From positions 9,894 to 73,893 of the forward strand of contig JAOBWO010000169.1 in the NCBI GenBank assembly GCA_025463415.1: a stretch of 64,000 bases of DNA, given 5' to 3'. A program made the translations under genes and the position numbers. The stretch is from Acidimicrobiales bacterium (GTDB taxonomy: Bacteria; Actinomycetota; Acidimicrobiia; Acidimicrobiales; Ilumatobacteraceae). How positions within the stretch are numbered: position 1 is the first letter of the stretch; every line of letters begins with the position of its first letter. Under the pieces are notes generated by a model. The model worked only from the letters and a program-made list of their open reading frames with translations. It did no database searches and was not told the DNA's origin. Below, one piece after another: positions 1-64,000 of the stretch.

Positions 1-400
1 CGTTGAAACCACGGCACACGCCGAGGCGCAGATCCTGGTCGACGATCCCCGCGATGCCGAACCCCTTCGTCGGGTACAGCACGGAGTAGTCGATGCCGAA
101 CTCGTCGAGTCGCTCGTACATCAACCCGGGGATGGCACCGGTGGCGAGGTCGCGCGTGTTCTGCGCCGGTGTGCCCCACCAGGCCGACTGCGGGGTGCGC
201 TGCTGAGCGCGGGTCTCGGTGTCGACGCCGAGGATCTTCGCGATCGGCGACGGCTGGTTGACGTACTTCTCGAACAGCTTCGGCCCCATCGCCTCGCGCA
301 GGTACGGCAGCACCGCCGGCATGAACTCGATGACGTGGCCATCGACGTCGAGGACCGGATGGCCGATCGACTCGCGGACGTCTCGTGATGTCTCACTCAT
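1..400 (-). CDS. amidohydrolase-family protein, 5' part only (gene runs off the left edge)
   Basis: Manual reverse-strand translation from ATG at 398-400 gives MSETSRDVRESIGHPVLDVDGHVIEFMPAVLPYLREAMGPKLFEKYV..., open to position 1. It has protein-like composition and a DVDGHV metal-site-like start as in amidohydrolase_2-type enzymes. It is absent from the ORF track because no stop lies inside the window. Confidence 0.55.
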   Translation of the reverse strand, partial: MSETSRDVRESIGHPVLDVDGHVIEFMPAVLPYLREAMGPKLFEKYVNQPSPIAKILGVDTETRAQQRTPQSAWWGTPAQNTRDLATGAIPGLMYERLDEFGIDYSVLYPTKGFGIAGIVDQDLRLGVCRGFN

Positions 401-424
401 GATGTTCCTCTGTGTGTTGGATCG

Positions 425-2137
425 TCAGCCCGGTCGAACGACGCGCCCGGGCACTGCGCCCGTGCGCTCACCACGCTCGACCACGACCTCGCCGTTGACG
501 ATGGTGGCCTCGATGCCGACCGGCACCGCGCGGAAGCGATCGACACCGAGCACGACATCGTGGTCAGCCTTGCACGTGCCGACGTCGACCCGTTCCGGAT
601 CGAAGATGAACACGTCGCCACCGAAGCCGGTCTGCAGCAGCCCGCGATCCGTGAGCCCCAGGATCGCCGCGGGCAGCGCGGTCATCCTCCGGATCGCTTC
701 CTCGAGCCGCCAGACCTTCTCCTGCCGCCACCACGTCGCGAGGAAGTGGGTGCTCCACTCCGCGCCATCGTCGCGGTCGAGGTGCGCGCCGCCGTCGCTG
801 ACTCCGGCGATCATCTGCGGATGACGCTGCACGTCCTTGAGCAGCTCGCGCCACTCCGGCGTCTCGTTCGCCCAGTGGAAGACGGCCTGCAGGTCGTCGG
901 CCAGCGCGATGTCGAACATCACGTCAGCGGGATGACGCCCGTACTCGTGGGCGATCGTGCCGATCACGCCGCCGACGTATCGCTGGTTGGCTGCGGCGGT
1001 GGACGACGAGACCCGCATCGACGCCCAGAAGGGCGGCGGCAGCGTCGAACCCATGGCCGGGTCCCGGTTGGGGTTGTCGATCGCGTCCCGGAGGGCAGCG
1101 CGCGAGTCCGGATCGCTGAGCCGGCGGCGACGCTCGTCGAGCGGCACGTTCATCAGCTCGTGCCACAGGGGCACGCCCTCGTAGCGGCTGGTGCCGCCGG
1201 CGATCGTGAACGGCCCGTTCAGCGGACGGGTCATCAGCAGCGAGTAGACAGGTGTGCCCATCGCCGCCGAGCGGTCGAGGAAGTCGCGCGACTCCAGCCA
1301 CGTCTTGGTCGGCGCGTCGACCTTGCTGCGGCCACCGAGACCCTGGGTCACCAACGGCACGCCGCCCAATCCGGCGAGCTCGATCAGCAGGTCGCGGTCC
1401 GATGCGTTGATGCCTTCGACCGCGCTCTCGGGTGCGTAGGCGATCGAGCCACGTCCGTACTTGCCGACGACCTCTGCCAGCACCCGCAGTTCGTCGAGGC
1501 TCGACAACCGGCTCGGCACCGGACGGTTGGCGAGGTCGAGGTGGGTGGGCGCGTGCGAGGACGAGAACCCGAGAGCGCCGGCGGCCATCGCGTCGTCGAC
1601 GATCGCTGCGATCTGGGCGACCTCGTCATCCGTCGACGGTCGCTCGAACGCGGCGTCCCCCATGACCCAGCGACGAACGGCCGAGTGGCCCACGTACATG
1701 CCGAGGTTGACCCCGAGGTGTCCCGGCCGCGTGTCGAGGAACTCCTGGAACGTCTCGAAGGTCCACGCGATCTGGTCCAGCGCAGACGGGTCCATGCCCT
1801 CGACGCGGGCGAACATCTGCGCCGTGTAGGCGCGGTCGGCGGCCTTCACCGGGGCGATCGAGAACCCGCAGTTGCCGGCTGCCACGGTGGTGACGCCGTG
1901 CAGGGACGAGCTGTCGCAGAGTGGATCCCACGTCAGCTGCGGGTCGTAGTGGGTGTGCGCGTCGACGATGCCCGGAGCGACCACGAGGCCGTCGGCCTCG
2001 ATGACTCGACGGGCCGGCTCCCCCCGAAGCCGACCCGTCGCAACGATCCGACCGTCCTCGATCGCGACATCGCCGGTGCGGCCGGGCAAGCCCGTACCGT
2101 CCACGACGAGGCCGCCTCGGATCAGCAGGTCGAACAC
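425..2137 (-). CDS. N-acyl-D-amino-acid deacylase (D-aminoacylase) family amidohydrolase
   Basis: 570-aa ORF. The N-terminus MFDLLIRGGLVVDGTG...DVAIEDGRIVATG...GLVVAPGIVDAHTHYD is the classic D-aminoacylase/amidohydrolase_3 signature. GTG start. Confidence 0.85.
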   Translation of the reverse strand: MFDLLIRGGLVVDGTGLPGRTGDVAIEDGRIVATGRLRGEPARRVIEADGLVVAPGIVDAHTHYDPQLTWDPLCDSSSLHGVTTVAAGNCGFSIAPVKAADRAYTAQMFARVEGMDPSALDQIAWTFETFQEFLDTRPGHLGVNLGMYVGHSAVRRWVMGDAAFERPSTDDEVAQIAAIVDDAMAAGALGFSSSHAPTHLDLANRPVPSRLSSLDELRVLAEVVGKYGRGSIAYAPESAVEGINASDRDLLIELAGLGGVPLVTQGLGGRSKVDAPTKTWLESRDFLDRSAAMGTPVYSLLMTRPLNGPFTIAGGTSRYEGVPLWHELMNVPLDERRRRLSDPDSRAALRDAIDNPNRDPAMGSTLPPPFWASMRVSSSTAAANQRYVGGVIGTIAHEYGRHPADVMFDIALADDLQAVFHWANETPEWRELLKDVQRHPQMIAGVSDGGAHLDRDDGAEWSTHFLATWWRQEKVWRLEEAIRRMTALPAAILGLTDRGLLQTGFGGDVFIFDPERVDVGTCKADHDVVLGVDRFRAVPVGIEATIVNGEVVVERGERTGAVPGRVVRPG

Positions 2138-2213
2138 GGCCGAGAGGCTAACAGTCGTTTGTTTCGCCGTGCCAGTTCCAGGATGGCCAGCTCGGCGTGT
2201 GGACCCGCCATCC

Positions 2214-3185
2214 TCAGAACACTGCGATCGGGTTCACCGGCGAGCCCGTGCCGCCTGGCACCCGCATCGGCGAGACCGACATCAGGAACTCCCAGCGGTG
2301 CAGCCGCCGGCAGACCTCCGTCACCGTGTCGAGGCGGAGGTTGTCGATCAGGTGCAGTCCGATCGCGACGATGCCGATCTGATGGACGGGGAACGGCCAC
2401 TCCGGGATCGCCGTGAACGGCATCTGGTCGGAGATGCCGTCGCCGGCCAGCAGCGCGACCTTGCGCTCGTGCAGCCACGGCAGCGTGCGCGGGTGGAGGC
2501 CCGGTAGGCCTTTGAAGAACGGGTCGAGACGTCCGTTGCTCGCTGCCTTGCGACTGTCCCGCCCGGTGGAGACGATCAGGAGGTCGCCCGTGCCCACTGT
2601 GACGCCCTGCGCCGCCTCGGCGGCCTCGAGATCGGCGACCGTGATCGAGGACGTCGGATCGATGAAGTCGACCCCGCGCACGAGGGGGATGTCGAGCAGC
2701 ACTCCCCGCCCGAGGACACCCTCCGATGCGGACATGATGGTGTTCGCCAGCGCGCCCGTGCTGCGCACCATCGACGCCGGCCGGCCGCCGTACATCTCGC
2801 CCCGCACGAACATGTGGCACAGCGCGTCGATGTGGGTGAGGCCGAGCCCGTGGACCGCCGTGCCGAGGTAGTCCTGCGTGGCCTCGTAGTCGGGGACGCC
2901 GCTGGAGCCGAGCGCATCGCCGCTGGACAGCATGTGGTGGTGCGCCGGACTGGGCGTCTCCGGGGTCGGGCGGGTGGTGAGGTCGTGGGCCATGCTCACC
3001 GCCTCGCCGGTGCGCACGAGCGTCGCGGCGTGTGCGCGATGTGCATCGGTGAGGTGGTTGAGCGCGCCGCGTTCGTCGTCGGCACCCCACGTCGTCCAGT
3101 TCTTGACGGCCTCGAAGATGCGGTCGAGCTCTGCGGTGGTCGGCAGATCCGGGGCTTGGAGCGCGGGGGAGGGTTGGTCGGACAT
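2214..3185 (-). CDS. cyclase-family protein (kynurenine-formamidase-like fold)
   Basis: 323-aa ORF with GTAVHGLGLTHIDALCHM and GDGISDQ motifs, as in the putative cyclase family. ATG start at 3183-3185. Confidence 0.75.
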   Translation of the reverse strand: MSDQPSPALQAPDLPTTAELDRIFEAVKNWTTWGADDERGALNHLTDAHRAHAATLVRTGEAVSMAHDLTTRPTPETPSPAHHHMLSSGDALGSSGVPDYEATQDYLGTAVHGLGLTHIDALCHMFVRGEMYGGRPASMVRSTGALANTIMSASEGVLGRGVLLDIPLVRGVDFIDPTSSITVADLEAAEAAQGVTVGTGDLLIVSTGRDSRKAASNGRLDPFFKGLPGLHPRTLPWLHERKVALLAGDGISDQMPFTAIPEWPFPVHQIGIVAIGLHLIDNLRLDTVTEVCRRLHRWEFLMSVSPMRVPGGTGSPVNPIAVF

Positions 3186-3318
3186 CGATCAAGGTCTAGA
3201 CGAACTGCGGGGGTGACGCCGGAACGGAGCTTCACATGCGGCAGAATTGACGCAAGAGATCCGGGCGGACGCTCTCACGGTGCCGATCTGTGGCGCCCCT
3301 GCACCATTGGACAGACGT

Positions 3319-4503
3319 ATGCATCCTCATCGCACCACCACGACCTCCACCATGTGGCGCTCCGCGCTGGTCCTCGTAGCGCTGGCCGCGGGAGCCGCGA
3401 GCTGCAGCAGCAATGCCAAGTCGGCCGAGACCACGGCTGCGGCACCCGCATCGACCGCTCCGCGCACCACACAGGCGGCCACCACGACGGCCGCCACCGA
3501 AGCGCCGACGACGACCACGGAGGTGCCGACGACGACGACCGACGCCCTGCAGGGAACGACGGGTCGCACGGTGCCGGAGACCACGACGACCCTGCCGCCG
3601 GAGACGACCACCACCCTGCCGCCCGAGCCTGTGTATCCGCTCACCGGGCTGCCGAACCCGGATCCGGCGATCGCGGCGCGGCCGGCGTTGATCGTCAAGA
3701 TCGACAACGCGCCGGGCGCTCGGCCGCAGAGCGGGTTCAACGAGGCCGACATCGTCGTCGAGGAGATCGTCAACGACAACCTGACCCGGTTCGCGATGGT
3801 GTTCCAGAGCGGCAACGCCAGCGCCGTCGGCCCGATCCGTTCGGGCCGCCTCCAGGACGTCAACATCTTCTCCTCGCTCGACCACCCCCTGTTCGCCTGG
3901 AGCGGCGGCAACAAGACGGTCACCGACACGATCAACGCCAGCGAGCTGATCAACATCGGACCGTCCAAGGCTGCCGTGTACTACCGCACCCACGACAAGG
4001 CCGCGCCGCACAACCTCTACTCGTCCACCGATGCCCTCTTCGGCCGCGCGGTCGAAGGTGAGCCGGCCGCCAAGCAGCAGTTCGAGTACCGGGCTGCCGA
4101 CGCTGCGCCGGGCGGCTCGCCGAGTCCGGGCGTCGGCATCTCGCTCGACAGCATCGATGTCCGGTGGGACTGGAACGCGTCGACCGGCCTGTACGAGCGG
4201 ACGATGGAGGGCAAGGCCCACAACGACGCGCTCAGCGGACGGGTCACCACCAACAACGTCGTCGTGCTGGCGATGGAGTACGTGCCCGGGATCTCACACA
4301 GCCCCGACGCGCAGGTGCTCGGCGGCGGCGAAGCCTTCGTGTTCACCGGCGGCAACTACATCCATGCCCAGTGGGTCAAGCAGGACATCCACGACCCCTT
4401 CTCGCTGCTGGCCGACGACGGCACGCCGATCCTGCTGACCCCAGGCCGCACGTTCATCGAGCTCCCCCGGATCGGCCACACCCTGGTCATCCCGGCGAGT
4501 TAG
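3319..4503 (+). CDS. DUF3048-like secreted lipoprotein
   Basis: Lipoprotein-type signal (MWRSALVLVALAAGAASCSS), then a T/P-rich linker, then YPLTGLP...RPALIVKIDNAPGARPQSGFNEADIVVEEIVNDNLTRFAMVF, typical of DUF3048. The start may be 3319 (MHPH) or 3352 (MWRS); the track ORF begins at 3247. Confidence 0.75.
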   Translation: MHPHRTTTTSTMWRSALVLVALAAGAASCSSNAKSAETTAAAPASTAPRTTQAATTTAATEAPTTTTEVPTTTTDALQGTTGRTVPETTTTLPPETTTTLPPEPVYPLTGLPNPDPAIAARPALIVKIDNAPGARPQSGFNEADIVVEEIVNDNLTRFAMVFQSGNASAVGPIRSGRLQDVNIFSSLDHPLFAWSGGNKTVTDTINASELINIGPSKAAVYYRTHDKAAPHNLYSSTDALFGRAVEGEPAAKQQFEYRAADAAPGGSPSPGVGISLDSIDVRWDWNASTGLYERTMEGKAHNDALSGRVTTNNVVVLAMEYVPGISHSPDAQVLGGGEAFVFTGGNYIHAQWVKQDIHDPFSLLADDGTPILLTPGRTFIELPRIGHTLVIPAS

Positions 4504-5135
4504 GGCTGCGCAGCCGGAAGGGATCGGGCCCACACGGCGTACAACGGGTCACCACCTCTGCCGGCTGGCGTTCGCAATTGGACGGTCGGCTCCGCCCAGC
4601 CTTGGCTTCGGCGGAAGTACTCGGCGACGATCCTCGTTCTCGCCTTCTCGTCATTGGCGAGCCAGCCGTGGATCGCCTTCGTCGGGAAGCACCGGTTCGA
4701 GAACGTCGTGACGAACACGCCTCCGGGGCGCAGCACACGGCGGACCTCGGTGAAGACATCGATCGGTCGGACGAGGTAGTCGACCGATACACAACAGGTG
4801 ACCGCGTCGAACCGGGCATCCCCGAACGGCAGCGTCGGCGACACGTTGAGGTCGTGCACGACCCGCTCGGTCGCCATCGGGTTGCTGGCGAGCTCGTGAG
4901 CGTTCATCCCCAGCACCACCAACTCCGCCGGCGGCGACGTGAAGTGCGAGATCCACGACGACATGATGTCGAGGACGCTGCCGCGCAGCCCGAGCTCGTC
5001 GTACAACGCACCCACTGCGGCGATCGCCCCCGCGTCGATGTGGGTCAGCAACCGGTCGGGCACGTAGAACTGATCGTCCGGCGACTCATCGGTGCGCCGG
5101 AAGAACCCGGCCGGGAACGTGTCGTGCGGATCCAC
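4500..5135 (-). CDS. class I SAM-dependent methyltransferase
   Basis: 211-aa ORF with VLDIMSSW...FDAVTCCVSVDYL...VLRPGGVFV (Methyltransf_11-like motifs). Its stop overlaps the stop of the convergent gene. Confidence 0.8.
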   Translation of the reverse strand: MDPHDTFPAGFFRRTDESPDDQFYVPDRLLTHIDAGAIAAVGALYDELGLRGSVLDIMSSWISHFTSPPAELVVLGMNAHELASNPMATERVVHDLNVSPTLPFGDARFDAVTCCVSVDYLVRPIDVFTEVRRVLRPGGVFVTTFSNRCFPTKAIHGWLANDEKARTRIVAEYFRRSQGWAEPTVQLRTPAGRGGDPLYAVWARSLPAAQP

Positions 5136-5162
5136 GCCCCCGATGCTCCCACGCGCCCCGCG

Positions 5163-5331
5163 CTTCCTGAATCTCCACGTGATGAAACCCTGGCCGGACG
5201 GATTCGCCGGACCTCGGCCGGCGAATGCGACAGGGTTCCTCCGATGTCGTTGTTGCCACTCCCCACGTGGTCAATCGACCCCACATCGCCTGGACCTCAC
5301 GTCGGGTTTCATCACGTGGAGATTCAGGAAG
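5163..5331. repeat. perfect 28-bp inverted repeat with a 113-nt spacer
   Basis: 5163-5190 CTTCCTGAATCTCCACGTGATGAAACCC is the exact reverse complement of 5304-5331 GGGTTTCATCACGTGGAGATTCAGGAAG. The spacer holds an inner 9-bp hairpin (5202-5210 / 5218-5226). The element lies in the 5136-5520 non-coding gap between divergent genes. Confidence 0.95.
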
Positions 5332-5520
5332 GGCCGGGCGCTGGGAGTCTCCGGGGGGCGTGAGCGCGCTCCTCGCGGAGGTGCCCCGCTCACAGAGGTT
5401 TTGCGCACCGACCGTCCGCGTCACAGATCCTCCGGCGATCGGAGCGGAGGGATTCGGGCTCGGCCATCCGGTCGGGAAACCCTCCAACGACACAGTCGGG
5501 GGCGCGCCGAGGCGAGGCGG

Positions 5521-6975
5521 GTGTACGTTCGTCTGATCGCCACCACCTTCCATTCGGAGCGCTTCGACGCGGTGGTCGTCGGGGCCGGGCCCAACGGGCT
5601 GGCTGCAGCGGTGACCCTGGCCGAGGCCGGGCGTTCAGTGCTGGTGCTCGAGGGGTCGGATTCGATCGGCGGGGGCACGCGCTCGGCGGCGCTGACCCTG
5701 CCGGGTTTCGTCCACGACGTGTGTGCGGCCGTGCACGCGCTGGGCATCGCATCGCCTGCGTTCGCGGAGATGCAGCTCGACCGCCACGGTCTGGAGTGGA
5801 TCCACCCGGGTGTGCCACTGGCGCATCCGCTCGACGGCGGTCGAGCCGGTGTGCTGCACCGCACGCTCGGCGACACGATGGACGGCATGGGCGCAGATGG
5901 TGCCGCGTGGCGGCGAATGTTCGAGCCACTCCTGCGCCACTGGGACGACATCCTCCCGCAGATCCTCGGGCCCATCGTGAGCGTCCCGAGGCATCCGCTG
6001 GCGATGGCCCAGTTCGGGATGCGAGCGCTGCCACCCGCGTCGATCGCCCAGCGGGCGTTCTCCACGGAAGAGGCGGCGGCACTGTTCGGCGGCTGCTCGG
6101 CCCACGCGTTCTTGCCGCTCACCCGCCCGCTGTCGGCAGCGTTCGGGACGATGCTGGCTCTCATCGCGCAGGCCACCGGCTGGCCCGTCGCAAAGGGTGG
6201 CTCGCAGGCGGTCGCCGATGCGATGGCTGCGCGGCTGCGCGAGCTCGGCGGAGTGATCGAGACCGGTCGCGCTGTCGCCTCGCTACGCGACCTCCCTCCC
6301 CACCGCGTCGCCTTCTTCGACACCAATCCCGCCCAGCTCGAGCGGATCGCCGGCAGCACCTTGCCCGACGGCTACCGCCGGCGGCTGCGCAACTTCCGCC
6401 ACGGGCCCGCTGCGTTCAAGATCGACTACGCACTCGACGGTCCGGTGCCGTGGACGAACGAGGCATGCCGGACCGCCGGCACCGTGCACGTCGGCGGCAC
6501 GTTCGCCGAGATCCGCGACGCGGAGGCCGACTGCGCCGCGGGCCGGATGCCGGCGCGACCGTTCGTGCTCGTTGCCCAACAGAGCCTGTTCGACCCGAGC
6601 CGCGCGCCGGCCGGCAAGCACACCCTGTGGGCCTACGCACACGTTCCACACGCATCGCCGGTCGACGCCACCGACGCGCTGGAGGCGCAGATCGAACGGT
6701 TCGCACCGGGCTTCCGCGACCTGATCCTGGCCAAGCACGTGATGGCACCCCTGGCGCTCCAGGAGTACAACCCGAACTACGTCGGCGGCGACATCGGCGG
6801 CGGTGCGCACAGCGGCGCCCAGCTCGTGTTCCGGCCGACCTTCGGCCTCCGTTCGTACGTCACGCCGAACCCGCGCATCCTGCTCTGCTCGGCATCCACG
6901 CCACCGGGTGGCGGAGTGCACGGCATGGCCGGCCGGCGTGCTGCGCACACGGCGCTGGCCGGCGTGCTGCGCTAG
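5521..6975 (+). CDS. FAD/NAD(P)-dependent oxidoreductase, phytoene-desaturase (CrtI-like) family
   Basis: Rossmann motif FDAVVVGAGPNGLAAAVTLAEAGRSVLVLEG right after an in-frame GTG at 5521. C-terminal ...PPGGGVHGMAG is typical of the family. The upstream part of the 627-aa track ORF (5092-5520) looks non-coding. Confidence 0.8.
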   Translation: MYVRLIATTFHSERFDAVVVGAGPNGLAAAVTLAEAGRSVLVLEGSDSIGGGTRSAALTLPGFVHDVCAAVHALGIASPAFAEMQLDRHGLEWIHPGVPLAHPLDGGRAGVLHRTLGDTMDGMGADGAAWRRMFEPLLRHWDDILPQILGPIVSVPRHPLAMAQFGMRALPPASIAQRAFSTEEAAALFGGCSAHAFLPLTRPLSAAFGTMLALIAQATGWPVAKGGSQAVADAMAARLRELGGVIETGRAVASLRDLPPHRVAFFDTNPAQLERIAGSTLPDGYRRRLRNFRHGPAAFKIDYALDGPVPWTNEACRTAGTVHVGGTFAEIRDAEADCAAGRMPARPFVLVAQQSLFDPSRAPAGKHTLWAYAHVPHASPVDATDALEAQIERFAPGFRDLILAKHVMAPLALQEYNPNYVGGDIGGGAHSGAQLVFRPTFGLRSYVTPNPRILLCSASTPPGGGVHGMAGRRAAHTALAGVLR

Positions 6976-7712
6976 ACCGATCCGGCGAGCTCGATCCCGG
7001 TCGTCTCGATCGACGAGTACGGCAGGTGGGCGAAGAACGAGTCGGCCTGCTTGACCAGCTTGCGGATCGCGACGTAGTTCGACCCCCCGCCGACGAGCGC
7101 GCCGACGCCGAGCGGCAGTGCCGTTCCCAGTGCGATCGCGCCACGACGCGTGCCGTAGCGCTTGACGAGCATCCGGCTCAGAGCCCCGTTGACCGCGCGC
7201 AAGGTGGCGAGCGAGAGCCCGGCCTTGGAGTTCTCCTCGATGTTCGCCCCCATCTGGTTGGCGATCTTCGAGAACCCTTGGCGTGCGGTGCTGCCGAAGA
7301 TCAGCACGGCCAGGACCCACGCCCGGCGCTCGTCGACGGACGGCGTCGGACGACCGTGCAACGCAGCGATCGTCAGGATCAGGTCGCCCGAGCGAGCGGT
7401 GAACCACGCCAGCTCGGCTGTGGCGGCCATCAAGGTCGCGCCCGTGCCGACCAGCGGTGTCGCGGCGGCCATCCCGGCGGCAGCGCCGACTGCGCCGAGC
7501 TCTCGAGCGAACGAATCGGACAGCGACTTGATCTTCTCCGGCCGCACGTCGCCGGGCAACGCCTCCGCCCGCGCGACGGCGGCCTCCCAACGCGCTGTCG
7601 TCGTCTTCTCGACGCCGGCCAGCAGCGCCTTCGCGACGACCTCCACGTCCACCGTGGAGAGCCGCCGCATCACGTAGTCACGTGCCGCGACGGAACGACG
7701 TTTGTCCATCAC
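6972..7712 (-). CDS. EcsC-like family protein
   Basis: 246-aa ORF. Gly/Ala-rich segments (AVGAAAGMAAATPLVGTGA..., ALPLGVGALVGGGSNYVAIRKL) resemble the EcsC family pattern. This is a from-memory match only. Confidence 0.5.
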   Translation of the reverse strand: MMDKRRSVAARDYVMRRLSTVDVEVVAKALLAGVEKTTTARWEAAVARAEALPGDVRPEKIKSLSDSFARELGAVGAAAGMAAATPLVGTGATLMAATAELAWFTARSGDLILTIAALHGRPTPSVDERRAWVLAVLIFGSTARQGFSKIANQMGANIEENSKAGLSLATLRAVNGALSRMLVKRYGTRRGAIALGTALPLGVGALVGGGSNYVAIRKLVKQADSFFAHLPYSSIETTGIELAGSV

Positions 7713-7771
7713 CCATGTGTAGCACCGGGGTCGCGGGACAGGCTGCGCGACCCGTTGGCTAGATTGGCGCG

Positions 7772-8773
7772 GTGACCCAGACCGAGCTGCCCATCTCTGC
7801 GTTCGGGATCCAGCCGGAGGATCTCGAACGGCACCGCCGTGAGCTGACCGGCTACTGCTACCGGATGCTCGGCTCCGTGTTCGAGGCCGAAGATGCGGTG
7901 CAGGACACGATGGTGCGTGCCTGGCGCGCCGCTGATCGCTTCGAGGGGCGCTCGTCGCTGCGCTCCTGGTTGTACCGCATCGCCACCAACGCGTGCCTCG
8001 ACATGCTGCGCGCCCGCGGACGCCGGGCCCGACCGATGGACATGGGCCCGTCGATCAAAGCGGACAGCGCCCTGCCGGACATGCTGCCCGAGAACGCCTG
8101 GGTCGAGCCCTTCCCCGACCGCCGACTGTTCGACGACACGGGCGATCCCGCCGAGCTGGCCGTTCGACGGTCCACGATCCGGTTCGCGTTCGTCGCCGCG
8201 CTCCAGTACCTGCCGCCGCGGCAACGGGCCGTGCTGATCCTGTGCGAGGTGCTGCGCTGGGAGGCCACCGAAGTCGCCGCGCTGCTGGACAGCACGGTCG
8301 CGTCGGTGAACAGCGCGCTGCAACGGGCCCGGGCGACGCTGGCGACCCGACACATCGACGACCTCGACTTCAGCGAGCCCGTGTCGACCAGCGCCCACCA
8401 GGCCAGGCTGCTGGCCGAGTACGTCGATGCCTTCGAGCAGTACGACATCCCCCGCCTGGTCAGCCTGCTGCGCGACGACGCGATCATGTCGATGCCGCCG
8501 TTCCCGATGTGGTTGCAAGGAGCGCACGAGATCGGCGCGTGGTTCCTCGGCACCGGGTCCGAGTGCAAGGGCTCGCGCCTCGTCGCGACGCAGGCCAACG
8601 GGGTCGTGGCATTCGGTTCGTACCGAGTGGATCCCGCGGGCGGCTACAAGCCGTGGTGCATCCAGCTGATCGACATCGACGGCGATCGCATCGTCGGGCA
8701 CCACAACTTCCTCGACACCAAGGTGTTCGAGGACTTCGGGGTGCCGGCCCACCTCGATCCTGAGTTATTCTAG
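7772..8773 (+). CDS. ECF-type sigma-70 factor with C-terminal SnoaL-like domain (SigG-like)
   Basis: Region 2 is ELTGYCYRMLGSVFEAEDAVQDTMVRAW...WLYRIATNACLDMLR. Region 4 is LPPRQRAVLILCEVLRWEATEVAALLDSTVASVNSALQRAR. A ~120-aa C-terminal extension follows. GTG start, with a TAGATT -10-like hexamer at 7760-7765. Confidence 0.85.
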   Translation: MTQTELPISAFGIQPEDLERHRRELTGYCYRMLGSVFEAEDAVQDTMVRAWRAADRFEGRSSLRSWLYRIATNACLDMLRARGRRARPMDMGPSIKADSALPDMLPENAWVEPFPDRRLFDDTGDPAELAVRRSTIRFAFVAALQYLPPRQRAVLILCEVLRWEATEVAALLDSTVASVNSALQRARATLATRHIDDLDFSEPVSTSAHQARLLAEYVDAFEQYDIPRLVSLLRDDAIMSMPPFPMWLQGAHEIGAWFLGTGSECKGSRLVATQANGVVAFGSYRVDPAGGYKPWCIQLIDIDGDRIVGHHNFLDTKVFEDFGVPAHLDPELF

Positions 8774-10146
8774 CCCAGCGCCAACGTCGCCATAGGGATC
8801 GAGAGCACGAATGCGACATCGTCGCCCACTGCTGCACACACGAGGTCGCCACCGTGGTTGCGAGCAATTCGACGCGAGATTGCCAGACCGAGCCCCGCGC
8901 CGCCCGCGTCGCTCGCTCGTGCAGCATCGAGCCGAGTGAACGGCTCGAAGATCCGCTCGCTGTCTTCGGCGTCGATCGGTGCGCCGTCGTTGGTGAAGAT
9001 CACCCGGTAGCCGATCCGATCCGTCGCGTTGGTGACCGTGATCCGCGTGCGCGCATGCCGTTGCGCGTTGTTGAGCAGGTTGCGCAGCACGCGGGTGAGG
9101 AGGTCGTCGTCACCGAGCACAGGCATGGGGCGACTCGGCATCCTCCAGGTGATCGGCACATCGCCGGGCGGGATCGAGGTGACAGCCCGGTCGATCAGCG
9201 CGGCGAGATCGAGCGCGTGGAGAGCCGGAGGCCGTCCACGGGCGTCGGTGCGGGCGAAGTCCAGCAGTTCGCCGGAGAGCCGCTCGAGGCGATCGATCTC
9301 GAGCAGGACATCGTTCGCCGTCGTCGTCCAGTCAGCCCGGTCTGGGTACGCGAGCCCGACCTCGAGCTGCGTGCGCGCTGCGGCAAGAGGGCTGCGCAGC
9401 TCGTGCGAGGCATCGGCTGCGAACTGACGCTGGCGTTGCGCGTCGGCATCGAGCCGATCGAGGAGGTGGTTGAGCGTCCTGCCCAGTCGGCCGAGCTCGT
9501 CATCGGTGTCCGGCGCCGTGACCCTCCGCTCCATCGACGAGGCCTCGATGTCGTCGACCTCGGCGCGCATCGCGTCGACAGGGCCGAGCGCGCGTCCGAC
9601 GCTGCGCCACAGCACGCACGTCGCTACGCCGACGAACAGGGGAACGCCTGCCAACAATGCCAGCGCCAGCGTGCGCACCGCATTGTCGGCCGCCTTCAAC
9701 GACGACACCCCGTAGATCACATAGCGTCCCGCCGGGGTCTCGATCGAGCGAGCCTCGATCCGGTAGCGCTCGTCAGGATCACTGTCGATCCGGCCGCCCG
9801 ACACGGTCGAGACGCGCGAGCCAACGCCCGGCGGAGCATCGATGATGTCGAGGTGGGACGTCTCCGCGAACCCGTTCGTGGCGGCGACGAGATGGTTGCT
9901 CGCGTCGTAGACCTGGATCTGGCCGATCTCGCGGCCCTTGGCCTGCAGATCCGCCGGCAGCTCACCCGACTGAGCGAGTGCGGAGACTTCATCGATCTGC
10001 TGGTTGAGCAACGCCTGGGTGTCCTCCTCCAGCGCGTGCCGCAACAGCCCCGCCACTGCGATTGCGCCGACCACCAGCACGATTGCGATCAGGCCACCAG
10101 CGGCGACCGTCACGCGGAGTCGCAGCGAGCGACGACGGCGGGCCAT
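8770..10146 (-). CDS. sensor histidine kinase (HAMP-HisKA-HATPase)
   Basis: TM segments followed by DDELGRLGRTLNHLLDRL (HAMP), an H-box FAADASHELRSPL, and N/G boxes LRNLLNNAQRHA...GGAGLGLAISRRIA. Start taken at MARRRRSL (ATG 10144-10146), 1 nt after the stop of the upstream response regulator. Confidence 0.85.
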   Translation of the reverse strand: MARRRRSLRLRVTVAAGGLIAIVLVVGAIAVAGLLRHALEEDTQALLNQQIDEVSALAQSGELPADLQAKGREIGQIQVYDASNHLVAATNGFAETSHLDIIDAPPGVGSRVSTVSGGRIDSDPDERYRIEARSIETPAGRYVIYGVSSLKAADNAVRTLALALLAGVPLFVGVATCVLWRSVGRALGPVDAMRAEVDDIEASSMERRVTAPDTDDELGRLGRTLNHLLDRLDADAQRQRQFAADASHELRSPLAAARTQLEVGLAYPDRADWTTTANDVLLEIDRLERLSGELLDFARTDARGRPPALHALDLAALIDRAVTSIPPGDVPITWRMPSRPMPVLGDDDLLTRVLRNLLNNAQRHARTRITVTNATDRIGYRVIFTNDGAPIDAEDSERIFEPFTRLDAARASDAGGAGLGLAISRRIARNHGGDLVCAAVGDDVAFVLSIPMATLALG

Positions 10147-10147
10147 C

Positions 10148-10813
10148 TCAGGTCCTCGCGGTCGACATGCGGTAGCCGCCGCCGCGGATGGTCTCGATCG
10201 CGGCCGGATCGAGCTTGCGGCGCAAAGCAGATACATGGACCTCGACGACGTTGTCACCACCGTCGTAGGCGAAGTCCCAGACGTTCGTGAGGATGTCGCC
10301 CTTCGGCACGACCTCGTCGGCGCGCCGCATCAGATACTCCAGGACCGCGAACTCGCGCGGCGTCAACTCCACCGGGACACCGCGCGACGAGCAGACGCGA
10401 CGCACAGGATCGAGGGTGATCGAACCGACCGACAGCGCGATCGGCCGAGGTCCCGCACCACGGCGGACCAACGCGCGGAGCCTGGCGACCAGCACGAGGT
10501 ACGAGAACGGCTTCGACAGGAAGTCGTCGGCGCCGATCTCCAACGCCTCTGTCTCGTCGAGCTCGCCGTCCTTGGCGGTCAGCATCAGCACAGGCGTCCA
10601 GATCTGCTTGGCGCGCATCGTCTCGCACACCTTCAGCCCGTTGATCCCCGGGAGCATGATGTCGAGCACGACGACGTCGTAGGGCTGTTCGGTCGCCATC
10701 CACAGCCCGTCGCTGCCGTTCGACGCGACGTCGACGGAGAAGCCCTCAGCCTCCAGCCCTCGTTTGAGCGCTGCGGACAGACGCACCTCATCCTCGACCA
10801 CGAGCACTCTCAC
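10148..10813 (-). CDS. OmpR-family response regulator
   Basis: VRVLVVEDEVRLS...DVVVLDIMLPGINGLKVC...LMLTAKD plus winged-helix LTPREFAVLEYLMRRADEVV...VEVHVSALRRKL. GTG start at 10811-10813; the longer track ORF upstream looks spurious. Confidence 0.9.
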   Translation of the reverse strand: MRVLVVEDEVRLSAALKRGLEAEGFSVDVASNGSDGLWMATEQPYDVVVLDIMLPGINGLKVCETMRAKQIWTPVLMLTAKDGELDETEALEIGADDFLSKPFSYLVLVARLRALVRRGAGPRPIALSVGSITLDPVRRVCSSRGVPVELTPREFAVLEYLMRRADEVVPKGDILTNVWDFAYDGGDNVVEVHVSALRRKLDPAAIETIRGGGYRMSTART

Positions 10814-10952
10814 AGCGGGAGTCTCGCAGGAGACCACATCCACTTCGACCAACCTGAAGCAATCTTCAGCCGCCTTCAGGAAGGCCTCAGCCGCATCGGC
10901 GCACGCTCTCCACAACGGACGCGTCGGCGTCCCTCCACCCCCGGGAGCAACC

Positions 10953-11387
10953 ATGCAATCCACCCTGAACCGCCCCGCCACCGCGCGTGAACCACGGGTC
11001 GACGAGGCGACGCGCATCACGCCGCTGCCCGTGCTCGACCTCCTCGGCATCGCCGGCCTCGGCGCTGTCATCGCGATCCACACGTCCGAGCTGTCGGGCA
11101 AGGTCGACGAGGTCGCGTACCTCGGCTTCGGCTACGTGCTGCTGATCGCGGCCTCGCTCGTGTCGATCGTGATGCTGTCCCACCGCGACGTGCGCGGTTG
11201 GTACCTCGGCGGGCTGACGTGCCTGGCCACCCTCGTCGGCTTCGTCCTCACCCGCACGACCGGGCTTCCCGGATCGAAGGACGACATCGGCAACTGGGGC
11301 GAGACGATCGCGATCTGGTCTCTGGTCGCCGAGGGCCTGGTTGTGCTGCTCACTGGTTACGCGTTGGCCAATCGCCGCAAGATCTGA
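10953..11387 (+). CDS. small integral membrane protein (about 4 TM), unknown function
   Basis: ATG at 10953 is preceded by GGGAG. Four hydrophobic stretches (LLGIAGLGAVIAI, LGFGYVLLIAASLVSIVML, LTCLATLVGFVL, IAIWSLVAEGLVVLL). Divergent from the two-component operon. Confidence 0.55.
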   Translation: MQSTLNRPATAREPRVDEATRITPLPVLDLLGIAGLGAVIAIHTSELSGKVDEVAYLGFGYVLLIAASLVSIVMLSHRDVRGWYLGGLTCLATLVGFVLTRTTGLPGSKDDIGNWGETIAIWSLVAEGLVVLLTGYALANRRKI

Positions 11388-11422
11388 CGCTCGTCGCCTG
11401 AGCGGCCAGCGCTGGAAGATCC

Positions 11423-11455
11423 TCCCAAACCGGACACATCCTGTCCGGTTTGGGA
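11423..11455 (+). terminator. 14-bp perfect hairpin after the membrane-protein gene
   Basis: TCCCAAACCGGACA (11423-11436), loop CATCC, TGTCCGGTTTGGGA (11442-11455). There is no U-tract, so it is either a non-canonical terminator or an RNA-stability element. It overlaps the first candidate start (11450) of the next ORF, which favours the 11471 start. Confidence 0.5.
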
Positions 11456-11470
11456 TGGTCCCATGGGGCC

Positions 11471-12445
11471 ATGAGATCCACACGGACAACCCACCAACCA
11501 CCCTCCGGAGCCCCGGCCATCGAGGCCCTCGGCCTGACCAAACGCTACGGCGGCACCCATGCCCTGGCCGGCCTCGACCTGATCGCCCCCGCCGGCAAGG
11601 TGACCGCGGTCCTCGGGCCGAACGGCGCCGGCAAGACGACGTTCGTGAAGGCCGTCGCCACCCTGCTCAGCCCGGACTCGGGCCAATTGCGGGTGGCCGG
11701 GATCGACGCGCTCGCTGACCCGGGCCGGGTGCGTCGTTCGATCGGCCTGGCCGGCCAGAACGCCGCGGTGGAGCCTGCGCTGACCGGGCGCGAGAACCTC
11801 GTCATGGTCGCCCGCTTCTTCGGCCACGATCGCACGGCAGCACAGGAAGCCGCAGTCAGCGTGCTGGACGAGATCGATCTGACGGCCGACGCCGACCGGC
11901 CGGTGAAGGGCTACTCCGGCGGGATGCGCCGCCGGCTGGATCTCGGTGCGAGCCTCGTCGGAGCGCCGAAGATCCTCCTGCTCGACGAGCCCACGACGGG
12001 CCTCGACCCACGGACCCGCATGGAGCTCTGGGACTCGATCCGCGCGCTCGTCAGTCGCGGTACCGACGTGCTGCTGACCACGCAGTACCTCGAGGAGGCC
12101 GATCAACTGGCCGACCACGTCGTGATCATCGATCACGGTCGCACCATCGCCAACGGCACGCCGACCGAGCTGAAAGCGCGTGCCGGGCGCGACATGGTCG
12201 AGGTGCGCGTCGCCAACGGCGCCGACCTCGCCACGGTCACCGCGATCCTCGCCCCGCTCGGCTCCGAGGAGCCACGCATCGACGAGCCGGGCCGACGCGT
12301 CGCGGTACCCGTCATCGACGGCACCGGCCGCCTGGCCGACGCCGTGCGCAGCATCAGCGACCGTGGCATCGAGCTCGATGACATCGGTCTGCGCCGTCCC
12401 ACCCTCGACGAAGTCTTCCTCACCCTCACTGGAGCAGCAGCATGA
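11471..12445 (+). CDS. ABC transporter ATP-binding protein (DrrA-like, ABC-2 exporter)
   Basis: Walker A GPNGAGKTT, signature YSGGMRRRLDL, Walker B ILLLDEPTTGLD. 4-nt overlap with the permease gene. Confidence 0.9.
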   Translation: MRSTRTTHQPPSGAPAIEALGLTKRYGGTHALAGLDLIAPAGKVTAVLGPNGAGKTTFVKAVATLLSPDSGQLRVAGIDALADPGRVRRSIGLAGQNAAVEPALTGRENLVMVARFFGHDRTAAQEAAVSVLDEIDLTADADRPVKGYSGGMRRRLDLGASLVGAPKILLLDEPTTGLDPRTRMELWDSIRALVSRGTDVLLTTQYLEEADQLADHVVIIDHGRTIANGTPTELKARAGRDMVEVRVANGADLATVTAILAPLGSEEPRIDEPGRRVAVPVIDGTGRLADAVRSISDRGIELDDIGLRRPTLDEVFLTLTGAAA

Positions 12446-13314
12446 ACACGATCACCGACCATCACACCGCCGTACCCACGAGCGATCTCGAGCCGTCACC
12501 CGGCACAGCGCCCCGGCGCACGATCATCACCGCCCCCGTCAACCCGCCGACGGTGTTCGCCACGGCCAACACCTACGCCGCGCGCACGGTGCGCAAGTTC
12601 ATGCGCACACCCCAGTTGCTGGTGGTCAGCTCGTTGACCTCGATCATGTTCCTGCTCATCTTCCGCTACGTGTTCGGCGGGGCCATCCAGACCGGTGGGA
12701 TCGCCTACGTGGACTTCTTGATCCCAGCACTGGCGGCAGTGAGCGGCCTGTTCGCCGGCGGCGCGGTCGGAGTGGCCGAGGACGCCGACAGTGGCATGTT
12801 CGACCGGTTGCGATCGCTGCCGATCCCCCGCTCGGCGGTGCTGCTCGGGCGATCCATGGCCGACACCGCGCTGATCATGTGGGGCACCTTCGTCAGCATC
12901 GCGGTCGGCTTCATCGTCGGGTTCCGGGTCCACACCGGCATCGGAACGGCGCTCGCGGCACTGGCGCTCTGCGTGCTGTTCGCGGCGGCGCTCAGCTGGG
13001 TGATGATCTTCCTCGGGCTCGTCAGCGGCACCGCCCAGGCGGCTCAGGGCATCTCGTTCGCGGTGTTCCCGCTGATCTTCGTGTCCAGTGCCTACGTGCC
13101 CGTCAAGTCGATGCCGGGATGGATGCAGCCGATCGCCGACAACCAACCGGTCACCGCGATGGTCGGAGCCGTGCGTGCACTGGTGCTGGGCGGCGACACC
13201 CAGGCCCTGCTGGGCCACAGCACGACCTGGCTGGTGAGCCATTCGATCGTCTGGTCGGTGGTCATCGGAGGGTTGTTCGCAACCCTGGCCTCGCGCCGGT
13301 TCGCGAAGCTGTAG
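12442..13314 (+). CDS. ABC-2 type transporter permease
   Basis: 290 aa, six hydrophobic segments, and the usual DrrB-like layout directly after the ATPase (ATGA-type overlap at 12442-12445). Confidence 0.85.
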   Translation: MNTITDHHTAVPTSDLEPSPGTAPRRTIITAPVNPPTVFATANTYAARTVRKFMRTPQLLVVSSLTSIMFLLIFRYVFGGAIQTGGIAYVDFLIPALAAVSGLFAGGAVGVAEDADSGMFDRLRSLPIPRSAVLLGRSMADTALIMWGTFVSIAVGFIVGFRVHTGIGTALAALALCVLFAAALSWVMIFLGLVSGTAQAAQGISFAVFPLIFVSSAYVPVKSMPGWMQPIADNQPVTAMVGAVRALVLGGDTQALLGHSTTWLVSHSIVWSVVIGGLFATLASRRFAKL

Positions 13315-13377
13315 TCGGGGGTTCTCGCCGGCTCGCGGGCCGTTGCCGACGAGGTCCGTTCGGGCCGACGGTCGGTC

Positions 13378-14184
13378 ATGGCCCGCACGGTCGCGCCCGT
13401 GACGAAGCTGCACTACGCGATCGACGAGGATCGCATCGGCAGTCGCCTCGCCCCGCTGTTCGTAATGCTCGACGCCGATCAGGACACGATGACCTTCGTC
13501 GCCGAGGAGCGCGTCCGCCGCCACGGCCGGCTCCGCTGGGCGGCACGTGCGATGGTCCGTCCCGTCCTCGGCGCCTTCTCCGCCAACGCGCTGCTCGACA
13601 TCTACCCGCTGTTCATGCTCAGCCAGGCGCAGTGGTCGACGTTGCTGGCACCGTACGGCGGTGGCCGGCTGCTCGACGTCGGTGCCGCGGCCGGTCACGT
13701 CACGTCCCGCCTCGCCCCGCTGTACGAGGACGTCACCACCACCGACGTCTCCCGTGCGATGGTCCGCCGGCTGCGCGCGCGAGGCATGCGTGCGACGGTG
13801 CACGATCTCGCCACCCAACCCGCACCGAACGCGCCCTACGACACCGTCGCACTGATGAACGTGCTCGACCGGTGCGCACGTCCGCAGACGATGCTGCGCG
13901 CCGCCATCGACGCCCTCGCTCCCCGTGGCACCCTCGTCGTCTCGATGCCGCTCCCCTACCAACCCTGCTGGTACGACGGCCCGGTGTCTCGCGACCCTGT
14001 CGAACGTCTCGGCCTCCGCGCCACCGACTGGGAGCACAGCGCTGCCGAACTGGCCGAGACCCTCGAACACCACGGGCTCCGCATCGAAGCGATCACTCGC
14101 GCCCCGTACCTCTCCGGCGGCGACCGCCACAACCCGCTCTACGTCCTCGACGCCGTCATCATCGTCGCGACGCGCACGCCGTAG
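13378..14184 (+). CDS. DREV/METTL9-like class I methyltransferase
   Basis: LFMLSQAQWSTLL, LLDVGAAAGHVT, YDTVALMNVLDRCARPQTML, LPYQPCWY and TRAPYLSGGDRHNPLYVLDAVIIV track the remembered human METTL9 blocks ([63 protein letters not shown]...[10 protein letters not shown]). Confidence 0.75.
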   Translation: MARTVAPVTKLHYAIDEDRIGSRLAPLFVMLDADQDTMTFVAEERVRRHGRLRWAARAMVRPVLGAFSANALLDIYPLFMLSQAQWSTLLAPYGGGRLLDVGAAAGHVTSRLAPLYEDVTTTDVSRAMVRRLRARGMRATVHDLATQPAPNAPYDTVALMNVLDRCARPQTMLRAAIDALAPRGTLVVSMPLPYQPCWYDGPVSRDPVERLGLRATDWEHSAAELAETLEHHGLRIEAITRAPYLSGGDRHNPLYVLDAVIIVATRTP

Positions 14185-14205
14185 CCAGGTCTCAGCCGGG
14201 ACCGG

Positions 14206-15054
14206 TCAGCCGATGCCGAGGCTGATCCTGCCGGCGTAGGCCGCCGTGCGGCCCGGCAGCAGGGGGACGCCACGGCGCATGTGGCGCAGGTCGCGGCTGT
14301 GCACGCCGCCCAACGCGAGCAGCGTGTCGAGGTGTGCGCTCTCCGGCGGCACGCAGATCCGCGCGTCGTCGTTCCATGGCAGCTCAGCGGCAAAGGCGAC
14401 GAGCTCGGCCAGCGTGTCGGGGTCGTCGGCGGCAAGCGGACCGACCGTCGTGTGCTGGGCGAGGACGACGCCGACGACCGCACCATCGGCACCTCGCACA
14501 AGACCACATCGGCCGGGATGATCGGCCAACAGCACAGCCAGCAACGCCGAGCGGTCAGCGCCGAACACCGCAGCGTCATAGGCGGCGAACGCCGCCAGAT
14601 CGTCGACGCCGACGAGCTCGACCCGCGGGTGCGGCGTGCCGCGCTGGGGCACGCTCACGATGCGTGTCGGCCCGTGGTCGGTGAAGCCGAGCCGCTCGTA
14701 CAGCGGCCCACCCGCCGCCGACGCATCCAGCACCGAGGCGCACCCGTGCCCGGCCAGGATCTCGGCCACGCGCTCGGTGACCAGAGCGCCGATGCCACGC
14801 CGCTCGTACGTCGGCTCCGTGCCGATCAGCCCGATCCAGCCGAAGCCGGCATCTGCGTACGCGATGCCGCAGCCGGTGCCGACGATCTCGCCGGCGTCCT
14901 CGACCACCACCAGCGCATCAGGCTGCACGGCGGCGTACCAACCGATCTGGGCGCGGAACGACGGCCCTTTGTAGGCGCGCCGCATCACTGCATCCATCTT
15001 CGGGATCGCGGCATCGATCTCGGTCGGCGCGATCACGCGCAGGGTGATGGACAT
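14206..15054 (-). CDS. GNAT-family N-acetyltransferase (two-domain)
   Basis: Start at MSITLRVIAP (ATG 15052-15054). Acetyl-CoA motif ERRGIGALVTERVAEILAGHG. A second C-terminal GNAT-like half is present. Confidence 0.8.
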   Translation of the reverse strand: MSITLRVIAPTEIDAAIPKMDAVMRRAYKGPSFRAQIGWYAAVQPDALVVVEDAGEIVGTGCGIAYADAGFGWIGLIGTEPTYERRGIGALVTERVAEILAGHGCASVLDASAAGGPLYERLGFTDHGPTRIVSVPQRGTPHPRVELVGVDDLAAFAAYDAAVFGADRSALLAVLLADHPGRCGLVRGADGAVVGVVLAQHTTVGPLAADDPDTLAELVAFAAELPWNDDARICVPPESAHLDTLLALGGVHSRDLRHMRRGVPLLPGRTAAYAGRISLGIG

Positions 15055-15083
15055 CGAGGGCAGCAACCGGCAGCGTGGGGCGA

Positions 15084-15323
15084 CTACTGCTGGTAGCCCT
15101 CCACCATGTTCGCCGGGCGGACTGCCGCCCCGTCGGGATCGAGCCCGGCCGACTTGCGCGCCCGGCGCTGGCGGAGGAGGTCCCAGCACTGGTCGAGGGC
15201 GACCTCGATCTCACGGATGCGCGCGGCGTGCTCTTGCGAGGACTCGGCGATCGCCTTCGATTCCAGCTCGCGCTCTTCGTGAACGAGTGCCTCGATGTCG
15301 CTGAGGATCTGCTTGTCGTCCAT
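15084..15323 (-). CDS. DUF2630-like small protein
   Basis: MDDKQILSDIEALVHEERELE...IREIEVALDQCWDLLRQRRARK is a charged helical 79-aa protein matching the remembered DUF2630 pattern. Confidence 0.65.
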   Translation of the reverse strand: MDDKQILSDIEALVHEERELESKAIAESSQEHAARIREIEVALDQCWDLLRQRRARKSAGLDPDGAAVRPANMVEGYQQ

Positions 15324-15371
15324 GGTGCAACTCCCGATCGTCGTGACTGAGGGCATCGTACCTTTTCAGGT

Positions 15372-16070
15372 TCAGATGAAGTCGCGCAGCTCCGCGTCGT
15401 CGGCTTCGATGCCGGCGCGCAGCCTGGCCAACGACGGCTCCCGGGCGCGCAACTTCGTCGCTGCGTGGGCGCGCATGTCGAGCGCACCCAGCGTCGCGAG
15501 GAGTGCGTCGATTGCTTCGTCCAAGCCGTCCGCAGCCACGGCGTGGTCGAGGAAGCCGGCCGTCACCGCGCCCTCGGGCGTGAACGTCTCGGCCAGGATG
15601 CAGGCCCGGTTGAACGCGGCGGGGGTCAGCCGTTGGTGCAGCATCTCGACAGCCGCCCGCGGCATCGTCAAGCCGATCGCCACCTCGTTCGCCGCGTACT
15701 TGTATGCACCGGTGATCCCGATGCGGTAGTCGCCCGACAGCAGGAGGAAGGAACCCATCGCGAGCGCATGGCCGGTCGAGACGATGACCACCGGCTTCGG
15801 AAAGGACAGCAGCCGTTCCGCGAGTTCGAAACCGGCGCGCAACATGTCGACCATCTCCAGTCCGCCGCTGCGGATCACCTTCAAGTCGAAGCCGGCCGAG
15901 AACAGGCCGTCCCGGCCGCGCAGCACGATCATCGCGTCGTCCGCCAGCGCGCGATCGACCGCCGCTCCGATCTCGGCCAGCATCGCCGGCGACAGCGCGT
16001 TCGCCTTGCCGTCGTCGAGCGTGATCCTCGCCACCGAGCCTTGCAGTTCATATCGCAAACGGTCCGTCAT
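15372..16070 (-). CDS. enoyl-CoA hydratase/isomerase (crotonase) family protein
   Basis: MTDRLRYELQGSVARITLDDGKANALSP...RGRDGLFSAGFDLK...PVVIVSTGHALAMGSFLLL. ATG at 16068-16070; the upstream part of the 405-aa track ORF was rejected. Confidence 0.85.
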   Translation of the reverse strand: MTDRLRYELQGSVARITLDDGKANALSPAMLAEIGAAVDRALADDAMIVLRGRDGLFSAGFDLKVIRSGGLEMVDMLRAGFELAERLLSFPKPVVIVSTGHALAMGSFLLLSGDYRIGITGAYKYAANEVAIGLTMPRAAVEMLHQRLTPAAFNRACILAETFTPEGAVTAGFLDHAVAADGLDEAIDALLATLGALDMRAHAATKLRAREPSLARLRAGIEADDAELRDFI

Positions 16071-16178
16071 TCGCCCATCCTCCTCGTGCCCGCGATGAGT
16101 GGAACAAACCATGGATCCGAATGCAAGTTCAGGACGCGAGCGCCTCACATCCGTTCGGCACGGATACCGTCCCCGTTG

Positions 16179-16961
16179 ATGCCAACTGCGATCCAGTACG
16201 CGAAGGACCTCCTGCCCGACGTCCGCATCGAGCCCACGGCTCGACGCATCCGTGCCGTGATCGCAGGTGAAGCCATCGTCGACACGATCGATGCGTTCGT
16301 GCTGTTCGAACGCGATCACCTGCCCGCGTACTACTTCCCGCGCGCCGCCGTGCGCGACGAGCTCCTCGTCGCCAGCGATCTGCACACGTTCTGCCCGCGC
16401 AAAGGGACAGCGTCCTACTTCCACGTGCAAGTGGGCGAGCGGCTCGCCGAGAACGCGGTCTGGTACTACCCCGAGCCGCTCGAGCAGCTTCCGGAGCTGG
16501 CCGGACTGGTCTCGTTCTACTGGGACCGCGTCGACCACTGGTTCGAAGAGGACGAAGAGGTCTTCAAGCACGCCCGCGATCCCTATCACCGAGTCGATGC
16601 ACTGCAGAGCTCACGTCACGTGCAGGTCGTCGTGGACGGTGAGATCGTCGCCGACACCACTCGTCCGGTCCTGCTCTTCGAGACCGGGCTCCCCACCCGC
16701 TACTACATCCCGCCTGACGACGTTCGCACCGATCTGATGACCAGCACCGAGACTGCGAGCGTCTGCCCGTACAAGGGCACGGCGGGCTACTGGACGCTCA
16801 CCGTCGGCGATCGCACCATCGCCGATGCAGTGTGGAGCTACGCCGAACCCGTTCCGCAGACGCCGACGATCAAGGGGTTGCTGTGCTTCTTCGACGAGCG
16901 CGTCGACGAGATCGTCGTCGACGGCGTCAGCCAACCCAGGCCCGTCACCCCGTGGTCCTGA
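16179..16961 (+). CDS. tandem DUF427-domain protein
   Basis: Two repeats of the DUF427 pattern (...YYFPRAAV...FCPRKGTASYFHV...AVWYYPEP... and ...RYYIPPDDV...VCPYKGTAGYWTL...AVWSYAEP...). ATG at 16179. Confidence 0.8.
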   Translation: MPTAIQYAKDLLPDVRIEPTARRIRAVIAGEAIVDTIDAFVLFERDHLPAYYFPRAAVRDELLVASDLHTFCPRKGTASYFHVQVGERLAENAVWYYPEPLEQLPELAGLVSFYWDRVDHWFEEDEEVFKHARDPYHRVDALQSSRHVQVVVDGEIVADTTRPVLLFETGLPTRYYIPPDDVRTDLMTSTETASVCPYKGTAGYWTLTVGDRTIADAVWSYAEPVPQTPTIKGLLCFFDERVDEIVVDGVSQPRPVTPWS

Positions 16962-16965
16962 CGGC

Positions 16966-18960
16966 TCACCCGTCGACGTCGGCGAGGCTCTCGGATCCCG
17001 GCGGACGGAACAGCGCGGCGTAGGTGGCCACGAGCTCCTCGGGGTCCTCGGACGCGATGGCGTCGAGGAACGGTGTGATCCAGGTCGCCGAGATAGGGAC
17101 GACGCCACCCAGCGCACGGTAGGTGTCGCCGACCGGCAGCGGCCGCGCGACCACCGTCGCACCGATGCGCGTCTGGTGGTTCGGGGTGACGTTGACCACC
17201 ATCAGCCGTTCGCCGCTGCCGATGTCGCGGAGCTCGAGCTGCTCCTTGCCGATGCCGACGACCTCGAACACACTTCGCTCGGCCAGCAGCCATTGCGCCG
17301 CCAGGACCGCCTCGTCGTCGGGCAGCAGTTCGCTGCGACTGTCGAGGAACTCGTCGAACCAATCACCCTCGTGCAGCACCAGATCGGAGACCAGCTCTGA
17401 CTCGAGCAGCTCGTCGTACAGCTGATCGTCGTCGTCGGCCAGCAGCTCGGCGAGGGCCATCGCCGTGTCCGCACCGCGAGCGCGCATGAACCGCTTGGCC
17501 TTGTCGTACAGCCACACGGCGCGGTCTGCCAGCGGGAAACCCTCACGACCGAGGTGACATGCCTTGTACTTGCGACCCGAGCCGCACGGGCACGGGTCGT
17601 TGCGGCGCGCCGTCTCGCGTGGACGGTGGGTGGCCCACCCCGCGATCTCCAGCAGCAGCATCTGCGCGGGATCGGGATCGGCGTCGAACTCGTCGTCGTC
17701 GTCGTCGAACGCCGGCGGTTCCACGCCGGCCGCGCTCAGCAGGCGGAACGCGGTCACGGCATCGCCACGATCCGCGGCGAACCCGGCGGCGTCCTCCAGC
17801 ACCAAGGCATGGCCCGCGGCGCCCGGCAGCAGATCGGTCAGCAACCGATCGGCGAGCGCGGCGTCTCCGGACCAGTCCAGTGCACGCGCCAGCAACCACC
17901 CGGGGCCGGGGGTCGGCGTGTCCTGCACCTCGTCGGCGACCGCCATCGCGAAGCTGGCCAGCGCTGGCAGCTCGGTGTCACCGTCGAGGCTGGTCTCCCA
18001 GAACGCCAACGCCACGTCGGCGTCGTCGAGCGTGGCGGCAACACGCCGCGCGACCAACTGTCGTGCGTCCGCATCCGCTCCGAGGCCCTCGGTCTCGTCG
18101 GCCACGTGAGCGGCGAGCGCGCCCACCGCGAACGACAGCTGCTCGACCTGCGCCGACGAGAGGTCATAGTCGAGACGGACGCGGTTGCCGAGGGTCCAGG
18201 CGTCGTAGGCATCCCAGTCGAAGCCGGCCTCGACGACGACCTGCCGGCGCACCTCGAGGCCCGCCGCACGGAACAGCTCCGGCAGCGGTGCCACGGGATG
18301 CTCGACGAACGCCTCGCGATCGACCATCAGCGCCTCGAGGACAACCGATTCACTCACGGCGAACCGCAGCCCGGACGGCACGTCGACGCCGATGTTCACG
18401 TCCGCGCGGCGCGCGAAGCCGGCGCGGATCGCCGCAGCGATCCGCTCGTGCGGCTCGGGCGGCTCCGCGCAACGCGTCCACCGCAGCGATCCACTCGTCA
18501 CGCTCACCGTGGCCCAGCCGTCGGCCAGCCCGTCGAGCGAGCCATCGGGCACTCGGATCACGTCGGTGTCCACGCCGCCGAGCATGACGCCGTCCGTCTC
18601 GATCGGGCCGATCCGCTGACCCGACTCGTCGATCATGTCGACGTCCCCGGCGATCAGCCACCAGGTGAACGGCCCGAGATGAGGCTCCCCGCGCACGAAG
18701 CCGTCGCTCGCGTCGATCGCATCGATCCACACCGTCCACGACGTGCCCTCCAGCAGCGTCGGCACGTGCACGACACCGTCGGCACCATCGCTGAACGACG
18801 TGTCCAGTTGCAGCGCGGCATCGACGGTCTTGCGAACGGTGGCCGCCGAACCCGTCACCGCACCACGCGCGATCAGTTCCTCGACGATCGCGTCGCGGCG
18901 CATCACCGAGGAGCCCACGATCTCGATCAGCGCCGCACGGAGCGTCGGTTCAGCTTCCAT
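16966..18960 (-). CDS. large cytoplasmic protein with internal SEC-C metal-binding motif
   Basis: 664 aa with RNDPCPCGSGRKYKACH at about two-thirds of the length. The rest was not recognised. Confidence 0.7.
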   Translation of the reverse strand: MEAEPTLRAALIEIVGSSVMRRDAIVEELIARGAVTGSAATVRKTVDAALQLDTSFSDGADGVVHVPTLLEGTSWTVWIDAIDASDGFVRGEPHLGPFTWWLIAGDVDMIDESGQRIGPIETDGVMLGGVDTDVIRVPDGSLDGLADGWATVSVTSGSLRWTRCAEPPEPHERIAAAIRAGFARRADVNIGVDVPSGLRFAVSESVVLEALMVDREAFVEHPVAPLPELFRAAGLEVRRQVVVEAGFDWDAYDAWTLGNRVRLDYDLSSAQVEQLSFAVGALAAHVADETEGLGADADARQLVARRVAATLDDADVALAFWETSLDGDTELPALASFAMAVADEVQDTPTPGPGWLLARALDWSGDAALADRLLTDLLPGAAGHALVLEDAAGFAADRGDAVTAFRLLSAAGVEPPAFDDDDDEFDADPDPAQMLLLEIAGWATHRPRETARRNDPCPCGSGRKYKACHLGREGFPLADRAVWLYDKAKRFMRARGADTAMALAELLADDDDQLYDELLESELVSDLVLHEGDWFDEFLDSRSELLPDDEAVLAAQWLLAERSVFEVVGIGKEQLELRDIGSGERLMVVNVTPNHQTRIGATVVARPLPVGDTYRALGGVVPISATWITPFLDAIASEDPEELVATYAALFRPPGSESLADVDG

Positions 18961-19019
18961 CCGCCGATTCTGTCCGATCCCGCAGCCGGATCATGCCGTC
19001 AACGCACCCTCATCCCGCG

Positions 19020-20510
19020 TCACGGGATGCCAATCGCGGCGAGCTCGTCCTCCACGCTGCGGTACATGAAGCCCTCGGGGATCGAATCCGGCTCGTTGCC
19101 GTCGGCGGTGGGGGCCCACGAACGGATGACGGCCAACGCGTTGGTGCTGTTCGGGTCCAGGTACACGTCGATGGTGCCGGTCGTCGGCGATCCGTCGGCG
19201 GCGTTGCCGTTCCAGCTGACGCCTTGGTGCTTGTTGCCGCTGTAGTCGTCGAAGGTGTCGACCGTGTTGAAGACGAGGTTCTGGTTGTCGCCGCCGAGGC
19301 TGCCCTCTGCCGACAGCAACGCCTCGTCGATGCTGGCCTGCGTGGGCAGGTACTCGACAGTGAACGTCAGCTTCCCCGACGTCACCCGAGCTGTCCCACC
19401 GTCGGATGTCACGACCGTGAACCCCGGCGCGAGCGCGAAGCCGATGTTCGCACCGACGAGCACCGTCTGAGTCGGTGTGGTGAGACGGAAGGTGTCGACC
19501 GGTTGGAGATCGATGGGCGTGTCGATCTTCGGCGCATTGGCGAAGCTGCTGACGAACGCGTTGAACTCGGCGTTCGGCAGGCCCATCGTCGTGTCGGTCC
19601 CATAGGTGTCGTAGATCGCGGTCAGGCCGTCGGCTCGCTGGAAGACGTACACCCCGCCGATCAGCCCCACGCCGTTGTCGGCCGTGTCGTCGTACTCGGT
19701 GTAGTAGGTGCCGTACTCGAAGGTCTTGATGGGACTGGGCACGCTGAACCGGAACGACGGGGTGAAGCTGATCGCCGGGGCGTCGTTGACGAAGCCACCG
19801 ATGTAGTCGTTGAACGGATCGACCGGGGACTCACCCGGGCTGCGGGTGACGATCTGCACACCGACCTTGTCCGTGGTGCCATCGGCTCCCTGGAGGGTGT
19901 GCACGCTGCCGGAGACCGAATCGGTCCAACCGTCCGGCAGCGGGACGTACACGCCCTGGCCGAGCTGCACGGCGTTGGGCGGCGTCGCCACCGTCGATGG
20001 CGTCGGCACGGTGGTCGCGACCACCGTGGGAACGGTCAGCGTGATCGGCGGGCTGGTCTGAGCGACGGTCGTGACGGGTGCGGACGTGGTGTCCGGCGCG
20101 GCCTCTGTGGTGGGTGCTGCGGTCTCCACAGTCGCCGGTACGTCCGTGGTGTCGGCGGCATCCGTGGCCTCGGTCGTGTCCACGGTGAGCTCCGTCGCGT
20201 CCGTGACCGACTTCTTGTCGTCGGGCTTCGTGACGAAGTACACGCCGACACCGATCAGCGCGACCACGACGATGATCGCGGCGAGGATCTTGCCGCTGTT
20301 CGACTTCTTCGGCGGCACCTCGCCGATGCCTTGCGGGATGGTCGAAAGCCACGGCGGGTTGCCGGCCGGCCCGCCCGGAGCAGGCGGATAGCCAGGTGCC
20401 ACGGGCACACCCGGGGCGGGGAACGGCGCGCCCGGCTGCGGGACCCCGGGCTGCGGCTGCTGTGGTGGGAACGGGCCGCCGAAGGACCCGGGAGGCGGGA
20501 GGTTGCTCAC
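19020..20510 (-). CDS. membrane-anchored extracellular protein, unknown function
   Basis: Pro-rich N-terminus (PPPGSFGGPFPPQQPQPGVPQPG...), one TM (ILAAIIVVVALIGVGVYFV), a T/A/P-rich linker, and a ~330-aa beta-rich ectodomain. Confidence 0.7.
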   Translation of the reverse strand: MSNLPPPGSFGGPFPPQQPQPGVPQPGAPFPAPGVPVAPGYPPAPGGPAGNPPWLSTIPQGIGEVPPKKSNSGKILAAIIVVVALIGVGVYFVTKPDDKKSVTDATELTVDTTEATDAADTTDVPATVETAAPTTEAAPDTTSAPVTTVAQTSPPITLTVPTVVATTVPTPSTVATPPNAVQLGQGVYVPLPDGWTDSVSGSVHTLQGADGTTDKVGVQIVTRSPGESPVDPFNDYIGGFVNDAPAISFTPSFRFSVPSPIKTFEYGTYYTEYDDTADNGVGLIGGVYVFQRADGLTAIYDTYGTDTTMGLPNAEFNAFVSSFANAPKIDTPIDLQPVDTFRLTTPTQTVLVGANIGFALAPGFTVVTSDGGTARVTSGKLTFTVEYLPTQASIDEALLSAEGSLGGDNQNLVFNTVDTFDDYSGNKHQGVSWNGNAADGSPTTGTIDVYLDPNSTNALAVIRSWAPTADGNEPDSIPEGFMYRSVEDELAAIGIP

Positions 20511-20561
20511 GGGATCGAACAGTAATCCTCGTGGAGGTCGCCAGAGGACGGCTCGCTGCGC

Positions 20562-21014
20562 CTACGGCGTGTCCTTGTAGGTGGCGAGCGCCGTCGACAT
20601 CGCCAGCAGCGTCGCCGGGTCCGATTGGGCCAGTCCCGCGCACACCTGCTGCAAGCGTGACGCGTCCTGCCCGATGAAGTTCCACAGGTCGGTCGCCTTC
20701 TGGTCGCCCAGGTACGCGCCGATCGGGACGTACTCCACGCAATCGCTCACGGATTGGGGACCCAATTGCGGCGGCTCGGCGGGCGACGACTCCGCGATCT
20801 CGACGGTGGTCGTCGTCGCCAGCACGGTTGGCAACGGCTCGCCGGTCCCGGGGCACACGGACGCACCGGCCGTGCCGATCGCTACCACGCAATCGTCGCC
20901 GGAGGCGGCCGGCTGCTGCGCGAGCTGCGTCGAGCTGGAGCAGCCGACGAGCCCGAGGGCCAGGACGATCAGTGTGATACGAGCTCTCCGCACCCCGTGC
21001 AAGGTAGTCGACAC
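20562..21014 (-). CDS. lipoprotein, unknown function
   Basis: Signal plus lipobox ITLIVLALGLVGCSSS. 150 aa with four further Cys residues. Confidence 0.7.
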   Translation of the reverse strand: MSTTLHGVRRARITLIVLALGLVGCSSSTQLAQQPAASGDDCVVAIGTAGASVCPGTGEPLPTVLATTTTVEIAESSPAEPPQLGPQSVSDCVEYVPIGAYLGDQKATDLWNFIGQDASRLQQVCAGLAQSDPATLLAMSTALATYKDTP

Positions 21015-21078
21015 GACGTCGGATCACGTGACGGCTCGCCGCGCACGGCCGGTCGCGAGCGGGCCATAGGGTGAGGCG

Positions 21079-21570
21079 GTGCAGCGGATCCCGAGGCAGT
21101 TGGCCGGCGCCGAACGGCACGTACCGCGCCCCGGATCAGCTGGCGAAGGCACCCTCGCCGACATCCCGACGCTCGTCGCTTCGTCACGTGTGGCTGGCGT
21201 CACGGTGACGCTCGACGGATCCGCCGACCTCGCTCGGCCGACGGCGGAACTGATCGGGCGCGCCACGTTCCGGTTCGTCCAGGAGGCGCTCGCCCACGTG
21301 CACGAGCACGCCCCCGACGCCGCGACCTCGGTGCGGATCGACGGGGCGCCGCGCGGTGGGTTGGACATCGAGATCGTCACCCTCGCTCCCGTCGGTGCCG
21401 CGGTGCTCCTGACACGATCCGGCCCCGGGTTGGCGGGTCTGCGTGAGCGTCTCGAGCTCGTCGGTGGCAGCTTCGCAGCGAGCGAGACCACCGAGGGCGG
21501 GTTGCGTCTCCGTGGATCGCTGCCGTGGCTGGTCGACGAGTTCGCAGTGCGGCCGGTGTCGCGCACGTGA
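21079..21570 (+). pseudogene. orphan, degenerate HATPase_c fragment of a NarX/LiaS-type histidine kinase
   Basis: ATFRFVQEALAHVHEHAP...GPGLAGLRERLELVGGSFAASETTEGGLRLRGSLPW aligns to the C-terminal half of HisKA_3 kinases. The N-box Asn reads His, the DxGxG box is missing (TLAPVG), and no DHp/His domain or TM precedes it. Confidence 0.5.
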
Positions 21571-21621
21571 GCACGGGGTGCGCCGGCCCGCACGGAGGTG
21601 TTGACGGAGCGTGAGGTAGCG

Positions 21622-21665
21622 GCGGGATCCCCGCAAGATCCCAGCAAGATCTCGGCAAGATTCTC
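21622..21665. repeat. four tandem 11-nt units (GCRRGATCYNN)
   Basis: The units are gcgggatcccc, gcaagatccca, gcaagatctcg and gcaagattctc. GCAAGAT recurs at 21633, 21644 and 21655, exactly 11 nt apart. The array lies 36-79 nt upstream of the NERD gene start. Confidence 0.8.
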
Positions 21666-21700
21666 CTCATACATCCGCGGACGCGCCCGATAGATCAATC

Positions 21701-22519
21701 GTGGATCAGCTCACCGAAGTTCGCTGGAAGCGCTACGGGCAGGACCGCGTGTACGTGAACACCGCTGACGGGACGCAGATCGGGCACATCGATCTGCGCT
21801 CGGAGACCGTCGTCGCGGTGGCGCCCGAACACGCCGAGGCGATGGCCCACTGCGCGACGCGATGGCTGCAGCCGGTGAGATCGATCCAACCAGACGGGAC
21901 CGCAGCGCCCGTGCGTGACCTCGCCGCCAACGTCGCCGGCGCGGCCGCACGGGCAAAGCGGGACGAGGTGAACTCCGCAGCGCCAGTGCTCAACCTCATC
22001 GCTCGCGTGCTCGGGATGAAGACCGACGAGCGCGCGTGGCGGATCGGCGCCGCCGGCGAGCGTGAGGTCGGCGAGGAACTGGCGACGTTGCCCAGCGAAT
22101 GGCGGGTCGTGCACGCGGTGGAGGTCGGCGATCGCGGGAGCGACATCGACCACGTCGTCATCGGGCCACCTGGGGTCTTCACGCTGAACTCCAAGGCTCA
22201 CCCAGGTGGGCGGGTCTGGGTCGGCGAGCACGCGGTGCGCGTCAACGGGCATCCGACGCGATACCTGCGCAACTCGCGGTTCGAAGCAGAGCGCGCCAGC
22301 CGGCTGCTTTCGAAGTCGTGTGGCTTCTCGGTGCCTGTGCGGCCGGCGATCGTGTTCGTCGGACTCGACGACTTCACGGTCGCCCGACAGCCGGCCGATG
22401 TCGACGTCACCACGCGTCGCCGGATGCGCGCGTGGCTGACGACACTGCCGATCGCGATCAACGCGGCACAGATCGACGTGATCCACACCGCGGCTCGTCT
22501 GAGCACGAGTTGGCATTGA
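21701..22519 (+). CDS. NERD (nuclease-related domain) protein
   Basis: AAGEREVGEELATLPSEWRVVHAVEVGDRGSDIDHVVIGPPGVFTLNSKAH matches the NERD core (D/E...IDH-hhh...h.E.K-like). GTG start. Confidence 0.75.
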   Translation: MDQLTEVRWKRYGQDRVYVNTADGTQIGHIDLRSETVVAVAPEHAEAMAHCATRWLQPVRSIQPDGTAAPVRDLAANVAGAAARAKRDEVNSAAPVLNLIARVLGMKTDERAWRIGAAGEREVGEELATLPSEWRVVHAVEVGDRGSDIDHVVIGPPGVFTLNSKAHPGGRVWVGEHAVRVNGHPTRYLRNSRFEAERASRLLSKSCGFSVPVRPAIVFVGLDDFTVARQPADVDVTTRRRMRAWLTTLPIAINAAQIDVIHTAARLSTSWH

Positions 22520-22591
22520 GGCGATCGGTGCCGACCGTCCGAGATCGGCCCGCGAAGGTTTCGCGGGTGCGGATGAGGGAAACTGGTTCCC

Positions 22592-23767
22592 ATGCCTGAT
22601 CAATCCGGAAGCTCCTGGGACCGCCTGAACGCGATGGGAGACTCGACCGAACCGATCAAGATCGTTCCGGCCACTCCCGACTACACCGACGTCAACGGTG
22701 GTCTGCCGACGCAGGCCATGCCGGAAGCGCATGCACCGTACGCCGCAACGGCCGCACAGGCACCGTACGCCGCGACGGCCGCGCAGGTGGCTGCCCCCGC
22801 TGCGGCGGCGCAGAGGTTGGTACCGATCCCCGCGGTCGAGCCACCGCTGATCCCGCTCGCACCGGCACCGCAACGTGACTGGGGCGCGGTGTTCATCGGC
22901 GCGTTCGTCGCACTGGTGATCGGAGCCGTGCTCGGCTACCTCGTCGGTCACTCGTCGAAGAGCAACAACCAGGACCTGTCCACGACATCACCGTCGGTGC
23001 TGCCGACCGATCTGAGCACCGGCGGGACGGCCACGTCGATCTCCTCGCAGGACCAGGCTGCGTTCGACGCGCGGGTGAACGACATCTTGTCGCTGTTGAT
23101 CGCACAGGCGCAGCAGCAGGGACACGTGGTGTTGCCGACCCCGTACCCGAAGCTCGACCAACTGCTGTCGCTCTCAGCCAGCTCGGCCGACACCGGAGCA
23201 ACGGTCGCCGGTGACACCAACCAGCAGATCGCAACGCTGACCAAGGCGCGCGACGACCTGACGGCTCAGGTGGCCACCCTGCAGCAGCAATCGATGGATC
23301 TACAGACCCAGTTGACCGAGTCGGAGAACAACCGCATCGAGTTGCAGGCCACCCTGGACACGGTCGATGTCGCCAACTCCCAGACCGCGGCGAACCAGGC
23401 GATGATCACCGACCTGCAGAACCAGCTGGCCGACTCCAAGACCAAGCTCGACACCGCCAACGCGTCGCTCAAGTCCACGCAGGACGACCTCGCCAAGGCC
23501 AACGCCTCCCTGAAGACGACGCAGGACGACCTCGCCAAAGCGAAGGCGACGCTCGATCAGCTCGACGTTCAGGTGCTCGACAACCTCGTCGGCATGGACA
23601 TCGCCAAGGTGCGCGACCTTGCCAAGAACAACGGGTGGAACCTGGTCGAACAGCACTTGCTGGATCCGACGCAGCAGCAGAACATCGTGCTGACCCAGCA
23701 GCCGGCCAAGGGCGCGAACATGATCACGGGCAGCGTCCTGTACGTGCAGATCGCCACGCCCCAGTGA
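22592..23767 (+). CDS. single-pass membrane protein with extracellular coiled coil and C-terminal PASTA domain
   Basis: TM is WGAVFIGAFVALVIGAVLGYLVG. A long Q/L/T/D heptad-like region follows. The C-terminus LVGMDIAKVRDLAKNNGWNLVEQHLLDPTQQQNIVLTQQPAKGANMITGSVLYVQI fits PASTA. Confidence 0.8.
   Translation: MPDQSGSSWDRLNAMGDSTEPIKIVPATPDYTDVNGGLPTQAMPEAHAPYAATAAQAPYAATAAQVAAPAAAAQRLVPIPAVEPPLIPLAPAPQRDWGAVFIGAFVALVIGAVLGYLVGHSSKSNNQDLSTTSPSVLPTDLSTGGTATSISSQDQAAFDARVNDILSLLIAQAQQQGHVVLPTPYPKLDQLLSLSASSADTGATVAGDTNQQIATLTKARDDLTAQVATLQQQSMDLQTQLTESENNRIELQATLDTVDVANSQTAANQAMITDLQNQLADSKTKLDTANASLKSTQDDLAKANASLKTTQDDLAKAKATLDQLDVQVLDNLVGMDIAKVRDLAKNNGWNLVEQHLLDPTQQQNIVLTQQPAKGANMITGSVLYVQIATPQ
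22734..22787 (+). repeat. in-frame 27-nt tandem duplication (APYAATAAQ x2)
   Basis: 22734-22760 and 22761-22787 differ at two silent positions. Confidence 0.9.
23456..23539 (+). repeat. in-frame 42-nt tandem duplication (ANASLK[ST]TQDDLAKA x2)
   Basis: 23456-23497 versus 23498-23539, inside the coiled-coil region. Confidence 0.9.
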
Positions 23768-23798
23768 TGGTGCGGCGAGTCGTGGACCACGTCCCTGG

Positions 23799-24764
23799 CT
23801 AGAAGCCTTGCACCGCCTGCGGCACATACGGAGCCTCGAGCGCTGCTCGCTCCTCTGCGGTGAGGGTCAGCTCGATCGACGCGATCGCGTCGTCGAGGTG
23901 ATGCGGCTTCGTGGCGCCGACGATCGGCGACGACACGGCCTTGTGGCCCGAGACCCATGCCAGCGCGACCTGCGCCATCGGCACGCCGCGTGCCTCGGCG
24001 ATGTCGGCAACCGCCGACACGATCGCGTGTTCCGCTGACGCGTACATCCGCTTGCCGAACTCGTCGGTCTCGCTGCGCGCGGTGGAACCGTCGACTCGGG
24101 TCAGCACGCCGCGCGCGAGCGGACTCCACGGGATGGAGCCGACGCCCTGGTCGAGCAACAGCGGCATCATCTCCCGCTCTTCCTCGCGGTACAGCAGGTT
24201 GTAGTGGTTCTGCATCGTGACGAACTTCGTCCAGCCGTTGACTTCCGCAACGTGCTGGGCCTTCGCGAACTGCCATGCCCACATCGACGAGGCACCGATG
24301 TACAACGCCTTGCCGGCCTTCACCACGTCGTGGAGCGCCTCCATGGTCTCCTCGACCGGCACCCTGCGGTCCCAGCGATGGATCTGGTAGAGGTCGACGT
24401 AGTCGGTGCCGAGCCGGCGCAAGCTGTGGTCGATCTCGGCCATGATCGCCTTGCGGGACAGGCCCTGGCCGTTCGGCCCGGCGTTCATCTGTCCGTGCAC
24501 CTTCGTGGCCAGGACGAGCTCGTCGCGCTTGGCGAAGTCGTTCAGAGCGCGGCCGACGATCTCCTCGCTGGTGCCGTCGGAGTACACGTTGGCAGTATCG
24601 AAGAAGTTGATGCCCGCCTCCACCGCACGCTGGATGAACGGCCTGCTGGCTTCCTCAGGAAGCGACCACGGATGGCCACCGCGCTCGGGCACGCCGTAGC
24701 TCATGCAGCCGAGGCAGATCGCGGACACGTCGAGGCCAGTGGAACCGAGCTTGATGTACTTCAT
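23799..24764 (-). CDS. aldo/keto reductase
   Basis: MKYIKLGSTGLDVSAICLGCMSYG...INFFDTANVYSDGTSEEIVGRAL...DLYQIHRWD are canonical AKR motifs. Confidence 0.9.
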   Translation of the reverse strand: MKYIKLGSTGLDVSAICLGCMSYGVPERGGHPWSLPEEASRPFIQRAVEAGINFFDTANVYSDGTSEEIVGRALNDFAKRDELVLATKVHGQMNAGPNGQGLSRKAIMAEIDHSLRRLGTDYVDLYQIHRWDRRVPVEETMEALHDVVKAGKALYIGASSMWAWQFAKAQHVAEVNGWTKFVTMQNHYNLLYREEEREMMPLLLDQGVGSIPWSPLARGVLTRVDGSTARSETDEFGKRMYASAEHAIVSAVADIAEARGVPMAQVALAWVSGHKAVSSPIVGATKPHHLDDAIASIELTLTAEERAALEAPYVPQAVQGF

Positions 24765-24808
24765 GTCTGCACCTTAGGAGTTCTCGCGGAGGACTGGCCG
24801 GGCGAGCA

Positions 24809-26425
24809 TCAGCCGACGGGATCGACCTCCGCGACCGGTGCCACGACGCCCGGGCGGGCGCTGCTGGCGGCCGGACCGCTGTGCGAGTTGACGGCGGGCA
24901 GGAACTTGTACACCACCACGGCGGCGATCAGTGCGACGCATCCGGCGACGACGCCGGCCAGGTGCATCCCCGAGACGTACGCGTCTCGCGCGATGGTGGA
25001 CACTCGCAGTCCGTCGGCGCCGCCGACCTGCTGCGCCGATTGCAACGCACCGGCCAGGCTCTCTTCGGCCTTGGCCCGCAGCGGACCCGTCAGTGAGGTG
25101 AGCGCAGGGACCAGCTTGTTGCCGTACCGGCTGGCGACGAGGCTGCCGAGCACAGCGACACCGAGGGCACCGCCCAACTCGCGCGTGGTGTCGTTCATCG
25201 CCGACCCCACACCGGCCTTGCCCATCGGCACCGCAGACATGATCGAGCCGGTCATCGACGGGATGATCATCGCCATGCCGAACGCCATGATCATCGTGAT
25301 CGGCAGGATCTCTGCGTACGACGTGTCCTTGCCGACGACGGCGAAGAGGAACATCGCGATCGTCACGCCGGACAGGCCGAAGGCGACCACCTTGTTGGCA
25401 CCGAACTTCGCCGCGAGGCCGGGGGCCCGTGGCGCGCACGTCATCAGGATCGCGGCGAACGGCAGCTGCTTGGCGCCGGCTTCGAGTGTCCCGTAGCCGA
25501 GCACCAGCTGGAAGTACTGGGTCATCAGGAAGAAGAAGCCGAACATCGCGAAGAACGTCAACGTGATGACGCCTGATGCCACGCCGAAGCGCGGATCCAG
25601 GAAGAAGCGCAGGTTCAGCATCGGGAACTCGGTGCGCATCTCCCACCACAGGAACAGACCGATGAGGACGATGGCGACCCCGAAGAGGGTCAGGCTGGTG
25701 CCACTCGCCCAGCCGTTGTGTGGCGCTTCGATGATCGCGTAGACGAGTGCGCTCAGACCGGCGATGGACAGGAGGGCGCCCGTCGGATCGAGACGGTCCG
25801 GATCGGGGTCCTTGGACTTCGGCAGCAGCATGTAGCCGGCGGCGAGCGCGATGGCGATGATCGGCACGTTGACGAGGAACACCGAACCCCACGAGAAGTG
25901 CTCGAGGAGGAAGCCGCTGGCGACCGGGCCGATGGCCGCTCCGCCACCCGACACGCCGGCCCAGATCGCGATGGCCTTGCCGCGTTCGCTCGGGGGGAAG
26001 ACGTTGGTGAGGATCGACAGCGTGGCCGGCATGACGAACGCGGCGCCGAAGCCCATCACCGCACGACCGACGATGATCGCGTTTGCGCTGTCCATGAACG
26101 CGGCGAGCAACGAGCCGAACAGGAAGATCGTGAGCCCGACCTGCAGCGCTCCCTTGCGGCCGTAGCGGTCGCCGATCGTGCCGGCCGTCAGCAGCAGCCC
26201 GGCGAACACGAGACCGTATGCATCGACCATCCACTGCTGCGCAGACGTCGACGCGTTGAGGTCTCGCGCCAGCGTGGGCAGGGCGACGTTCAGCGCGGTG
26301 TTGCCGACGATGACGACCATCAGGCTCGTGCAGAGCACGGCCAGGATCTTCCACCGCCGACCGAAGACCACGGGGTCGATGCCGATCTCGGCGTGCTCGG
26401 AATCAGTCTCTCGGGGGGTGTTCAT
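24809..26425 (-). CDS. MFS transporter, DHA2 (EmrB/QacA-like, 14-TM) family
   Basis: 538 aa with LCTSLMVVIVGNTALNVALPTLARDL and GTIGDRYGRKGAL motifs and about 14 hydrophobic segments. Divergent from a TetR gene. Confidence 0.9.
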   Translation of the reverse strand: MNTPRETDSEHAEIGIDPVVFGRRWKILAVLCTSLMVVIVGNTALNVALPTLARDLNASTSAQQWMVDAYGLVFAGLLLTAGTIGDRYGRKGALQVGLTIFLFGSLLAAFMDSANAIIVGRAVMGFGAAFVMPATLSILTNVFPPSERGKAIAIWAGVSGGGAAIGPVASGFLLEHFSWGSVFLVNVPIIAIALAAGYMLLPKSKDPDPDRLDPTGALLSIAGLSALVYAIIEAPHNGWASGTSLTLFGVAIVLIGLFLWWEMRTEFPMLNLRFFLDPRFGVASGVITLTFFAMFGFFFLMTQYFQLVLGYGTLEAGAKQLPFAAILMTCAPRAPGLAAKFGANKVVAFGLSGVTIAMFLFAVVGKDTSYAEILPITMIMAFGMAMIIPSMTGSIMSAVPMGKAGVGSAMNDTTRELGGALGVAVLGSLVASRYGNKLVPALTSLTGPLRAKAEESLAGALQSAQQVGGADGLRVSTIARDAYVSGMHLAGVVAGCVALIAAVVVYKFLPAVNSHSGPAASSARPGVVAPVAEVDPVG

Positions 26426-26443
26426 GTGGGCGCCTCCTTGCGA

Positions 26444-26465
26444 ATCGCTACGGTACCGTAGCGAT
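26444..26465. promoter_or_regulatory. 22-bp perfect palindrome, candidate TetR operator
   Basis: ATCGCTACGGT|ACCGTAGCGAT lies 19 nt upstream of the MFS start. The half-site ATCGCTACG recurs at 26530-26538, just upstream of the TetR start. Confidence 0.6.
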
Positions 26466-26549
26466 CGATCGGAACCTGCACAACCACATTCCCGCTGATT
26501 TGCTGCCCGCGCCGTCGGACCGCTAAGAAATCGCTACGCTGGTGGAGCG

Positions 26550-27146
26550 ATGACGGCCCCAGCTGTGTCCCGTGCGGAGCGAGTCCGCGAGCAGGTGCTC
26601 GACGCCACAGTCGAGCTCGTTGCCGCGGTCGGGGTCGAGCGGCTGTCGATCGACGAGGTGGCCAATCGGTCCGGCGTCGCCAAGTCCACGATCTACCGCC
26701 ACTTCCCGAGCAAGCAGGTCCTCGTCGTCGAGGCCGTGCACGCCTGCACGTCCATCCCGATGGTGACCGACAGCGGCTCGTTGCGAGAGGACCTGATCTC
26801 CTGCTTCAGCGGGATGACCAAGGCGTCCTACGAAGGCCGCCTGGGCGACATGATGCTGTCGCTGATGGACGCCGCGCAGCGCGACCCGGAGCTCAACCGT
26901 CTGGTCCGCGCCCAGACCGATCAGAAGCGACGCTTCGCGACCGAGGTGCTGGAGCGAGCGATCGCACGCGGCGAGGTGCCGGCCGATCTCGACGTCGATC
27001 TCACGGTCACCCTGCTGTCCGGACCCCTCGTCTACACCAAGCTCGTCCGGCGCCTGCCGCTGACGAACGAGCTCATCGCCGCAGTGGTCGACAGCGTGCT
27101 CGCCGGCAGCGACGTCGGCGTCGCCGGAGGGCGCCGCACGACCTGA
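26550..27146 (+). CDS. TetR-family transcriptional regulator
   Basis: HTH is LSIDEVANRSGVAKSTIYRHFPSKQVLV. 198 aa. Confidence 0.9.
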   Translation: MTAPAVSRAERVREQVLDATVELVAAVGVERLSIDEVANRSGVAKSTIYRHFPSKQVLVVEAVHACTSIPMVTDSGSLREDLISCFSGMTKASYEGRLGDMMLSLMDAAQRDPELNRLVRAQTDQKRRFATEVLERAIARGEVPADLDVDLTVTLLSGPLVYTKLVRRLPLTNELIAAVVDSVLAGSDVGVAGGRRTT

Positions 27147-28067
27147 TCAGACCGGCCGGTCGCCGACGATGGTGATCCGCTCCATCACGCGGGTCTGCGG
27201 GAAGTAGTCCGACGTCGCATAGTGCTGCGTCGAGCGGTTGTCCCAGAACGCGACGTCGCCCGTCTGCCAGTGGAACCGGCACTGGAACTCCGGGTACGCG
27301 GCGCGCAGGTAGAGGTGGTCGAGCAGATCGCGGCTCTCCTCCGGGTCCATGCCGACGATGTGCTGGGTGAACGCCTGGTTGACGTACAGCGTCTTGCGGC
27401 CGGTCTCGGGATGGGTGCGCACGACCGGGTGGTGGACCGCCGGGAAGTCGGGCCGCAGCGCGTCTCGGGTGGCTGCGTCCATGCCCCGACCGAAGCTGTT
27501 GATCCAGTCGTGCTCGGCGACGAGGCCGTCGATCCGCTCCTTCGTGGCATCGCTGAGCCCGTCGTACGCAGCCCCCATGTCTGCCCAGAGCGTGTCGCCG
27601 CCGACCGCGGGCACCTCGATCGCGCGCAGGATCGAGCCGAGCGACGGGGTGAGACGCCAGGTGACGTCGCTGTGCCAGGTGTTCTCGAAGCCGCCCATCT
27701 TCGGGCCCTTGGCCAGACGGACGACTTCGGGCATGTCCTCCGGTTGATCGCTGCGGTGCTTGATGAACGGATGGCTCTCCAGCGCGCCCCAGTTCGACGC
27801 GAAGGTCGCGTGCTCGGCCGGGGTGACGTGCTGGTCGCGGAAGAAGAGCACCTTCCACTCGAGCAGCGCCCGGTTGAGCTCGCCGAACAGCTCCGCGTCG
27901 ACTGCCTCAGCCATCGACACTCCACTGACCACCGCGCCGATCGTCGGCGACATCGGCTGCAGCGTGAACCGCGTGTACGGAAGGTCCTGCCAGTCGGCCG
28001 GCGTACGGACGAGCTGATGCGGGCCGGGGTGGAAGACCGTGGACGGTTCGGCGATCGTGATGCTCAT
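27147..28067 (-). CDS. TauD/TfdA-family Fe(II)/2-oxoglutarate dioxygenase
   Basis: WHSDVTWRLTPSLGSILRAIEVPAVGGDTLWADM (HxD facial triad region), ...HPVVRTHPETGRKTLYVN... and WDNRSTQHYA. Confidence 0.9.
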   Translation of the reverse strand: MSITIAEPSTVFHPGPHQLVRTPADWQDLPYTRFTLQPMSPTIGAVVSGVSMAEAVDAELFGELNRALLEWKVLFFRDQHVTPAEHATFASNWGALESHPFIKHRSDQPEDMPEVVRLAKGPKMGGFENTWHSDVTWRLTPSLGSILRAIEVPAVGGDTLWADMGAAYDGLSDATKERIDGLVAEHDWINSFGRGMDAATRDALRPDFPAVHHPVVRTHPETGRKTLYVNQAFTQHIVGMDPEESRDLLDHLYLRAAYPEFQCRFHWQTGDVAFWDNRSTQHYATSDYFPQTRVMERITIVGDRPV

Positions 28068-28759
28068 GCGTGCACTCCTCTGAGTGGTGATGTGCGAACC
28101 GGCGCGCCGAGCAGCGCGACGGCAGTCGAGACGAGATCAGCGGTGAGGTCCTGTTGCGACAGGCGCGGCGTGCCGCGGTGGCGGGACCACTCCCAGCCGG
28201 CGATGGTGCCGACCACCAACGTGAGCAACTGGTCGATGCGGCTGCGGCGAACGCCGTCGGGCAGATCCTGGAGCAGCGCGACGATGCGCTGCTCGGTCTC
28301 GAGGATGCTGTGCGCCGCGGGCAGGTGGGCAACGACGTCCCACGCCATCGTGTCCCACCGGGTGCGGGCGAGGAACCGGCCGTACCACCCGTCGGCTTCG
28401 GCGACGATCTCGACCAGTGGTGCGACGACGGCCGCGACGAGCGCGCGGAGGTCGTGGGGCCGGCCCTCGGCATCGAGCCCGGCGAGACGCAAGCGACGGC
28501 GCTCGTCGACCAGGCGCATGCGGGCTTCGTAGACCGCGATGACCAGACCCCTGCGGTCGCCGAAGTGGTACTGCGCCGCCGAGTGGTTGCGCTGTCCGGC
28601 GGCCGCGCTGACGTCGCGCAGGGACACGCCTTCGATCCCTCGCTCAGCGAACAGCCGCTCGGCGTGCTCGATGAGCGCTTGTCGCGCTGGTTCGCCCGAA
28701 CGTGCCACGCCGTGATCGTAAGACGATCGGCTTAGATTGTCAACGGCCGATTGCGGCAT
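28064..28759 (-). CDS. TetR-family transcriptional regulator
   Basis: HTH is VSLRDVSAAAGQRNHSAAQYHFGDRRGLV. Its stop overlaps the TauD start (ATGA at 28064-28067). The start is uncertain (28759 ATG, 28708 GTG or 28813). Confidence 0.8.
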   Translation of the reverse strand: MPQSAVDNLSRSSYDHGVARSGEPARQALIEHAERLFAERGIEGVSLRDVSAAAGQRNHSAAQYHFGDRRGLVIAVYEARMRLVDERRRLRLAGLDAEGRPHDLRALVAAVVAPLVEIVAEADGWYGRFLARTRWDTMAWDVVAHLPAAHSILETEQRIVALLQDLPDGVRRSRIDQLLTLVVGTIAGWEWSRHRGTPRLSQQDLTADLVSTAVALLGAPVRTSPLRGVHA

Positions 28760-28816
28760 CCACGAAGTGTGGCTACCCACCCTGGCGGCACGGAACACGT
28801 TCGGTACCATCACGGC

Positions 28817-29494
28817 GTGGCGATCCGTCTGCTGTTGGCAGAAGACAACGTGCTGTTGCGCGAGGGGTTGGCCCGTCTGTTCGCCCAGGCAGAGGACATC
28901 GACCTGATCGGAACGTGCGGTTCGTACGACGATCTCATCGCCCTCGTCGACGCCGAGTCACCCGATGTGGTGCTGACCGACATCCGCATGCCACCGACCT
29001 TCACCGACGAGGGCATCCAGGCGGCACGGTGGATGCGCGAGCACCACCCGCGAATCGGCGTGGTGGTGCTGTCGCAGTACGCGACGCCCGGCTACGCGCA
29101 TGCGCTGTTCGAGGATGGCTCCGACGGACGCGCCTACCTGCTGAAGGACCGTGTGGCCGATGTCGACGAGGTCCTGTTCGCGATCGAAGCGGTCGCCAAC
29201 GGTGGCTCGGTGGTGGACCCGAAGATCGTCGAGGAGCTGGTGTCGGCTCGGGCACGGAAGCCGCGCTCTCCGATCGATCAGCTGACGAACCGCGAACGCG
29301 AGATCCTGGCGGAGATCGCTTCGGGCAAGTCGAACATCGCGATCGCCAACACGCTGTTCCTCTCGGCACGCGCGATCGAGAAGCACTCGAACTCGATCTT
29401 CTCCAAGCTCGGCCTCTCGGAGGAACCCGATCTCAACCGTCGCGTCAAAGCCGTGCTGCTCTACCTCGCCGCCGAGCGAGGTGCTCCGAGATGA
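28817..29494 (+). CDS. NarL/LuxR-family response regulator
   Basis: REC is IRLLLAEDNVLLREGL...DVVLTDIRMPPTFTDEG...VVVLSQY. HTH is LTNREREILAEIASGKSNIAIANTLFLSARAIEKHSNSIFSKLG. GTG start at 28817. Confidence 0.9.
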   Translation: MAIRLLLAEDNVLLREGLARLFAQAEDIDLIGTCGSYDDLIALVDAESPDVVLTDIRMPPTFTDEGIQAARWMREHHPRIGVVVLSQYATPGYAHALFEDGSDGRAYLLKDRVADVDEVLFAIEAVANGGSVVDPKIVEELVSARARKPRSPIDQLTNREREILAEIASGKSNIAIANTLFLSARAIEKHSNSIFSKLGLSEEPDLNRRVKAVLLYLAAERGAPR

Positions 29495-29904
29495 GTGAGT
29501 CGCCGAACACCGTGTCCGGAAACGTCACCGTGCTCGTGGTCGATGATCAGGCGCCGTTCCGCGCGGCTGCTCGGGCCGTGGTCGATCGCCTGGCGGGGTT
29601 CGAGATCGTCGCCGAAGCGGAGTCCGGAGAGTCGGCGATCGAGATGGTCGACGCCCTGCATCCCCAGGTGATCCTGATGGACATCAACATGGGCGGCATC
29701 GACGGCATCGAGGCCACCACGCGGATCGCCGGCAAGCACCCGCAGACCATGATCGTGCTGCTGTCGACGTACGAGCTCGGTGATCTCCCGCCCAGCGCGC
29801 GCACGTCCGGCGCGTCGGCCTACGTCAACAAGGACGAGTTCGGCGGGCGGATCCTGCGCACGCTGTGGGAGAACGCAGGCGATCCCACCTTCCGCCCCGG
29901 CTGA
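29491..29904 (+). CDS. stand-alone receiver (CheY-like) protein
   Basis: VTVLVVDDQAPFR...QVILMDINMGGIDGIEAT...IVLLSTY. 137 aa with no output domain. ATGA overlap with the preceding regulator. Confidence 0.85.
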   Translation: MSESPNTVSGNVTVLVVDDQAPFRAAARAVVDRLAGFEIVAEAESGESAIEMVDALHPQVILMDINMGGIDGIEATTRIAGKHPQTMIVLLSTYELGDLPPSARTSGASAYVNKDEFGGRILRTLWENAGDPTFRPG

Positions 29905-29922
29905 ACCGAGGGAGCTGGACCC

Positions 29923-32373
29923 CTACTCGGCGCGCAAGGCCTCGACGAGTGGAGTCCTCGCGGCGCGGAACCCCGGCCACAACGACATCGCTGGCACGAT
30001 CACGAGCACACCAACGACGGCCGCAGCGATCCACCGTCCTGGCAGCGCGGGACCGGAGGCGAGACCGACATCGCGGACGAGGAGGCCCCACGACCCGCGC
30101 CCGGCCACGATCCCGATCGGCACGCCGATCGCCACGGCGGTGATGGCGACGAGCATCGAGCGACACACGATCGAACCGATGACCTGCGTGCTCGTGAAGC
30201 CGAGGCTGCGCAGCACGGCGAGCTCTCGTCGTCGACGACGGACGCTCGTCACCAGTGCATGGCCGACTGCGGCAAGGGCGAGGGCAACGATCAGCCAGGC
30301 GACGATCCACGGCGACGAGGCCACGTGATCGAGGTTGCGCAGATCGTCCTGCCGCCCGGGCAGCACCACTGCCGAGCCGTAGGTCTTGACGAGGTGATCG
30401 ATCACCTCGGTTTGCGACATCGACCGGTTCGTGCGCACAACGAGGTACGGCGACCCGGCTGTGTCGATCCGGCTGCGAACCGCTTCGGTGACGATCACGC
30501 CGTTGCCGGGTCCGACGCTGGGATCGACTGCGCCGACGAGCACCTCGCCGACCACGGTGAACGGACCGACGGAGCCAGGCGCGCTGCCGTTCGAATCGTC
30601 GCCCAGGAGCGTGGGCAAGTCGGACAGCGTGGCACCGATGTGCAGGCCCATAGCGCGCATGGTGAGTGGGCCCATCGCGACCTCGTCGTCGGCGGTCGGA
30701 ATCCGGCCGCTGACGATCGTCGGTGCCATCGACCCACGTTGGGGCTGCAGGCTCACCGCCCAGAACGTGGGAACGCCGGTCAGCTGGAATGGCCCGCTGG
30801 CGGTGACGAGGGCGAGATCGGTCAGGTACGGATCCCGCTTCGCCGCCGCCACTCCTTCGACGACAGAGGCAGGATCCCCGACGGTGGCAACGGCGTAATC
30901 CCACGGCGCGCCGTATCGCGCCGAGTCCGCCTCGACGCGCTCCAGGCTGCCGACCATGATCGCCGCCGTCACGACGCTTGCGACGCCGACGGTGATGCCG
31001 ACCACGGCGATGACCAGGCCGCGCACGTAACCACGGATCCCGACCCGCAACGACGCGGAGCCGATGCTCGCGCTGAGCGCGCCCGATCGAGGACGTCGGC
31101 CCACTCTCGGGCGGTCGCGAACCGTGAAGGCAGTTGCCAGCGCCACCATCGCCGACAGGGCAATCACCAGGAGGGCGGCACCACCGAGCACCACGGTCGC
31201 ATCGAATCGGAAGCCTGGCTGGACCTCGGCCCGGCCCGCGATCCCGGTCGGGCCGCTCGACGACAGCACGAGCGCGCCGACGACCGACATCACCGTGGCT
31301 CCGATCACGACGGGCGAGAACCGGATCGCGGCCACGACGAACGGGAGCCGCCGCCCCGAGCCCATCGCCACCACGATCGCCCGGTCGCTGAGCTCGCGGC
31401 GGATCTGGCGGAGGAGCGTCTGGCCGACGAAGAGCAGGCCGGCCAGCAGCAGGATCACCGCGACCAGTTCGAACGAGTAGCCCTGGAGGGACGTGGAGCG
31501 CCGCAGCGCCGTGAACCGTGGCGAGTCCTCGTAGGCGGTCAGCAGCACGGCCCAACCCGGCAACGATCGAGCGAGATCCGCGCGCACGTCGTCGAGCGTG
31601 GATCCGGCCGCCAGTGTGAAGTTGGTCGTGACGAACGAGCTCGTCCCGGCGCCGTGCGCGACGTACCAGGCCCTGCTGACCATGATCCCGAACGCGGGCA
31701 ACGTCAGCTCGACGCCGGGAGGCCGGTCGAGCTGCGGCACGAGGTCGGACTCACTCCGCGTGATGCCCACCACCCGAACGGTCGTGTGGACGTCGCACCG
31801 GTCGTCACCCGTGGGGCTCGGCGCACAGGCATCGACCTCGAGCGAGTCACCGGTGCGGACGCCGAGGATCTCGGCCGCCCGTTCGGACATCGACACGGCT
31901 CCGGGATCTTCGGGATCGGGAACGTGGCCGCTGATGAAGTAGCCGTTGCCGATGACGCCATCCGTGTCGAGGAGTGTTCCCGCATCGGTCGTGCGCGTGC
32001 CCCCCTTGGCTCCGGTGACCGCGACCGTGGCTGACGCGTAGACGCGTCCCGAGACCTGATGCGGAGAGGTCTTCAGTGCGGCGAAGGCCGTCAGGTTGTT
32101 CGCCGGCGCGAAGCAATCGGTCGGGTCCACCTCCGGATCGACGCCCGGAGGGCATGTCTGCAGGGTGCTGTCCGGCAGCGGCAGTGCCGCGATTCGACGC
32201 GGGATCACGGTGTCGGCGCGCCGCGAGTACTCCCACGACGTGAGCACCGCCGTGCCGACCAGCCCGGCGAACACCGCGAGGAAGATCGTTGCCAGGCGCG
32301 ATCGGCGCAGGATCGAGCGCGCCCACAGCACCGCCGCAGGGTTGGCGCCAGGGTTCATGACGCGACCGCTCAC
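29923..32373 (-). CDS. ABC transporter permease with two FtsX domains (MacB-type fused permease)
   Basis: 816 aa. An N-terminal TM and large ectodomain are followed by FtsX-like 3-TM blocks twice. The C-terminus ...LRSLGFTSTQVIG...WPGFRAARTPLVEALRAE is typical. 4-nt overlap with the kinase gene stop. Confidence 0.85.
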   Translation of the reverse strand: MSGRVMNPGANPAAVLWARSILRRSRLATIFLAVFAGLVGTAVLTSWEYSRRADTVIPRRIAALPLPDSTLQTCPPGVDPEVDPTDCFAPANNLTAFAALKTSPHQVSGRVYASATVAVTGAKGGTRTTDAGTLLDTDGVIGNGYFISGHVPDPEDPGAVSMSERAAEILGVRTGDSLEVDACAPSPTGDDRCDVHTTVRVVGITRSESDLVPQLDRPPGVELTLPAFGIMVSRAWYVAHGAGTSSFVTTNFTLAAGSTLDDVRADLARSLPGWAVLLTAYEDSPRFTALRRSTSLQGYSFELVAVILLLAGLLFVGQTLLRQIRRELSDRAIVVAMGSGRRLPFVVAAIRFSPVVIGATVMSVVGALVLSSSGPTGIAGRAEVQPGFRFDATVVLGGAALLVIALSAMVALATAFTVRDRPRVGRRPRSGALSASIGSASLRVGIRGYVRGLVIAVVGITVGVASVVTAAIMVGSLERVEADSARYGAPWDYAVATVGDPASVVEGVAAAKRDPYLTDLALVTASGPFQLTGVPTFWAVSLQPQRGSMAPTIVSGRIPTADDEVAMGPLTMRAMGLHIGATLSDLPTLLGDDSNGSAPGSVGPFTVVGEVLVGAVDPSVGPGNGVIVTEAVRSRIDTAGSPYLVVRTNRSMSQTEVIDHLVKTYGSAVVLPGRQDDLRNLDHVASSPWIVAWLIVALALAAVGHALVTSVRRRRRELAVLRSLGFTSTQVIGSIVCRSMLVAITAVAIGVPIGIVAGRGSWGLLVRDVGLASGPALPGRWIAAAVVGVLVIVPAMSLWPGFRAARTPLVEALRAE

Positions 32374-34412
32374 GACAGCGGGATCTCGCCGTGGATGCTG
32401 GTGCCCGCTCCAGGGGCCGAGCGGACGGTCAGGTGACCGTGCACCGCACCCAGGCGGTCGGCCATGTTGACGAAGCCGTGGCCGCCGGCATCGAGCGGCC
32501 CGGGCGTGAAACCGGCGCCGTCGTCGGAGACGTCGAAAGTGAGCACGTTCCCGATCTCGCTGACGACGATCACGATCTCGGCATCGTCGCCGGCGTGCTT
32601 GCCGGCGTTCTGCATCGCCTCGAGGCAGCAGAAGTAGACGGTCGATTCGATCTCGGGCGTGTAGCGGCCGACACCGTCGGTCTCGACCGAGGTGTACAGC
32701 GCGGAGCGTCCGGCCGCCGCCGGCAACGCCTCGCGCAGGCCTCCCGACGAGAGCAGTGGCGGGAAGATGCCGTGGGCCAAAGCGCGCAGCTCCGCGATCG
32801 CGTCCTTGAGGTTGTCGCGGAGCTCCTCGATCACCTTCGTGGCCTCACCGGGATCGTCCTCGACGAGCTCTTCGGCGAGACGGAGCTTGACTGCCATCGC
32901 AACGAGGTGCTGCTGGGCGCCGTCGTGCAGGTTCCGCTCCAGCCGCCGCCGCTCGGCGTCGCCCGCGCTGACGATGCGCAGCCGTGATTGCTCGAGCTCG
33001 AGGTTGGTCTGTTGCAGCGCCTCGAGCGACGCCTGCAGCGCGGAGTCGAGCTGCACGTTGTGCAGCGCGAGGGCGACCTGGCGGGCGAGCTCGGTGAGGA
33101 CACGGTCGTCCTCGTCGTTGACGACACCGCTCGACGCATCGCGGGTCAGCACGACCAGCCCGAGCAACGCGCCGCCGTGCACGATGGGTGCCACCCTGGT
33201 GTTCGCACTGTTGTGCGGCGCCAGCTTCGGGATCCAGACGTCGAGCCATGTGCCACCCGAGACCCCGGCCCGTGCAACCACCTGCCGCTCCTTCACGCCG
33301 AGGACGACCGGCTCGGCGGTCCGGTGGGGAACGCCGGCCGCGAGCTCGTAGCGCCCGTCCGCGCCGGTGTAGATCTCAGCGGACACGAGCGACATCGATT
33401 TGCGCAGGGACTCCGTCAGCTGGAGCAACAGCTCGTCCAGTGGGATCGCGCGCGTCAATCGACTGCCCCACGTGCGAAGCGCATCGTCGGGCGCGGTGTT
33501 CTCGCCGTACACGAGCTGGTTGGCGGCGTCGGCGAGGCGGGTGCGCAGGGGCAGGAAGACCAGCGCGGCGATGAGCGCGGCCACCATCGAGAGGAGCAGG
33601 AGGGAACGCTCACTGCCGCGCAAGGAGTGGCCGTGAGCGACGACGACGGCGACGTACACAGCGATCACCAGTGCGGTGAGTCCCGCCAAGGCCACCGTCT
33701 GGGCCAGCAGCCGATCGACGCGCGCCACCATCCTCCCGTGGGTGCCGGCTGCCAGCGCGGCCGGGATGAGCACGGTGGCAGCGAGCACGACGGTCGCCGG
33801 GTGCGGGGGCCAGTCGACGAGCAACCGGAGCGCGACGACGGCCAACGACAGCTCGGCGACGACCGCGATCGCCCACGCGACCCAGTGCATCCGCCGTCGA
33901 TCGATGGCGTCGGTGGCGCGGTAGCGCCCGTTCGAGGCGGGGAGACCGATGCCCACGGCGGCGGCCCACAGCAGCACGAACACCCAGATGTCCGGACCGC
34001 TCCCGTCATGCGGAGTGATCAGGCCGCAAGTCCCGCCGACGACGTAGGCGACGAGGATCCACATCTGACGCGCCGTGGTCCCGATCCGTCCGTCCGGCAG
34101 CGTGACCACGAGGTGCAGCCCGACGGCCGGCAGCAGGCCGAGGACGAGGCGTGCGACCGTCGGATGGTCCCACGCATCGGCCAACATCGCGATGGCACCG
34201 AGACCGGCGCCCCCGAGCGCGATCGGGCCGAGTCGGTCGCTGCGCCGCCGGATGCCGACGAGCGTGCCGCCGGCGGCCCACGCCATCACGAGTGCGACGC
34301 GCACGACGTCGGTGGACCGAGCGGTGTCGAGGTGGATGATCGCGACGACTGCGGCGATCGACGCCAGCGGCGCGGTCAGCAGGCAGTACGCCGGGCGCAG
34401 TTCCGATGCCAA
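32370..34412 (-). CDS. multi-TM GAF-containing sensor histidine kinase (HisKA_3/NarX type)
   Basis: About 8 N-terminal TM segments and a GAF-like middle. H-box LERNLHDGAQQHLVAM, N-box YFCCLEAMQNAGKHA, G-box DDGAGF...GHGFVNMADRLGA. TTG start at 34410-34412, 1 nt after the ATPase stop. Confidence 0.85.
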   Translation of the reverse strand: MASELRPAYCLLTAPLASIAAVVAIIHLDTARSTDVVRVALVMAWAAGGTLVGIRRRSDRLGPIALGGAGLGAIAMLADAWDHPTVARLVLGLLPAVGLHLVVTLPDGRIGTTARQMWILVAYVVGGTCGLITPHDGSGPDIWVFVLLWAAAVGIGLPASNGRYRATDAIDRRRMHWVAWAIAVVAELSLAVVALRLLVDWPPHPATVVLAATVLIPAALAAGTHGRMVARVDRLLAQTVALAGLTALVIAVYVAVVVAHGHSLRGSERSLLLLSMVAALIAALVFLPLRTRLADAANQLVYGENTAPDDALRTWGSRLTRAIPLDELLLQLTESLRKSMSLVSAEIYTGADGRYELAAGVPHRTAEPVVLGVKERQVVARAGVSGGTWLDVWIPKLAPHNSANTRVAPIVHGGALLGLVVLTRDASSGVVNDEDDRVLTELARQVALALHNVQLDSALQASLEALQQTNLELEQSRLRIVSAGDAERRRLERNLHDGAQQHLVAMAVKLRLAEELVEDDPGEATKVIEELRDNLKDAIAELRALAHGIFPPLLSSGGLREALPAAAGRSALYTSVETDGVGRYTPEIESTVYFCCLEAMQNAGKHAGDDAEIVIVVSEIGNVLTFDVSDDGAGFTPGPLDAGGHGFVNMADRLGAVHGHLTVRSAPGAGTSIHGEIPLS

Positions 34413-34413
34413 C

Positions 34414-35142
34414 TCATTCGCTCGCGTTCACCGACACCGCGATGCCGGTGGCCCCGGCAGACCCATCGTCCACGACGCGTCCGTCGCGCATCCGCACGAG
34501 GCGCGACGCTGCATCGGCGACCGGCTGGTCGTGCGTGATCAACACGATCGTCTGACCGCTGTCGTCGTGGAGTCGACGGAACAGCTCGAGGATCTCGTCG
34601 CCGCCGTCCGAGTCCAGCGCACCGGTCGGTTCATCGGCCAGCAGCACCGTCGGACGGTTGGCGAGCGCACGCGCGATCGCGAGGCGCTGACGCTGCCCAC
34701 CCGACAGCGTGGTCGGCGCGGCCTTGGCCTTGTCGGGAAGGCCGAGCAGGTCGAGCAGGTCGCGTGCGCGGGTCTCGGCTGCCTTGCGCTTCACACCGGC
34801 GATGAGCGCAGGCATGACCACGTTCTCCTGAACGGTCATCCCCTCGAGCAGGTTGAAGAACTGGAAGACGATCCCGATGTGGGTGCGGCGCATCCGGGCG
34901 AGATCGTTGGCGTCCTTGCCGCGCAGCGACTCACCGGCCACGAAGACCTCGCCCTCGTCGGGCACGTCCAGCCCTGCGATCAGGTTGAGCAGCGTGCTCT
35001 TGCCACATCCGGACGGACCCATCACCGCGACGAACTCGCCGGCTGTGACCGTCAGATCGGCGCCGCGCAGCGCACGCACCGGCGCCACCTCGGCCTCGAA
35101 CGTGCGATACACAGCGCGCACCTCGACCGCTGTCTCCTTCAT
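34414..35142 (-). CDS. ABC transporter ATP-binding protein (MacB/LolD-like)
   Basis: Walker A GPSGCGKSTLLN, Q-loop FQFFNLL, signature LSGGQRQRLAIARAL, Walker B LLADEPTGALD. Start at MKETAVEV (ATG 35140-35142), with GGAG 8 nt upstream. Confidence 0.9.
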   Translation of the reverse strand: MKETAVEVRAVYRTFEAEVAPVRALRGADLTVTAGEFVAVMGPSGCGKSTLLNLIAGLDVPDEGEVFVAGESLRGKDANDLARMRRTHIGIVFQFFNLLEGMTVQENVVMPALIAGVKRKAAETRARDLLDLLGLPDKAKAAPTTLSGGQRQRLAIARALANRPTVLLADEPTGALDSDGGDEILELFRRLHDDSGQTIVLITHDQPVADAASRLVRMRDGRVVDDGSAGATGIAVSVNASE

Positions 35143-35281
35143 CGATTGCTCCACGGCAGTCTCCTCATCGCACGCACGTCCGGTCACGATCATCTCACCC
35201 TCTCTGCACCGTCTCGACAAGGGCGTTTCCCGCTCCGCTGAGGGAGGCTGGCACCACTCAGGGCCCGGATCATCCACCTGG

Positions 35282-36601
35282 TCACTCCAGCGGTCCGATG
35301 CGGTACGGCTGCACCGCGGTGTCGCGGCCCTTCACCATCTGCGCGTCGAGCCGCTCGTACGCGTCCGGCTTCACCGACAACGCGTCCCACGTCGCCTCGC
35401 TCAGCACCGACTGACCACTGGCCGCGAACTGCTGCAGACGTTGGCAGAGGTTCACGACGTCGCCGACCACGGTGTACTCGGCACGCTCCTCGGACCCCAG
35501 CAGGGCGGCGGCCACCTCCCCCGTCGACACTCCGATCCCGATCGGGAACGGTGGCAACCCGGCCTCGATCCACGAAGCGTTCACCGCGCTCTGGGCACGA
35601 TGCATCGCCGCGATCGCGGCGACCGCGCGATCAGCATGGTCGAGGCTGGGCACCGGCGCACCGAACACGGCCATCACCGCATCGCCGACGTACTGCATCA
35701 CGGTGCCGCCCTCGCCGATGATCGCCCCGTTCATCTCCGCGCGGTGCGTGTTCAACTGACGGGCGAGCGACGACAGGTCGGCGTGCTCCGAGATCGTCGA
35801 GTACCCGCGGATGTCGCTCATCACCACGGTGACGGTCAGCATCTCGGACTCGCCCAGCTCGCGGCCGGACGCCAACAGCTTCTCCGCCAGTCCACCCGGC
35901 AGCAGGCGGGACAACGACTCACCCTGCTCCTCACGGCTGACGATCGCGTCGTGCAGCATGCGCAGTCGCCGTAGGGCTCCCTGCGCCCCGGCCGACGCGC
36001 TGGTGGCCAGGCTCGCGAACAGCAGCTCCACCTCGTGGTTCACCGCGGCCGGCGTGGCCTTGCGCGCCACGGCGATCGCCTTGATCGGCTTGCCCTGGGC
36101 GAGCATGGCCAACAGTGCCTCTTCGTCCGCGGACAGGTCGCCCTTGCGGACGGCCGGCCGCACCATCGCGTCGACGATCGAGGGGTCGAGCACCGACCCG
36201 CCCGTCGCCACCGCCCGGATCGCGGCGACGAGTTGGTCGCCTTCGGCGATGTGGTCCTTGAGCAGATAGGCGTACCCCGCGGCGCCTTCGCTGAGCAGCG
36301 CGATCGCGTAGTCGGGATCATCGAACTGGGAGAGGATCACGATGCCGGTGCCGGGATGTCGCTTGCGGATCTCCTTGCAGCCGTCGATGCCCTCCGACTG
36401 GAACGAGGGCGGCATGCGGATGTCGGACACAACGACGTTCGGCGCCAGGGTGGACGCACCGGCCACGAGGGTGTCGTAGTCGTCGGCCACACCGACGATC
36501 TCGATGTCGGGGTTGCGGGCCAACATCGCGCGCACGCCTTCGCGCACGATGATGTTGTCGTCGGCGAGGAAGACCGTGATGCCGCCGCTGGACTGGTTCA
36601 C
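35282..36601 (-). CDS. response regulator fused to a LuxR-type HTH and a class III nucleotidyl cyclase domain
   Basis: REC is ITVFLADDNIIVREG...VVVSDIRMPPSFQSEG...IVILSQF. The HTH-like segment is LSADEEALLAMLAQGKPIKAIAVARKATPAAVNHEVELLFASL. The cyclase is VTVVMSDIRGYS...VMQYVGDAVMAVFGAP...EYTVVGDVVNLCQRL. GTG start overlaps the upstream stop (GTGA). Confidence 0.85.
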   Translation of the reverse strand: MNQSSGGITVFLADDNIIVREGVRAMLARNPDIEIVGVADDYDTLVAGASTLAPNVVVSDIRMPPSFQSEGIDGCKEIRKRHPGTGIVILSQFDDPDYAIALLSEGAAGYAYLLKDHIAEGDQLVAAIRAVATGGSVLDPSIVDAMVRPAVRKGDLSADEEALLAMLAQGKPIKAIAVARKATPAAVNHEVELLFASLATSASAGAQGALRRLRMLHDAIVSREEQGESLSRLLPGGLAEKLLASGRELGESEMLTVTVVMSDIRGYSTISEHADLSSLARQLNTHRAEMNGAIIGEGGTVMQYVGDAVMAVFGAPVPSLDHADRAVAAIAAMHRAQSAVNASWIEAGLPPFPIGIGVSTGEVAAALLGSEERAEYTVVGDVVNLCQRLQQFAASGQSVLSEATWDALSVKPDAYERLDAQMVKGRDTAVQPYRIGPLE

Positions 36602-37617
36602 CGGTCGATCACGTTCGCGTGCTCACGACGGTGATCGGCCGACAGCCGACGCAGAGCCTCGAGATCCACCGCGGCGGCTGACGCCACGGCGACCTTGCAG
36701 GCAGTGACGGCTCGCAGCGTCGCCGTTCGCCGGCCACCTTCGAGGATCGCCCGCTCTCCGGCCACCGTGCCGGGTCCGAGCTCGGCCAGCTCGCGTCCGT
36801 CCACCTCGAGACCGAGCACTCCGTCGAGGAGGACGAACATCTCGTCGCCCTCGTCACCCTGGTCGACCAACGTCTCGCCGGCTCTGATCCTGCGCACCGT
36901 CGGCTTGGCGCTCCCTCGCATGATCGCGGTGGACAGCTCTCGTTCCAATGCGGTCTCGACGGCCGTCACCAGTGCCGGCGAATCGAGGTCGCCCCAGGGC
37001 GTGTGATCACCGAACGCATCCTTGTACCAGGTCTTGAAATCGATCAGCCCGGTCTTGGCCAGCAGTTGTCCGTCCGTGTCGTACACCCAGTGGCGAGGGA
37101 ATGGACTGGCACCGACGAGCTTGCCCTCGGCGGTGCCGTCGGCGCGGATGGTCAACGCCAGCGTCGACCACGCGATCGGCGCGTGGTACTGGATGAACGG
37201 TGGGCGGCGCACGGTGCGCGGTGCCGGGACGCCGGTCCGTCCACCGGCAGTCTGCAGGAAGCGCACCCATCCCGGCCCGAACTCGGGGTCGGCCTGCTTG
37301 TCGGGAAGCGGCACCGCGGCGATCGAGATGTCCCGACCGAGGCTCAGCGTCGTCGAGCCGAGCAGCCCGCCGCCGGCGTATCCAGCATCGGTGATCCTGC
37401 CGTCGTCGTCGACGTCGATCCATGCATGGAGTTGGTTGGCGAACCGGAACCGATCGGCGACACGCAGTTCCTCCAACGTCGCACCCGGGGTGTCGATCCG
37501 GTCCGGCGGCGCGACGTCGAAGTGGGCCAGGCCCGATCTGAAGGGCAGCTTGGCCAGCCCGGCGATGGCTTCCGACGGGATCCACGAGAGTGCGGTGATC
37601 GATGCAGTGCGGCGCAT
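36598..37617 (-). CDS. cyclic-nucleotide-binding (CAP_ED) protein with uncharacterised ~220-aa N-terminal domain
   Basis: C-terminus RIRAGETLVDQGDEGDEMFVLLDGVLGLEVDGRELAELGPGTVAGERAILEGGRRTATLRAVT carries the phosphate-binding cassette GE...RTA. The N-terminal domain was not recognised. No HTH. Confidence 0.8.
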   Translation of the reverse strand: MRRTASITALSWIPSEAIAGLAKLPFRSGLAHFDVAPPDRIDTPGATLEELRVADRFRFANQLHAWIDVDDDGRITDAGYAGGGLLGSTTLSLGRDISIAAVPLPDKQADPEFGPGWVRFLQTAGGRTGVPAPRTVRRPPFIQYHAPIAWSTLALTIRADGTAEGKLVGASPFPRHWVYDTDGQLLAKTGLIDFKTWYKDAFGDHTPWGDLDSPALVTAVETALERELSTAIMRGSAKPTVRRIRAGETLVDQGDEGDEMFVLLDGVLGLEVDGRELAELGPGTVAGERAILEGGRRTATLRAVTACKVAVASAAAVDLEALRRLSADHRREHANVIDR

Positions 37618-37748
37618 GCAGCCAATGATCGACCGAGTGGGGCGAACTCGACAGGGTGAAGCCTGGCTTCGCGAAGTGTGGCTGTCACCACCCTCGCGAC
37701 CGCGCCGTCACCATTGTGGTGGCGATTCGCCACGGCCAAGATGCAGAG

Positions 37749-40109
37749 GTGCCCGCGCAGTCTCCCGTCGATCTGTGGAGCCGAACCGATCTGCGCGCCC
37801 GATGGAAGTCGTTGGTCGTGCTCGGCATCCTGGCCGGTTTGACGGCAGGGCTGGCGACGGCAGCGTTCGATGGCGCACAGCGCACGGCGACCGCGTTGCA
37901 TCGACTCGAAGCACGCAACAACGCCAGCGACGCTGTGGTGTTCGCCTCGCAGACATCCACCGACAGGCCGTCCTGGACCACGCTGGCCAATCGACCAGAG
38001 GTGGCTCGGATCGCCCGGTGGCGGTTGGCGTTCGGGCTCATCGGTGATTCGTACACGGTGATGTTCGGGCCGAGTGACGACGTGTGGTTGCAACAGGTCG
38101 ACAAGCCGATCGTCGTCGCCGGGAGGATGTTCGATCCGACCAAGCCGAACGAGGTGGTGGTTGACGACCAGGCGGGCGCGGACGCTCCGCCGCTGGGATC
38201 CACCGTGCAGTTCGACACGTTCGGTCCGTACGACCCGTCGGTCGGTGACGTTCCCGGATCGGGACCATCCGTGCAACTGACGGTCGTCGGCGTGGTCCAC
38301 ACGTCGCTCAGCTGGGAGTTCACCAGCGGCGCGTTCGTGTCGCCGGGGTTCTTCGCCGAGTACGGCGAACAGATCGAGTTCGCCGAGAACGGGTTCGTGC
38401 AACTGCGCAACGGCGGCGCGGACATGACGGCCCTGCGTCGTGATGCCAGCCGCGACCTCTTCGCCGGCGTGCCCGTGCTCGATCTGCGCACGACGGCGCG
38501 CCGCGTCACGGCGACGACCGACGTCGAGAAGGCGATGCTGCTGCTCCTGGCGGCGATCGTGGCGTTGGCCGGACTCGTCTTCGTCGGCCAGGCCATCGCC
38601 CGCTCCGCAGCGACGATCGGATCCGATGTGCCGACGCTGCGCGCGCTCGGGATGACACGACGCGAGATGCTGGCTGCAGCGCTTCGCCCGCACGCGCTCA
38701 CGGCGTGCGTCGCTGCACTCGTGCTGGCACTCACGACCGGCATCGCATCTCGATGGTTCCCCGTCGGGCTGGCCGCCCAGGTCGACCCGGCGCGCGGCAT
38801 CCGGATCAACGTCGGACTGATCCTGGTGGCAATGGTCGCGCTCGCCGTGTTGATCACGGCTCAAGCCGCGCTGTCCAGCTGGCTCGCTGCGGCACCGACG
38901 GATGCGAACCGCCCGACACGCGTCTCGCTGCTGACCCGGGTGGGGCTGGTGCGGCCCCTCGCCGTGGGCGTCGGTGTGCGGATGGCGTTGGAGGGGAACC
39001 GCCGCACCGGGCGGGGTGGCTCTCGCTCGGCCCTGGTCGGAGCGGTCGCCGCCATCGCAGGCATCGTCGCGATCATCACGCTCAACCATGGGCTCGACGA
39101 CTCGCTCAGCCACCCACAGGTAGCGGGCGTGGCGTGGGACGTCACCGTCACGCCCGACGCCACGGACACGAGCCTCGAGGGCGTCGATCCGAAGGTGGTC
39201 GACGCTGTCATCGACCAGCCCGGCCTTGCCGCGACGGGCACGATCGGACGCGTGACCGCGCAGATCGGCGACGCGGGCGTGCCGACCTTCACAGTCATCC
39301 CGAGGGGCACGGGTCCACAGATCCAGCTCGTCACCCTGCAGGGCCGGCCACCCGAGGCTGATGACCAGATCGAACTCGGACCGTCGACGGCACGTGACCT
39401 CGGCGTCGGCATCGGCGACACCATCCAGCTCGAGGACGGCCGCGCCGCGCGCGTCGTGGGCCTCGGCCTCTTCCCGTCGGACGTTCACGCCCAGTTCGAC
39501 GAGGGCGCCTGGCTGTCCAACAGCCGATGGTTCGAGCTGCTGAGCCGACAGGACGCCCAGGAGGGTGCGGCGTTCGCGATCGCGGTGCGCTTCGCCGACC
39601 GCGACCACATCGCCGAGCAGACCCAGACGCTCGCGACCGCGCTCGCGCCGGTCGCCTCCGACATCGCGCCGGCCGAGGTGCCGTACGAGCTGAGCAACCT
39701 GCACAACGTGCGTCGCCTGCCCACACTGCTCGCGATCTTCCTGACCGCGCTCGGCGTCGTCGCCGTCGGCCATGCCCTGTTCACCACGGTCCGCCGGCGG
39801 CGCAAGGACTTCGCCGTGATGAGCGCGCTGGGCGTCACCAGAACCGGATCGCGCATCGTGCTGGCCGTGCAGGGATCGACGGTCGCGGTGGTCGGGCTGC
39901 TGTTCGGCGTTCCGCTCGGGTTGCTGGCCGGCCGAGCCGGTTGGCAGGCGATCACCGATCGCGTGCCGCTCACGTTCCGCTCGCCGATCACGTTCGTCGC
40001 GATCCTGCTGATCCTGCCGATCGCGATCGTCGTCGCAAACGCGCTGGCGGTGCTGCCCGGCCATCGCGCCGCCAAGCTCGAACCGGCGCTCATCCTCCGC
40101 TCGGAGTGA
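37749..40109 (+). CDS. ABC transporter permease with two FtsX domains (second copy, no adjacent ATPase)
   Basis: Same architecture as 29923-32373: ...TLRALGMTRREML... and ...MSALGVTRTGSRIVL...LPGHRAAKLEPALILRSE. Start taken at GTG 37749 (VPAQSPVDLWSR); the track ORF starts at 37656. Confidence 0.8.
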   Translation: MPAQSPVDLWSRTDLRARWKSLVVLGILAGLTAGLATAAFDGAQRTATALHRLEARNNASDAVVFASQTSTDRPSWTTLANRPEVARIARWRLAFGLIGDSYTVMFGPSDDVWLQQVDKPIVVAGRMFDPTKPNEVVVDDQAGADAPPLGSTVQFDTFGPYDPSVGDVPGSGPSVQLTVVGVVHTSLSWEFTSGAFVSPGFFAEYGEQIEFAENGFVQLRNGGADMTALRRDASRDLFAGVPVLDLRTTARRVTATTDVEKAMLLLLAAIVALAGLVFVGQAIARSAATIGSDVPTLRALGMTRREMLAAALRPHALTACVAALVLALTTGIASRWFPVGLAAQVDPARGIRINVGLILVAMVALAVLITAQAALSSWLAAAPTDANRPTRVSLLTRVGLVRPLAVGVGVRMALEGNRRTGRGGSRSALVGAVAAIAGIVAIITLNHGLDDSLSHPQVAGVAWDVTVTPDATDTSLEGVDPKVVDAVIDQPGLAATGTIGRVTAQIGDAGVPTFTVIPRGTGPQIQLVTLQGRPPEADDQIELGPSTARDLGVGIGDTIQLEDGRAARVVGLGLFPSDVHAQFDEGAWLSNSRWFELLSRQDAQEGAAFAIAVRFADRDHIAEQTQTLATALAPVASDIAPAEVPYELSNLHNVRRLPTLLAIFLTALGVVAVGHALFTTVRRRRKDFAVMSALGVTRTGSRIVLAVQGSTVAVVGLLFGVPLGLLAGRAGWQAITDRVPLTFRSPITFVAILLILPIAIVVANALAVLPGHRAAKLEPALILRSE

Positions 40110-40124
40110 CCGGCAGCGCGACGC

Positions 40125-40697
40125 TCAGCGGACGAACTGGTCCACGTGGTCGGCGCCGAGGCCGACGTCGGTGTAGTGCCGGCGAGCCAGAGCCAGCTTG
40201 GTGTGCGCATCCTCGTAGCCGATCGGCACGCCGTACGGGTCGACGTAGACGAGCCCGCCGGTGACGTGGAAGAGCGTGATCATCTCGCTCACGTCATCGG
40301 GCACGATCAGCGTGTGCACCTCGCCGGGCGACTCGTAGGCGTAGGTGCCGGTCTCGGCCACCCAGTCGTGCTCGAGGTAGAACCACCGTCCGCGCAAGAC
40401 ATGCGCATGCACGGGACCCGCGTGGCGGTGCCTGCTGAGCACGCCGGAGCGCCGGACCCTGAGCAGGTTGACGTAGTAACCCTGCGACGCCGACAGCAGC
40501 AGCGGCCGGAACGAGACGTGCTCGGATTGCGGCACCCACAACCGCTCGTCGACGTCGTCGAGCAAGCCGGGCACGATGACGTCGGTGGACACATCCGGTG
40601 AGGGCGGCAGTTGGTACGGCATTCGCGCCGTTGCTTCATCTTGCGCAGCAGGCACACCCACGCGCTCTGGCGTGGTCTCTGTCGACGGGTTGGTCAT
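40125..40697 (-). CDS. cupin, 2,4'-dihydroxyacetophenone dioxygenase (DAD)-like family
   Basis: WVPQSEHVSFRPLLLSASQGYYVNLLRVRRSGVLSRHRHAGPVHAHVLRGRWFYLEHDW...GEVHTL. ATG at 40695-40697, 7 nt after the upstream stop. Confidence 0.8.
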   Translation of the reverse strand: MTNPSTETTPERVGVPAAQDEATARMPYQLPPSPDVSTDVIVPGLLDDVDERLWVPQSEHVSFRPLLLSASQGYYVNLLRVRRSGVLSRHRHAGPVHAHVLRGRWFYLEHDWVAETGTYAYESPGEVHTLIVPDDVSEMITLFHVTGGLVYVDPYGVPIGYEDAHTKLALARRHYTDVGLGADHVDQFVR

Positions 40698-40704
40698 CAC
40701 CCCA

Positions 40705-43269
40705 TCATCGCGGTTGCGCCGGCCCACTGCGGCGCCGCCGACCGAGCAGCACTCCAGCCGCTGCCGCGATCACGAGACCGGCCGCGAGGATGATGATGCT
40801 CTGCAGGCCGACACCATCGTCGGGGGCTGATGATCGGGACGCACTGGTTCCGTCCGGGATCGTCAGGTCGCCGGCGGGCAGGGTCGTGGAGAACGACAGG
40901 AACGGGGCGTCGGTCGCGGAAGCCTGGGCCCAGAACTCGGCGGGTTGGATCGTGCCGATGACACGCGGGGCATGCCCATCGGCGATGCCGATCAGCACGA
41001 CGGTCGCCAGCGAGGTCGGCGGCGGCACCGTCAGCTCGACCGTTCCGTCCGCGCCGGGCGTCACCGTGTAGCCGTACGACTGATCCTGGTCGGGCGCCGG
41101 GTAGATCACCTGGGCGTAGACCTGAGCGTCGGGGATCTGGACGTTGTCGGCGTCGTGCAGGTCGATCGTCGCCGTGAACGCCGGCGGGCCGGTGTAGTCG
41201 GTGCGCGGCCGGCGGGGCAGGCTGCACCCGAACCTCGGCTTCTTCAGGCACTGCTCCTGATCGCCGTAACCCGGGTGGGCGGTGGTGCCGACCGTCTCGC
41301 CGGGGTCGAGGTCGAAGTTGCCGTCGGCGTTGTCGAAGAACCCGGAGGTGATGAAGAGCTGGTCGATCGTGTCGTAGCCCTCCACGATCTCGCCGCGGCC
41401 CCCGAATGCGGCCTTCAGCGCCTGATACAGGTCATCGACGTCGAACACGTGACCGGCGGACAGCTCTTTGACGCTGTGGAAGCCGGAGATCGCCGCCCAG
41501 ATCTCCGGCAGCGTGACATCGAACGGTTGTCCCGCCGGGTCGGGCTTCTTCGGTCGACCCTCGCGGATCGTGATCGAGAGATCCTTGTAGGAGAGGCCCT
41601 TCGGCACGACGAGGACGAACAGCCCCTCACCGCCGGATCCGACATCGGCAGGGATCGTCGTGCCGTAGCTGCCATCGAGGATCTGGCCGCCTGTGCCGTA
41701 GAACGCTGCGCCGGCGACGGTGCCGTAGCTGGCGCCCTCGGCAGTCGTGTTGCGGAAGTGGCCGACGATCAACCGTCCCAGCGTCGGATCGGTCACCTCC
41801 GTGTAGCCGGTGACCTTGAACGTGCGCGGCGCTCTCGGCTCGACGGGCGCAGGAGTGATGCTCAGCCGATCCAACCGGACGAGCAGGCTGGCCACGGAGA
41901 GCTCCTCCTGCACCCACGCCTGGTGCGGTTCGGACAGATCCAACCTGCCGCCCTGCCAGCGGTAGAGCTCGGGATCCTCACGATCGACGACGTACTTGTT
42001 GACCATCGAGGACCAGAACTCGGCGAAGCCCTCCGTCCACGAGTCACTGCTCGACGCGTTCGCGTACCCGGCGTGGTTGACGTCAGCAACCCGATCGGGC
42101 AGACCATTGAACGCGCTCGCCAGCACGAAGTGGCCGAACTCGTGGAACTCGCGGTTGTCCGGCCGGTTGGCGCTGTTGAGCCCGCTGTCCCTCGGCGGGA
42201 TCGCGATGTAGGGACGGTCGACGGTGACGGCACCGTCGGACCGACTGCCCTGGAAGAAGGTGCCCGACGTCGCGGTGCATCCCAACGCCGCCGAATCGCA
42301 CCACGCGTCGACCTGCAGCGGCAGCCCGTAGCCGATCGAGATCCCGAGCTGGTCCGCCAGCTCCCACGCTTGATGAATGCCCTGGTAGATCTGCACCACG
42401 GCCGGCCAGTCCGTGATCGGAGCAACCTTGCTGGTGTAGCTCCCCGGGATCCCACGCATGTCGAAGTCGAACCGGCAGTCGCCGTCGTCGGGGATCAGGA
42501 ACGGCTCGGTGTTCAGGATCGGGCCCTTCTGCCGGTAGCCGACGATGAATCGCTGCGGTGAGTGCGTCTGCTCCTCACTGAACAGTGAGACCCGCACCTT
42601 GTCGGTCCGTGGGTCGAAGACGCCACCGGCGGGATCGTCCCCGATCTGGGCGAACGAGTACGACCCGTCGGCCAACGTGGAGGTGTCCAGCTCCAGCCCA
42701 CCCGCCGTCACGTGGATGTGGATGTCGGCAACGGGGTCACCGAAGGCATCGATGACGTTGCCCATGATGCTGCAGGCGGGTGCGTGGGCGTCCAGCGTCG
42801 AGTCGGTCGAGCTGCTCGATCCACTGGTCGCGCCACCGGTCGAGCCGCCGGACCCGCCGGATCCGCCACCGGGTTCGAACACGGTGCAATCCACCGATTG
42901 GGCGTTGCCGAACGAGCTGATCGATCCGCCCTGGGCGGCGAGCCTGGCGCCTGCCGCGGCGCACACCTCGGAGGGCTTCTCGAAGGGACCGGCCGAGAAG
43001 TCGGTTGAGTACCCGAACGTTCCGCCTGTTCCGTCGGACACCAAGATGCCGCCGTTCGCGTCGGGCGGGTTGTTGAAGATGATCAACGCATCGTCCTTCA
43101 CGCCGCCAGACGTCGTGCCGTGCCCGGTGATGTGGATCAGGTACTGCGGGCTCGGGAACGGTCGATCGGGATCGACGGTGCCCGAGGTGGCGAGCGAGGT
43201 GGTGGGTGACACGACGACCGCCGCAAGCGCACCGATCACGATCCAGGTGTGCAGCGGGCGTGGCCTCAC
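40705..43269 (-). CDS. 854-aa secreted, C-terminally membrane-anchored protein with HEFGH zinc-metalloprotease motif
   Basis: Domains in order:
- signal peptide MRPRPLHTWIVIGALAAVVVSPTTSLA
- Gly/Ser linker
- prealbumin-like segment GNVIDAFGDPVADIHIHV...DGSYSF
- HEFGH (nt 42130-42144) followed 33 residues later by WTEGFAEFW (candidate third ligand Glu)
- C-terminal TM IIILAAGLVIAAAAGVLLG plus RRRR
GTG start overlaps the upstream stop. Confidence 0.8.
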   Translation of the reverse strand: MRPRPLHTWIVIGALAAVVVSPTTSLATSGTVDPDRPFPSPQYLIHITGHGTTSGGVKDDALIIFNNPPDANGGILVSDGTGGTFGYSTDFSAGPFEKPSEVCAAAGARLAAQGGSISSFGNAQSVDCTVFEPGGGSGGSGGSTGGATSGSSSSTDSTLDAHAPACSIMGNVIDAFGDPVADIHIHVTAGGLELDTSTLADGSYSFAQIGDDPAGGVFDPRTDKVRVSLFSEEQTHSPQRFIVGYRQKGPILNTEPFLIPDDGDCRFDFDMRGIPGSYTSKVAPITDWPAVVQIYQGIHQAWELADQLGISIGYGLPLQVDAWCDSAALGCTATSGTFFQGSRSDGAVTVDRPYIAIPPRDSGLNSANRPDNREFHEFGHFVLASAFNGLPDRVADVNHAGYANASSSDSWTEGFAEFWSSMVNKYVVDREDPELYRWQGGRLDLSEPHQAWVQEELSVASLLVRLDRLSITPAPVEPRAPRTFKVTGYTEVTDPTLGRLIVGHFRNTTAEGASYGTVAGAAFYGTGGQILDGSYGTTIPADVGSGGEGLFVLVVPKGLSYKDLSITIREGRPKKPDPAGQPFDVTLPEIWAAISGFHSVKELSAGHVFDVDDLYQALKAAFGGRGEIVEGYDTIDQLFITSGFFDNADGNFDLDPGETVGTTAHPGYGDQEQCLKKPRFGCSLPRRPRTDYTGPPAFTATIDLHDADNVQIPDAQVYAQVIYPAPDQDQSYGYTVTPGADGTVELTVPPPTSLATVVLIGIADGHAPRVIGTIQPAEFWAQASATDAPFLSFSTTLPAGDLTIPDGTSASRSSAPDDGVGLQSIIILAAGLVIAAAAGVLLGRRRRSGPAQPR

Positions 43270-45053
43270 GGTGTTGCCAACACCTCGACCTCGGCGACGC
43301 CACCGCAGTCCGGAGAGTCGTGGCCGAGGAAGATGATCTCGACGTAGTGGCCGACGATGTTCGGCAAGGACAGCACGCCGACCTCGTCACCGTCGAGGGT
43401 GAACCGCTGCTCGAAGATCGGTGCGTAGTTGGCGTCGCCGATCCGGATGATCACCGAGCCGAACCCGTACCCCGAGCGCACCGAGCGGTCGGCGTTCTGC
43501 TGGTTGCCGACGATGCGGACTCCACTGATCAGGCGGTCCGCCGCGTCGGGAGGCAACCCCCACAGCAAGGACGAGCACGGGGTCGCTTGATCGCTCGAGC
43601 AGACGGTGTCGCTGTCACCGGCGGAGAACCAAGACGTGGCGGGATCGCCGTCGAAGGCGAGCGCAACGGGAAACTGACCACCGGGGTACTCGGTGGATGC
43701 GATCTCGTTGCCCTGTGCCGCGATGTCGACGAGCCCTGCGGGGATGGGTGGGAGCACGGTGGGCGCCGCCCCAATCGATCCGGTGGTGACGGTGTTCGTC
43801 GGCACCGTGTCCACGGGTGCTGTCGTCACGGGCACGGTCGTCTCCGGCACCGTGGTCGCCGGCACGGTGGTCGCGATGCTCGTCGTCGCAGCGACGGTCG
43901 TAGTCGGCTCGGCGATGGTCGTCGCCACGGCGGTCGGGGGCACCGCTGTCGTCTCGACCGTGGTCGCAGGGACGGTGGAATCGGGCACGCTCGACCCCGG
44001 CACTTGGACGTCGGGACCGCCGGTGGCTCCCGTCGGTCGGTCGATGGTGCCGCCGTTGGGATCGGTCAGCACGAGCGTGTCCACCGGTGCGGGCGCGGGT
44101 GTCACCGTTTGGGTGTTGGCGGGATCGAAGGCCGGCCACTGGGTCCCCGTGTAGACGGGCGGTCCGTCAACCGGCTTCGCCGGCGCGAGTGGGTTGCCAC
44201 ACTTGCAACGAGCTCTCGGCACGCCGAACTGATCGACGAACACCGCCGTGCCGGCCTGGAGCACGACCTGACGGCTGGTCGCGTTGCCGTCCTTGAACCC
44301 GAAGTTCGTCAAACGGGTGTCGGCGCGCAGCAGCACGGGTGTGAGCTGACCGACGTAATCACGGATCTGGCCGACCTCGATGCCTTGTGCTCCGGCCCAC
44401 GCCTTGGCCTTCGCAGGTGTCTCTTCGAGGTAGGAGATCAGCTGCTCGGCGTTGCAGACCTTGTCGTCGCGGGTGCCGCCGTACAGACCCGGTCGGTTGC
44501 CGGGAACGGTCTCGACCGCGGGCGGCTGACCGCCTCCGCCGCCGACCGGACCACCCAGTCCCCCGCCCGACCCGAACGTGGTCAGCGGGGAGGACGTCGC
44601 GAGCGGCAACGTCGTCAGCGGGAGCGTCGCCAATGGGACGGTCGTCGAGCCGAGCACGGTCGAGTTGCTGGATGTCGAGGACGGATCGACCACCGTGGTC
44701 GACCCTCCGCTCGTCGACGATCCGCTCTTCGACGTCGGGAGCACGGTGGTCGTCGTGGAGCTGCTCGGCGGTGAGCTCGTCGAAGTCGTGGCCGCAGCCG
44801 GGTTGGTGGTCACGACGGGCGGGGTGAACGGCGTCGGTCCGACCTCGTCCGCGGGCTCGGTGAAGACCTCCCCGGCATTGGCCTTCTTGTCGTCACCGCT
44901 CGTGACGACGACGCCCACCGCGACAACGACGAGCACGGCACCCACGATCGCCGGCAGCCAGCGCTTCGCGCCCTTGCTCCGCACGGCTGGGTTGTCGGGC
45001 ACCGGCGCAGCGGCAGGCTCCGATGGAAGTTCCGGTGGTGGGAAGTCGCTCAT
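43266..45053 (-). CDS. 595-aa single-pass membrane protein with Cys-containing central domain and C-terminal discoidin/galactose-binding-like domain
   Basis: Domains in order:
- N-terminus MSDFPPPELPSEPAAAP...
- TM WLPAIVGAVLVVVAVGVVV
- S/T-rich linker
- GLYGGTRDDKVCNAEQLISYLEETPAKAKAWAGAQGI (resembles what I remember as DUF6777; unverified)
- T/P/V linker
- C-terminal ...ALAFDGDPATSWFSAG...ISGVRIVGN...HYVEIIFLG...AEVEVLA
ATGA overlap at both ends. Confidence 0.8.
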   Translation of the reverse strand: MSDFPPPELPSEPAAAPVPDNPAVRSKGAKRWLPAIVGAVLVVVAVGVVVTSGDDKKANAGEVFTEPADEVGPTPFTPPVVTTNPAAATTSTSSPPSSSTTTTVLPTSKSGSSTSGGSTTVVDPSSTSSNSTVLGSTTVPLATLPLTTLPLATSSPLTTFGSGGGLGGPVGGGGGQPPAVETVPGNRPGLYGGTRDDKVCNAEQLISYLEETPAKAKAWAGAQGIEVGQIRDYVGQLTPVLLRADTRLTNFGFKDGNATSRQVVLQAGTAVFVDQFGVPRARCKCGNPLAPAKPVDGPPVYTGTQWPAFDPANTQTVTPAPAPVDTLVLTDPNGGTIDRPTGATGGPDVQVPGSSVPDSTVPATTVETTAVPPTAVATTIAEPTTTVAATTSIATTVPATTVPETTVPVTTAPVDTVPTNTVTTGSIGAAPTVLPPIPAGLVDIAAQGNEIASTEYPGGQFPVALAFDGDPATSWFSAGDSDTVCSSDQATPCSSLLWGLPPDAADRLISGVRIVGNQQNADRSVRSGYGFGSVIIRIGDANYAPIFEQRFTLDGDEVGVLSLPNIVGHYVEIIFLGHDSPDCGGVAEVEVLATP

Positions 45054-45739
45054 CGTGGGCCTCTCGTGAGAAGGGATCCGACCTGTTGGGCGATGAACGG
45101 CAGCGCGGCACCCGCGGCGACACCAATCAGCACGACGGGTCTCGTCGGCGCCGCGACCGCGAACTGCTGGACGAGTCCGACGGCTCCGAGACCACCGAGC
45201 GCACCGAGCGCGGTGGGCGCCTTCGGGAACCCGTGCCCTCTCCGGCTGGCGGTCATCGCGACGGCGCCGAGGCCGGCACCGGTCGCGGCGAGCAGGACCC
45301 ATCCTGCGACCGACGAGAACGGACTGCCGGTGATCTGGATCAGCGCGCTGCCGGTGCACGGCGAGGACCCGCCGCTGACGACGTGAACGGCGTACAGCCC
45401 GACCCCGAACCGCGAGTAGTCACCGACAGAGACCTCCTTGGTCCAGCTCGTGCCGTCTGCGTCGCCCTCGCTCACCGTCCAGTTGATGCCGGCGAACCCG
45501 AGCTGGATCTCGTAGTGGCCGATGGGCTCCGCCGATGTGACGGCGATGTCGAGCACGTCATGCGGGCCGACGCGGATCGCATCGTCCGGGTCCGACGCCG
45601 ACCGGGTGGACACGTCGATGCCGTTGGCCGACCCCGTGCAGGGACCCGACGAGGTGGCGGCGGCCGGCGCCGCGCCGGGCAGGGCAAAGGCGACTGCAGC
45701 GATCGTCGCGACTGCGATCGACGTGGCGCGCCGCCTCAC
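45050..45739 (-). CDS. 229-aa secreted/3-TM membrane protein, unknown family
   Basis: GTG start at 45737-45739 overlaps the upstream stop. It has a signal VRRRATSIAVATIAAVAFALPGAAPAAA. A ~110-aa domain is bracketed by GPCTGSA and SPCTGSA. Three Gly/Ala-rich hydrophobic segments follow. Confidence 0.7.
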   Translation of the reverse strand: MRRRATSIAVATIAAVAFALPGAAPAAATSSGPCTGSANGIDVSTRSASDPDDAIRVGPHDVLDIAVTSAEPIGHYEIQLGFAGINWTVSEGDADGTSWTKEVSVGDYSRFGVGLYAVHVVSGGSSPCTGSALIQITGSPFSSVAGWVLLAATGAGLGAVAMTASRRGHGFPKAPTALGALGGLGAVGLVQQFAVAAPTRPVVLIGVAAGAALPFIAQQVGSLLTRGPR

Positions 45740-46044
45740 GGCTCGACCGAATCGGCGAGCAACGAACGCACGGCCTGCTTCCATCGCGCCACATCCGTGC
45801 CGCGGACCGCACCAGGGCACTCGCTGAGCGTGATCCCGTCGTACCGCACCCACCGGCCCGCGTCGAGGTCGAGCAGCAGTGCCTCTCCGTGCCTGCACAC
45901 GAGCCCGAAGTGGAAGAGCGCGTGCCGGAGCTCGTCGTCGGAGAGCAACCCCGCCTGGTGATCGGCGAGGGCTTCGTGGCACGAGGCGAGTGCTTCCGCG
46001 AGAGTTGCCTCGCCGCGCGTGCCGGGTTCGGTGCTGTTGTCCAC
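45736..46044 (-). CDS. 102-aa cytoplasmic protein, unknown family
   Basis: MDNSTEPGTRGEATLAEALASCHEALADHQAGLLSDDELRHALFHFGLVCRHGEALLLDLDAGRWVRYDG... has protein-like composition and G/C-rich third positions. It is translationally coupled to the next gene. Confidence 0.6.
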   Translation of the reverse strand: MDNSTEPGTRGEATLAEALASCHEALADHQAGLLSDDELRHALFHFGLVCRHGEALLLDLDAGRWVRYDGITLSECPGAVRGTDVARWKQAVRSLLADSVEP

Positions 46045-46078
46045 GGCATGAGCGTGAACTCGGCCTGCAAGCGAAGCG

Positions 46079-49000
46079 TCAGCGGGCTTCGACCCGCTCC
46101 ACCAGTTGGGCCAAACCGGGCGCGAGCGGCAGGTCCAACTCGGCCAGCGCGGAGCGACACCGGTTCAGCGCACGACGGGCCGCGTCGAGGTCGTCGAGGC
46201 CGACGAGCGTTGCGATGACGACGCGATGCAGCCCTTCGGACCAGGGCTCCAGCTGCAATCCGCGTTCGGCGATCTCCAACGCGCGGGCGTCGTGCCCGGC
46301 GGCAGCGAGCAGCTCGGCGGCGCGCACGACCGCGACGACGTAGCGCTCCTCCAGCCGACGGATCTGCGTGCCGGCCCAGTCGAGCTCGGCGAGATCGGCC
46401 AGCGGCTCGCCCCGCCACAGGTCGATCGCGACCAGCAGGTGCTCCAGCTCGACCGATGGGATGGCGGCCTGCCGCGCGTCAGCGGCACGGTCGATCGCGT
46501 CGTCGAACTCCCACATGTCGACCGCGAGGTGCTCACCGCCCTCGAGCACGAGGGCTCCCGATTCCTGGCGCACGAACCAGGGCGCGTCGCCCTTCGAACG
46601 TTGCGGCTCCAGCAGCGCCTGGACGTAGCTCAGCGTCATCCGCAAGTTCGCCGAGACGGAGGCTTCGTCGCCATCCGGCCACATCATCAGGCCCGCACGC
46701 TGGCGGCGGACGCGACGGAAGACCGCCAGCGATGCGAGCAACTGGCGGACGCGCACCCGCCGCCAGTTCACGTCCTCGATCACCACTCCGTCGCGCAGGA
46801 GCCGCGGCGGGCCGAGGACCTCGATCCGAACGAGGTGGGCGGGTGGGATCGGCAGCTTCGACAACAAGGTCGTCGCGGTGGACGCCAATGCAGGCTGCTT
46901 CGATCGAACGAGATCGCGCAGCGCACGACGCGTCGCCTCCGGGGCGCAGTCGATCAAGGCCGCGATGCACCGGTCGGAGTCGGCCCCGGGCCGGCCGAGC
47001 CGGACGACGCACTCGACGGCGAGCGGCACACCGAACGCGGCGATCACGACCGGGATCTCGTCGAGCAGCGCCGGGCGCGGGATCGTGTCGATGGTTCCGG
47101 CGCGGCTCGCCAGCAGGGCGCGGGCGAGATCGAGGACGCGCTGCCGAGAGATCCCGCTGGGCACAGCGTCGAGGAGCGCCCGACTGGGGCCGTGGAACAG
47201 GTACGGATGAGCCGGGTACCACCGGACCGCCATCCCGGCACCGACGGGCGTCAGATCGTCGTCCAAGGCATCGGCCAACGCCATCGTTGCGGCGTCCTCG
47301 TCGTGGTCGGCGAGGGCAATCGCCGCAGCCGCGAGGGCACGGAACCCGTCGATCATCCCGCGCCGCGCCGATGGCCTCCGCAGCTCGTCGATCGCGCCGA
47401 GGGCCGCCGCCGCAGTCGCGACGTGGCCGCGGTTGGCCGCGCCGATCGCACCGACGGCGAGGTGCGGCACACGTTCGGACAGCCCGAAGCGCGGTCCGAG
47501 GTCGTTGATCGGCGCCGCCGTGACCGCTGGGAGATCTCCACACGCGAGAGCCACGAACGCCGGCGCGCAGGTGGCCCAGCCGGTCGCGAAGGCGGGCACG
47601 ACGGGGCCACCCAGCTCGGCGAGACGAACTGCGACCTCGCGCGCAGCATCCGCGCGACCGAGGCCCAAGAGCGCGGCGAACCGATAGAAGGCGGGGAAGT
47701 GACGCAGCCGCGGCTCCAACTCGGGCTCGATGTCGGTCATCTCCAGCACATCTTCGAACCGACCCTCCGCATAGGCCCGCCAGACGTCGTTGAGCAACAC
47801 CGTCGCATGGACCGGAACGCCGGCGTCGATCAGCGTGACCCCCCTCGCCCGCGCCATCACCATCCAGTCACGGTCATCGCAGACCACGGCCACCGAGCAG
47901 GCGCGGACCAACGCGGCGACCTCGCTGGCGATGTCGCCACGTGCCGCGAACCCGGTGCAGGCGCTCGAGAACTCCTCGACCACCGACGGCATCCACGTGT
48001 CTCGCGAGCGGTCGATCATCGCGCGCAGGTAGGCCACCTCCGGAGCCTGATCGACACCGGCGGGCAGCAGACCACGCCAGCGCTCCATCACGTCCGCCCA
48101 CGGGGGCGTGGCCTGATCGTTGCACGCGTCGAAGAGCACGGGAAGCGCTGCGTCCCAGTCCTGCGCAGCCGCGAGCAGCTCGAAGGCCGCGACGTTGGCG
48201 CCCTGCTCGCGGAGCGCACGTGCCGCGGCGCGTCGTGCCGACGCGACCTCCTCATCCGTCAATCGCCCGCGCAGCAGATCACTCCACAGCGAGTGCGGCC
48301 TGATCGTCCCGCTCCGATCGACCGACACGAGAGGCAGCGCCGAGAGCTGCTCGCTGTCCACAGTGCCCCCGCAGACCGTGGCGATCGTCGCCGCGCTCCC
48401 GCCGCCGATCGCGACGATCAGCGCGAACTGACGCTGCGCTTCGGGAGGCAACGCGGCGAGCACCTCCTCCGACACGAAGGCAGCTGCGACACCCTCCCCT
48501 GCAACTGCAGTCAGCTCGACCAGCGCCGGCCACCCACCGATGCCGCCCAGGCCTCCGGCATCGATCCCGTGTTCCGATGCGAGCAAGGCGAGCTCGCCGT
48601 CATCCAGGCGGAGATCGTCCTCGTCGATGGAGTCGCATCGTCCGACCGCACGGAGCCGCGACGTGGGCATCGCCACTGCGCGGCGCGAGGTGACGACGAG
48701 ATGACCGTTCGCCGGCAACCGCTCGACCAACTCGGCCAGCACGTGTTCGCCGGCCGAGCCTGCGCTGAGCGCGTGCGCGTCATCGACGGTGAAGCACACC
48801 TGGACGGGTGCGGCCGACCACACCGCCGCGCAGAGCGTGTCGATCGAGCCCTCCGTCTCACCGACCGGCACACCCAGCCCCGCCAGCAGCCCGGCCAGGA
48901 GCGTGGAGGCCGACGCGTCCTCGGGCTGGCAGCCGAGGTAGACATCGCGGCCGCGTGGGTCCAGCGCGTTCTCGGCGATCGCCTGCGCGACGAGCGTCGT

Positions 49001-49135
49001 CTTCCCGAATCCTGCGCCGGCGCTCACCACGATGAGGCGTCGATCGAACCGGGCCGCGAGACGCCCGTGGAGTCGAGGCCGGATGAAGGCTCGCGGCGCG
49101 ACCGGAGGTGGCCAGGATCGAAAGGGTCGCTCCAC
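46079..49135 (-). CDS. STAND-type P-loop ATPase regulator with C-terminal SARP module (winged helix + BTAD)
   Basis: Walker A LIVVSAGAGFGKTTLV lies near the N-terminus, followed by a long helical/TPR-like middle. The C-terminus is VRIEVLGPPRLLRDGVVIEDVNWRRVRVRQLLASLAVFRRVRRQRAGLMMWPDGDE...LRMTLSYVQALL, then DMWEFDDAI...LLVAIDLWRGEPLADL...WAGTQIRRLEERY...LQLEPWSEGLHRVVIATL (BTAD). The start is uncertain (GTG 49135 chosen; the track ORF reaches 49501). Confidence 0.8.
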   Translation of the reverse strand: MERPFRSWPPPVAPRAFIRPRLHGRLAARFDRRLIVVSAGAGFGKTTLVAQAIAENALDPRGRDVYLGCQPEDASASTLLAGLLAGLGVPVGETEGSIDTLCAAVWSAAPVQVCFTVDDAHALSAGSAGEHVLAELVERLPANGHLVVTSRRAVAMPTSRLRAVGRCDSIDEDDLRLDDGELALLASEHGIDAGGLGGIGGWPALVELTAVAGEGVAAAFVSEEVLAALPPEAQRQFALIVAIGGGSAATIATVCGGTVDSEQLSALPLVSVDRSGTIRPHSLWSDLLRGRLTDEEVASARRAAARALREQGANVAAFELLAAAQDWDAALPVLFDACNDQATPPWADVMERWRGLLPAGVDQAPEVAYLRAMIDRSRDTWMPSVVEEFSSACTGFAARGDIASEVAALVRACSVAVVCDDRDWMVMARARGVTLIDAGVPVHATVLLNDVWRAYAEGRFEDVLEMTDIEPELEPRLRHFPAFYRFAALLGLGRADAAREVAVRLAELGGPVVPAFATGWATCAPAFVALACGDLPAVTAAPINDLGPRFGLSERVPHLAVGAIGAANRGHVATAAAALGAIDELRRPSARRGMIDGFRALAAAAIALADHDEDAATMALADALDDDLTPVGAGMAVRWYPAHPYLFHGPSRALLDAVPSGISRQRVLDLARALLASRAGTIDTIPRPALLDEIPVVIAAFGVPLAVECVVRLGRPGADSDRCIAALIDCAPEATRRALRDLVRSKQPALASTATTLLSKLPIPPAHLVRIEVLGPPRLLRDGVVIEDVNWRRVRVRQLLASLAVFRRVRRQRAGLMMWPDGDEASVSANLRMTLSYVQALLEPQRSKGDAPWFVRQESGALVLEGGEHLAVDMWEFDDAIDRAADARQAAIPSVELEHLLVAIDLWRGEPLADLAELDWAGTQIRRLEERYVVAVVRAAELLAAAGHDARALEIAERGLQLEPWSEGLHRVVIATLVGLDDLDAARRALNRCRSALAELDLPLAPGLAQLVERVEAR

Positions 49136-49250
49136 GCGCGGCGATGCTAACCCCGTTGGATCGGGGCCTGGACCGGACCGCGTCGTCGTGGACAGGGGCG
49201 GAACCCGACCGTCGGACTCCCGTCGCACCCGGACCGCTACCGTCGTGGGC

Positions 49251-49910
49251 GTGAGTGATGCGACGCACCTGAGCCGGACCCAGGCCACGTACGACGCCGT
49301 CGCGGAGGTGTACGCAGAACGAATCGGCGGCGAGCTGGCGGACAAGCCGCTGGACCGTGGTCTGCTCCAGGCGTTCGCGGATCTGGTCGCCGAGGGCGGC
49401 GGCGGCCGCGTGGCCGACATCGGTTGCGGACCGGGCCACGTCACCGCCCACCTCGCCGGGCTCGGCATGGATGCCTTCGGGATCGACCTCTCCCCCGGCA
49501 TGTTGGCGGTCGCCCGAGCGAGCCATCCCCAGCTGCGGTTCGAGCAGGGCTCGATGCTCGACCTCCCGCTCGCCGATGCTCACCTCGCGGGCATCGTCGC
49601 GCTGTACTCGATCATCCACATGCCGGCGGACCGACTGCCAACAGTCTTCGCCGAGTTCGCTCGGGTGCTGGCCCCCGGCGGGCACCTGCTGCTGGCGTTC
49701 CAGGCCGGCGACGACGACCACACGCATCTCACCCGGGCCTTCGACCAAGCAGTGGACATCGACGCCTATCGCTGGTCACCCGAGCACATCGCCGAACGCC
49801 TCGTGGACGCCGGGCTGCACGTGACGATGCAGATGGTCCGCGATCCGGGAGCGCAGGAGTCCGCTCGGCGCGCCTACCTCATGGCTCGCGTGCCCGAGGA
49901 CGCGCGATGA
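49251..49910 (+). CDS. class I SAM-dependent methyltransferase
   Basis: RVADIGCGPGHVTAHL...GIDLSPGML...IVALYSIIHM...LAPGGHLLLAF. GTG start at 49251. Confidence 0.85.
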   Translation: MSDATHLSRTQATYDAVAEVYAERIGGELADKPLDRGLLQAFADLVAEGGGGRVADIGCGPGHVTAHLAGLGMDAFGIDLSPGMLAVARASHPQLRFEQGSMLDLPLADAHLAGIVALYSIIHMPADRLPTVFAEFARVLAPGGHLLLAFQAGDDDHTHLTRAFDQAVDIDAYRWSPEHIAERLVDAGLHVTMQMVRDPGAQESARRAYLMARVPEDAR

Positions 49911-50458
49911 GCGACGACGAGGATCGCGACGGGTTGATCGTCCTCCGCGCGAGCGCGGGGCGATGGGTCTGGACCCTCATCGGAAGCCTCGCGTTCGCGA
50001 TGTTCGGCGGGGCGATGATCCTCAGCGGGCGCACGGGTGCGGTGGCCAAGGGCATCGGTGTCGTCCTGCTCGCGCTGTTCGGGTTCTGCGCCGTCGTCGC
50101 GCTGCGTGAGATGCGCGCGCCAGGGTCGCTGATGCTGAGCCGTCACCAGATGAACATCGTCAGCCGCGGTCGACTCACCACCTTCGCGCTGGCCGAGTGC
50201 AGCCGATTCTCGACGTGGCGCAACCCGAGCCGAGGCAGCACCCACGTCGTGTTCGATTACGCGGGCGACCCGGACACCGAGGTGAGCCGCACCAATCGCA
50301 GGTTGATGGGCGGTTCGCGCTCGCTCCACGAGAGCTACGGCGTGTCCACCGAGTCGTTGGTCGATCTGCTGAACGAGGCCCGCACGGCCGGTCTGTCCGG
50401 TGACGGGGACGAGGCGCTCGGGACGGACGATCTGGACGAGACGGACGATCTCGACTGA
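49907..50458 (+). CDS. two-TM membrane protein with acidic C-terminal tail, unknown function
   Basis: ATGA overlap with the methyltransferase. TM segments are WVWTLIGSLAFAMFGGAMIL and GIGVVLLALFGFCAVVAL. The tail is ...GDGDEALGTDDLDETDDLD. Confidence 0.65.
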   Translation: MSDDEDRDGLIVLRASAGRWVWTLIGSLAFAMFGGAMILSGRTGAVAKGIGVVLLALFGFCAVVALREMRAPGSLMLSRHQMNIVSRGRLTTFALAECSRFSTWRNPSRGSTHVVFDYAGDPDTEVSRTNRRLMGGSRSLHESYGVSTESLVDLLNEARTAGLSGDGDEALGTDDLDETDDLD

Positions 50459-51178
50459 TCAGGCGTCGACGACCTCGAGCCGGATCCGCTTGTTGCCCTT
50501 GCCCTTGCTCTCGGTCTTGAGGACCCGGATCCGGCCGACCTCGGAGGTGCGGCGCACGTGGGTGCCGCCGTCGGCCTGCTTGTCGAGCCCGACGATGTCG
50601 ACCACGCGGATCTCCGGCACGGACTCGGGGATCAGGCTGACCTTGGTGCGGATCAGGTCCTCGTCCTGCGCGGCGGTGTCGCGGGGCAGGAACTCCACCG
50701 CGATCGGGTGGTCGGCCGCCAGCGCAGCGTTGACGAGCGCCTCCACCGTCGGGCCGAAGTCCGGCGGCAACGGGTCGAACTCGAAGTCCATGCGTGCGCT
50801 CAGCGGCTCCATGTTTCCGCCGGTCACCGGCACCCGCCACTCGTTCCAGATGACGCCGCACAGGACGTGCAGTGCGGTGTGCGTGCGCATCAGAGCGTGT
50901 CGTCGGGTCCACTCGATCGTGCCCTCGACGGTTCCCCCGACGCTGAGGCCCGCGATGCCCTCGCCGGCGACGGTGTGCCAGACGAGATCGCCCTCGGCAT
51001 CCTTGCGCACGTCGACGACGTCCATGCCGGCGAGCGTGCCGACATCGTGCGGTTGCCCGCCGCCGGTGGGGTAGAACGCGGTGCGATCCAGCGCGATGGC
51101 ATCCGAACGCAGGTCGACGACCGTCGCGCTGAACGTCTGCAGGTACGCATCAGCGAGGTAGAGCAGCTCGGTCTTCAC
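50459..51178 (-). CDS. AlaX-M-like alanyl-tRNA editing protein (Thr/Ala-tRNA synthetase SAD family)
   Basis: TAFYPTGGGQPHDVG, MRTHTALHVLCGV (HxxxH) and ...DKQADGGTHVRRTSEVGRIRVLKTESKGKGNKRI. GTG start. Confidence 0.8.
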   Translation of the reverse strand: MKTELLYLADAYLQTFSATVVDLRSDAIALDRTAFYPTGGGQPHDVGTLAGMDVVDVRKDAEGDLVWHTVAGEGIAGLSVGGTVEGTIEWTRRHALMRTHTALHVLCGVIWNEWRVPVTGGNMEPLSARMDFEFDPLPPDFGPTVEALVNAALAADHPIAVEFLPRDTAAQDEDLIRTKVSLIPESVPEIRVVDIVGLDKQADGGTHVRRTSEVGRIRVLKTESKGKGNKRIRLEVVDA

Positions 51179-51187
51179 GGAAACCTC

Positions 51188-51865
51188 TCAGTTGTTGCGG
51201 CAGTCCGCGCAGAGCCCGTCGACCAGCACGTACGGCGACCAGACCAGGCCGCAGCTCCCGGCGCAGAGCACCGGGGGGATCACCTTGGGGCGTGGGTTGG
51301 CGGACGGCCGTGGTGCTCGCGGCGCCCTGGGCGCTGACGGAGTGCGGGTGGACGCGGCTCTGGACGCCCGCACGGTGCCGGCTCGCGGTGTCAGCGACAG
51401 GGCGGCGGTGCCGACGTGGTTCCACCACCAGTCGCGGTTGTACAGCTCGACCATGCGAACCGGCCGCTCGATCGACTTGAGCTGGTCGCGCATCCAGACC
51501 GCGTCGCGGTCCAACCAGCCCAGCCAGTCGACCCTGCGGGTGTGCTGGTAGTGAGCGATCTGCGCCTCGGCCGAGTACTCGTAACCGCCGCTCACCAGGC
51601 CGAGCCACACCTCGTGACGGGCCGGATTCGGCGACACCACGAGGTCGCCGAGCGTGATGTCGTTCGCGAACCACTGCGCGATCGCCCGCAGTGACGCGAC
51701 CTGCCCGGGATGCCCTTCGACCGTGATCAGCTTCTCGATCTCCTCCGGCGACATCTGGCGGACGTCGGTCAAGGTCTCCAGGCGGAGTCCGATCAGCCCA
51801 GCGATCCGCATGGGGTCGATGACCTCGGCCTGCTCACCCGCTCTGATCAACCACACCCGCCGCAT
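51188..51865 (-). CDS. hypothetical protein with C-terminal Cys4 cluster
   Basis: Start MRRVWLIRAGEQ (ATG 51863-51865). A basic P/A/R-rich linker leads to LCAGSCGLVWSPYVLVDGLCADC. The N-terminal domain loosely recalls domains found at the N-termini of Mrr-type proteins, but this is not verified. Confidence 0.55.
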   Translation of the reverse strand: MRRVWLIRAGEQAEVIDPMRIAGLIGLRLETLTDVRQMSPEEIEKLITVEGHPGQVASLRAIAQWFANDITLGDLVVSPNPARHEVWLGLVSGGYEYSAEAQIAHYQHTRRVDWLGWLDRDAVWMRDQLKSIERPVRMVELYNRDWWWNHVGTAALSLTPRAGTVRASRAASTRTPSAPRAPRAPRPSANPRPKVIPPVLCAGSCGLVWSPYVLVDGLCADCRNN

Positions 51866-51969
51866 GACCGCCACCGTAGCGGTGGCGCACGACGATCCGC
51901 GGCAGCGCTCGTGTCGCTGCACCGAGTTCGCCTAACGTCCGCAGCACTCAGACTGCACGGGGGAATGAC

Positions 51970-53247
51970 ATGAGTCTCGACGACATCAACCTGCTCGACC
52001 TCGATCGCTTCCAGCGCCTCGAACACCACGAGATGTTCCGGCGTCTCCGCGCCGAGGCGCCGATCTACTGGCACGACAACCCGGCCGGCAAGGGCTTCTG
52101 GAACGTCGTCCAGCACGCCGATCTGGTCACGGTGAACCGCAACGCGACGATGTTCTCCTCGGAGATCGGCGGGATCAGCATCCCCGACCCGAACGAGTAC
52201 GAGCAGGGTGGCAGCGGGCTCGACCCCAGGGGGCTGATGATGCTCTACACCGATCCGCCCAAGCACACCCGGTACCGCACGCTGGTCCAAAAGGGTTTCA
52301 CCCCGCGGATGATCGGTCTGCTCGAGCAGTACCTCACCCATCGGGCGATCCTCATCGTCGACAACATCATCGAGACGGGTTCGTGCGACTTCGTCACCGA
52401 TCTCGCCGCGGAGCTGCCCCTGCAGGCCATCGCCGAGATCATGGGCGTGCCGCAGGAAGAGCGCAGGATGCTGTTCGACTGGTCGAACCGGATGATCGGC
52501 CTCGACGACCCGGAGTATGCGGGCGACTCCAACGACGGCGCGGCGGCTTCCGGCGAGCTGTACATGTACGTCAACTCGCTCGCCCAGCAGCGGCGCGCGG
52601 ACCCGCGCGACGACATCGTCACACGACTGATCAACGCCGAGATCGACGGCGACACCCTCAGCGAGCTCGAGTTCGACATGTTCATGCTGTTGCTGACGGT
52701 CGCGGGCAACGAGACCACCCGCAACACCACGTCCTGGGGCATGTGGGCGCTGATGCAGAACCCCGAGCAGTACAAGGCGCTCGTCGAGGATCCGGATGGC
52801 AAGCTCGACCGTGCGATCGAGGAGATCCTGCGCTGGGCGACGCCGGTGTACCACTTCCGGCGCACCGCCGCCGAGGACACCGAGATCCATGGTCAGGCGA
52901 TCGCTGCGGGCGACAAGGTCGTGATGTGGCACACCTCGGCCAACCGCGACGAGGCCGTCTTCGACGATCCGTTCACGTTCGACATCGACCGTTGGCCGAA
53001 CAAGCACATCGCGTTCGGCGGCGGTGGGGCGCACTACTGCCTGGGCGCCAACCTGGCCCGCATGGAGCTGAAGCTGATCTTCCAGGAGATCCTCGAGCGC
53101 ATCCCCGACATGCAGCTCGCGGGCGAGGTCGACATGCTGCGCTCCAACTTCATCGGCGGCGTCAAGCACATGCCGGTGACGTACGGCGCCGGCACGAAGA
53201 AGAACCCCGGCCCGATCACCGAGTCGGGCACGCTGCGCACGTCCTGA
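51970..53247 (+). CDS. cytochrome P450 (CYP124/125/142-like)
   Basis: Heme loop FGGGGAHYCLGANLARMEL, EILRW (ExxR), and I-helix LLLTVAGNETTRN. Confidence 0.92.
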   Translation: MSLDDINLLDLDRFQRLEHHEMFRRLRAEAPIYWHDNPAGKGFWNVVQHADLVTVNRNATMFSSEIGGISIPDPNEYEQGGSGLDPRGLMMLYTDPPKHTRYRTLVQKGFTPRMIGLLEQYLTHRAILIVDNIIETGSCDFVTDLAAELPLQAIAEIMGVPQEERRMLFDWSNRMIGLDDPEYAGDSNDGAAASGELYMYVNSLAQQRRADPRDDIVTRLINAEIDGDTLSELEFDMFMLLLTVAGNETTRNTTSWGMWALMQNPEQYKALVEDPDGKLDRAIEEILRWATPVYHFRRTAAEDTEIHGQAIAAGDKVVMWHTSANRDEAVFDDPFTFDIDRWPNKHIAFGGGGAHYCLGANLARMELKLIFQEILERIPDMQLAGEVDMLRSNFIGGVKHMPVTYGAGTKKNPGPITESGTLRTS

Positions 53248-53280
53248 GCCGCCCGCCGGTTCAGGGGAGCTCCCGCGGAG

Positions 53281-54630
53281 TCAGTCGGCGACGAGAACGC
53301 ATGTCGCGTCGTCGCCGCGTGTGAACGCGGCGATCGTGTACCCGGGGATGTCGTCTGGCACGGTCGTCTGCGTACCGTTCAAGCAGGTGAACGTCGCCGC
53401 GTCGGGCACGAAGTGGGCGATGTCGTTCTCGTCGACCATCCAGGCCTGGCCGCCGACCTGGCGGAGGATGTGGCCGTGCACGTCGCCGATGCCGTCCAGC
53501 GGGCCGAGTGGGTTGCTGACGAGCACGACCTCGGGGTCGCTGTCGGCGAAGGTGGATGCGGCGTACAGCGAGCCGTGGCGGAACTCGAGGTAGGTCCCCG
53601 GCTGGTACCACGGTTCCAGGTGGTCGGCGCCGACGACGAACGGGTTCGAGGTCGGCAGCCCGAGTGACCCCTCGGCGCCCCCCGTGTCCAGCCACGTCCG
53701 GTAGGCGTTGCCGGTCGAGGGGATCCAGAAGAACGGCCCCTGTGCGGAGGCGCCGACCAGTGCGCCGCCGTCGGAGAGCTCGATCGTCGTCGCCCAGGCG
53801 GTGGACGTCAGCACCGTGGGCGTCGCCGAGAGTCCGAGCGCGAGCAAGTCGTGCCACGCGGCGTCGCCGAGCGCGACGGAGGTGCCGTTCGGACCGTTGA
53901 CGACCGGCGGTGGGGGCACGGTCTGTGCGGTGCTGCTGGTCGCCGCAGACGCGCTCGTCGTGGTGGTCGCCGGTGTTGCCGCGGGGAGGGGCGCCAACGA
54001 AGCCTGTTTGATCGTGGTGTCCGTCGGCGCATCGATCACGACGACCGCCGGGTCGGTGGTCCACACGGCGGCCGACGGCGCCGTCGGCGACGGTTGCGCG
54101 ACGACCAACGCTCCGGTCAGTGCCACAGCGGCAACCGCTGCGGTCGCCACGCGGCCGCTGACCTTGCGTGTCCTGGCGGGCTGCGCCACGACGGAAGCGT
54201 CGGCCTCGGGCCCGACGTCGGTGACGGTCGCATTCGGTCGCAGCGCCGACAGCGCGTCGACCAGTCGGGCGACGTCGATCAGGAAGAGCTGGTGCCGACT
54301 GGGACTGCCATCGGTGGAACGGTCCCAGTCGCTGAGCGTCTCCAGGCCGTACACCTTCGCGGCCTCGAGCCGCCGCGCCGCGTAGGTGCGCTCGCGTCCA
54401 TCGTGCGGGTAGAAGTACTCCGCGGCCGCCCTGGGCAGGGCGGTGTCGGGGCTGACCACCACCGCGGCGCGGATCAGATCCTGGATGGCCTCGATCCGGC
54501 CCGGTCCATCGCGCCGGTCGACTCGACTCGTCAGGAGCGGCAGTTCGAGCTTGACGGCGCGCGAGGCAGTGCGGGCACGAGCGAAATCCTCCAGCTCTGC
54601 CGGAACACCGTCGAGCGCGCCAGCCACCAT
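53281..54630 (-). CDS. single-pass membrane protein with extracellular LGFP-like repeat
   Basis: Start MVAGALDGV (ATG 54628-54630). TM is VATAAVAAVALTGALVVA, followed by a T/S/A/P linker. GGAEGSLGLPTSNPFVVGADHLEPWYQPGTYLEFRHGSLYAAS resembles an LGFP repeat. Confidence 0.65.
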   Translation of the reverse strand: MVAGALDGVPAELEDFARARTASRAVKLELPLLTSRVDRRDGPGRIEAIQDLIRAAVVVSPDTALPRAAAEYFYPHDGRERTYAARRLEAAKVYGLETLSDWDRSTDGSPSRHQLFLIDVARLVDALSALRPNATVTDVGPEADASVVAQPARTRKVSGRVATAAVAAVALTGALVVAQPSPTAPSAAVWTTDPAVVVIDAPTDTTIKQASLAPLPAATPATTTTSASAATSSTAQTVPPPPVVNGPNGTSVALGDAAWHDLLALGLSATPTVLTSTAWATTIELSDGGALVGASAQGPFFWIPSTGNAYRTWLDTGGAEGSLGLPTSNPFVVGADHLEPWYQPGTYLEFRHGSLYAASTFADSDPEVVLVSNPLGPLDGIGDVHGHILRQVGGQAWMVDENDIAHFVPDAATFTCLNGTQTTVPDDIPGYTIAAFTRGDDATCVLVAD

Positions 54631-54739
54631 GCAGACGATGGTAAGCGGGCAGCGGTGCGGGACCCCGGCATTGTCAAGGATTGACCAAGGGTGGCGCTCT
54701 GCGAAGATCTCTCGCGCTCGCTGTCGATCCGGCGTGGAT

Positions 54740-54763
54740 CCGTTCGACGCAGTGTTCGAACGG
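54740..54763. promoter_or_regulatory. 8-8-8 inverted repeat upstream of the YciI-sigma operon
   Basis: CCGTTCGA (54740-54747), 8-nt spacer, TCGAACGG (54756-54763). It lies 27 nt upstream of the first candidate start of the YciI gene. Confidence 0.3.
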
Positions 54764-54789
54764 GGCGATCGTCGCCTCGGCCACACAGA

Positions 54790-55146
54790 ATGGAGCACAC
54801 GATGCGATTCCTCGGATACACCCTCGGTGACGAAGCAGCCCCGATGCCCGCCCCCACGCCAGAGTTGATGGAGGCGATGGGTCGGTTCATGGAGGAGGCC
54901 ACGACGGCCGGCGTGATCGTCGCCACAGGCGGCATCGCCCCGACGTCCATGGGTGCACGGATCACGCTCAGCGACGGGAACTACACCGTCATCGACGGCC
55001 CGTTCACCGAAGCGAAGGAGCTGATCGGGGGCTGGGCGTTGATGGAGTGCCGCGACCTCGAAGAGGCCATCGAGTGGTCGAAGCGCTTCATCGGCGTCCT
55101 CGGCGAGGGCGAAGTCCGCGTCCGACCGGTGTTCGGCCCCGCCTGA
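54790..55146 (+). CDS. YciI-family (DGPF domain) protein
   Basis: MRFLGYTLGDE...VIDGPFTEAKELIGGWALMECRDLEEAIEWSKR. The start is 54790 (MEHTM) or 54802 (MRFLG). Confidence 0.8.
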   Translation: MEHTMRFLGYTLGDEAAPMPAPTPELMEAMGRFMEEATTAGVIVATGGIAPTSMGARITLSDGNYTVIDGPFTEAKELIGGWALMECRDLEEAIEWSKRFIGVLGEGEVRVRPVFGPA

Positions 55147-55198
55147 GCCGATCTCGCTCGACGGGCCACGGTTTCGGGCCTGTGCTTGAATCGGGCCG

Positions 55199-56479
55199 GT
55201 GAGCGCAGTCGACCCGCGAGCCGCCGTCGAAGCGGTGTTCCGCATCGAGTCCGCCCGCCTCGTCGGCGGGCTGACTCGGACGGTGGGCGATCTCGGACTG
55301 GCCGAGGAGCTGGCCCAGGATGCGCTCGTCGACGCGCTCCGGCAGTGGCCCGTGGAAGGCACCCCGCGCAACCCCGGCGCATGGTTGATGACGGTCGCCA
55401 AACGCAAGGCCATCGACCGCTTCCGCCGCGACAGGTCGCTGGCAGCCAAGTACGCACTGGTCGGCGTCGACGTGTCCACGCTCGACTCCGACGATGACTC
55501 GGCGACGGCGGTCGGCCCGATGGAGGACGACCGTCTGCGGCTGATGTTCGTGGCGTGCCATCCCGTGTTGTCGGTCCAGGCACGGGCGGCATTGACGCTC
55601 CGGGTCATCGGCGGACTGACCACGTCGGAGATCGCACGCGCCTACCTCCAGGCCGAACCCACGATCGCGCAGCGCATCGTGCGGGCGAAGAAGACGATCG
55701 CCGATGCGGGTGTGAAGTTCGAGGTGCCGGCGGGTGCCGAACTGGCGATTCGGCTCGGCTCCGTCCTCGAGGTCATCTACGTGATCTTCAACGAGGGCTA
55801 CTCCGCCACCGCAGGTGAGGACTGGCTCCGCGCCGATCTTTGCGGCGAGGCGGTGCGCCTCGGGCGGTTGCTGGCCGCTCTGGCGCCCGGCGAATCTGAG
55901 GCCCACGGCTTGCTCTCGCTGATGGAGATCCAGTCGTCGCGCCTCGCCGCACGTGTCGGTGCGGACGGCGAGCCGATCCTGTTGCTCGATCAGGATCGTC
56001 GGCAGTGGGACCGGTTGCTGATCGGTCGCGGCCTCGCCGCGCTGGACCGTTCGATGGCGCTCGCTGCCACACCCGGCCCGTACGCCCTGCAGGCGGCGAT
56101 CGCTGCCTGCCACGCCCGCGCCGTGCGCGCGGCGGACACCGATTGGGAGGAGGTCGCCCGCCTCTACGGCGTGCTGGCCGCAGCCATGCCGTCGCCGATC
56201 GTCGAGCTCAACCGAGCCGTCGCGTTGTCGATGGCCTACGGCCCTGCAGCAGGACTCGACCTCGTCGACCAGCTCCGCGAAACCCGATTGCTCGACGGCT
56301 ACCACCTCCTCCACAGCGTGCGCGGTGATCTGCTCGCCAAGCTCGGTCGACACGCCGAGGCAACCGTCGAATTCGACCTCGCTGCGGACCTCGCCGGCAA
56401 CGAAGCCGAGCGACGGCTCTCCGCGGCACGCGCCGCGCTCAGTCGGACCAGCGCAGAAATACTCGATCAGCCCCCTTGA
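55199..56479 (+). CDS. ECF-type sigma factor with long C-terminal extension (DUF6596-type; typical YciI partner)
   Basis: AVFRIESARLVGGLTRTVGDLGLAEELAQDALVDALRQWPVEGTPRNPGAWLMTVAKRKAIDRFRR plus region 4 LTLRVIGGLTTSEIARAYLQAEPTIAQRIVRAKK. GTG start. Confidence 0.85.
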   Translation: MSAVDPRAAVEAVFRIESARLVGGLTRTVGDLGLAEELAQDALVDALRQWPVEGTPRNPGAWLMTVAKRKAIDRFRRDRSLAAKYALVGVDVSTLDSDDDSATAVGPMEDDRLRLMFVACHPVLSVQARAALTLRVIGGLTTSEIARAYLQAEPTIAQRIVRAKKTIADAGVKFEVPAGAELAIRLGSVLEVIYVIFNEGYSATAGEDWLRADLCGEAVRLGRLLAALAPGESEAHGLLSLMEIQSSRLAARVGADGEPILLLDQDRRQWDRLLIGRGLAALDRSMALAATPGPYALQAAIAACHARAVRAADTDWEEVARLYGVLAAAMPSPIVELNRAVALSMAYGPAAGLDLVDQLRETRLLDGYHLLHSVRGDLLAKLGRHAEATVEFDLAADLAGNEAERRLSAARAALSRTSAEILDQPP

Positions 56480-56549
56480 ACGAGCCGCCATGCAGCCGAC
56501 TGAGGCGTCGATGAACCTCTAGAAATCGGCAAGGCGAAAGGAGAACACA

Positions 56550-56981
56550 ATGGCTGCCAGGGCTGGGCAAGCACACGGGAGAAAGGTCAGGCGACGATTC
56601 CGACGCGGCGCGCTGATCATGATCGGCGTCGGCGCCTTCGGCGTTGCCGGTGCCTCTGCGGCGAGCCTTGGTGGGCTCACGTCGCAGGGAGTGGGAGCCG
56701 ACAACGGCACGGTGTCCAGTTGTGACACCGATGGCGTGACGATCGCCTACACGACGGCATACGACTCGACGGCCGGCCTGTACAAGGTCACCAGCGTCAC
56801 CGTCAGTGGCATCAACGCTTCGTGCAACGCGAAGACCTTGAACGTCACCCTCGCCGACAGCTCGAACGCATCGCTCGGGTCCGGCTCGGCGACGATCGCC
56901 GGAACATCGCAAGCGGTGACGATCTCACCGACAGCCAACGCCAAGCTCGTCGTCGGCGCCGCACTTCTGGTCACGGGCTGA
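56550..56981 (+). CDS. small secreted protein, TasA/SipW-substrate-like signal (paralog 1)
   Basis: AAAGGAG Shine-Dalgarno sequence 7 nt upstream. The n-region is RKVRRRFRRG, the h-region ALIMIGVGAFGVAGASAAS, then LGGLT. The ~95-aa mature part has two Cys and ends in AKLVVGAALLVTG. Confidence 0.7.
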   Translation: MAARAGQAHGRKVRRRFRRGALIMIGVGAFGVAGASAASLGGLTSQGVGADNGTVSSCDTDGVTIAYTTAYDSTAGLYKVTSVTVSGINASCNAKTLNVTLADSSNASLGSGSATIAGTSQAVTISPTANAKLVVGAALLVTG

Positions 56982-56983
56982 CC

Positions 56984-57631
56984 GTGTCGAGCGTCGGGAA
57001 GGCTCACGGGCGCACTCGCCGACGGCGAGCCGTGCTGGCGCTCGAGATCGCCGGGATCGTCGCACTCGTGCTCGCGGCCGCCGTGTTGTGGCCGGTGCAG
57101 TTGGGTGGATCGTCATCAGTCATCATCGTCCACGGCGTGTCGATGGAACCGACGTTGGACAGCGGCGACGTCGTCGTGCTGCGCATCGCGTCGGACTACC
57201 ACGTCGGCGACATCGTCGCCTACCGGATCCCTGCGGGCAACGCCGGTGCGGGCAACCTGATCATCCACCGCATTGTGGGCGTCTCGGCCCGCGGGTTCGT
57301 GATGCGCGGCGATCACCGCTCCACGAGCGACGCGTGGTTCCCCTCCGCACACGACATCGTCGGCCGAGTCGTGGTCCATGTGCCGCTGCTCGGCGACCGC
57401 TTCTGGAGCGCGCTTCCGTGGCTGTTCGGCGCGGTGCTCGGGCTCGGGTTGATCCTGTACTTCTGGAGCCCTCGCGATCCTGAGACCGAGGACGCAGAGA
57501 CCGAGCCGTCGCTGGTCCGCTGGGCGGCCCCGAACCCGGAGGACCGCGTGGGCGAGCCGATCGACTCGGTCGAATTCGATGGGTTCCTGCAGCGACTGTT
57601 CGAGCACGAGTCCGAATCGGTGCAGCGATGA
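56984..57631 (+). CDS. signal peptidase I, ER/archaeal (SipW-like) type
   Basis: N-terminal TM, catalytic Ser box VHGVSMEPTLDSGD, His box LIIHRIVGV (no Lys box), GDHRSTSD, and a C-terminal TM LPWLFGAVLGLGLILYFW. GTG at 56984, 2 nt after the upstream stop. Confidence 0.8.
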   Translation: MSSVGKAHGRTRRRRAVLALEIAGIVALVLAAAVLWPVQLGGSSSVIIVHGVSMEPTLDSGDVVVLRIASDYHVGDIVAYRIPAGNAGAGNLIIHRIVGVSARGFVMRGDHRSTSDAWFPSAHDIVGRVVVHVPLLGDRFWSALPWLFGAVLGLGLILYFWSPRDPETEDAETEPSLVRWAAPNPEDRVGEPIDSVEFDGFLQRLFEHESESVQR

Positions 57632-57714
57632 GGCGGCGAGCGGTGCCCCGACGATCATCGACGGCCACAACGGAATCCCGACCAACCGACCAACCAACAC
57701 CAGGGGCGGAGCCC

Positions 57715-58164
57715 ATGCAGCACATGCACACCACACAGGAGATCGCCGAGGCGGTTCCCGGCAGACGTCTCGGGCGACGCTTTCGACGCGGGTCAATGAT
57801 CATGATGGGAGTCGGCGCGTTCGGCGTCGCCGGTGCCTCTGCTGCCAGCCTCGGTGGGCTCACGGCACAACAGATCGGCGCCGACAACGGTGCCGTCGCG
57901 AGCTGCGACACCGACGGCGTGACCCTCGCGTACACGAGCGCGTACGACGCGACGACGGGCGTGTACAGGATCACCACCGTGACCGTGAGCGGCCTCAACG
58001 TCGCGTGCAACGCGAAGACGTTGAACGTGACCCTGACCGACGCCTCGAACGCGTCGATCGGCACCGGCTCGGCGACGATCGCCAGCACCTCCCAGGCCGT
58101 GACGATGTCGCCCACGGCCAGCGCCAAACTCGTCGTCGGCGCAGCTCTGCTCGTGACGGGCTGA
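57715..58164 (+). CDS. small secreted protein, TasA/SipW-substrate-like signal (paralog 2)
   Basis: 100 of the last 126 residues are identical to paralog 1 (ungapped, counted by eye). Same RRFRRG / GVGAFGVAGASAASLGGLT leader and identical C-terminus AKLVVGAALLVTG. Confidence 0.7.
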   Translation: MQHMHTTQEIAEAVPGRRLGRRFRRGSMIMMGVGAFGVAGASAASLGGLTAQQIGADNGAVASCDTDGVTLAYTSAYDATTGVYRITTVTVSGLNVACNAKTLNVTLTDASNASIGTGSATIASTSQAVTMSPTASAKLVVGAALLVTG

Positions 58165-58181
58165 CCTCTCGGAGGCCGCTC

Positions 58182-58874
58182 ATGCCCAGGCGTCGATTGC
58201 TCGGGATGCTGCTCGTCGCGGCCGTGCTGGCGATGCCGGCGGCCGTCGCCGCGAAGTCACTCGGGTCGGTGACGTCGAAATCACTCGGGGCGTGGGTGCT
58301 GACCGGTGGACCGAGCGTGCCGACCGTCGTCGCCTGGACCCCGTTCACCGGCACGGACGGCACGAGCCTGGTCGGCCAGACGCTGAACGGCACCGGCACC
58401 TGGGCTTCGGACTCCGGCACGTGGACGATCTCCTCGAACCGGGCCGGCACCCCGACCAGCAGCCTCGGCAACCTCGACATCCACGTCGGAACCCAGAACG
58501 CGACGGTCGTCGTGACCCTCACGATCGGGGCGAGCGCGAACGCTGGCGTCGTCGCGCTGCGCAACAACAGCAACGTCGCGCTGTTCGCGACCTACTCGCT
58601 CGCGAGCGGAGGCACGATCCAGCTGAACAAGTTCAGCGGCACGACCACGAACCTCGCGACGGTGACGGGCGTCGGCACACCATCGACCGCTGAGTTCAAG
58701 CTGGACGCGACGACCAACACGATCAAGATCTCGTTCAACGGCACACAGGTGATGTCATACGCGCTCTCGGCCGGCGACATCACTGCGCTGAAAGCCGCTG
58801 CGAACGATCGCTTCGGCATCTTCGCCGACAACGACGGCGTGACCCGCTTCGACGACTTCCACGTCGACACCTGA
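58182..58874 (+). CDS. secreted beta-rich protein (lectin/LamG-like C-terminus), unknown function
   Basis: Signal is MPRRRLLGMLLVAAVLAMPAAVAAKSLG. The protein is T/G/S-rich and ends ...FGIFADNDGVTRFDDFHVDT. Confidence 0.65.
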   Translation: MPRRRLLGMLLVAAVLAMPAAVAAKSLGSVTSKSLGAWVLTGGPSVPTVVAWTPFTGTDGTSLVGQTLNGTGTWASDSGTWTISSNRAGTPTSSLGNLDIHVGTQNATVVVTLTIGASANAGVVALRNNSNVALFATYSLASGGTIQLNKFSGTTTNLATVTGVGTPSTAEFKLDATTNTIKISFNGTQVMSYALSAGDITALKAAANDRFGIFADNDGVTRFDDFHVDT

Positions 58875-58917
58875 CGAGCTGCCCGCGCGCGGCAGGCTTC
58901 GGCGACGTGGCGACCAG

Positions 58918-59298
58918 TCAGCGGGCGGGTTGGAACAGCTCGACGAGGTTGCCCGACGGATCGATGACGAGCACCTGAGCGCCGCCCGGACCGGTGACGA
59001 CCTCGTTCCGGAAGCGAACACCTTCCGTCGCCAGCCGGCTGATCTCGGCCTCGATGTCGTCGACGACGAGATGGATCCGGTTCCACCCTCCTGGTGCGGG
59101 TCGCTCTCCGTCGTTCATCGGTTTGCCGGCCGAGCTCTGTGGTCCGGAGAGCAGCAGTCGCAGGTTGCCGAGCGTGACCTCCGCGAACGCAGGGCTGGCG
59201 ATCCCGGCGATGAACCCGAAGTGTCGGGTGTAGAAGTCCGTGCTCGCGCCGACGTCGTCGACGAGGTAGCGGACGTTGACGGTCTCTGGATCAGTCAT
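58918..59298 (-). CDS. VOC/glyoxalase-family protein
   Basis: MTDPETVNVRYLVDDVGASTDFYTRHFGF...WNRIHLVVDDIEAEISRL...IDPSGNLVELFQP. 8-nt overlap with the upstream gene. Confidence 0.85.
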   Translation of the reverse strand: MTDPETVNVRYLVDDVGASTDFYTRHFGFIAGIASPAFAEVTLGNLRLLLSGPQSSAGKPMNDGERPAPGGWNRIHLVVDDIEAEISRLATEGVRFRNEVVTGPGGAQVLVIDPSGNLVELFQPAR

Positions 59299-60061
59299 GG
59301 CGTGTCTCCTGTGTTGTTCGGGCGCCGAGCTCGGCGAGCAGCAGCGCAACCCGGTCCTCGATGTCGTCGGCGACGCGCTGGAATGCGTCTTCGATCGCTC
59401 GTTCATCCCCTGCTGCGGCGGGATCCGGAATGCTCCAGTGCGATGCCGTCGGCGAGCCGGGGAACTCCGGACAGATCTCGCGCACCTTGTCGCACAGGGT
59501 GATGACCCGGTCGAATCGGCTCCGCGCAAATCGGGTGAGCGGCTTGCTGGAGCGGTCGGCGATGTCGATGGCTCGTTCGGCCAGCACGCGCACGGCGAAC
59601 GGGTGGAGTGGCTTGGGGTCGCTGCCGGCGCTACGAGCAGCCACCGTGCCACCGGATCGATGCTCGACGAGCGCTTCCGCGATCTGCGACCGAGCGCTGT
59701 TGCCAGTGCACAGGAAGAGCACCCGCGGCTGACTCCGGTGGCGCACCGTGGCCCTGGATTGCTGCGAGATGTTCGAGTGGCCCGGATGGAGGGAGAGACC
59801 GACCTCGGCGAGGAGGTCGCTGCATCGCGCGACGTGGACCCGGTAGTAGACGTCGCGTCCGTCTGCCGAGCTTCGCCGAGCCGTCACGATGCCCGCCCGA
59901 CGGAGCTCTCCGAGGTGGTACGACACCAAGTTCTGCGGCTTGCGCACCAACTCCACCAACTCACCCGTGCGGCGATCGCTGCACCCCAGCTCGAGGACCA
60001 GCTGCCAACGCAACGGATCGCTCAACAGGCCGAGGATCGCTGGAGGTCCGTTCGCTTCCAT
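59291..60061 (-). CDS. ArsR/SmtB HTH fused to LMW-PTP-type arsenate reductase
   Basis: HTH is LSDPLRWQLVLELGCSDRRTGELVELVRKPQNLVSYHLGELRRAGIV. P-loop is LFLCTGNSARSQ (CX5R), and ITLCDKVREICP carries the Cys pair of thioredoxin-coupled ArsC. Confidence 0.85.
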   Translation of the reverse strand: MEANGPPAILGLLSDPLRWQLVLELGCSDRRTGELVELVRKPQNLVSYHLGELRRAGIVTARRSSADGRDVYYRVHVARCSDLLAEVGLSLHPGHSNISQQSRATVRHRSQPRVLFLCTGNSARSQIAEALVEHRSGGTVAARSAGSDPKPLHPFAVRVLAERAIDIADRSSKPLTRFARSRFDRVITLCDKVREICPEFPGSPTASHWSIPDPAAAGDERAIEDAFQRVADDIEDRVALLLAELGARTTQETRHD

Positions 60062-60130
60062 CGCGCGAACATATCAATCTCTTTTGATCGATTCAAGCGG
60101 AGCCTCAGAACAGAAATCGCGTCGACTGTC

Positions 60131-61426
60131 TCAGAGCGTCGGCAGGTTCTGTTGTCGGCCGATCAGCGCGGCGAGCGGATCGCCGCATCGCAGCAGGCGT
60201 TCACCGATGTTGTCGATGTTCCAGCGGTCACTGCGCAGTTCCGGATCGTCGAGCTCGTCCCAGGTGATGGGTACCGAGACAGGCGCTCCCGGCGCGGGTC
60301 GAACGGCGAACGGGGCGACGAGGGTCTTGTTGATCGCGTTCTGAGAGAAGTCGAGGCGGGAGAGCCCGTCTCGGTTGGCCGTCTCCCACTCCCAGCTGAC
60401 GGTGTCGGGGACGACCTTCCCGATCGTGCGTGACAACTGCTCGACCCATCGCCGGGTGTCGGTGAACGAGTAGCCGTCGCGCACGGGCATCCAGATCTGG
60501 ATACCGCGCTTGCCCGTCACCTTCGGGCATCCATCGATCTGCAGATGTTCCAACGCAGTGCGGTGCAGCCGGGCAAGCGTCAACAGCTCATCGAACGTGG
60601 TCCGCTCGCCCGGGTCGATGTCGATCATCGCCCACGTCGGTTGGTGAGGATGGGCGGCGGTCGATGTCCACGGATGGAGCTCGATCGCTCCGAAGTTCGC
60701 AGCCCACGCCAACGACGCAGGCGAGTCCAAGATCGCGTAGGTCTGCGTCTCGCCTGGATCGGCTTCGTCGCTGTCCCAGCGGGTCAGCCAGTCGGGAGCG
60801 TGGGCGGGCGCGGCCTTGTGCCAGAAGCCCGGCTTGGCGATGCCGTCGGGAGAGCGATGCAGGTTGATCGGGCGTCCCGCCGTGTACGGCAGGATCGACG
60901 GCGCGAACGTCGCGTAGTGGCGGACGAGGTCGCGTTTGGTTCGCGCCGGCTGACCGTCGCTCGCGGGGAACAGCACCTTGTCGAGGTTCGTCAAGCGAAC
61001 GGTTCGCCCGCCGATCACCCACTCTCCCGCCTTGCGGATGGCGTCGAGCTCAGCGAGCTCGCCGGGTGTCGGAGCTGCCCAGATCGCCGAGCTGTTCCAG
61101 GTCGCGGCCGGCGCCACCTTCACCTCGTCGTTCGTGCGTCCCGACTTCACCGACAGTGGGTGATCGTCGATCCGCCAGCCGGTGAGCGCATGCTCGTCGT
61201 GCTTGTGGATGAGCAACCACTGCTCCCGCTCGCTTCTGCTGGCCCGATGACGCTGCACCACGAAGCGTCGACCGTCGGGTGTCGGAGGATGCCCGAGGGC
61301 TCGATCCGTTGTGGGAGTGCCCGATGGCTCGGGTGTCGCGTCGAAGTCGCGCTTGCGGCGGTAGGTGGTCAGACGATCCTCATCGTCGACCGTTGTCGTT
61401 GCTCCGTGGCTACCTCGACGCGGCAT
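60131..61426 (-). CDS. LigD polymerase/primase-domain protein (NHEJ) with vestigial N-terminal phosphoesterase segment
   Basis: The polymerase domain is VRLTNLDKVLFP...TKRDLVRHY...GRPINLHRSPDG...ELHPW...MIDIDPG...KVTGKRGIQIWMPV...SRLDFSQNAINKTLVAPFAVRP. The N-terminus YRRKRDFDATPEP...RFVVQRHRASR jumps straight to WLLIHKHDEHA. Confidence 0.85.
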   Translation of the reverse strand: MPRRGSHGATTTVDDEDRLTTYRRKRDFDATPEPSGTPTTDRALGHPPTPDGRRFVVQRHRASRSEREQWLLIHKHDEHALTGWRIDDHPLSVKSGRTNDEVKVAPAATWNSSAIWAAPTPGELAELDAIRKAGEWVIGGRTVRLTNLDKVLFPASDGQPARTKRDLVRHYATFAPSILPYTAGRPINLHRSPDGIAKPGFWHKAAPAHAPDWLTRWDSDEADPGETQTYAILDSPASLAWAANFGAIELHPWTSTAAHPHQPTWAMIDIDPGERTTFDELLTLARLHRTALEHLQIDGCPKVTGKRGIQIWMPVRDGYSFTDTRRWVEQLSRTIGKVVPDTVSWEWETANRDGLSRLDFSQNAINKTLVAPFAVRPAPGAPVSVPITWDELDDPELRSDRWNIDNIGERLLRCGDPLAALIGRQQNLPTL

Positions 61427-61523
61427 GGCCGGATCTCTACCCGGCCAGCCGATCATGAAACGATCGCGGGCCATCGAACAACGGTGCGCAGACGCCTCAC
61501 CGCAGGCGGAGGCGACACCGAGA

Positions 61524-62549
61524 TCAGAGCCGGCCCAGACCCTCCGCGGCGCGGTCGCACCACCAGCCCAGCTCGTCCTCGTCGCCCAAGGCCTTCTCCC
61601 AACCGAACTGCACCACGGCGCCCAGCATCGCGAGGGACAGCTGGCGGTCCCACCACGCCTCGGTCGCGATGCCGTGGCGCTCCAGCGCGGTGCGGAAGTC
61701 GGCGATCACCCGCTCCTTGGTGTGGCCCGCCGGCAGCTTCGCTCGGTTCAGCGCCAGGTACCACCCGAGCTCATGGCACGCAGGACCGGCACCGAGGTAC
61801 ACCCAGTCGATGAGCACCGTCCGTTCTGCGGTGCTGCCGAGGTTGCCCGCCTTCCAGTCCCCGTGCAGGAAGCACGACGGTGTCGTTGCGAGCGCCGCGG
61901 CCAACGGAGTCACGTCGTAGCGCAACGCGTCGATGGCAGCCGCGACCGTGCCGGGTGTGCGTTCGGCGAAGCGCAGCCAGCCCTCGTCGGCGATCTGAGG
62001 GACTCGTTCGGGCCAACCGAGCGCTCTGTCCCCGTCGATCGCGGCATGGCCGAAGAACTCCCAGCGGGCGCCGTACGGCATCAGGCCGATGTCGTCCTGC
62101 CAACCCCACGTCGCCGCGGACATCGCCGCGAGGTGGTCGAGGAAGTCGAGGTGCTGCTGCTCACCGAACGCGACGTCACCGAGCGCCGCCAGCGCCGTCG
62201 ACAGGTCACGCATCAGGATCGCGGCACCGAGACCGTCGCGGCCGACGCCGCCGGACATGCCCACGATCCCGTGGTCGATGACGGAGGGCGTCACGTCGTA
62301 CAACCCGGCGACCCAGGCGCGGATCGAACGGCACTCGACGTCGCCGGTGGCTCGCATCGCGAAGTCGTCGTCGACGTGCAGGTACTTCAGGATCATCGGC
62401 TCGTCGCCGAACCAGACCCGCTCGAAGTGGGACCCGGAGCGGCTGTCCGCCGGATGGAAGGGCTCTCGGCGGATGGCACCGTCGAGGAGCTCGTCGACCG
62501 AGCCGGCCAACGGTCTGGGTTGCAACGTCGTCTGCATGGAGCCGATCAT
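61524..62549 (-). CDS. aminoglycoside/choline-kinase-like phosphotransferase (APH family)
   Basis: CFLHGDWKAGNLG (catalytic HGD.N) and VLIDWVYLG (DW motif). The start is MIGSMQTT (62549) or MQTT (62537). Confidence 0.8.
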   Translation of the reverse strand: MIGSMQTTLQPRPLAGSVDELLDGAIRREPFHPADSRSGSHFERVWFGDEPMILKYLHVDDDFAMRATGDVECRSIRAWVAGLYDVTPSVIDHGIVGMSGGVGRDGLGAAILMRDLSTALAALGDVAFGEQQHLDFLDHLAAMSAATWGWQDDIGLMPYGARWEFFGHAAIDGDRALGWPERVPQIADEGWLRFAERTPGTVAAAIDALRYDVTPLAAALATTPSCFLHGDWKAGNLGSTAERTVLIDWVYLGAGPACHELGWYLALNRAKLPAGHTKERVIADFRTALERHGIATEAWWDRQLSLAMLGAVVQFGWEKALGDEDELGWWCDRAAEGLGRL

Positions 62550-62685
62550 CGTCCAGCCTCGCCATCGGCGCCAGCAGTTCCGCGTCCCGAGCAACCGTCG
62601 GATTCCCTGCTGCACTCGGGGGCTCCGCTGGGCCGCCGCTGACGACCGATGCATGCGGCAGCCGCTCGGTGGGTAGCGGGCGCCC

Positions 62686-63241
62686 ATGACGACGAGCGAG
62701 CGTGAGCAGTTCCGGCAGCGCAACGAGCGGCGAGCGGAATCGGATTTCGAACAGGGGCCGATCACGGCCGATCAAGCGACCGTGCCGGTGCTCGACGCGC
62801 TGCGAGCACGAACGAACTCGGGGGCTCGACGTGGAGCTGGCCGATCACCGCCGGATCATGCTGCCCGTGACCATCGGAGACACAGACGAGTCCATCGATC
62901 AGGCGACCGTGGCGCTCGGCGCCCTCGTCGGGCCCCATCGTGGGTCAACAGGATCTGCGTTCCGACCTGTGCTGCCGCCGCCTTCCGCGCTGCGAACAGA
63001 ACAGAGGACGCGCCCGCGAGACGCGTTCTTCGCCGAGTCCGTCGCGGTGACCCTGGAGGAGGCCGTCGGAGGCTGCAGTGCGGAAGCCGTGACGCCGTAC
63101 CCACCGGGCATACCGCTGCTCGTACCCGGCGAGGTCGTGACCGCGGAGATCGTCGACGCGCTCGATCAGCACGCCGCGGCCGGCGGTGTCACCGTGGGCG
63201 CCGGGGACTCGACCCTGCGCACGTTTCGGGTCGAGACCTGA
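62686..63241 (+). pseudogene. remnant of an Orn/Lys/Arg decarboxylase (PLP fold type I) gene
   Basis: One frame (from 62686) gives an N-terminal-like DQATVPVLDALRA. A +1-shifted frame (from 62702) gives GLDVELADHRRIMLPVTIGDTDESID and PRDAFFAESVAVTLEEAVGGCSAEAVTPYPPGIPLLVPGEVVTAEIVDAL, the OKR_DC_1 C-terminal region. The ~300-aa PLP core is absent. Confidence 0.6.
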
Positions 63242-63260
63242 ACCGACCTGAACGCACGAA

Positions 63261-64000
63261 TCAGACCATCGCCTGGGTCTGCGAGTCCCGCTCGCGATAT
63301 TCGATCAGGAGCAGCGTGGCGTCGTCGTTGAGCCCTTCGTCGACGTAGTCGATGACGTTGGCCGACAGCCGCCGGGCGGTCTCCGCGACGGGAACGCCGT
63401 CGAGGGCCGCGCGAACGAGGAAGTCGGACAGCCGCTCGCGCCCGAAGTGCTCGCCGTCCGGCGATCGGGACTCGGTGATCCCGTCGGTGTAGAACAACAG
63501 GCGATCGCCGCGTTGCAGCTGGTGCGTCGCGACTTCGACGACGGGGCCACCAAGTCCGAGCGGCATGGACGGGGTGCAGGTGAGCTCGCCGGCGTAGGTG
63601 CCGTTGCGGACGAGCATCGGCAACACGTGCCCTGCGTTCACCCACGTGAGGATCCCTGTGTCGAAGTCGAGGGAGCCGAACTGGCCGGTGACGTAGTACG
63701 AGTCACCGAACCTGGTCTGGATCAGCTGGTCAGCGCCACGAAATGCGGCGACGATGTCGGTGCCGGTGCGGCGGGCGCTGCGAAGGCTGTTGATGGCGGC
63801 CGCGGACATCAGCACCGCAGACATCCCATGCCCGATCGCATCGACGATCGCGAACTGCAGTTGGGCACCGTTGATCGCGTAGTCGAACGAGTCGCCGCCG
63901 ATCTCGTAGGCGGGCTCGAGGATCCCGCTGACGGCGACGTCGTCGGTGGAACAGGACAGCGGGGGAAGCAGATCCCACTGCACTTCGGCCGCAGCCGTGA
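63261..64000 (-). CDS. PP2C/SpoIIE-family serine phosphatase, 3' part (gene continues past the right edge)
   Basis: EIGGDSFDY...FAIVDAIGHGMSAVLMS...WVNAGHVLPML...LLFYTDGITES...NDDATLLLIE. The frame stays open from 63983 to 64000. Confidence 0.85.
   Translation of the reverse strand, partial: TAAAEVQWDLLPPLSCSTDDVAVSGILEPAYEIGGDSFDYAINGAQLQFAIVDAIGHGMSAVLMSAAAINSLRSARRTGTDIVAAFRGADQLIQTRFGDSYYVTGQFGSLDFDTGILTWVNAGHVLPMLVRNGTYAGELTCTPSMPLGLGGPVVEVATHQLQRGDRLLFYTDGITESRSPDGEHFGRERLSDFLVRAALDGVPVAETARRLSANVIDYVDEGLNDDATLLLIEYRERDSQTQAMV

Follow-up and report, generated by a model that had tools for sequence, protein, structure and literature searches.

Conserved linkage of a polytopic sensor kinase, a receiver-linked cyclase and a predicted cyclic-nucleotide receptor in Acidimicrobiia, with a variable ABC transporter add-on

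The window analyzed here is a 64,000-nucleotide stretch of contig JAOBWO010000169.1 from an Acidimicrobiales bacterium, and its DNA resembles that of Ilumatobacteraceae (Acidimicrobiia). The locus under study carries the following features:

28751..29494, plus strand: NarL/LuxR-type response regulator, REC + GerE HTH (Pfam Response_reg and GerE)
29491..29904, plus strand: solo REC, a single-domain receiver (Pfam Response_reg, E 3e-21)
29923..32373, minus strand: duplicated FtsX permease 1, 816 aa (Pfam FtsX at aa 690-808, hydropathy)
32370..34412, minus strand: sensor histidine kinase, polytopic GAF-HisKA_3-HATPase_c (Pfam, AF2 model)
34414..35154, minus strand: MacB/LolD/FtsE-type ABC ATPase (Pfam ABC_tran, E 1e-37)
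35192..35220, minus strand: candidate internal promoter, TTGTCG, 17 nt, TGAGAT (pattern match only)
35282..36601, minus strand: REC-HTH-class III cyclase (Pfam REC and Guanylate_cyc; profile against PDB)
36598..37617, minus strand: predicted CNB receptor protein (Pfam cNMP_binding at aa 242-316, E 3e-16)
37618..37748, no strand: intergenic region flanked by the divergent genes of the CNB protein and permease 2 (alignment with relatives)
37749..40109, plus strand: duplicated FtsX permease 2, 786 aa, or 817 aa from GTG 37656 (Pfam FtsX)

A first-pass annotation had described the six genes from permease 1 to permease 2, and analysis of the ORFs with Pfam bore out its coordinates, domains and overlaps. 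The GTGA overlap between the CNB and REC-cyclase genes, the GTGA (4-nt) overlap of the kinase stop with permease 1 and the 1-nt spacing between the ATPase and kinase genes were all seen directly in the sequence. Permease 2, with its FtsX match, is indeed divergent and has no adjacent ATPase gene. Two further genes inside the window had been overlooked, those of the REC-GerE regulator (28751-29494) and of the solo REC (29491-29904). They are joined by an ATGA overlap, the solo REC gene lying downstream, and the true start of REC-GerE is probably located between 28751 and about 28823. Only 18 nt separate the solo REC stop from the stop of the convergent permease 1 gene.

The cyclase protein is composed, in this order, of a receiver (Asp59), a degenerate LuxR-type HTH, a helical linker or CTE-like segment and a class III cyclase domain. 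The HTH and the middle region gave no Pfam match up to an E value of 10. The HTH proposed by the first-pass annotation is nevertheless real, since it aligns with the REC-GerE regulator and with structures of the NarL family. Residues 8-201 are 41% identical to the whole REC-GerE protein of the window (E 2e-48), the insertion MPPxFxxEGI is common to the REC-HTH parts of both, and a family profile aligned residues 8-199 with full-length VraR, NarL, DevR and DesR. By this similarity the REC-HTH part is a paralogue of the adjacent REC-GerE regulator. The cyclase regulator shows no variation at the receiver residues D13, D14, D59, S90 and K114, and the corresponding positions are present in REC-GerE and solo REC as well.

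The cyclase domain likewise retains its signature residues: the metal-binding D262 and D306 and the transition-state residues N383 and R387 do not vary among 15 sequences and align with those of Cya2. The substrate-specifying positions are occupied by Q302 and T376, also invariant, and this combination is neither of the canonical pairs (Lys with Asp or Thr for ATP; Glu with Cys, Gly or Ser for GTP). Thr at the second position fits class IIIb adenylate cyclases, and Gln302 fits neither the ATP nor the GTP pair. Because of these two residues, the activity of the cyclase is itself putative, and its product may not be cAMP. The closest solved cyclase domains were those of Synechocystis Cya2 (PDB 2w01) and its engineered derivative 6fht (130 bits), which have the same CTE-like segment; the first position is Glu in Cya2, Lys in 6fht and Gln here, and the second is Gly in Cya2 and Thr here. 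Control of a class III adenylate cyclase by phosphotransfer to a receiver has a precedent in CyaC of Spirulina and Anabaena, according to the account of Kasahara and Ohmori 1999 given in PMC1183210. In CyaC, however, kinase and receivers belong to one polypeptide, whereas the cyclase is here part of a separate NarL-like regulator with a degenerate HTH and the Gln/Thr pair. Literature searches returned no description of receiver-cyclases in Actinobacteria, or of Ilumatobacter cyclases, that matched the module.

The product of the gene translationally coupled to the cyclase gene has two domains, an all-beta one of about 190 aa at the N-terminus and a CNB domain at the C-terminus. The latter matched PKG, PKA and HCN in the PDB and carries the phosphate-binding cassette GERAILEGGRRTATLRA with the G-E-x-A...R-[ST]-A pattern, in which G287, E288, R289, R297 and T300 are invariant and T298 nearly so in the alignment of relatives. 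The N-domain had no Pfam match at E up to 10, and a Foldseek search of the AF2 model (pLDDT 73) against PDB and BFVD returned only the CNB domain or noise, leaving the N-domain fold unmatched. Its family comprises 1191 representatives, nearly always fused to a CNB domain. Pfam and hydropathy analysis detected no TIR or TM domain. This protein is predicted to be a dedicated cyclic-nucleotide receptor.

The kinase begins with about 10 TM helices connected by very short loops (aa 6-302), followed by GAF, a HisKA_3 DHp domain (His496) and HATPase_c. The H, N and G boxes (H496, N602, D630-G634 and G644-G646) are invariant in 31 sequences. A Foldseek search with the AF2 model (pLDDT 80) matched only DesK-like cores; the TM domain had no match in Foldseek and none in Pfam at E up to 10. 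DesK/DesR and VraR were the closest solved relatives. HisKA_3 kinases pair with NarL-type receivers, and the kinase fits this pattern. From the family pairing and the conserved adjacency we infer phosphotransfer to the receivers of the module; the kinase could use partners encoded elsewhere. Inspection of the GAF domain by eye revealed no evident NKFDE-type motif; that this domain binds the cyclic nucleotide and closes a feedback loop is speculation.

The ATPase starts at ATG 35142 or at GTG 35154, the latter with GAGGAG 6 nt upstream. Its best NCBIfam matches were MacB, LolD, DevA and FtsE, and the Walker A (GPSGCGKST), signature (LSGGQRQR), Walker B (LLADEPTGALD) and H-loop (ITHD) motifs are intact. 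For the duplicated permeases, Pfam detected only the C-terminal FtsX domain. The double-FtsX architecture claimed earlier was confirmed by hydropathy, which gave a 1+3 / 1+3 arrangement of about 8 TM helices, and by alignment of the N-terminal half of one permease with the C-terminal half of the other. Two extracytoplasmic domains of about 230-260 aa lie at aa 46-302 and 473-689. The type VII hallmark, an FtsX 4-TM unit with the extracytoplasmic domain between TM1 and TM2, was found, and MacB_PCD was absent from these domains in Pfam at E up to 5. ADOP-type orphan FtsX proteins (TIGR03434) are also duplicated, of about 800 aa, rich in paralogues and mostly devoid of an ATPase gene of their own; the permeases match this family only weakly at the C-terminus (26-37 bits against a cutoff of 622) and are not members.

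We then considered whether the minus-strand genes form the single tight operon of the first-pass annotation. A gap of 127-139 nt lies between the REC-cyclase gene and the ATPase gene. An aligned TTGnnn-17-T(G/C)nAAT/TGAGAT pattern was present there in the window and in the related loci L004, L005, L006 and L014 (Aquihabitans sp. McL0605), among which the remainder of the gap is not conserved. Because of the gap and this promoter-like pattern the five genes may be two transcription units, and the candidate internal promoter weakens the single-operon picture. A consensus scan for promoters and terminators over 28-41 kb yielded nothing above shuffle expectation; it did not call the candidate at 35192-35220 and found no terminator between the convergent genes. 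The Rfam gathering scan of the whole window gave no match, and the gaps thus hold neither a riboswitch nor a leader of a known kind. In the divergent region 37618-37748, we observed a CACCA-N3-TGGTG inverted repeat and a block, CGACAGGGTG at 37649-37658, conserved in the alignment of the window with L004, L008 and L006.

Linkage was counted in 43 species-level loci with a REC-cyclase gene and enough flank. The cyclase gene is accompanied by the genes of the CNB protein in 38, the kinase in 36, the solo REC in 41 and REC-GerE in 40 of them. The first-pass annotation had staked its proposal on conservation of the linkage outside this genome; the linkage is kept well outside it, recurring in dozens of species-level genomes, far beyond chance. 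Reciprocal look-ups from three kinase homologues led back to the module, with the full set in two cases; in the third, the flank shows the kinase, the two regulators and several FtsX genes in a row. Five loci labelled Acidimicrobiia or Actinomycetota (L065, L066, L080, L081 and L083) carry the cyclase and both regulators with no kinase or ATPase detected nearby, the flanks of L066 and L081 being short. In many species the module shows vertical inheritance, at 66-96% identity and with a stable place in the genome, such as between fusA and tuf in L001/L002. Between families, identity of the cyclase regulator stays at 66% or more, even in MAGs labelled as another phylum, Dormibacterota/Chloroflexota, which carry the same signalling core without ABC genes. 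The Dormibacter-locus kinase is a polytopic GAF kinase orthologous to that of the window over 606 columns, the TM region included. An MBL-fold enzyme adjoins the module in relatives. Literature searches gave no description of this combination of genes.

The ABC genes are distributed differently. The ATPase gene lies directly downstream of the REC-cyclase gene in 37 of the 43 loci, and the ATPase is the most conserved protein of the module (median identity 79% in 36 loci, against 56% for the kinase). The linked permeases show a median identity to the window of only 28-29%, and the two permeases of the window are 28% identical to each other. At a threshold of at least 35% identity, 110 linked permeases fell into 39 clusters, the largest covering 14 loci; permease 1 has orthologues in only 3 loci and permease 2 in 8 related loci, where its gene is as a rule transcribed away from the CNB gene. 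Their number varies from 0 to 4 per locus, and many permease genes are on separate, divergent or convergent units. The order ATPase-kinase-permease, which the first-pass annotation had taken as meaningful, is a local arrangement found in 5 of 36 loci, and 1-2 permease genes stand between ATPase and kinase in 12 of 36. By these comparisons kinase and permeases have not co-evolved, and the ABC genes form an add-on that is specific to the lineage and varies greatly.

Gene content, domain integrity, paralogy and conserved linkage are what we saw directly; the phosphotransfer, binding and regulatory steps are all deduced from them. We consider it probable, though far from assured, that the genes encode a conserved, branched pathway in which a sensor kinase acts on three response regulators, and that one of these produces a cyclic nucleotide with its own dedicated receptor. 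The kinase, with its 10 or so TM helices, cytoplasmic GAF and no extracytoplasmic domain, would autophosphorylate on His496 and pass the phosphate to the three neighboring NarL-type receivers, namely REC-GerE, the solo REC and the REC-pseudoHTH-cyclase. The solo REC would likely act as a phosphate sink or modulator. Phosphorylation of the REC-cyclase would induce its dimerization, bringing two class III cyclase domains together for synthesis of the cyclic nucleotide, which would then be read by the CNB-beta-domain protein encoded just upstream. In Acidimicrobiia, the module would have gained the gene of a MacB-type ATPase, whose position is always between those of the cyclase and the kinase, together with a changing set of duplicated-FtsX permeases sharing this one ATPase. 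The primary and ancestral sensor would be the membrane and GAF domains of the kinase itself.

The chain leading from kinase to REC-cyclase, cyclic nucleotide and receptor is well supported by inference: the three proteins are held together by linkage, and the signature residues of receiver, cyclase and CNB domain are intact. The first-pass annotation had put the transporter at the head of this chain, and that step is only putative. It had also taken the cyclase as the in-operon output; the cyclase is a conserved member of the module but not the sole output, REC-GerE and the solo REC being equally conserved.

Signalling from transporter to kinase is possible. The role that we judge likeliest for the ATPase-permease complexes, and hold only tentatively, is functional coupling to the kinase as an accessory input; REC-GerE probably targets these complexes as well. 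ATPase and kinase may be coupled because they co-occur nearly 1:1 (37 versus 36 of 43), their genes are 1 nt apart in the window and the ATPase is the most conserved protein. What speaks against an input role is that the permeases turn over completely (39 clusters), that three loci with ATPase and kinase have no permease gene within 10 kb and that the core exists without ABC genes in another phylum. In a bolder version, to which we give a small chance, the type VII ABC "mechanotransmitter" would be an exchangeable antenna, its one ATPase highly conserved and its many permeases diversifying rapidly, whose activity the GAF kinase reads and passes on through receiver-cyclase and cyclic nucleotide to the beta-domain receptor.

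In a detoxification system like ChrSA-HrtBA or HssRS-HrtAB, the transporter would instead be output only: the kinase by itself senses a membrane compound, REC-GerE induces the exporter and the cyclase is a parallel output. ChrSA-HrtBA and HrrSA of Corynebacteria likewise combine a polytopic loop-less HisKA_3-type kinase, a NarL-type regulator and an adjacent FtsX-type exporter (PMC5812335), and the six-helix kinase of ChrSA-HrtBA is proposed to sense heme within the membrane (PMC5812335). The resemblance extends to the receiver, whose solved relatives include ChrA (profile against PDB), and this reading would accommodate the conserved canonical transcription factor, the permease genes on units of their own and the kinase without ABC genes in another phylum. 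However, HrtB is a single FtsX unit, the ATPase and permease of ChrSA-HrtBA form their own regulated operon, and GAF, solo REC, cyclase regulator and CNB protein are absent. Here the ATPase gene is not part of a separately inducible unit; it belongs to the signalling operon and immediately precedes the kinase gene at 37 of 43 loci. Its conservation exceeds that of every signalling gene, something that NBDs of substrate-specific exporters do not usually show, and the retention of the cyclase and CNB genes would be left unexplained. We regard detoxification as rather unlikely.

The locus lacks the defining traits of the Bce modules to which the first-pass annotation had likened it; for signalling from transporter to kinase they are a plausible analogy. 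In a literal flux sensor of this type, transport by the permease would be the only stimulus and the kinase a passive transducer. Bce modules use HisKA kinases with the OmpR-type BceR. As in BceRS-BceAB of Firmicutes, an FtsX-fold ABC with an ATPase of the MacB/LolD group, within the MacB/Bce superfamily, is found here beside a two-component system, the ABC and kinase genes being adjacent and translationally coupled in the window, and flux sensing is established for BceAB-BceS (PMC4513084, PMC10314905). The Bce permease, however, has 10 TM helices with one large extracytoplasmic domain between TM7 and TM8, and its kinase lacks a sensor domain and has only two TM helices and a short linker (PMC11009047), as opposed to about 8 helices with two such domains and to about 10 helices plus GAF here. 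The kinase class and the NarL-type regulator also differ. Furthermore, transporter and kinase tightly co-evolve in Bce modules (PMC11009047), whereas the 39 permease clusters reveal no such co-evolution and related modules hold the kinase without a transporter. The cyclase/cNMP branch and the interchangeable permeases have no counterpart in Bce, and the lineage is Acidimicrobiia. Literal flux sensing is improbable.

An ABC transporter reporting to a histidine kinase from its ATPase side is known from PstSCAB-PhoU-PhoR. That importer has PhoU as its adaptor and a kinase with a PAS domain, and its homology to the present genes is confined to the generic NBD and kinase cores. The ATPase might also dock on the 10-helix membrane domain of the kinase itself, the FtsX genes being unrelated neighbors. 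This would suit the almost 1:1 co-occurrence and the loci L007, L062 and L067, which hold ATPase and kinase with no permease within 10 kb. The cytoplasmic loops of the AF2 model, however, are only 3-9 residues long and offer no coupling-helix-like element, and because of this we judge the kinase an unlikely membrane partner. Pfam and Foldseek detected no FtsX or other ABC-TMD similarity in this domain, and an FtsX gene is nearby in 33 of the 37 ATPase-bearing loci (the exceptions being L007, L012, L062 and L067). Docking on the kinase is very improbable.

A Pycsar-like anti-phage system, in which the cyclase product, a (pyrimidine) cyclic nucleotide, activates a CNB-domain effector, shares the layout of a cyclase with an adjacent CNB protein, the PADLOC matches to PycC models (71 bits and E 2e-20 for the best) and to effector CNB parts, and non-canonical specificity residues, but we give it a negligible probability, since Pfam and PDB relatives match equally well or better and point to generic class III cyclase and CNB likeness, inheritance is vertical at 66-96% identity and at stable positions unlike in defence islands, a receiver served by a dedicated kinase controls the cyclase, and the CNB protein lacks a TIR or TM effector domain. 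The defence-system reading, its PADLOC matches being at domain level only, was discarded because of how the module is distributed and built.

Soil, freshwater and marine samples are rich in Acidimicrobiia, which are rarely cultured. To our knowledge, their signalling is essentially unstudied, and the module is among the signalling units that they conserve best. If the proposed chain is true, it would provide a clear example from nature of a two-component system with a dedicated cyclic-nucleotide output and a private receptor, joining two signalling currencies. If the ABC part is an input, the logic of transporter as sensor would extend beyond the Bce modules of Firmicutes, with a constant ATPase and swappable permeases. 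The N-domain of the predicted receptor, with its roughly 1200 representative sequences, and the MBL-fold neighbor of the relatives are concrete targets for the discovery of function.

All six genes placed in the cluster by the first-pass annotation were found in the window, each with the claimed domains, and the two GTGA overlaps (CNB-cyclase, kinase-permease 1) and the 1-nt gap (ATPase-kinase) were confirmed. The gene set was nevertheless incomplete, as a canonical NarL-type regulator and a solo receiver had been overlooked:

37617-36598 (-), CNB protein (cNMP-binding receptor)
36601-35282 (-), REC + class III cyclase (cyclase regulator)
35142/35154-34414 (-), ABC ATPase, two possible starts
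34412-32370 (-), polytopic GAF-HisKA_3 kinase
32373-29923 (-), FtsX permease 1
37749-40109 (+), FtsX permease 2, divergent
28751-29494 (+), canonical NarL-type regulator (REC+GerE), convergent to permease 1
29491-29904 (+), solo receiver (solo REC), convergent to permease 1

The solo receiver gene overlaps the REC+GerE gene by ATGA, and its stop lies 18 nt from that of permease 1. The single kinase is therefore adjoined by three receiver proteins, the cyclase regulator, REC+GerE and solo receiver, all of which carry the full phospho-acceptor residue set. Every catalytic motif is present in the ATPase. In each permease the TM pattern is 1+3 / 1+3, there are two large extracytoplasmic domains, and the protein is internally duplicated, as proposed. 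The window has a G+C content of ~69%, and the closest relatives of its proteins belong to MAGs named Ilumatobacteraceae (Acidimicrobiia, Actinomycetota). Around the REC-GerE gene we also observed an adjoining TetR-family gene (28064-28813, -), a TauD/TfdA dioxygenase (27147-28067, -), a second TetR (26550-27146, +) and a sigma-70-like hexamer pair (28743-28715, -). Beyond permease 2, the minus strand encodes a ChrR-type cupin protein at 40125-40727, a CarboxypepD_reg protein of 854 aa at 40705-43269, a DUF6777 protein at 43266-45359 and an AAA_22 + BTAD regulator of 1140 aa at 46079-49501. A second ABC ATPase (11561-12160, +), 36% identical to that of the module, is part of another transporter locus.

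Conservation was analyzed in one genome per species with the cyclase regulator as anchor, which gave 80 loci, all at least 66% identical over full length; the eight window proteins were mapped onto related loci by tblastn. Partners were counted in the 43 loci with at least 4 kb upstream and at least 9 kb downstream. The linkage was kept outside this genome: the ATPase gene directly follows the cyclase gene in 37/43 loci, the window-type kinase occurs in 36/43 and the CNB gene in 38/43. The cyclase is thus linked with the kinase as claimed, but it is not the only candidate output, since REC-GerE and solo REC were present in 40/43 and 41/43 loci. Reverse look-ups from three kinase homologues (56-57% identity) all led to the same module, with the full set in two, and the kinase, both regulators and a series of FtsX genes within the flank of the third. 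The gene linkage of the module is real and old. Median identities to the window protein across 36 loci were 79% for the ATPase, 70% for the cyclase regulator, 62% for REC-GerE, 60% for solo REC, 58% for the CNB protein, 56% for the kinase and 28-29% for the permeases. In two long-contig genomes (L001 4424-19789, L002 2898-17325), the whole module separates fusA (EF-G) from tuf (EF-Tu)-rpsJ, so that the usually contiguous str/S10 region is interrupted.

The permeases vary in number and lineage. Zero to four FtsX permeases were found within 10 kb of each locus, and three loci (L007, L062, L067) have ATPase and kinase without a nearby permease. At ≥35% identity, the 110 full-length linked permeases formed 39 clusters, of which the largest spanned 14 loci; orthologues of permease 2 occur in 8 loci and of permease 1 in 3. 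A permease separates ATPase and kinase in 12/36 loci, and the window order, with a permease directly after the kinase, is found in only 5/36. The position of the kinase gene between ATPase and permease genes, to which meaning had been attached, is thus an incidental feature of local gene order, and none of the permease lineages has stayed with the kinase. Permease expansion reaches its extreme in locus L086 (699-8907), where the kinase is immediately preceded by a row of four or five FtsX permease genes.

The cyclase regulator was also found in seven loci of MAGs labelled Dormibacterota or Chloroflexota, most of which have the CNB gene, REC-GerE and solo REC within their flanks; neither a linked ATPase nor any FtsX gene was detected within these flanks. 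In one of them, L050, the cyclase gene is directly followed by a gene for a 698-aa polytopic GAF-HisKA_3 kinase, which hhalign matched to the window kinase family across 606 columns, membrane region included (probability 100, E 4e-67). Diverged kinase matches were seen after the cyclase gene in four more of the seven loci. From this core without ABC genes, the ancestral unit is deduced to be kinase, three receivers and CNB protein, with ATPase and permeases added in Acidimicrobiia.

The cyclase protein had been described as REC-HTH-cyclase. The HTH is present but degenerate: it gave no Pfam match, yet aa 8-201 align with the complete REC+GerE regulator 6 kb away (41% identity, E 2e-48), and the family profile extends over the full length of VraR, NarL, DevR and DesR. 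The cyclase regulator is thus a paralogue of its NarL-type neighbour. Because His/Glu/Glu/Ser stand where the recognition helix would have its basic residues, the HTH is probably structural, with DNA binding lost. A helical, CTE-like segment precedes the cyclase domain, in which the two metal Asp residues are kept, as is the Asn/Arg pair. Gln302 and Thr376 occupy the specificity positions and are invariant there; the first position is Glu in the guanylate cyclase Cya2 (2w01) and Lys in its engineered adenylate cyclase derivative (6fht), so that the Gln of this family does not point to a particular cyclic nucleotide.

The phosphate-binding cassette of the CNB domain is intact. The CNB domain is fused to an all-beta domain of ~190 aa, for which no relative was found in Pfam, PDB or BFVD. 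This N-domain occurs almost only fused to CNB domains; rare architectures have two CNB stretches (P0373), CNB plus an Mpo1-like domain (P0377) or a position after TrkA_N (P0450), and some relatives with a length of about 230-250 aa may consist of the domain only or be fragments. In 28/86 related loci, the direct neighbour of the CNB gene encodes an MBL-fold protein of the Pfam family Lactamase_B_2, with RNase Z as the nearest solved relative (L050 7986-8816; L003 7986-8858; L005 9129-9887); in L005 and L008 this gene separates the CNB gene from the cyclase gene. The MBL-fold protein is by inference a candidate for the module's cNMP phosphodiesterase; no homologue was found within the 64-kb window. 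An FAD amine-oxidase-like gene adjoins the CNB or MBL gene in many of the 43 related loci; a 45% identical homologue lies in the window at 5473-6945 (+), 30 kb from the cluster.

The claim of a single packed operon held for the tight packing, but not with certainty for one unit. The 127-139-nt cyclase-ATPase gap contains a TTGnnn-17-T(G/C)nAAT/TGAGAT pattern, a candidate internal promoter, in the window, L004, L005, L006 and L014; the rest of the gap is not common to these five. With such a promoter, the minus-strand genes would fall into a CNB-cyclase block and an ATPase-kinase-permease block, both tightly coupled. In the CNB/permease-2 intergenic region, the block CGACAGGGTG (37649-37658) does not vary between the window, L004, L008 and L006, and a CACCA-N3-TGGTG inverted repeat (about 37707-37719) is partly conserved. 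An operator or promoter element may lie here; the block also overlaps the GTG at 37656, an alternative start of permease 2.

In the kinase model (pLDDT 80), the loops that connect the roughly ten TM helices measure 3-9 residues, and the helices are followed by GAF, long DesK-like DHp and CA domains. This architecture suggests intramembrane and/or cytoplasmic sensing. NarL-type receivers are served by HisKA_3 kinases; given this pairing and the paralogy of the cyclase regulator, one kinase would feed all three receivers. Receiver-driven dimerisation should then turn the cyclase on, by analogy with CyaC, the closest analogue of this branch.

The ATPase gene keeps a fixed position within the signalling operon, co-occurs almost 1:1 with the kinase clade and is exceptionally conserved, three observations that argue for functional coupling to the kinase. 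The turnover of permeases and the existence of a core without ABC genes speak for an accessory coupling rather than a sole stimulus. We tentatively favor the ABC part as an accessory input to the kinase, possibly also its target. Its being a regulated output only is just slightly less likely. Flux sensing of the Bce type, a literal reading of the model in the first-pass annotation, is improbable. The module is not of the Bce kind: it departs from it in permease topology, kinase architecture, regulator family and transporter-kinase co-evolution (PMC11009047). A direct ATPase-kinase machine is very improbable, and Pycsar-like defence hardly credible.

The closest analogue within Actinomycetota is ChrSA-HrtBA (PMC5812335). 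No description of this gene combination was found in the literature covered by the searches, in line with the first-pass annotation, which knew of no such system. All parts of the module are members of known families. What is new is the conserved assembly: a pseudo-HTH kept in the cyclase regulator, a private CNB receptor with an uncharacterised domain, and a layout of constant ATPase and variable permeases.

Follow-up and report, generated by a model that had tools for sequence, protein, structure and literature searches.

A conserved, translationally coupled operon for a putative zinc metallopeptidase and a DUF6777 protein next to a STAND-SARP regulator in soil Acidimicrobiia

Four minus-strand genes of an Acidimicrobiales bacterium, here called g102, g229, g595 and g854, form a translationally coupled unit adjoining a dedicated STAND-SARP regulator, as the preliminary description of this DNA had proposed; the unit is conserved, gene order and overlaps both being kept in relatives. 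Together with the regulator they may constitute a five-gene regulatory and structural unit, in which a SARP-activated leaderless operon encodes a membrane protease/lectin assembly with two small helper proteins. We assign this reading a probability of about 0.4. The conclusions are drawn from sequence, mostly from metagenome-assembled genomes.

The features of the locus are listed in Table 1. The window, i.e. the whole stretch of 64,000 nucleotides that was analysed, has a GC content of about 69%, and GC content is flat across the region. All four ORFs carry a coding signal (GC3 0.84-0.87, GC2 0.50-0.61). The coordinates reported earlier for the four overlapping genes were reproduced, along with the GTGA junction at 45736-45739, the ATGA junction at 45050-45053, the GTGA junction at 43266-43269, the 34-nt gap between the stop codon of the STAND gene and g102, and the 7-nt gap between g854 and the ATG codon of the cupin gene.

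Table 1. Features of the operon region, with positions in the window
Feature	Position	Strand	Description
g102	45736-46044	minus	102 aa, first operon gene
g229	45050-45739	minus	229 aa
g595	43266-45053	minus	595 aa
g854	40705-43269	minus	854 aa
STAND-SARP regulator	46079..49135	minus	~1018 aa; start revised
putative SARP operator	46063..46084	minus	two 11-nt direct repeats
-10-like hexamer CACGCT	46051..46056	minus	read off sequence
ChrR-type cupin	40125..40697	minus	190 aa; Cupin_7

Gene order and overlaps are kept in loci L004 (87% identity), L062 (~60%) and L001 (~52%), and their conservation thus reaches down to about 52-60% identity. Four-nucleotide overlaps are found at the same junctions in L004, L062, L058, L061, L063, L001, L003 and L057. 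Partial versions of the gene set occur in L058, L059, L061, L063 and L064. Only four distinct lineages showed the complete set, every one of them metagenomic. Judged from these loci, the four-gene operon is kept in a small group of soil Acidimicrobiia. The cupin gene probably is co-transcribed with the operon but lies outside the conserved set: no terminator-like site was found between it and g854, and it stands beside the operon only in the nearest relative, L004 (93% identity). Its earlier label of a DAD-like cupin gives way to the ChrR-type Cupin_7 family of Pfam (62 bits). An assignment to the ChrR anti-sigma factors was rejected, given that the protein has the Cupin_7 domain alone and scores 13 bits against TIGR02451 (cut-off 124.5).

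The regulator consists of a MalT-like N-terminus with the P-loop GAGFGKTT, helical repeats and a C-terminal SARP-type module. A P-loop NTPase followed by helical/TPR repeats, the arrangement that defines STAND NTPases, is thereby present; STAND proteins are ligand-gated switches. Pfam matches AAA_22 at residues 152-261 (E 3.8e-7) and BTAD (PF03704) at residues 994-1137 in the numbering of the 1140-aa ORF (E 1.9e-13; 51.5-55.3 bits against a cut-off of 22.1). Weaker matches include the MalT N-terminus in NCBIfam (E 3e-6), NACHT, TPR and, very weakly, nSTAND_NTPase5 in Pfam (E 0.095), as well as EmbR in PDB (E 0.056), which aligns with the BTAD part only. No Pfam match to the OmpR-type winged helix (Trans_reg_C) was obtained at E up to 10. 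By eye, the segment preceding BTAD (~aa 895-990) is SARP-like and may form such a winged helix. The 1140-aa ORF is over-extended: judged by a frame plot of GC3 and the VERPFR... start of homologues, translation begins later, probably at GTG 49135, giving a protein of 1018 aa. The regulator gene is directly upstream of g102 in six related loci (L004, L058, L059, L061, L062 and L063).

At the border of the regulator gene and g102 we found a 22-bp box that is new in this analysis. It consists of two 11-nt direct repeats, CGCTGACGCTT then CGCTTGCAGGC, with the heptamers CGCTGAC and CGCTTGC separated by a 4-nt spacer. The box occupies positions -40 to -19, counted from the g102 start codon, and its first repeat includes the TGA stop codon of the regulator itself. 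It is conserved in the alignment of seven loci and keeps a constant distance from the start in all g102 loci. The pattern CGCT[GT][AG]C-N4-CGCTTGC was observed 8 times in the 935 kb searched, with 0.07 occurrences expected, and seven of these eight occurrences sit 22-23 nt upstream of a g102 start. Known SARP operators are heptamer repeats with 4-nt spacers (PMC5930380); the afs box of AfsR also spans -40 to -19, and the -10 element of afsS is CACTGT (PMC10936776). The box agrees with the SARP operator rule in its direct repeats, its 11-bp periodicity and its location beside a -10 element. The latter would be the hexamer CACGCT, which occupies -12 to -7 from the GTG codon of g102; L004, L062 and L061 have CACGCT or CACCCT at the corresponding position. 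The sequence before g102 contains no Shine-Dalgarno element, and scanning of the region for a consensus sigma-70 promoter yielded no site. The missing Shine-Dalgarno element downstream of a -10-like hexamer points to a leaderless or near-leaderless g102 transcript, with the hexamer as a putative promoter element. Combined with the conservation of the box and its SARP-type geometry, this suggests that the transcript is activated by the adjacent STAND-SARP, which, by analogy with AfsR, would bind the 22-bp box.

The structural proteins are headed in size by g854. Hydropathy supports the earlier view that it is secreted and anchored C-terminally: a signal peptide and a transmembrane (TM) segment at 825-843 followed by GRRRR were seen, in addition to the HEFGH motif at 376-380. 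The domain order is an N-terminal 'HITGHGT' domain, a CarboxypepD_reg-like beta-sandwich, the catalytic domain, further beta domains, the TM segment and RRRR. The catalytic domain contains HEFGH (376-380), H399, E413/E417 and Y436. The family motif, DNRE-HExxH ... NHxG ... EGFAEF, is gluzincin-like, and P..N.E.HE..H, NHxG, EG..E, Y and EE are invariant in alignments A1 and A3. All 11 full-length and all 31 catalytic-domain sequences share H376, E377 and H380; the catalytic-domain motif as a whole does not vary across the 31, which are bacterial and archaeal and 27-57% identical. Residues E413, G414 and E417 of EGFAEF are likewise invariant, the third-ligand Glu being E413 or E417. In the AF2 model the HExxH helix covers residues 373-387 and the EGFAEF helix residues 407-428, with a three-strand sheet before them; this predicted helix-sheet-helix-helix layout is that of a zincin. 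The zincin motif of g854 is intact and invariant, in line with the earlier proposal of a protease/hydrolase, and the protein is a putative zinc metallopeptidase. Eight Cys residues are invariant, consistent with an extracytoplasmic location.

The uncurated g854 family has about 1,100 cluster representatives, which are spread patchily over Acidimicrobiia, Chloroflexota and archaea. Its accessory domains (TIG, Laminin_G_3, DUF11, F5/8-type) are typical of secreted hydrolases. Curated peptidase families in Pfam and NCBIfam gave no match for g854, six distant relatives (E up to 10) or 44 representatives, and g854 matched no PDB sequence. A whole-chain Foldseek search of PDB and BFVD returned beta-sandwich matches only and no zincin, and hhalign against E. 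coli PepN gave nothing (probability 0.1). Two specific assignments were rejected. The sequence preceding the TM segment (...SAPDDGVGLQS) is not that of a sortase-anchored LPXTG protein, nor is such a motif conserved in A1; weak matches to Gram_pos_anchor and TIGR01167, below cut-off, cover only the TM segment and the RRRR tail. An M60-like/enhancin assignment is contradicted by the H380-E413 spacing of 32 residues and by the lack of a Pfam match.

As described previously, g595 is a single-pass protein; hydropathy places its one TM segment at 33-51, making it a type II membrane protein. A conserved cytoplasmic tail and the TM segment are followed by Ser/Thr/Pro linkers, DUF6777 (aa 182-341) and a discoidin/CBM32-like domain (~aa 445-595). 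The match to DUF6777 (PF20568) scores 194 bits against a cut-off of 27. The AF2 model of this domain has a pLDDT of 91.7, and Foldseek found no fold neighbor for it in PDB (best E 0.45, TM 0.21); as modeled, the DUF6777 ectodomain appears to be a new fold. For the discoidin-like domain noted earlier, F5_F8_type_C matches six of six g595 homologues (best E 3e-7), and g595 itself scores below threshold (17.6 bits, E 0.004; cut-off 28.2). A weak match to a CBM32 chitosanase in PDB (E 0.07) was obtained for the same C-terminal domain. An apparent DUF6777-protease fusion was dismissed as a frameshift artefact.

The two remaining proteins belong, on the searches made, to orphan families. The acidic g102 has no hydrophobic segment, in line with the cytoplasmic location suggested before, and matches nothing in Pfam, NCBIfam or PADLOC. 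Its orthologues follow the repeat box in nine loci. It is weakly similar to the C-terminal half of a 181-aa protein of Streptomycetaceae (E 0.002 and 0.02 among 11,483 ORFs). Gene context backs this weak similarity, the 181-aa protein being encoded beside DUF6777. For g229, hydropathy supports the topology given in the preliminary description: a signal peptide, an extracytoplasmic domain of about 110 aa bracketed by two conserved residues, Cys34 and Cys128, TM-like segments at ~144-162 and 195-220, and a third, weaker Gly/Ala-rich segment at ~176-194, which brings the count to the three Gly/Ala-rich TM segments reported there; the C-terminus is cytoplasmic. Only 17 homologues were found in 5.8 billion clusters. 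In their alignment (A2) a DYSxFGVGLYxV motif and the two Cys residues are conserved, and neither Pfam nor PDB contains a match. In GenBank g229 is annotated with 244 aa (P0014) from an ATG codon 15 codons upstream; the GTG start adopted earlier (229 aa) is favored because of homologue N-termini and the conserved 4-nt overlap. In L057 g229 is split, and its TM2-TM3 hairpin is an N-terminal part of the DUF6777 protein (40% identity, E 5e-12). This fusion fits the topology of both proteins.

We propose the following working scheme. The STAND-SARP would bind the 22-bp box overlapping its own stop codon and activate a promoter whose leaderless transcript begins at or beside the GTG codon of g102. 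The four genes would be translated as a coupled chain via the 4-nt overlaps, and their products would assemble at the cytoplasmic membrane. There g854 would act as an outward-facing, C-terminally anchored gluzincin-type zinc metallopeptidase, with H376 and H380 binding zinc, E377 as the catalytic base and E413 or E417 as the third ligand. Presenting DUF6777 and the discoidin/CBM32-like lectin domain on long Ser/Thr/Pro stalks, g595 may recruit substrates for g854, from the envelope or the environment, that are glycosylated or associated with glycans. The three-helix g229 could be a membrane adaptor packing against g595, and g102 a cytoplasmic partner of the short tails of the membrane products.

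The same proteins could instead form a trans-envelope signaling device, in which a glycan of the envelope or from outside is sensed by g595, with its DUF6777 and lectin domain, and by g229. One of these two would be cleaved by g854 as a site-1-type protease, and g102 would relay the event within the cytoplasm to the STAND sensor region, whereupon the SARP module and with it the operon are switched on in positive feedback. The g595 cytoplasmic tail is strongly conserved (HMM E ~1e-38 over 80 aa), g102 always directly follows the operator, and the regulator has a MalT-like N-terminus, STAND proteins in general being ligand-gated switches. Moreover, DUF6777 is accompanied by cytoplasmic modules of the SH3-like and g102-like kinds and, in two genera of Streptomycetaceae, belongs to a conserved cluster that also encodes an FHA-ABC transporter and a Ser/Thr kinase. 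However, Pfam and NCBIfam searches revealed no anti-sigma, kinase or receiver domains in the operon, and no cleavage site or site-2 protease was recognized. Loci of the protease family mostly lack these partners, and g102 resembles the Streptomycetaceae protein only marginally (E 0.002-0.02). We consider such a device somewhat unlikely.

A further alternative is co-transcription without a complex: g854, like the family in Chloroflexota and archaea, would be a free-standing surface protease that serves to acquire nutrients or to mature surface proteins, and the other products independent envelope proteins under a shared regulator. The gene set is indeed modular rather than obligate in the loci compared. 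The expectation that the four genes co-occur elsewhere held for the full set in the four lineages, yet 46 of 53 genome loci of the protease family lack g102, g229 and DUF6777. In L002 and L014, DUF6777 and the protease are found together without g102 and g229; in L057, g229 and DUF6777 without the protease. Elsewhere in Actinomycetota DUF6777 proteins are mostly stand-alone and about 300 aa long. Overlaps of 4 nt are ordinary in high-GC operons irrespective of complex formation by the products; those described here go beyond chance because the same overlaps are kept at the same junctions in eight relatives' loci, all three junctions being involved. Further against independent action, DUF6777/discoidin genes adjoin the protease in five lineages, among them the distant L014 (only 36% identical), although divergently oriented there, and in L057 the DUF6777 protein carries the g229 hairpin. 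An SH3-like cytoplasmic module is fused to g229 C-termini in relatives and to the C-terminus of one protease homologue. It also lies between g102 and g229, is present twice in a protein encoded downstream of the protease, and is joined to the g102-like domain beside DUF6777 in Streptomycetaceae. The L057 fission/fusion and the recurrent SH3-like tails indirectly support physical association of the operon products, and action without a complex seems unlikely.

Anti-phage defense or toxin delivery built on the STAND NTPase, which the adjacent NTPase with its very weak nSTAND_NTPase5 match and the patchy family distribution might suggest, is highly improbable, as PADLOC-DB component HMMs (E up to 0.1) matched none of the six locus proteins, the STAND protein has a transcription-activator module at its C-terminus and a matching putative operator nearby, no nuclease, toxin or immunity domain was found, and GC content is flat. 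In agreement with the earlier description, the set falls outside described secretion, pilus, sortase, S-layer and defense systems: there is no PADLOC match and no LPXTG motif, and DUF6777 is its only Pfam/NCBIfam family.

If the protease/lectin reading is true, g854 represents a new, uncurated zinc peptidase family with about 1,100 representatives in Acidimicrobiia, Chloroflexota and several archaeal phyla, and the operon gives a first functional context for DUF6777, a domain found widely in Actinomycetota, Streptomyces among them, for which PDB offers no structural neighbor. SARP activation would extend past antibiotic clusters to an envelope operon, through a C-terminal SARP module on a STAND protein, and the predicted operator is easy to test. 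Acidimicrobiia are abundant in soil and water but almost uncultured and offer few handles for experiments; a regulated protease and lectin module would be a starting point for their envelope biology.

Several known systems share parts with this locus. Gluzincins, clan MA(E), have the motif HExxH ... EG-A-E-[FY] and include M1 aminopeptidase N, M9 collagenases and Peptidase_MA_2. Like them, g854 has HExxH on a helix, an invariant Glu helix (EGFAEF) after it, a downstream Tyr and a preceding beta-sheet; unlike them, it matches no curated family or PDB sequence, has a His-Glu spacing of 32 and contains an extra invariant NHxG(Y) loop. The glycoprotein-targeting zinc peptidases of the M60-like/enhancin type have the motif HEXXHX(8,28)E and carry CBM32 or CBM51. 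The operon likewise combines a predicted extracytoplasmic zinc peptidase with a discoidin/CBM32-like domain, which suggests glycan-guided proteolysis. In contrast, its lectin-like domain resides on a separate co-translated membrane protein and the Glu spacing of g854 is outside HEXXHX(8,28)E. The regulator resembles large SARPs (AfsR and the SARP-LAL PimR) in its NTPase, helical repeats and BTAD activator module, and its presumed target promoter resembles that of AfsR, having a weak -10 element and, at -40 to -19, two direct repeats of 11-bp periodicity. It differs in having the SARP module at the C-terminus instead of the N-terminus and no Pfam match to an OmpR-type winged helix; the box heptamer is CGCTTGC versus TCGAGXX or CGGCAAG at known SARP sites, and it presumably controls an envelope operon in place of a biosynthetic cluster.

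A further parallel is the DUF6777 cluster conserved in two genera of Streptomycetaceae, which comprises an FHA-ABC transporter, the 181-aa SH3-like/g102-like protein, a Ser/Thr kinase and DUF6777, and which resembles the Rv1747-PknF pair of M. tuberculosis. This context of DUF6777 points to signaling or envelope export as much as to proteolysis. Shared with our locus are the DUF6777 membrane protein, the g102-like cytoplasmic domain and the SH3-like module; the Streptomycetaceae cluster lacks the HEFGH protease, g229, the discoidin domain and the STAND-SARP, and has the kinase and FHA parts instead. Tentatively, both may be forms of one undescribed actinobacterial trans-envelope system, in which a DUF6777 ectodomain and a g102-like/SH3-like cytoplasmic layer, as the defining parts, would be combined with a new gluzincin family and a STAND-SARP switch in Acidimicrobiia and with a Ser/Thr kinase and FHA-ABC exporter in Streptomycetaceae, linking surface events such as glycan recognition and proteolysis to cytoplasmic regulation.

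The four genes of the operon are named here by the length of their products in amino acids (g102, g229, g595 and g854). In the window, of about 69% GC throughout, the minus-strand reading frames of the preliminary description were recovered at the same coordinates, and the GC3 of each (0.84–0.87) is as expected for real genes of this genome. The GTGA, ATGA and GTGA junctions were read at the three gene overlaps, as were the gaps of 34 nt between the regulator and g102 and of 7 nt between g854 and the cupin gene; the proposed topologies agree with hydropathy and cysteine positions. GenBank already has a sequence identical to the g854 product, under locus tag JWN62_1684 of a metagenome-assembled Acidimicrobiales genome. 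GenBank places the g229 start 15 codons further upstream, giving 244 aa. The 229-aa version, starting at the GTG chosen originally, was preferred because the N-termini of homologues line up with this codon and four relatives have an ATG within exactly the 4-nt overlap at this position. A consensus promoter and terminator scan of 39500–50500 yielded no sites.

Homologues were collected by word-indexed protein searches, and by scanning the protease profile over 185,579 species genomes (53 loci) and the g229 profile over metagenomes (9 loci). The recovered loci (L-numbers) were then searched locally with HMMs. The four-gene set is conserved within a narrow clade, and is modular and rare; its arrangements are listed in the table. 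Wherever both genes are present, the 4-nt overlaps are retained at all three junctions. The preliminary description had named lack of co-occurrence in other genomes as grounds for refutation, and the comparison did not refute it.

Gene arrangements in the compared loci and coordinates of the features discussed
Feature	Locus	Coordinates	Remark
STAND, g102, g229, g595, g854	window; L004; L062		L004, 87% identity; L062, ~60%, contig ends inside g854
g102 ... g229, g595, g854	L001/L005		~52%; STAND not adjacent
Same gene order, interrupted by contig ends	L058, L059, L061, L063, L064
DUF6777 protein and protease, no g102 or g229	L002/L007; L014		L014: genes divergent, protease only 36% identical
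DUF6777 and protease pair	L003		Contig begins inside DUF6777 gene; upstream genes not judgeable
g229 and DUF6777 protein, no protease	L057	10001–12507
Protease family, no g102, g229 or DUF6777	46 loci		Dehalococcoidia and other Chloroflexota; DPANN, Altiarchaeota and Bathyarchaeia archaea; Hyphomonas
Probable regulator start (GTG)	window	49135
Spurious 5' stretch of regulator frame	window	49135–49501	~122 codons
Class I SAM methyltransferase gene	window	49239–49910	Plus strand
Predicted operator box	window	46063–46084	Minus strand, 22 bp
−10-like hexamer CACGCT	window	46051–46056	−12 to −7 from g102 start codon
HITGHGT domain of g854	window	42880–43165	aa 35–130
Signalling-gene run	window	32370–37617	Downstream of operon
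Discoidin domain in two frames (P0006)	L001	11297–11500; 11487–11741	Frameshift region 11297–11750
Protein with two SH3-like modules	L002	12658–13653	Also in L006
SH3-like module	L072; L073	3122–3667; 4095–4640
Streptomycetaceae cluster	L072; L073	743–5903; 1714–6912	Streptomyces silvisoli; Streptantibioticus rubrisoli
Zinc-ribbon protein	L009; L011	11869–13161; 11784–13079	Also in L010, L013
Tandem protease paralogues	L040	8798–14637	Altiarchaeia

Several candidates were rejected. A 1474-aa protein (P0006), which looked like a Rosetta-stone fusion of DUF6777 and HEFGH parts, is a frameshift artefact: its discoidin domain is divided over two frames of contig_46406 (L001/L005), so a single indel merged two overlapping genes. 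On the same contig, the SH3-like gene that separates g102 from g229 is likewise split across frames. A larger biosynthetic or envelope cluster was dismissed, given that the neighbours (methyltransferase, FtsX-type permease, cyclase, AlaX-like protein and P450) are unrelated, and the downstream cupin was not counted as a member, as only the 87%-identical relative shares it. A run of signalling genes downstream (GAF histidine kinase, ABC ATPase, response-regulator/adenylate cyclase fusion and cNMP-binding protein) is not conserved with the operon.

The 1140-aa STAND reading frame just upstream of g102 is over-extended. Its GC3 phase changes near 49150–49200, the plus-strand methyltransferase gene covers its extended 5' stretch, and regulator homologues begin with VERPFR..., equivalent to the GTG that is probably the true start. 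The regulator is MalT-like at its N-terminus, where the P-loop lies, and carries a BTAD at the C-terminus; the winged helix expected ahead of the BTAD was seen by eye only.

A repeat box upstream of g102 came to light only through comparison of loci. Aligned short spacers between the regulator and g102 show a conserved block of two heptamers separated by 4 nt. As two 11-nt direct repeats, the first of which contains the regulator's stop codon, the box spans −40 to −19 from the g102 start codon. Its sequence is CGCTGAC-N4-CGCTTGC in most loci, the perfect CGCTTGC-N4-CGCTTGC in L001 and L064, and a variant with one base different in L062, L058 and L059; in L061, five tandem TGACGC units lie upstream of it. 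The pattern occurs eight times in 935 kb of collected DNA (0.07 expected), seven of them 22–23 nt upstream of a g102 start codon, a distance that is kept in all related loci. A search for a second copy within the window gave only chance-level matches with two mismatches. A −10-like hexamer follows the box, and g102 is devoid of a Shine–Dalgarno sequence. The form established for SARP and SARP-LAL operators is that of heptamer repeats spaced by 4 nt (PMC5930380), and by this analogy the box has SARP-operator geometry. The predicted operator covers the identical −40 to −19 span as the afs box of AfsR, whose promoter has a weak CACTGT −10 element (PMC10936776). Most simply, this would be a promoter activated by a SARP and producing a leaderless or near-leaderless mRNA.

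Motifs of the putative HEFGH zinc protease encoded by g854 were compared in 11 full-length homologues and 31 catalytic domains (27–57% identity, bacteria and archaea). Invariant are P-D-N-R-E-x-H-E-x-x-H, an N-H-x-G loop, E-G-F-A-E-F, a Tyr and an E-E pair. The AlphaFold model (mean pLDDT 69.7, ~80–90 in the catalytic region) places one helix and a sheet of three strands ahead of the HExxH helix (373–387), from which a loop leads to the EGFAEF helix (407–428); as modelled, this is a zincin layout. The Glu-helix signature resembles the one found in gluzincins, M1 and M9 among them.

Pfam gave no match to a curated family for seven family members at E up to 10, and zero peptidase domains in 44 diverse representatives. 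On g854 itself its sole findings were a CarboxypepD_reg beta-sandwich below threshold and a TM/basic-tail likeness to Gram-positive anchors; the LPXTG motif is absent. The family profiles A1 and A3 had no sequence match in PDB, and aligning A3 with the catalytic region of E. coli PepN by hhalign found nothing. Whole-chain Foldseek of the model (PDB, BFVD) returned only transthyretin/CarboxypepD_reg-like beta-sandwiches, uninformative on the catalytic domain. A complete HMMER run over 1.84 billion cluster representatives retrieved 1,100 proteins at E <= 1e-3, 678 of them at E <= 1e-10; the family is real, moderately sized and uncurated. Accessory domains in the 44 representatives (TIG, Laminin_G_3, DUF11, SdrD_B and F5/8-type) are of the kinds carried by hydrolases that are secreted or located at the surface.

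At the N-terminus of g854 lies a HITGHGT domain whose His, Gly and Thr are invariant. It is limited to close, mainly Acidimicrobiia, full-length homologues, distant relatives aligning only from ~aa 140–165. It stands alone in other proteins (P0281, P0283, P0287, P0295 and P0298) and could be a prodomain. In Dehalococcoidia and some Acidimicrobiia, a ~430-aa protein with an N-terminal double zinc ribbon comes after the protease and overlaps the protease 3' end, taking the place of DUF6777. The two Altiarchaeia paralogues each have a TM at the C-terminus and, after it, a lysine tail.

The g595 product combines a conserved tail in the cytoplasm with a single TM, long Ser/Thr/Pro linkers and DUF6777 (194 bits). 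F5_F8_type_C matched its C-terminal domain in six of six orthologues (best E 3e-7), the window protein itself scoring 17.6 bits, below the 28.2 cut-off; PDB searches with this domain gave weak CBM32 matches. DUF6777 is widespread in Actinomycetota (Streptomyces, Kitasatospora, Pseudonocardia, Actinomadura and Acidimicrobiia), usually as a ~300-aa membrane protein. Its model from a 53-sequence alignment (pLDDT 91.7, pTM 0.87) had no Foldseek neighbour in PDB (best E 0.45, TM 0.21), and no paper in the literature collection searched deals with the domain. DUF6777 is apparently an unstudied domain with, judging by the model, a new fold.

For g229, 17 relatives were found among 5.8 billion clusters, and neither a family nor a PDB match; both cysteines and the DYSxFGVGLYxV motif are conserved in the homologues. 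No match to g102 was obtained in Pfam or NCBIfam. In L057 (GCA_009886115.1), which has neither protease gene nor g102, the g229 homologue stops after TM1, and the next gene begins with the TM2–TM3 hairpin (40% identity, E 5e-12) running into a DUF6777/discoidin protein. Such a fusion is compatible with the predicted topology of both proteins. Like the SH3-like module and the Streptomycetaceae cluster described below, it suggests that the parts act jointly.

A further, SH3-like module (...G-W-x-R-V-x-C-S-N-G-W-T-A-W-V-D-G-R-P-L; CSNGWTAWVDGRPL) is found C-terminally, on the cytoplasmic side, in several homologues of g229 (L063, L064, L060) and in one of the protease; P0010 has it at its C-terminus. 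It also forms a gene of its own between g102 and g229 (L001, L064), and two copies occur in a protein encoded downstream of the protease and coupled to it. The operon in the window is devoid of it.

Taken together, these parts suggest, with a probability of about 0.4, that the STAND-SARP protein would activate a coupled operon placing an outward-facing gluzincin-type protease beside the DUF6777/lectin protein, accompanied by a membrane adaptor of three helices and a partner in the cytoplasm; the protease would be directed to substrates bearing glycans by the lectin domain. We infer this function wholly from a handful of metagenomic loci.

The same parts might form an outside-in signalling device feeding the STAND switch. 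In two Streptomycetaceae genera, DUF6777 belongs to a conserved cluster in the order FHA-FHA-ABC transporter, 181-aa protein, Ser/Thr kinase, DUF6777, reminiscent of the M. tuberculosis Rv1747–PknF pair. In the 181-aa protein, the SH3-like module is joined to a domain with weak similarity to g102, the sole non-orthologous match in 11,483 ORFs (E 0.002 and 0.02). This link of g102 is marginal in score and rests partly on gene context; homology of g102 to the SH3-like tails was not found, the two being connected only through this fusion. The kinase/FHA setting and the conserved cytoplasmic pieces favour a signalling device, which we regard as the main, though less probable, alternative.

Besides the lectin-guided protease, the genes may simply be co-regulated, their products forming no complex, which seems rather improbable. 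A defence or toxin role is unlikely, a PADLOC search having given no hits. As the preliminary description said, no described system fits the set. The g854 family, g102 and g229 are uncurated and DUF6777 appears to be unstudied. The building blocks are nonetheless familiar in kind, namely a zincin, a lectin domain and a SARP/STAND regulator.

Follow-up and report, generated by a model that had tools for sequence, protein, structure and literature searches.

Fibres built by donor-strand exchange are often encoded together with a signal peptidase of the TIGR02228 type, with minor or tip subunits, and with LPXTG or SLH anchors (PMC9674648, PMC10151520, PMC9245690, bioRxiv 10.64898/2026.01.04.697558). 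In TasA and AbpA, the mature N-terminus, located directly after the A-x-A cut, serves as the donor strand (PMC9674648, PMC9245690, PMC10151520, bioRxiv 10.64898/2026.01.04.697558). Outside the classical Gram-negative systems, Ig-like subunits joined by donor-strand exchange form the Pam pili of the Candidate Phyla Radiation (bioRxiv 10.64898/2026.03.03.709456). These pili are reported as CPR-specific, with the chaperone-like proteins PamC and PamD, and this description sets them apart from the system considered here (bioRxiv 10.64898/2026.03.03.709456).

Four same-strand genes at 56550-58874 of a 64,000-nucleotide stretch of Acidimicrobiales DNA (the window) encode two small proteins (small A and small B), a signal peptidase and a 230-aa protein. 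The initial annotation had described this arrangement as a mirror of the Bacillus tapA-sipW-tasA operon. The organisational logic is indeed shared, but the order small-peptidase-small-big is atypical (small(n)-big-peptidase is common elsewhere) and the subunit is unrelated. Likeness to the TasA superfamily (TasA, AbpA, AbpX, Tafi and Sulfolobus threads) extends to a private TIGR02228 peptidase beside the major subunit(s), an accessory protein that shares an N-terminal element, a predicted mature N-terminus right after an A-x-A cut and, in some lineages, tip-like proteins and an LPXTG anchor at the locus. The small subunit has no detectable homology to that superfamily, with no match in Pfam, NCBIfam or PDB sequences and neither TasA nor AbpA among the Foldseek matches listed. 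It is at most about half as large: an 86-residue six-strand sandwich in a mature protein of ~106 aa compares with a jelly roll of ~160 aa or more. Further differences are the N-terminal motif (ASLGGLTSxSLGAD), the ConA/CBM66-like lectin fold of the accessory protein, and the peptidase, which is not a SipW equivalog (NF046067, 21.1 bits against a cut-off of 190).

Chaperone-usher (type 1/P) pilins are also small and Ig-like, with a conserved N-terminal extension in which small and hydrophobic residues alternate, and lectin domains are carried by their tip subunits. However, their assembly depends on a chaperone of their own and an outer-membrane usher, and the four-gene cluster of the window encodes neither. 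The polarity would also be reversed here, the lectin protein having the strand and no pilin domain, and the small family shows no sequence match or significant fold match to these pilins. Sortase pili of Actinobacteria are comparable as Gram-positive surface fibres, and a variant in Pseudactinotalea is LPXTG-anchored, whereas the window proteins lack LPXTG, small A and small B end in a plain beta-strand (...LLVTG, no tail), and the cluster encodes neither a sortase nor a pilin-motif protein. In type V pili (Bacteroidota FimA/Mfa1), strand exchange is triggered by an N-terminal proteolytic cut, as proposed for the present system, but these have lipoprotein precursors, gingipain-type proteases, C-terminal donor strands and much larger subunits.

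The models TIGR04088 ('SipW-cognate class signal peptide') and TIGR04089 ('alternate-type signal peptide') describe actinobacterial secreted proteins encoded beside an archaeal-type signal peptidase. The proteins of the cluster resemble them in being secreted, in their conserved signal-peptide region and in their adjoining peptidase. Membership, which the initial annotation had suggested checking, was not borne out: the motif differs, and neither model matched small A, small B or the 230-aa protein (E up to 10) or any of 145 small-family members (E up to 0.01).

Soils, sediments, freshwater, seawater and activated sludge all contain abundant Acidimicrobiia and Thermoleophilia, most of them uncultured. 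We know of no surface appendage described in either. The literature searched reported no filament for these organisms, and searches on the family, on TIGR04088/TIGR04089 and on pili in these taxa returned nothing relevant beyond TasA-superfamily papers.

Gene cluster and its signal peptidase

All four genes were located where the initial annotation had placed them. Small A (56550-56981, + strand, 143 aa) is preceded by AAGGAG 6 nt before its ATG. This had been singled out as the strongest Shine-Dalgarno sequence in the window; AAGGAG occurs there 13 times against 11 expected, so it is no meaningful distinction. The predicted signal peptide of small A (residues 1-37) comprises an RRRFRRG n-region, a 14-residue h-region and an A35-S36-A37 cleavage site. 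It is followed by a conserved N-terminal extension (residues 38-57, ASLGGLTSQGVGADNGTVSS) and a predicted six-stranded Ig-like beta-sandwich containing C58 and C92 (residues 58-143). The 20-residue extension of mature small A, a candidate donor strand, is encoded at 56661-56720 (+ strand).

Small B (57715-58164, + strand, 149 aa; gene-caller alternative start 57724, 146 aa) is a paralogue of small A, with 97 of 123 residues identical (79%, E 7e-70); the count by eye had been 100 of 126. Both proteins have the same leader, GVGAFGVAGASAASLGGLT, and the same C-terminus, AKLVVGAALLVTG, as had been noted. Cleavage of small B is predicted at A41-S42-A43|A44, with the extension at residues 44-63 and the sandwich at 64-149, and its score against the local family HMM was 182. 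The fourth gene (58182-58874, + strand, 230 aa) encodes the secreted accessory protein.

The peptidase frame opens at 56822; its likely start is GTG 56984, 3 nt past the small A stop codon, which gives a 215-aa product (56984-57631, + strand). An orthologue in another genome (locus L074) was called with an equivalent start. The protein is assigned to the ER/archaeal/SipW type of signal peptidase I, scoring 64.9 bits against NCBIfam TIGR02228 (cut-off 51.85; 60.8 bits for the orthologue at locus L070). It also matched Pfam Peptidase_S26 (25.4 versus a cut-off of 22.9) and Peptidase_S24. The closest PDB relative was human SEC11A (7P2P, E 1.8e-5), whose SMEP, HR and GDN..D motifs align with GVS53MEP, IIH95RIV and GD110HRSTSD116, and the predicted catalytic residues are Ser53, His95 and Asp110/Asp116.

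The Ser box GVSMEPTL and the His box IIHRIVG described earlier are both present. As to Lys, the sole one is K6, which precedes the first membrane span (TM1, ~residues 16-36) and makes a Ser-Lys dyad impossible; the enzyme is of the Ser-His type, without a usable Lys. The reported C-terminal TM corresponds to a second hydrophobic span near the C-terminus (TM2, ~residues 141-162, FWSALPWLFGAVLGLGLILYFW), followed by an acidic C-terminal tail. Judged by these profile scores and motifs, the cluster peptidase and Bacillus SipW are the same enzyme type and not orthologues. The sequence evidence supports a dedicated ER/archaeal/SipW-type signal peptidase encoded with secreted proteins.

Secreted proteins and their shared N-terminal module

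A search with small A returned 64 homologues, every one annotated as 'hypothetical', and a profile search extended the family to 2,192 clusters at 50% identity. Small A and small B matched no Pfam family at E up to 1 and no NCBIfam model at E up to 10. The 145 family relatives matched neither collection at E up to 0.01, and a PDB sequence search with the family profile (E up to 10) gave only chance matches to chymosin. By these searches, the proteins belong to no described family. Conservation of the two Cys noted earlier was confirmed (C58 in 144 of 145 sequences, C92 in at least 90%). The AF2 model of small A has an 86-residue core of six strands, with pLDDT above 90 for residues 57-143 and below 50 for residues 16-54. 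Foldseek with this model retrieved generic Ig-like domains only, the best being those of GH2 enzymes (E at least 0.06), and no TasA, AbpA or thread chain was among the 50 matches listed. Sequence and model together indicate that the small proteins are not TasA/camelysin homologues, the predicted fold being an Ig-like sandwich and no TasA jelly roll. Tat export was considered for the RRRFRRG n-region and rejected: since n-regions with KK or a single K/R occur in relatives, export is not Tat-specific.

All cognate proteins share an N-terminal module consisting of a signal peptide, an invariant A-x-A site and a conserved stretch of ~13-20 residues (ASLGGLTSxSLGAD). The hhalign match between the small and 230-aa families (probability 94%, E 1.4e-7) is confined to the N-terminal 62 columns. 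The same module was found on CBM96/DNRLRE proteins of Gaiellaceae and on ~500-aa proteins of Pseudactinotalea/Ruaniaceae. The C-terminal domain is swapped modularly behind it, and the predicted fusion partners are the 86-residue Ig-like sandwich or carbohydrate-binding-like domains.

Column statistics for the 145 diverse small-family members showed A37 in all 145 and A35 in 134 (92%), with a tolerant -2 position. This pattern fits the signal-peptidase -1/-3 rule and suggests a cut at A37|A38. The 20 residues after the A-x-A site are as conserved as the domain core (L40 in 134, G41 in 128, G49 in 141 and V55 in 129 of the 145). A second plausible cleavage site (site 2, L/V48-G49-A50|D51) would strip the mature protein of the motif and hence of any donor strand; with a cut at LGA|D, ALIMIGVGAFGVAGASAASLGGL would be a long h-region, as in the non-polymerising reading considered below. 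The AF2 monomer left the extension of small A unplaced and not docked in cis, its pLDDT below 50 being equally compatible with simple disorder. Mean-field coupling analysis of 292 non-identical members (Meff 251) recovered the beta1-beta2 and beta4-beta5 hairpins of the AF2 model, but no strand ladder emerged for the extension; its strongest coupling, G41-D61, is an indel/subfamily effect.

The 230-aa protein had been described as secreted and beta-rich, and both properties agree with the predictions. Its signal peptide has a predicted cleavage site at V22-A23-A24|K25, and the shared motif KSLGSVTSKSLGA occupies residues 25-37. Ten homologues were found, in which the N-terminal GASAASLNG...LGxW is conserved. 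The protein had no Pfam match. AF2 was confident for residues 94-230 only (pLDDT 70-96), and Foldseek matched CBM66 4azz (E 1.9e-6, TM (target) 0.61) as well as numerous galectins, the latter with a probability of 1.00. The model thus identifies residues ~94-230 as a predicted ConA-like/CBM66-like beta jelly roll, and we infer carbohydrate binding from the fold alone.

Distribution and gene order in other genomes

A genome scan queried with an alignment of 12 closer small-family sequences located the cluster in Acidimicrobiia, Thermoleophilia and a few Actinomycetes, with 1 to 7 copies of the small gene per locus. The small gene(s) and the ER-type peptidase adjoin on one strand in 56 of 60 assessable GTDB species loci from other genomes. 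This recurrence takes the arrangement far beyond chance, and conservation of the gene set in relatives, on which the initial annotation had made its proposal depend, is strong. The co-location, together with the invariant A-x-A, suggests that the peptidase cleaves the signal peptides of the neighbouring proteins.

At two Pseudactinotalea loci (L067 and L070), the gene directly after the peptidase encodes a motif-less family member. This variant has an ordinary signal peptide but lacks the extension, and it carries an LPXTG motif with a TM and a basic tail; from its sequence, it would be a wall-anchored, acceptor-only base subunit. A regex LPXTG scan of the loci found only these two variants and unrelated upstream genes, and a variant search found LPXTG-anchored forms in 4 protein clusters only, all Pseudactinotalea-like. 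No recognisable anchor was found in the Acidimicrobiia clusters, including that of the window. The system is present in two cultured strains, Pseudactinotalea suaedae KACC 17839 and P. terrae KACC 16542, and is thereby open to direct testing.

Fibre proposal and alternative readings

We propose, with about even confidence for and against, that the cluster is a self-contained module that exports and assembles a surface or matrix fibre, an analogue of tapA-sipW-tasA that relies on a different, minimal subunit. Sec would export the three secreted proteins (small A, small B and the 230-aa protein), whose n-regions are ordinary and positively charged. The Ser53/His95 ER-type peptidase of the cluster would then cleave each at its invariant A-x-A, which in small A means A37|A38. 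The cut would free a conserved extension of ~20 residues, rich in glycine and partly hydrophobic (ASLGGLTSxSLGAD...V..SC), at the N-terminal side of the 86-residue six-stranded, disulfide-stapled Ig-like sandwich. Polymerisation would probably proceed through this extension, which may add a beta-strand to the sandwich of the neighbouring subunit (donor-strand exchange) to give a thin A/B fibre. The 230-aa protein has the strand and a ConA/CBM66-like domain in place of the sandwich, so it would join only at the fibre end with a free acceptor site, where it might form a lectin tip or, in the manner of TapA, nucleate the fibre or anchor it on wall glycans. Strand exchange and the polarity of such a fibre are both presumptive.

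With somewhat less confidence, we suggest that these loci represent a new class of minimal donor-strand fibre or pilus in Actinomycetota (Acidimicrobiia, Thermoleophilia and some Micrococcales). It would combine a mature Ig-like subunit of ~106 residues, an ER-type peptidase that unmasks the N-terminal donor strand, interchangeable strand-only lectin proteins at the ends (ConA/CBM66-like or CBM96), and, in some lineages, a sortase-anchored, acceptor-only base, with the peptidase as the only dedicated assembly factor. If the genes make fibres, their subunits would be among the smallest donor-strand subunits known to us. The design of private ER-type peptidase, strand-exchange subunit and tip or anchor would then have been invented, or have diverged beyond recognition, outside the TasA superfamily. 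Defining the family (~2,000 clusters at 50% identity, no Pfam/NCBIfam model) would annotate thousands of 'hypothetical' genes.

A dedicated-peptidase secretion module without polymerisation is a rather unlikely alternative, in which the products stay monomers or form a small complex of secreted or wall-associated proteins and the conserved stretch is only a recognition or cleavage determinant for the private peptidase, maybe removed at LGA|D. Site 2 obeys the -3/-1 rule (position 48, at -3, is hydrophobic in 140 of 145 members; A/S/G at -1 in 141), the extension has low pLDDT in AF2 and no coupling ladder, and SipW-cognate signal peptides are also conserved upstream of the cut. However, the invariant A37 with A35 forms a textbook -1/-3 pair, and site 2 would put the near-invariant G49 at -2, a conservation for which the rule gives no reason. 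In the Gaiellaceae CBM96 proteins, site 2 is poor (...KLTT|S) and yet A-x-A is retained, and a monomeric protein offers no easy account of as many as seven tandem paralogues and of the acceptor-only LPXTG variant. As the donated strand, the initial annotation had favoured the C-terminal one (AKLVVGAALLVTG). This would resemble type V pili, in which proteolysis opens a groove that accepts the C-terminal strand of the next subunit. Nearly all family members do end 0-6 residues past this strand, positions 137, 139, 140 and 141 of small A are hydrophobic with both faces partly apolar, and the C-terminal strands of type V pilins are also folded in cis before exchange. We consider this very improbable: residues 136-142 form an integral strand in the AF2 monomer (pLDDT ~87-94), and its counterpart in the LPXTG variant remains in cis, with a long linker after it. 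The 230-aa, CBM96-type and ~500-aa proteins share the N-terminal stretch and not the C-terminus; with the 230-aa partner lacking the C-terminal strand, any donated strand is more likely N-terminal.

The fibre proposal treats the cluster as autonomous; it might instead belong to the regulon of the adjacent ECF sigma factor, as an envelope-stress output, which we regard as quite improbable. As described earlier, an ECF sigma gene with a YciI partner lies upstream: the sigma gene (55199-56479, + strand; Pfam Sigma70_r2, Sigma70_r4_2 and a DUF6596 C-terminal extension) ends 70 nt before small A, and a YCII-domain gene (54802-55146, + strand; Pfam YCII, E 1.3e-12) precedes it and is given as context. 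YCII proteins are the usual partners of such sigma factors, and we take the pair to be of the ECF42 group. The 70-nt gap contains no terminator and no sigma-70-type promoter, the arrangement recurs at L073 and L074 (92% identity), and a candidate promoter, TTGAAC-N15-CGAC (56476-56500, + strand), overlaps the sigma stop codon and ends ~50 nt before the small A ATG. A role as dedicated regulator, proposed in the initial annotation, is nevertheless not upheld by the comparison with other genomes. Direct adjacency is limited to the window, L073 and L074 and is lost at 77% identity in L075, where the upstream gene differs and the motif is kept, as it also is at L073 and L074. Among the 60 assessable species loci, an ECF-like pair occurs in one (L060), 3.6 kb upstream and not adjacent. 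The motif is also unlike TGTCGA-N17-CGAC upstream of the YCII gene, and the ECF42-type promoter TGTCGA-N14-19-CGTC was absent near the cluster (4 in the window versus 5 expected). As a putative promoter of the cluster, TTGAAC-N15-CGAC is only a weak lead. The looser pattern GAAC-N14-17-CG[AT]C was found upstream of the first small gene at 11 of 67 loci versus 2.4 expected, many of these matches lying inside coding sequence and coming from related loci.

Organisation and conservation of the gene cluster

The cluster lies in a region of 66–69% G+C, within a run of six genes on the plus strand. These encode a YCII protein (54802-55146), an ECF sigma factor with a DUF6596 extension (55199-56479), the small secreted protein small A (56550-56981, 143 aa, starting 70 nt after the sigma gene), the signal peptidase (56984-57631, 215 aa, GTG start, 3 nt after small A), its paralogue small B (57715-58164, 149 aa) and a 230-aa secreted protein (58182-58874). 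Small A and small B share 79% identity across 123 residues. The genes that follow are unrelated and oriented towards the cluster (a glyoxalase, an ArsR-LMWPc fusion, LigD Prim-Pol and an APH-like kinase), so the module comprises four genes. All sequence features listed for the cluster in the initial annotation were found. The Shine-Dalgarno site of small A, described there as the strongest in the window (AAAGGAG), is present, although AAGGAG as such is nothing out of the ordinary in this stretch.

Two neighbouring minus-strand features were also recorded. The gene at 59291-60061 joins an ArsR-type HTH to a low-molecular-weight phosphatase/ArsC-like domain and adjoins the LigD primase-polymerase gene (60131-61474, minus strand). 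A long ORF at 53281-~54600 encodes a protein that has no Pfam match and consists of one hydrophobic span, a segment rich in Ala, Thr and Pro and a C-terminal domain; the 5′ part of the ORF, which overlaps the YCII and sigma genes, is probably not real.

In GTDB species representatives, a pattern scan located 67 loci, from Acidimicrobiia (Ilumatobacteraceae, Microthrixaceae, Acidimicrobiaceae), Thermoleophilia (Gaiellaceae, Solirubrobacterales), a few Actinomycetes, including the cultured Pseudactinotalea suaedae and P. terrae, and one Limnocylindria. Six-frame translations of all loci were scanned with local HMMs, and 60 loci were assessable. The gene set is conserved in relatives: in 56 of the 60 a peptidase gene was found on the same strand, no more than 3 kb away from the small gene(s), and in 31 the 230-aa type. 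Small-gene copies range from 1 to 7 per locus. The commonest order is small(n)-big-peptidase, where big denotes the 230-aa type; the order in the window, small-peptidase-small-big, is common to the closest relatives (L006, L074 and L075). Locus L003, the same record as L041, carries five tandem small paralogues together with a 220-aa partner and its peptidase gene (4541-10132), directly adjoined on the opposite strand by a divergent small pair (motif AFAAGFNVTS...) and a second peptidase. These sets, also present in L004, resemble two separate systems placed back to back.

The small family and its shared N-terminal module

No Pfam or NCBIfam model matched small A or small B, even at E 1-10; TIGR04088/04089, proposed earlier as a check for SipW-cognate signal peptides, match neither. 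A word-seeded search returned 64 relatives, every one "hypothetical" and from Acidimicrobiales/Ilumatobacteraceae MAGs, and when 1.84 billion representatives were scanned in full with an HMM, 2,192 clusters reached E 1e-3 or better and 1,085 reached E 1e-10 or better. Among 145 relatives no Pfam or NCBIfam family recurred, the few matches being to single members and outside the small domain. The subunit family is new, widespread and unannotated. Two representatives, P0081 (304 aa) and P0089 (315 aa), are longer: in one, a signal-peptidase match accompanies a C-terminal small domain; in the other, the small domain precedes a CBM96/DNRLRE domain. Either genuine fusions or miscalled or frameshifted genes could account for them.

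AF2 predicted a confident six-stranded sandwich for small A residues 57-143 (pLDDT above 90) and left residues 16-54 unplaced. Foldseek against the PDB returned generic Ig-like domains only (best E 0.06), with no TasA, AbpA or pilin chain among the 50 matches listed, and the small-family profile matched no PDB sequence.

In 145 diverse members, A37 is invariant, position 35 is Ala in 92% and position 36 tolerates F/M/L (small A numbering). This A35-x-A37 is a signal-peptidase (-3,-1) pattern, preceded by a 14-15-residue h-region. Conservation of the extension that follows equals that of the core, comprising A38, L40, G41, a hydrophobic residue at 43, L/V/I48, G49, A50, V55, S57, C58 and D59. 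The 230-aa family shares this N-terminus, which reads GASAASLNG...LGxW in relatives and VAA|KSLGSVTSKSLGA in the window protein, and in profile-profile comparison only this N-terminal part of the two families aligned (probability 94%, E 1.4e-7). Beyond it, the 230-aa protein is modelled as a ConA-like jelly roll, confident only at residues 94-230, matching CBM66 (E 1.9e-6) and galectins. Elsewhere the module is joined to other partners, in Gaiellaceae to a CBM96/DNRLRE domain and in Pseudactinotalea/Ruaniaceae to proteins of ~500 aa. A CBM96/DNRLRE protein with this module (AVAATLGVSSTKLTTS) replaces the ConA-like protein in L026 (~6920-7615), as also in L024, L028, L033, L036 and L039 (Gaiellaceae/Thermoleophilia). 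These six loci additionally encode a second, divergent small subunit ending in ...HVSITGP.

Peptidase, anchored variant and possible mode of assembly

The peptidase scored 64.9 bits against NCBIfam TIGR02228 (archaeal/ER-type signal peptidase I), passing the curated cut-off of 51.85, and only 21 bits against the Bacillus SipW equivalog model (cut-off 190). Its closest solved relative is human SEC11A, whose corresponding motifs align with GVS53MEP, IIH95RIV and GD110HRSTSD116 (numbered from GTG 56984). The only Lys, at position 6, precedes the first of two membrane spans, which excludes a Ser-Lys dyad. The C-terminal tail is acidic.

In P. suaedae (L070, ~7000-7603) and a Pseudactinotalea MAG (L067, ~2980-3518), the gene directly after the peptidase encodes an LPXTG-type family member. 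It keeps the two Cys, has an ordinary signal peptide and lacks the ASLGGLT N-terminal extension; its C-terminal part comprises a Pro/Thr linker, LP(I/S)TG, a hydrophobic span and a basic tail. The NCBIfam LPXTG model scored narrowly below cut-off (15.6 vs 15.9), and a homologue carries the JGI name "LPXTG-anchored protein". The variant is rare (4 clusters). In L070 it is followed by a 530-aa protein with a SSATGLGGLRTQDLGG motif (7596-9188). Separately, an LPXTG protein (TLPxTGDGTL..., no Pfam) is encoded at L002 1835-2638 and at similar positions in L009, L016, L022, L032, L043, L044 and L045. In these eight Acidimicrobiia loci it lies on the same strand, 4-5 kb upstream of the small genes, with unrelated genes between, and is not matched by the small-family HMM.

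TasA-superfamily fibres combine a private TIGR02228 peptidase with a major subunit that donates its mature N-terminus as a strand, together with accessory/tip proteins and LPXTG/SLH anchors (PMC9674648, PMC10151520, PMC9245690, bioRxiv 10.64898/2026.01.04.697558). The organisation of the cluster agrees with this paradigm; however, its subunit is much smaller and was unrelated by every test run. The tapA-sipW-tasA analogy drawn in the initial annotation stands for organisation, probably extends to mechanism, and fails as homology. We consider it very likely that the cluster is a private peptidase with its cognate substrates. Fibre formation by N-terminal strand exchange is a more tentative reading, with an even chance at best, under which the module would be a dedicated-peptidase, strand-exchange-type fibre system.

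A subunit with both strand and sandwich would be capable of polymerising, the strand-only lectin protein would be confined to the end with a free acceptor, and the sandwich-only LPXTG protein to the opposite end. Mainly because of this polarity, N-terminal donation is preferred over the C-terminal donor strand proposed earlier. The latter proposal is not supported: this strand is integral to the AF2 monomer and not common to the accessory proteins. N-terminal donation presupposes cleavage at A35-x-A37; an alternative cut at LGA|D, which is possible, would remove the motif.

Regulation

The initial proposal of the ECF sigma factor as a dedicated regulator is not supported, and the factor is not conserved alongside the cluster. 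Within the fetched DNA, an ECF/YCII pair occurs at only 1 of 60 loci, in L060, where it lies 3.6 kb upstream of the small gene; it is present in L073 and L074 (92% identical) and absent from L075 (77% identity). Between the sigma gene and small A, neither a sigma-70-type promoter nor a terminator was found, so transcriptional read-through may occur in this lineage. At 56476-56500, overlapping the stop codon of the sigma gene, lies TTGAAC-N15-CGAC, which may be an ECF-type promoter. L073, L074 and L075, the last with a different upstream gene, conserve this element ahead of small A; a broader scan for such elements was not convincing. Another element, TGTCGA-N17-CGAC, lies at 54722-54748, ~55 nt ahead of the YCII and sigma genes, and may be the promoter of the sigma factor itself, the motif being of the type used by this sigma group.
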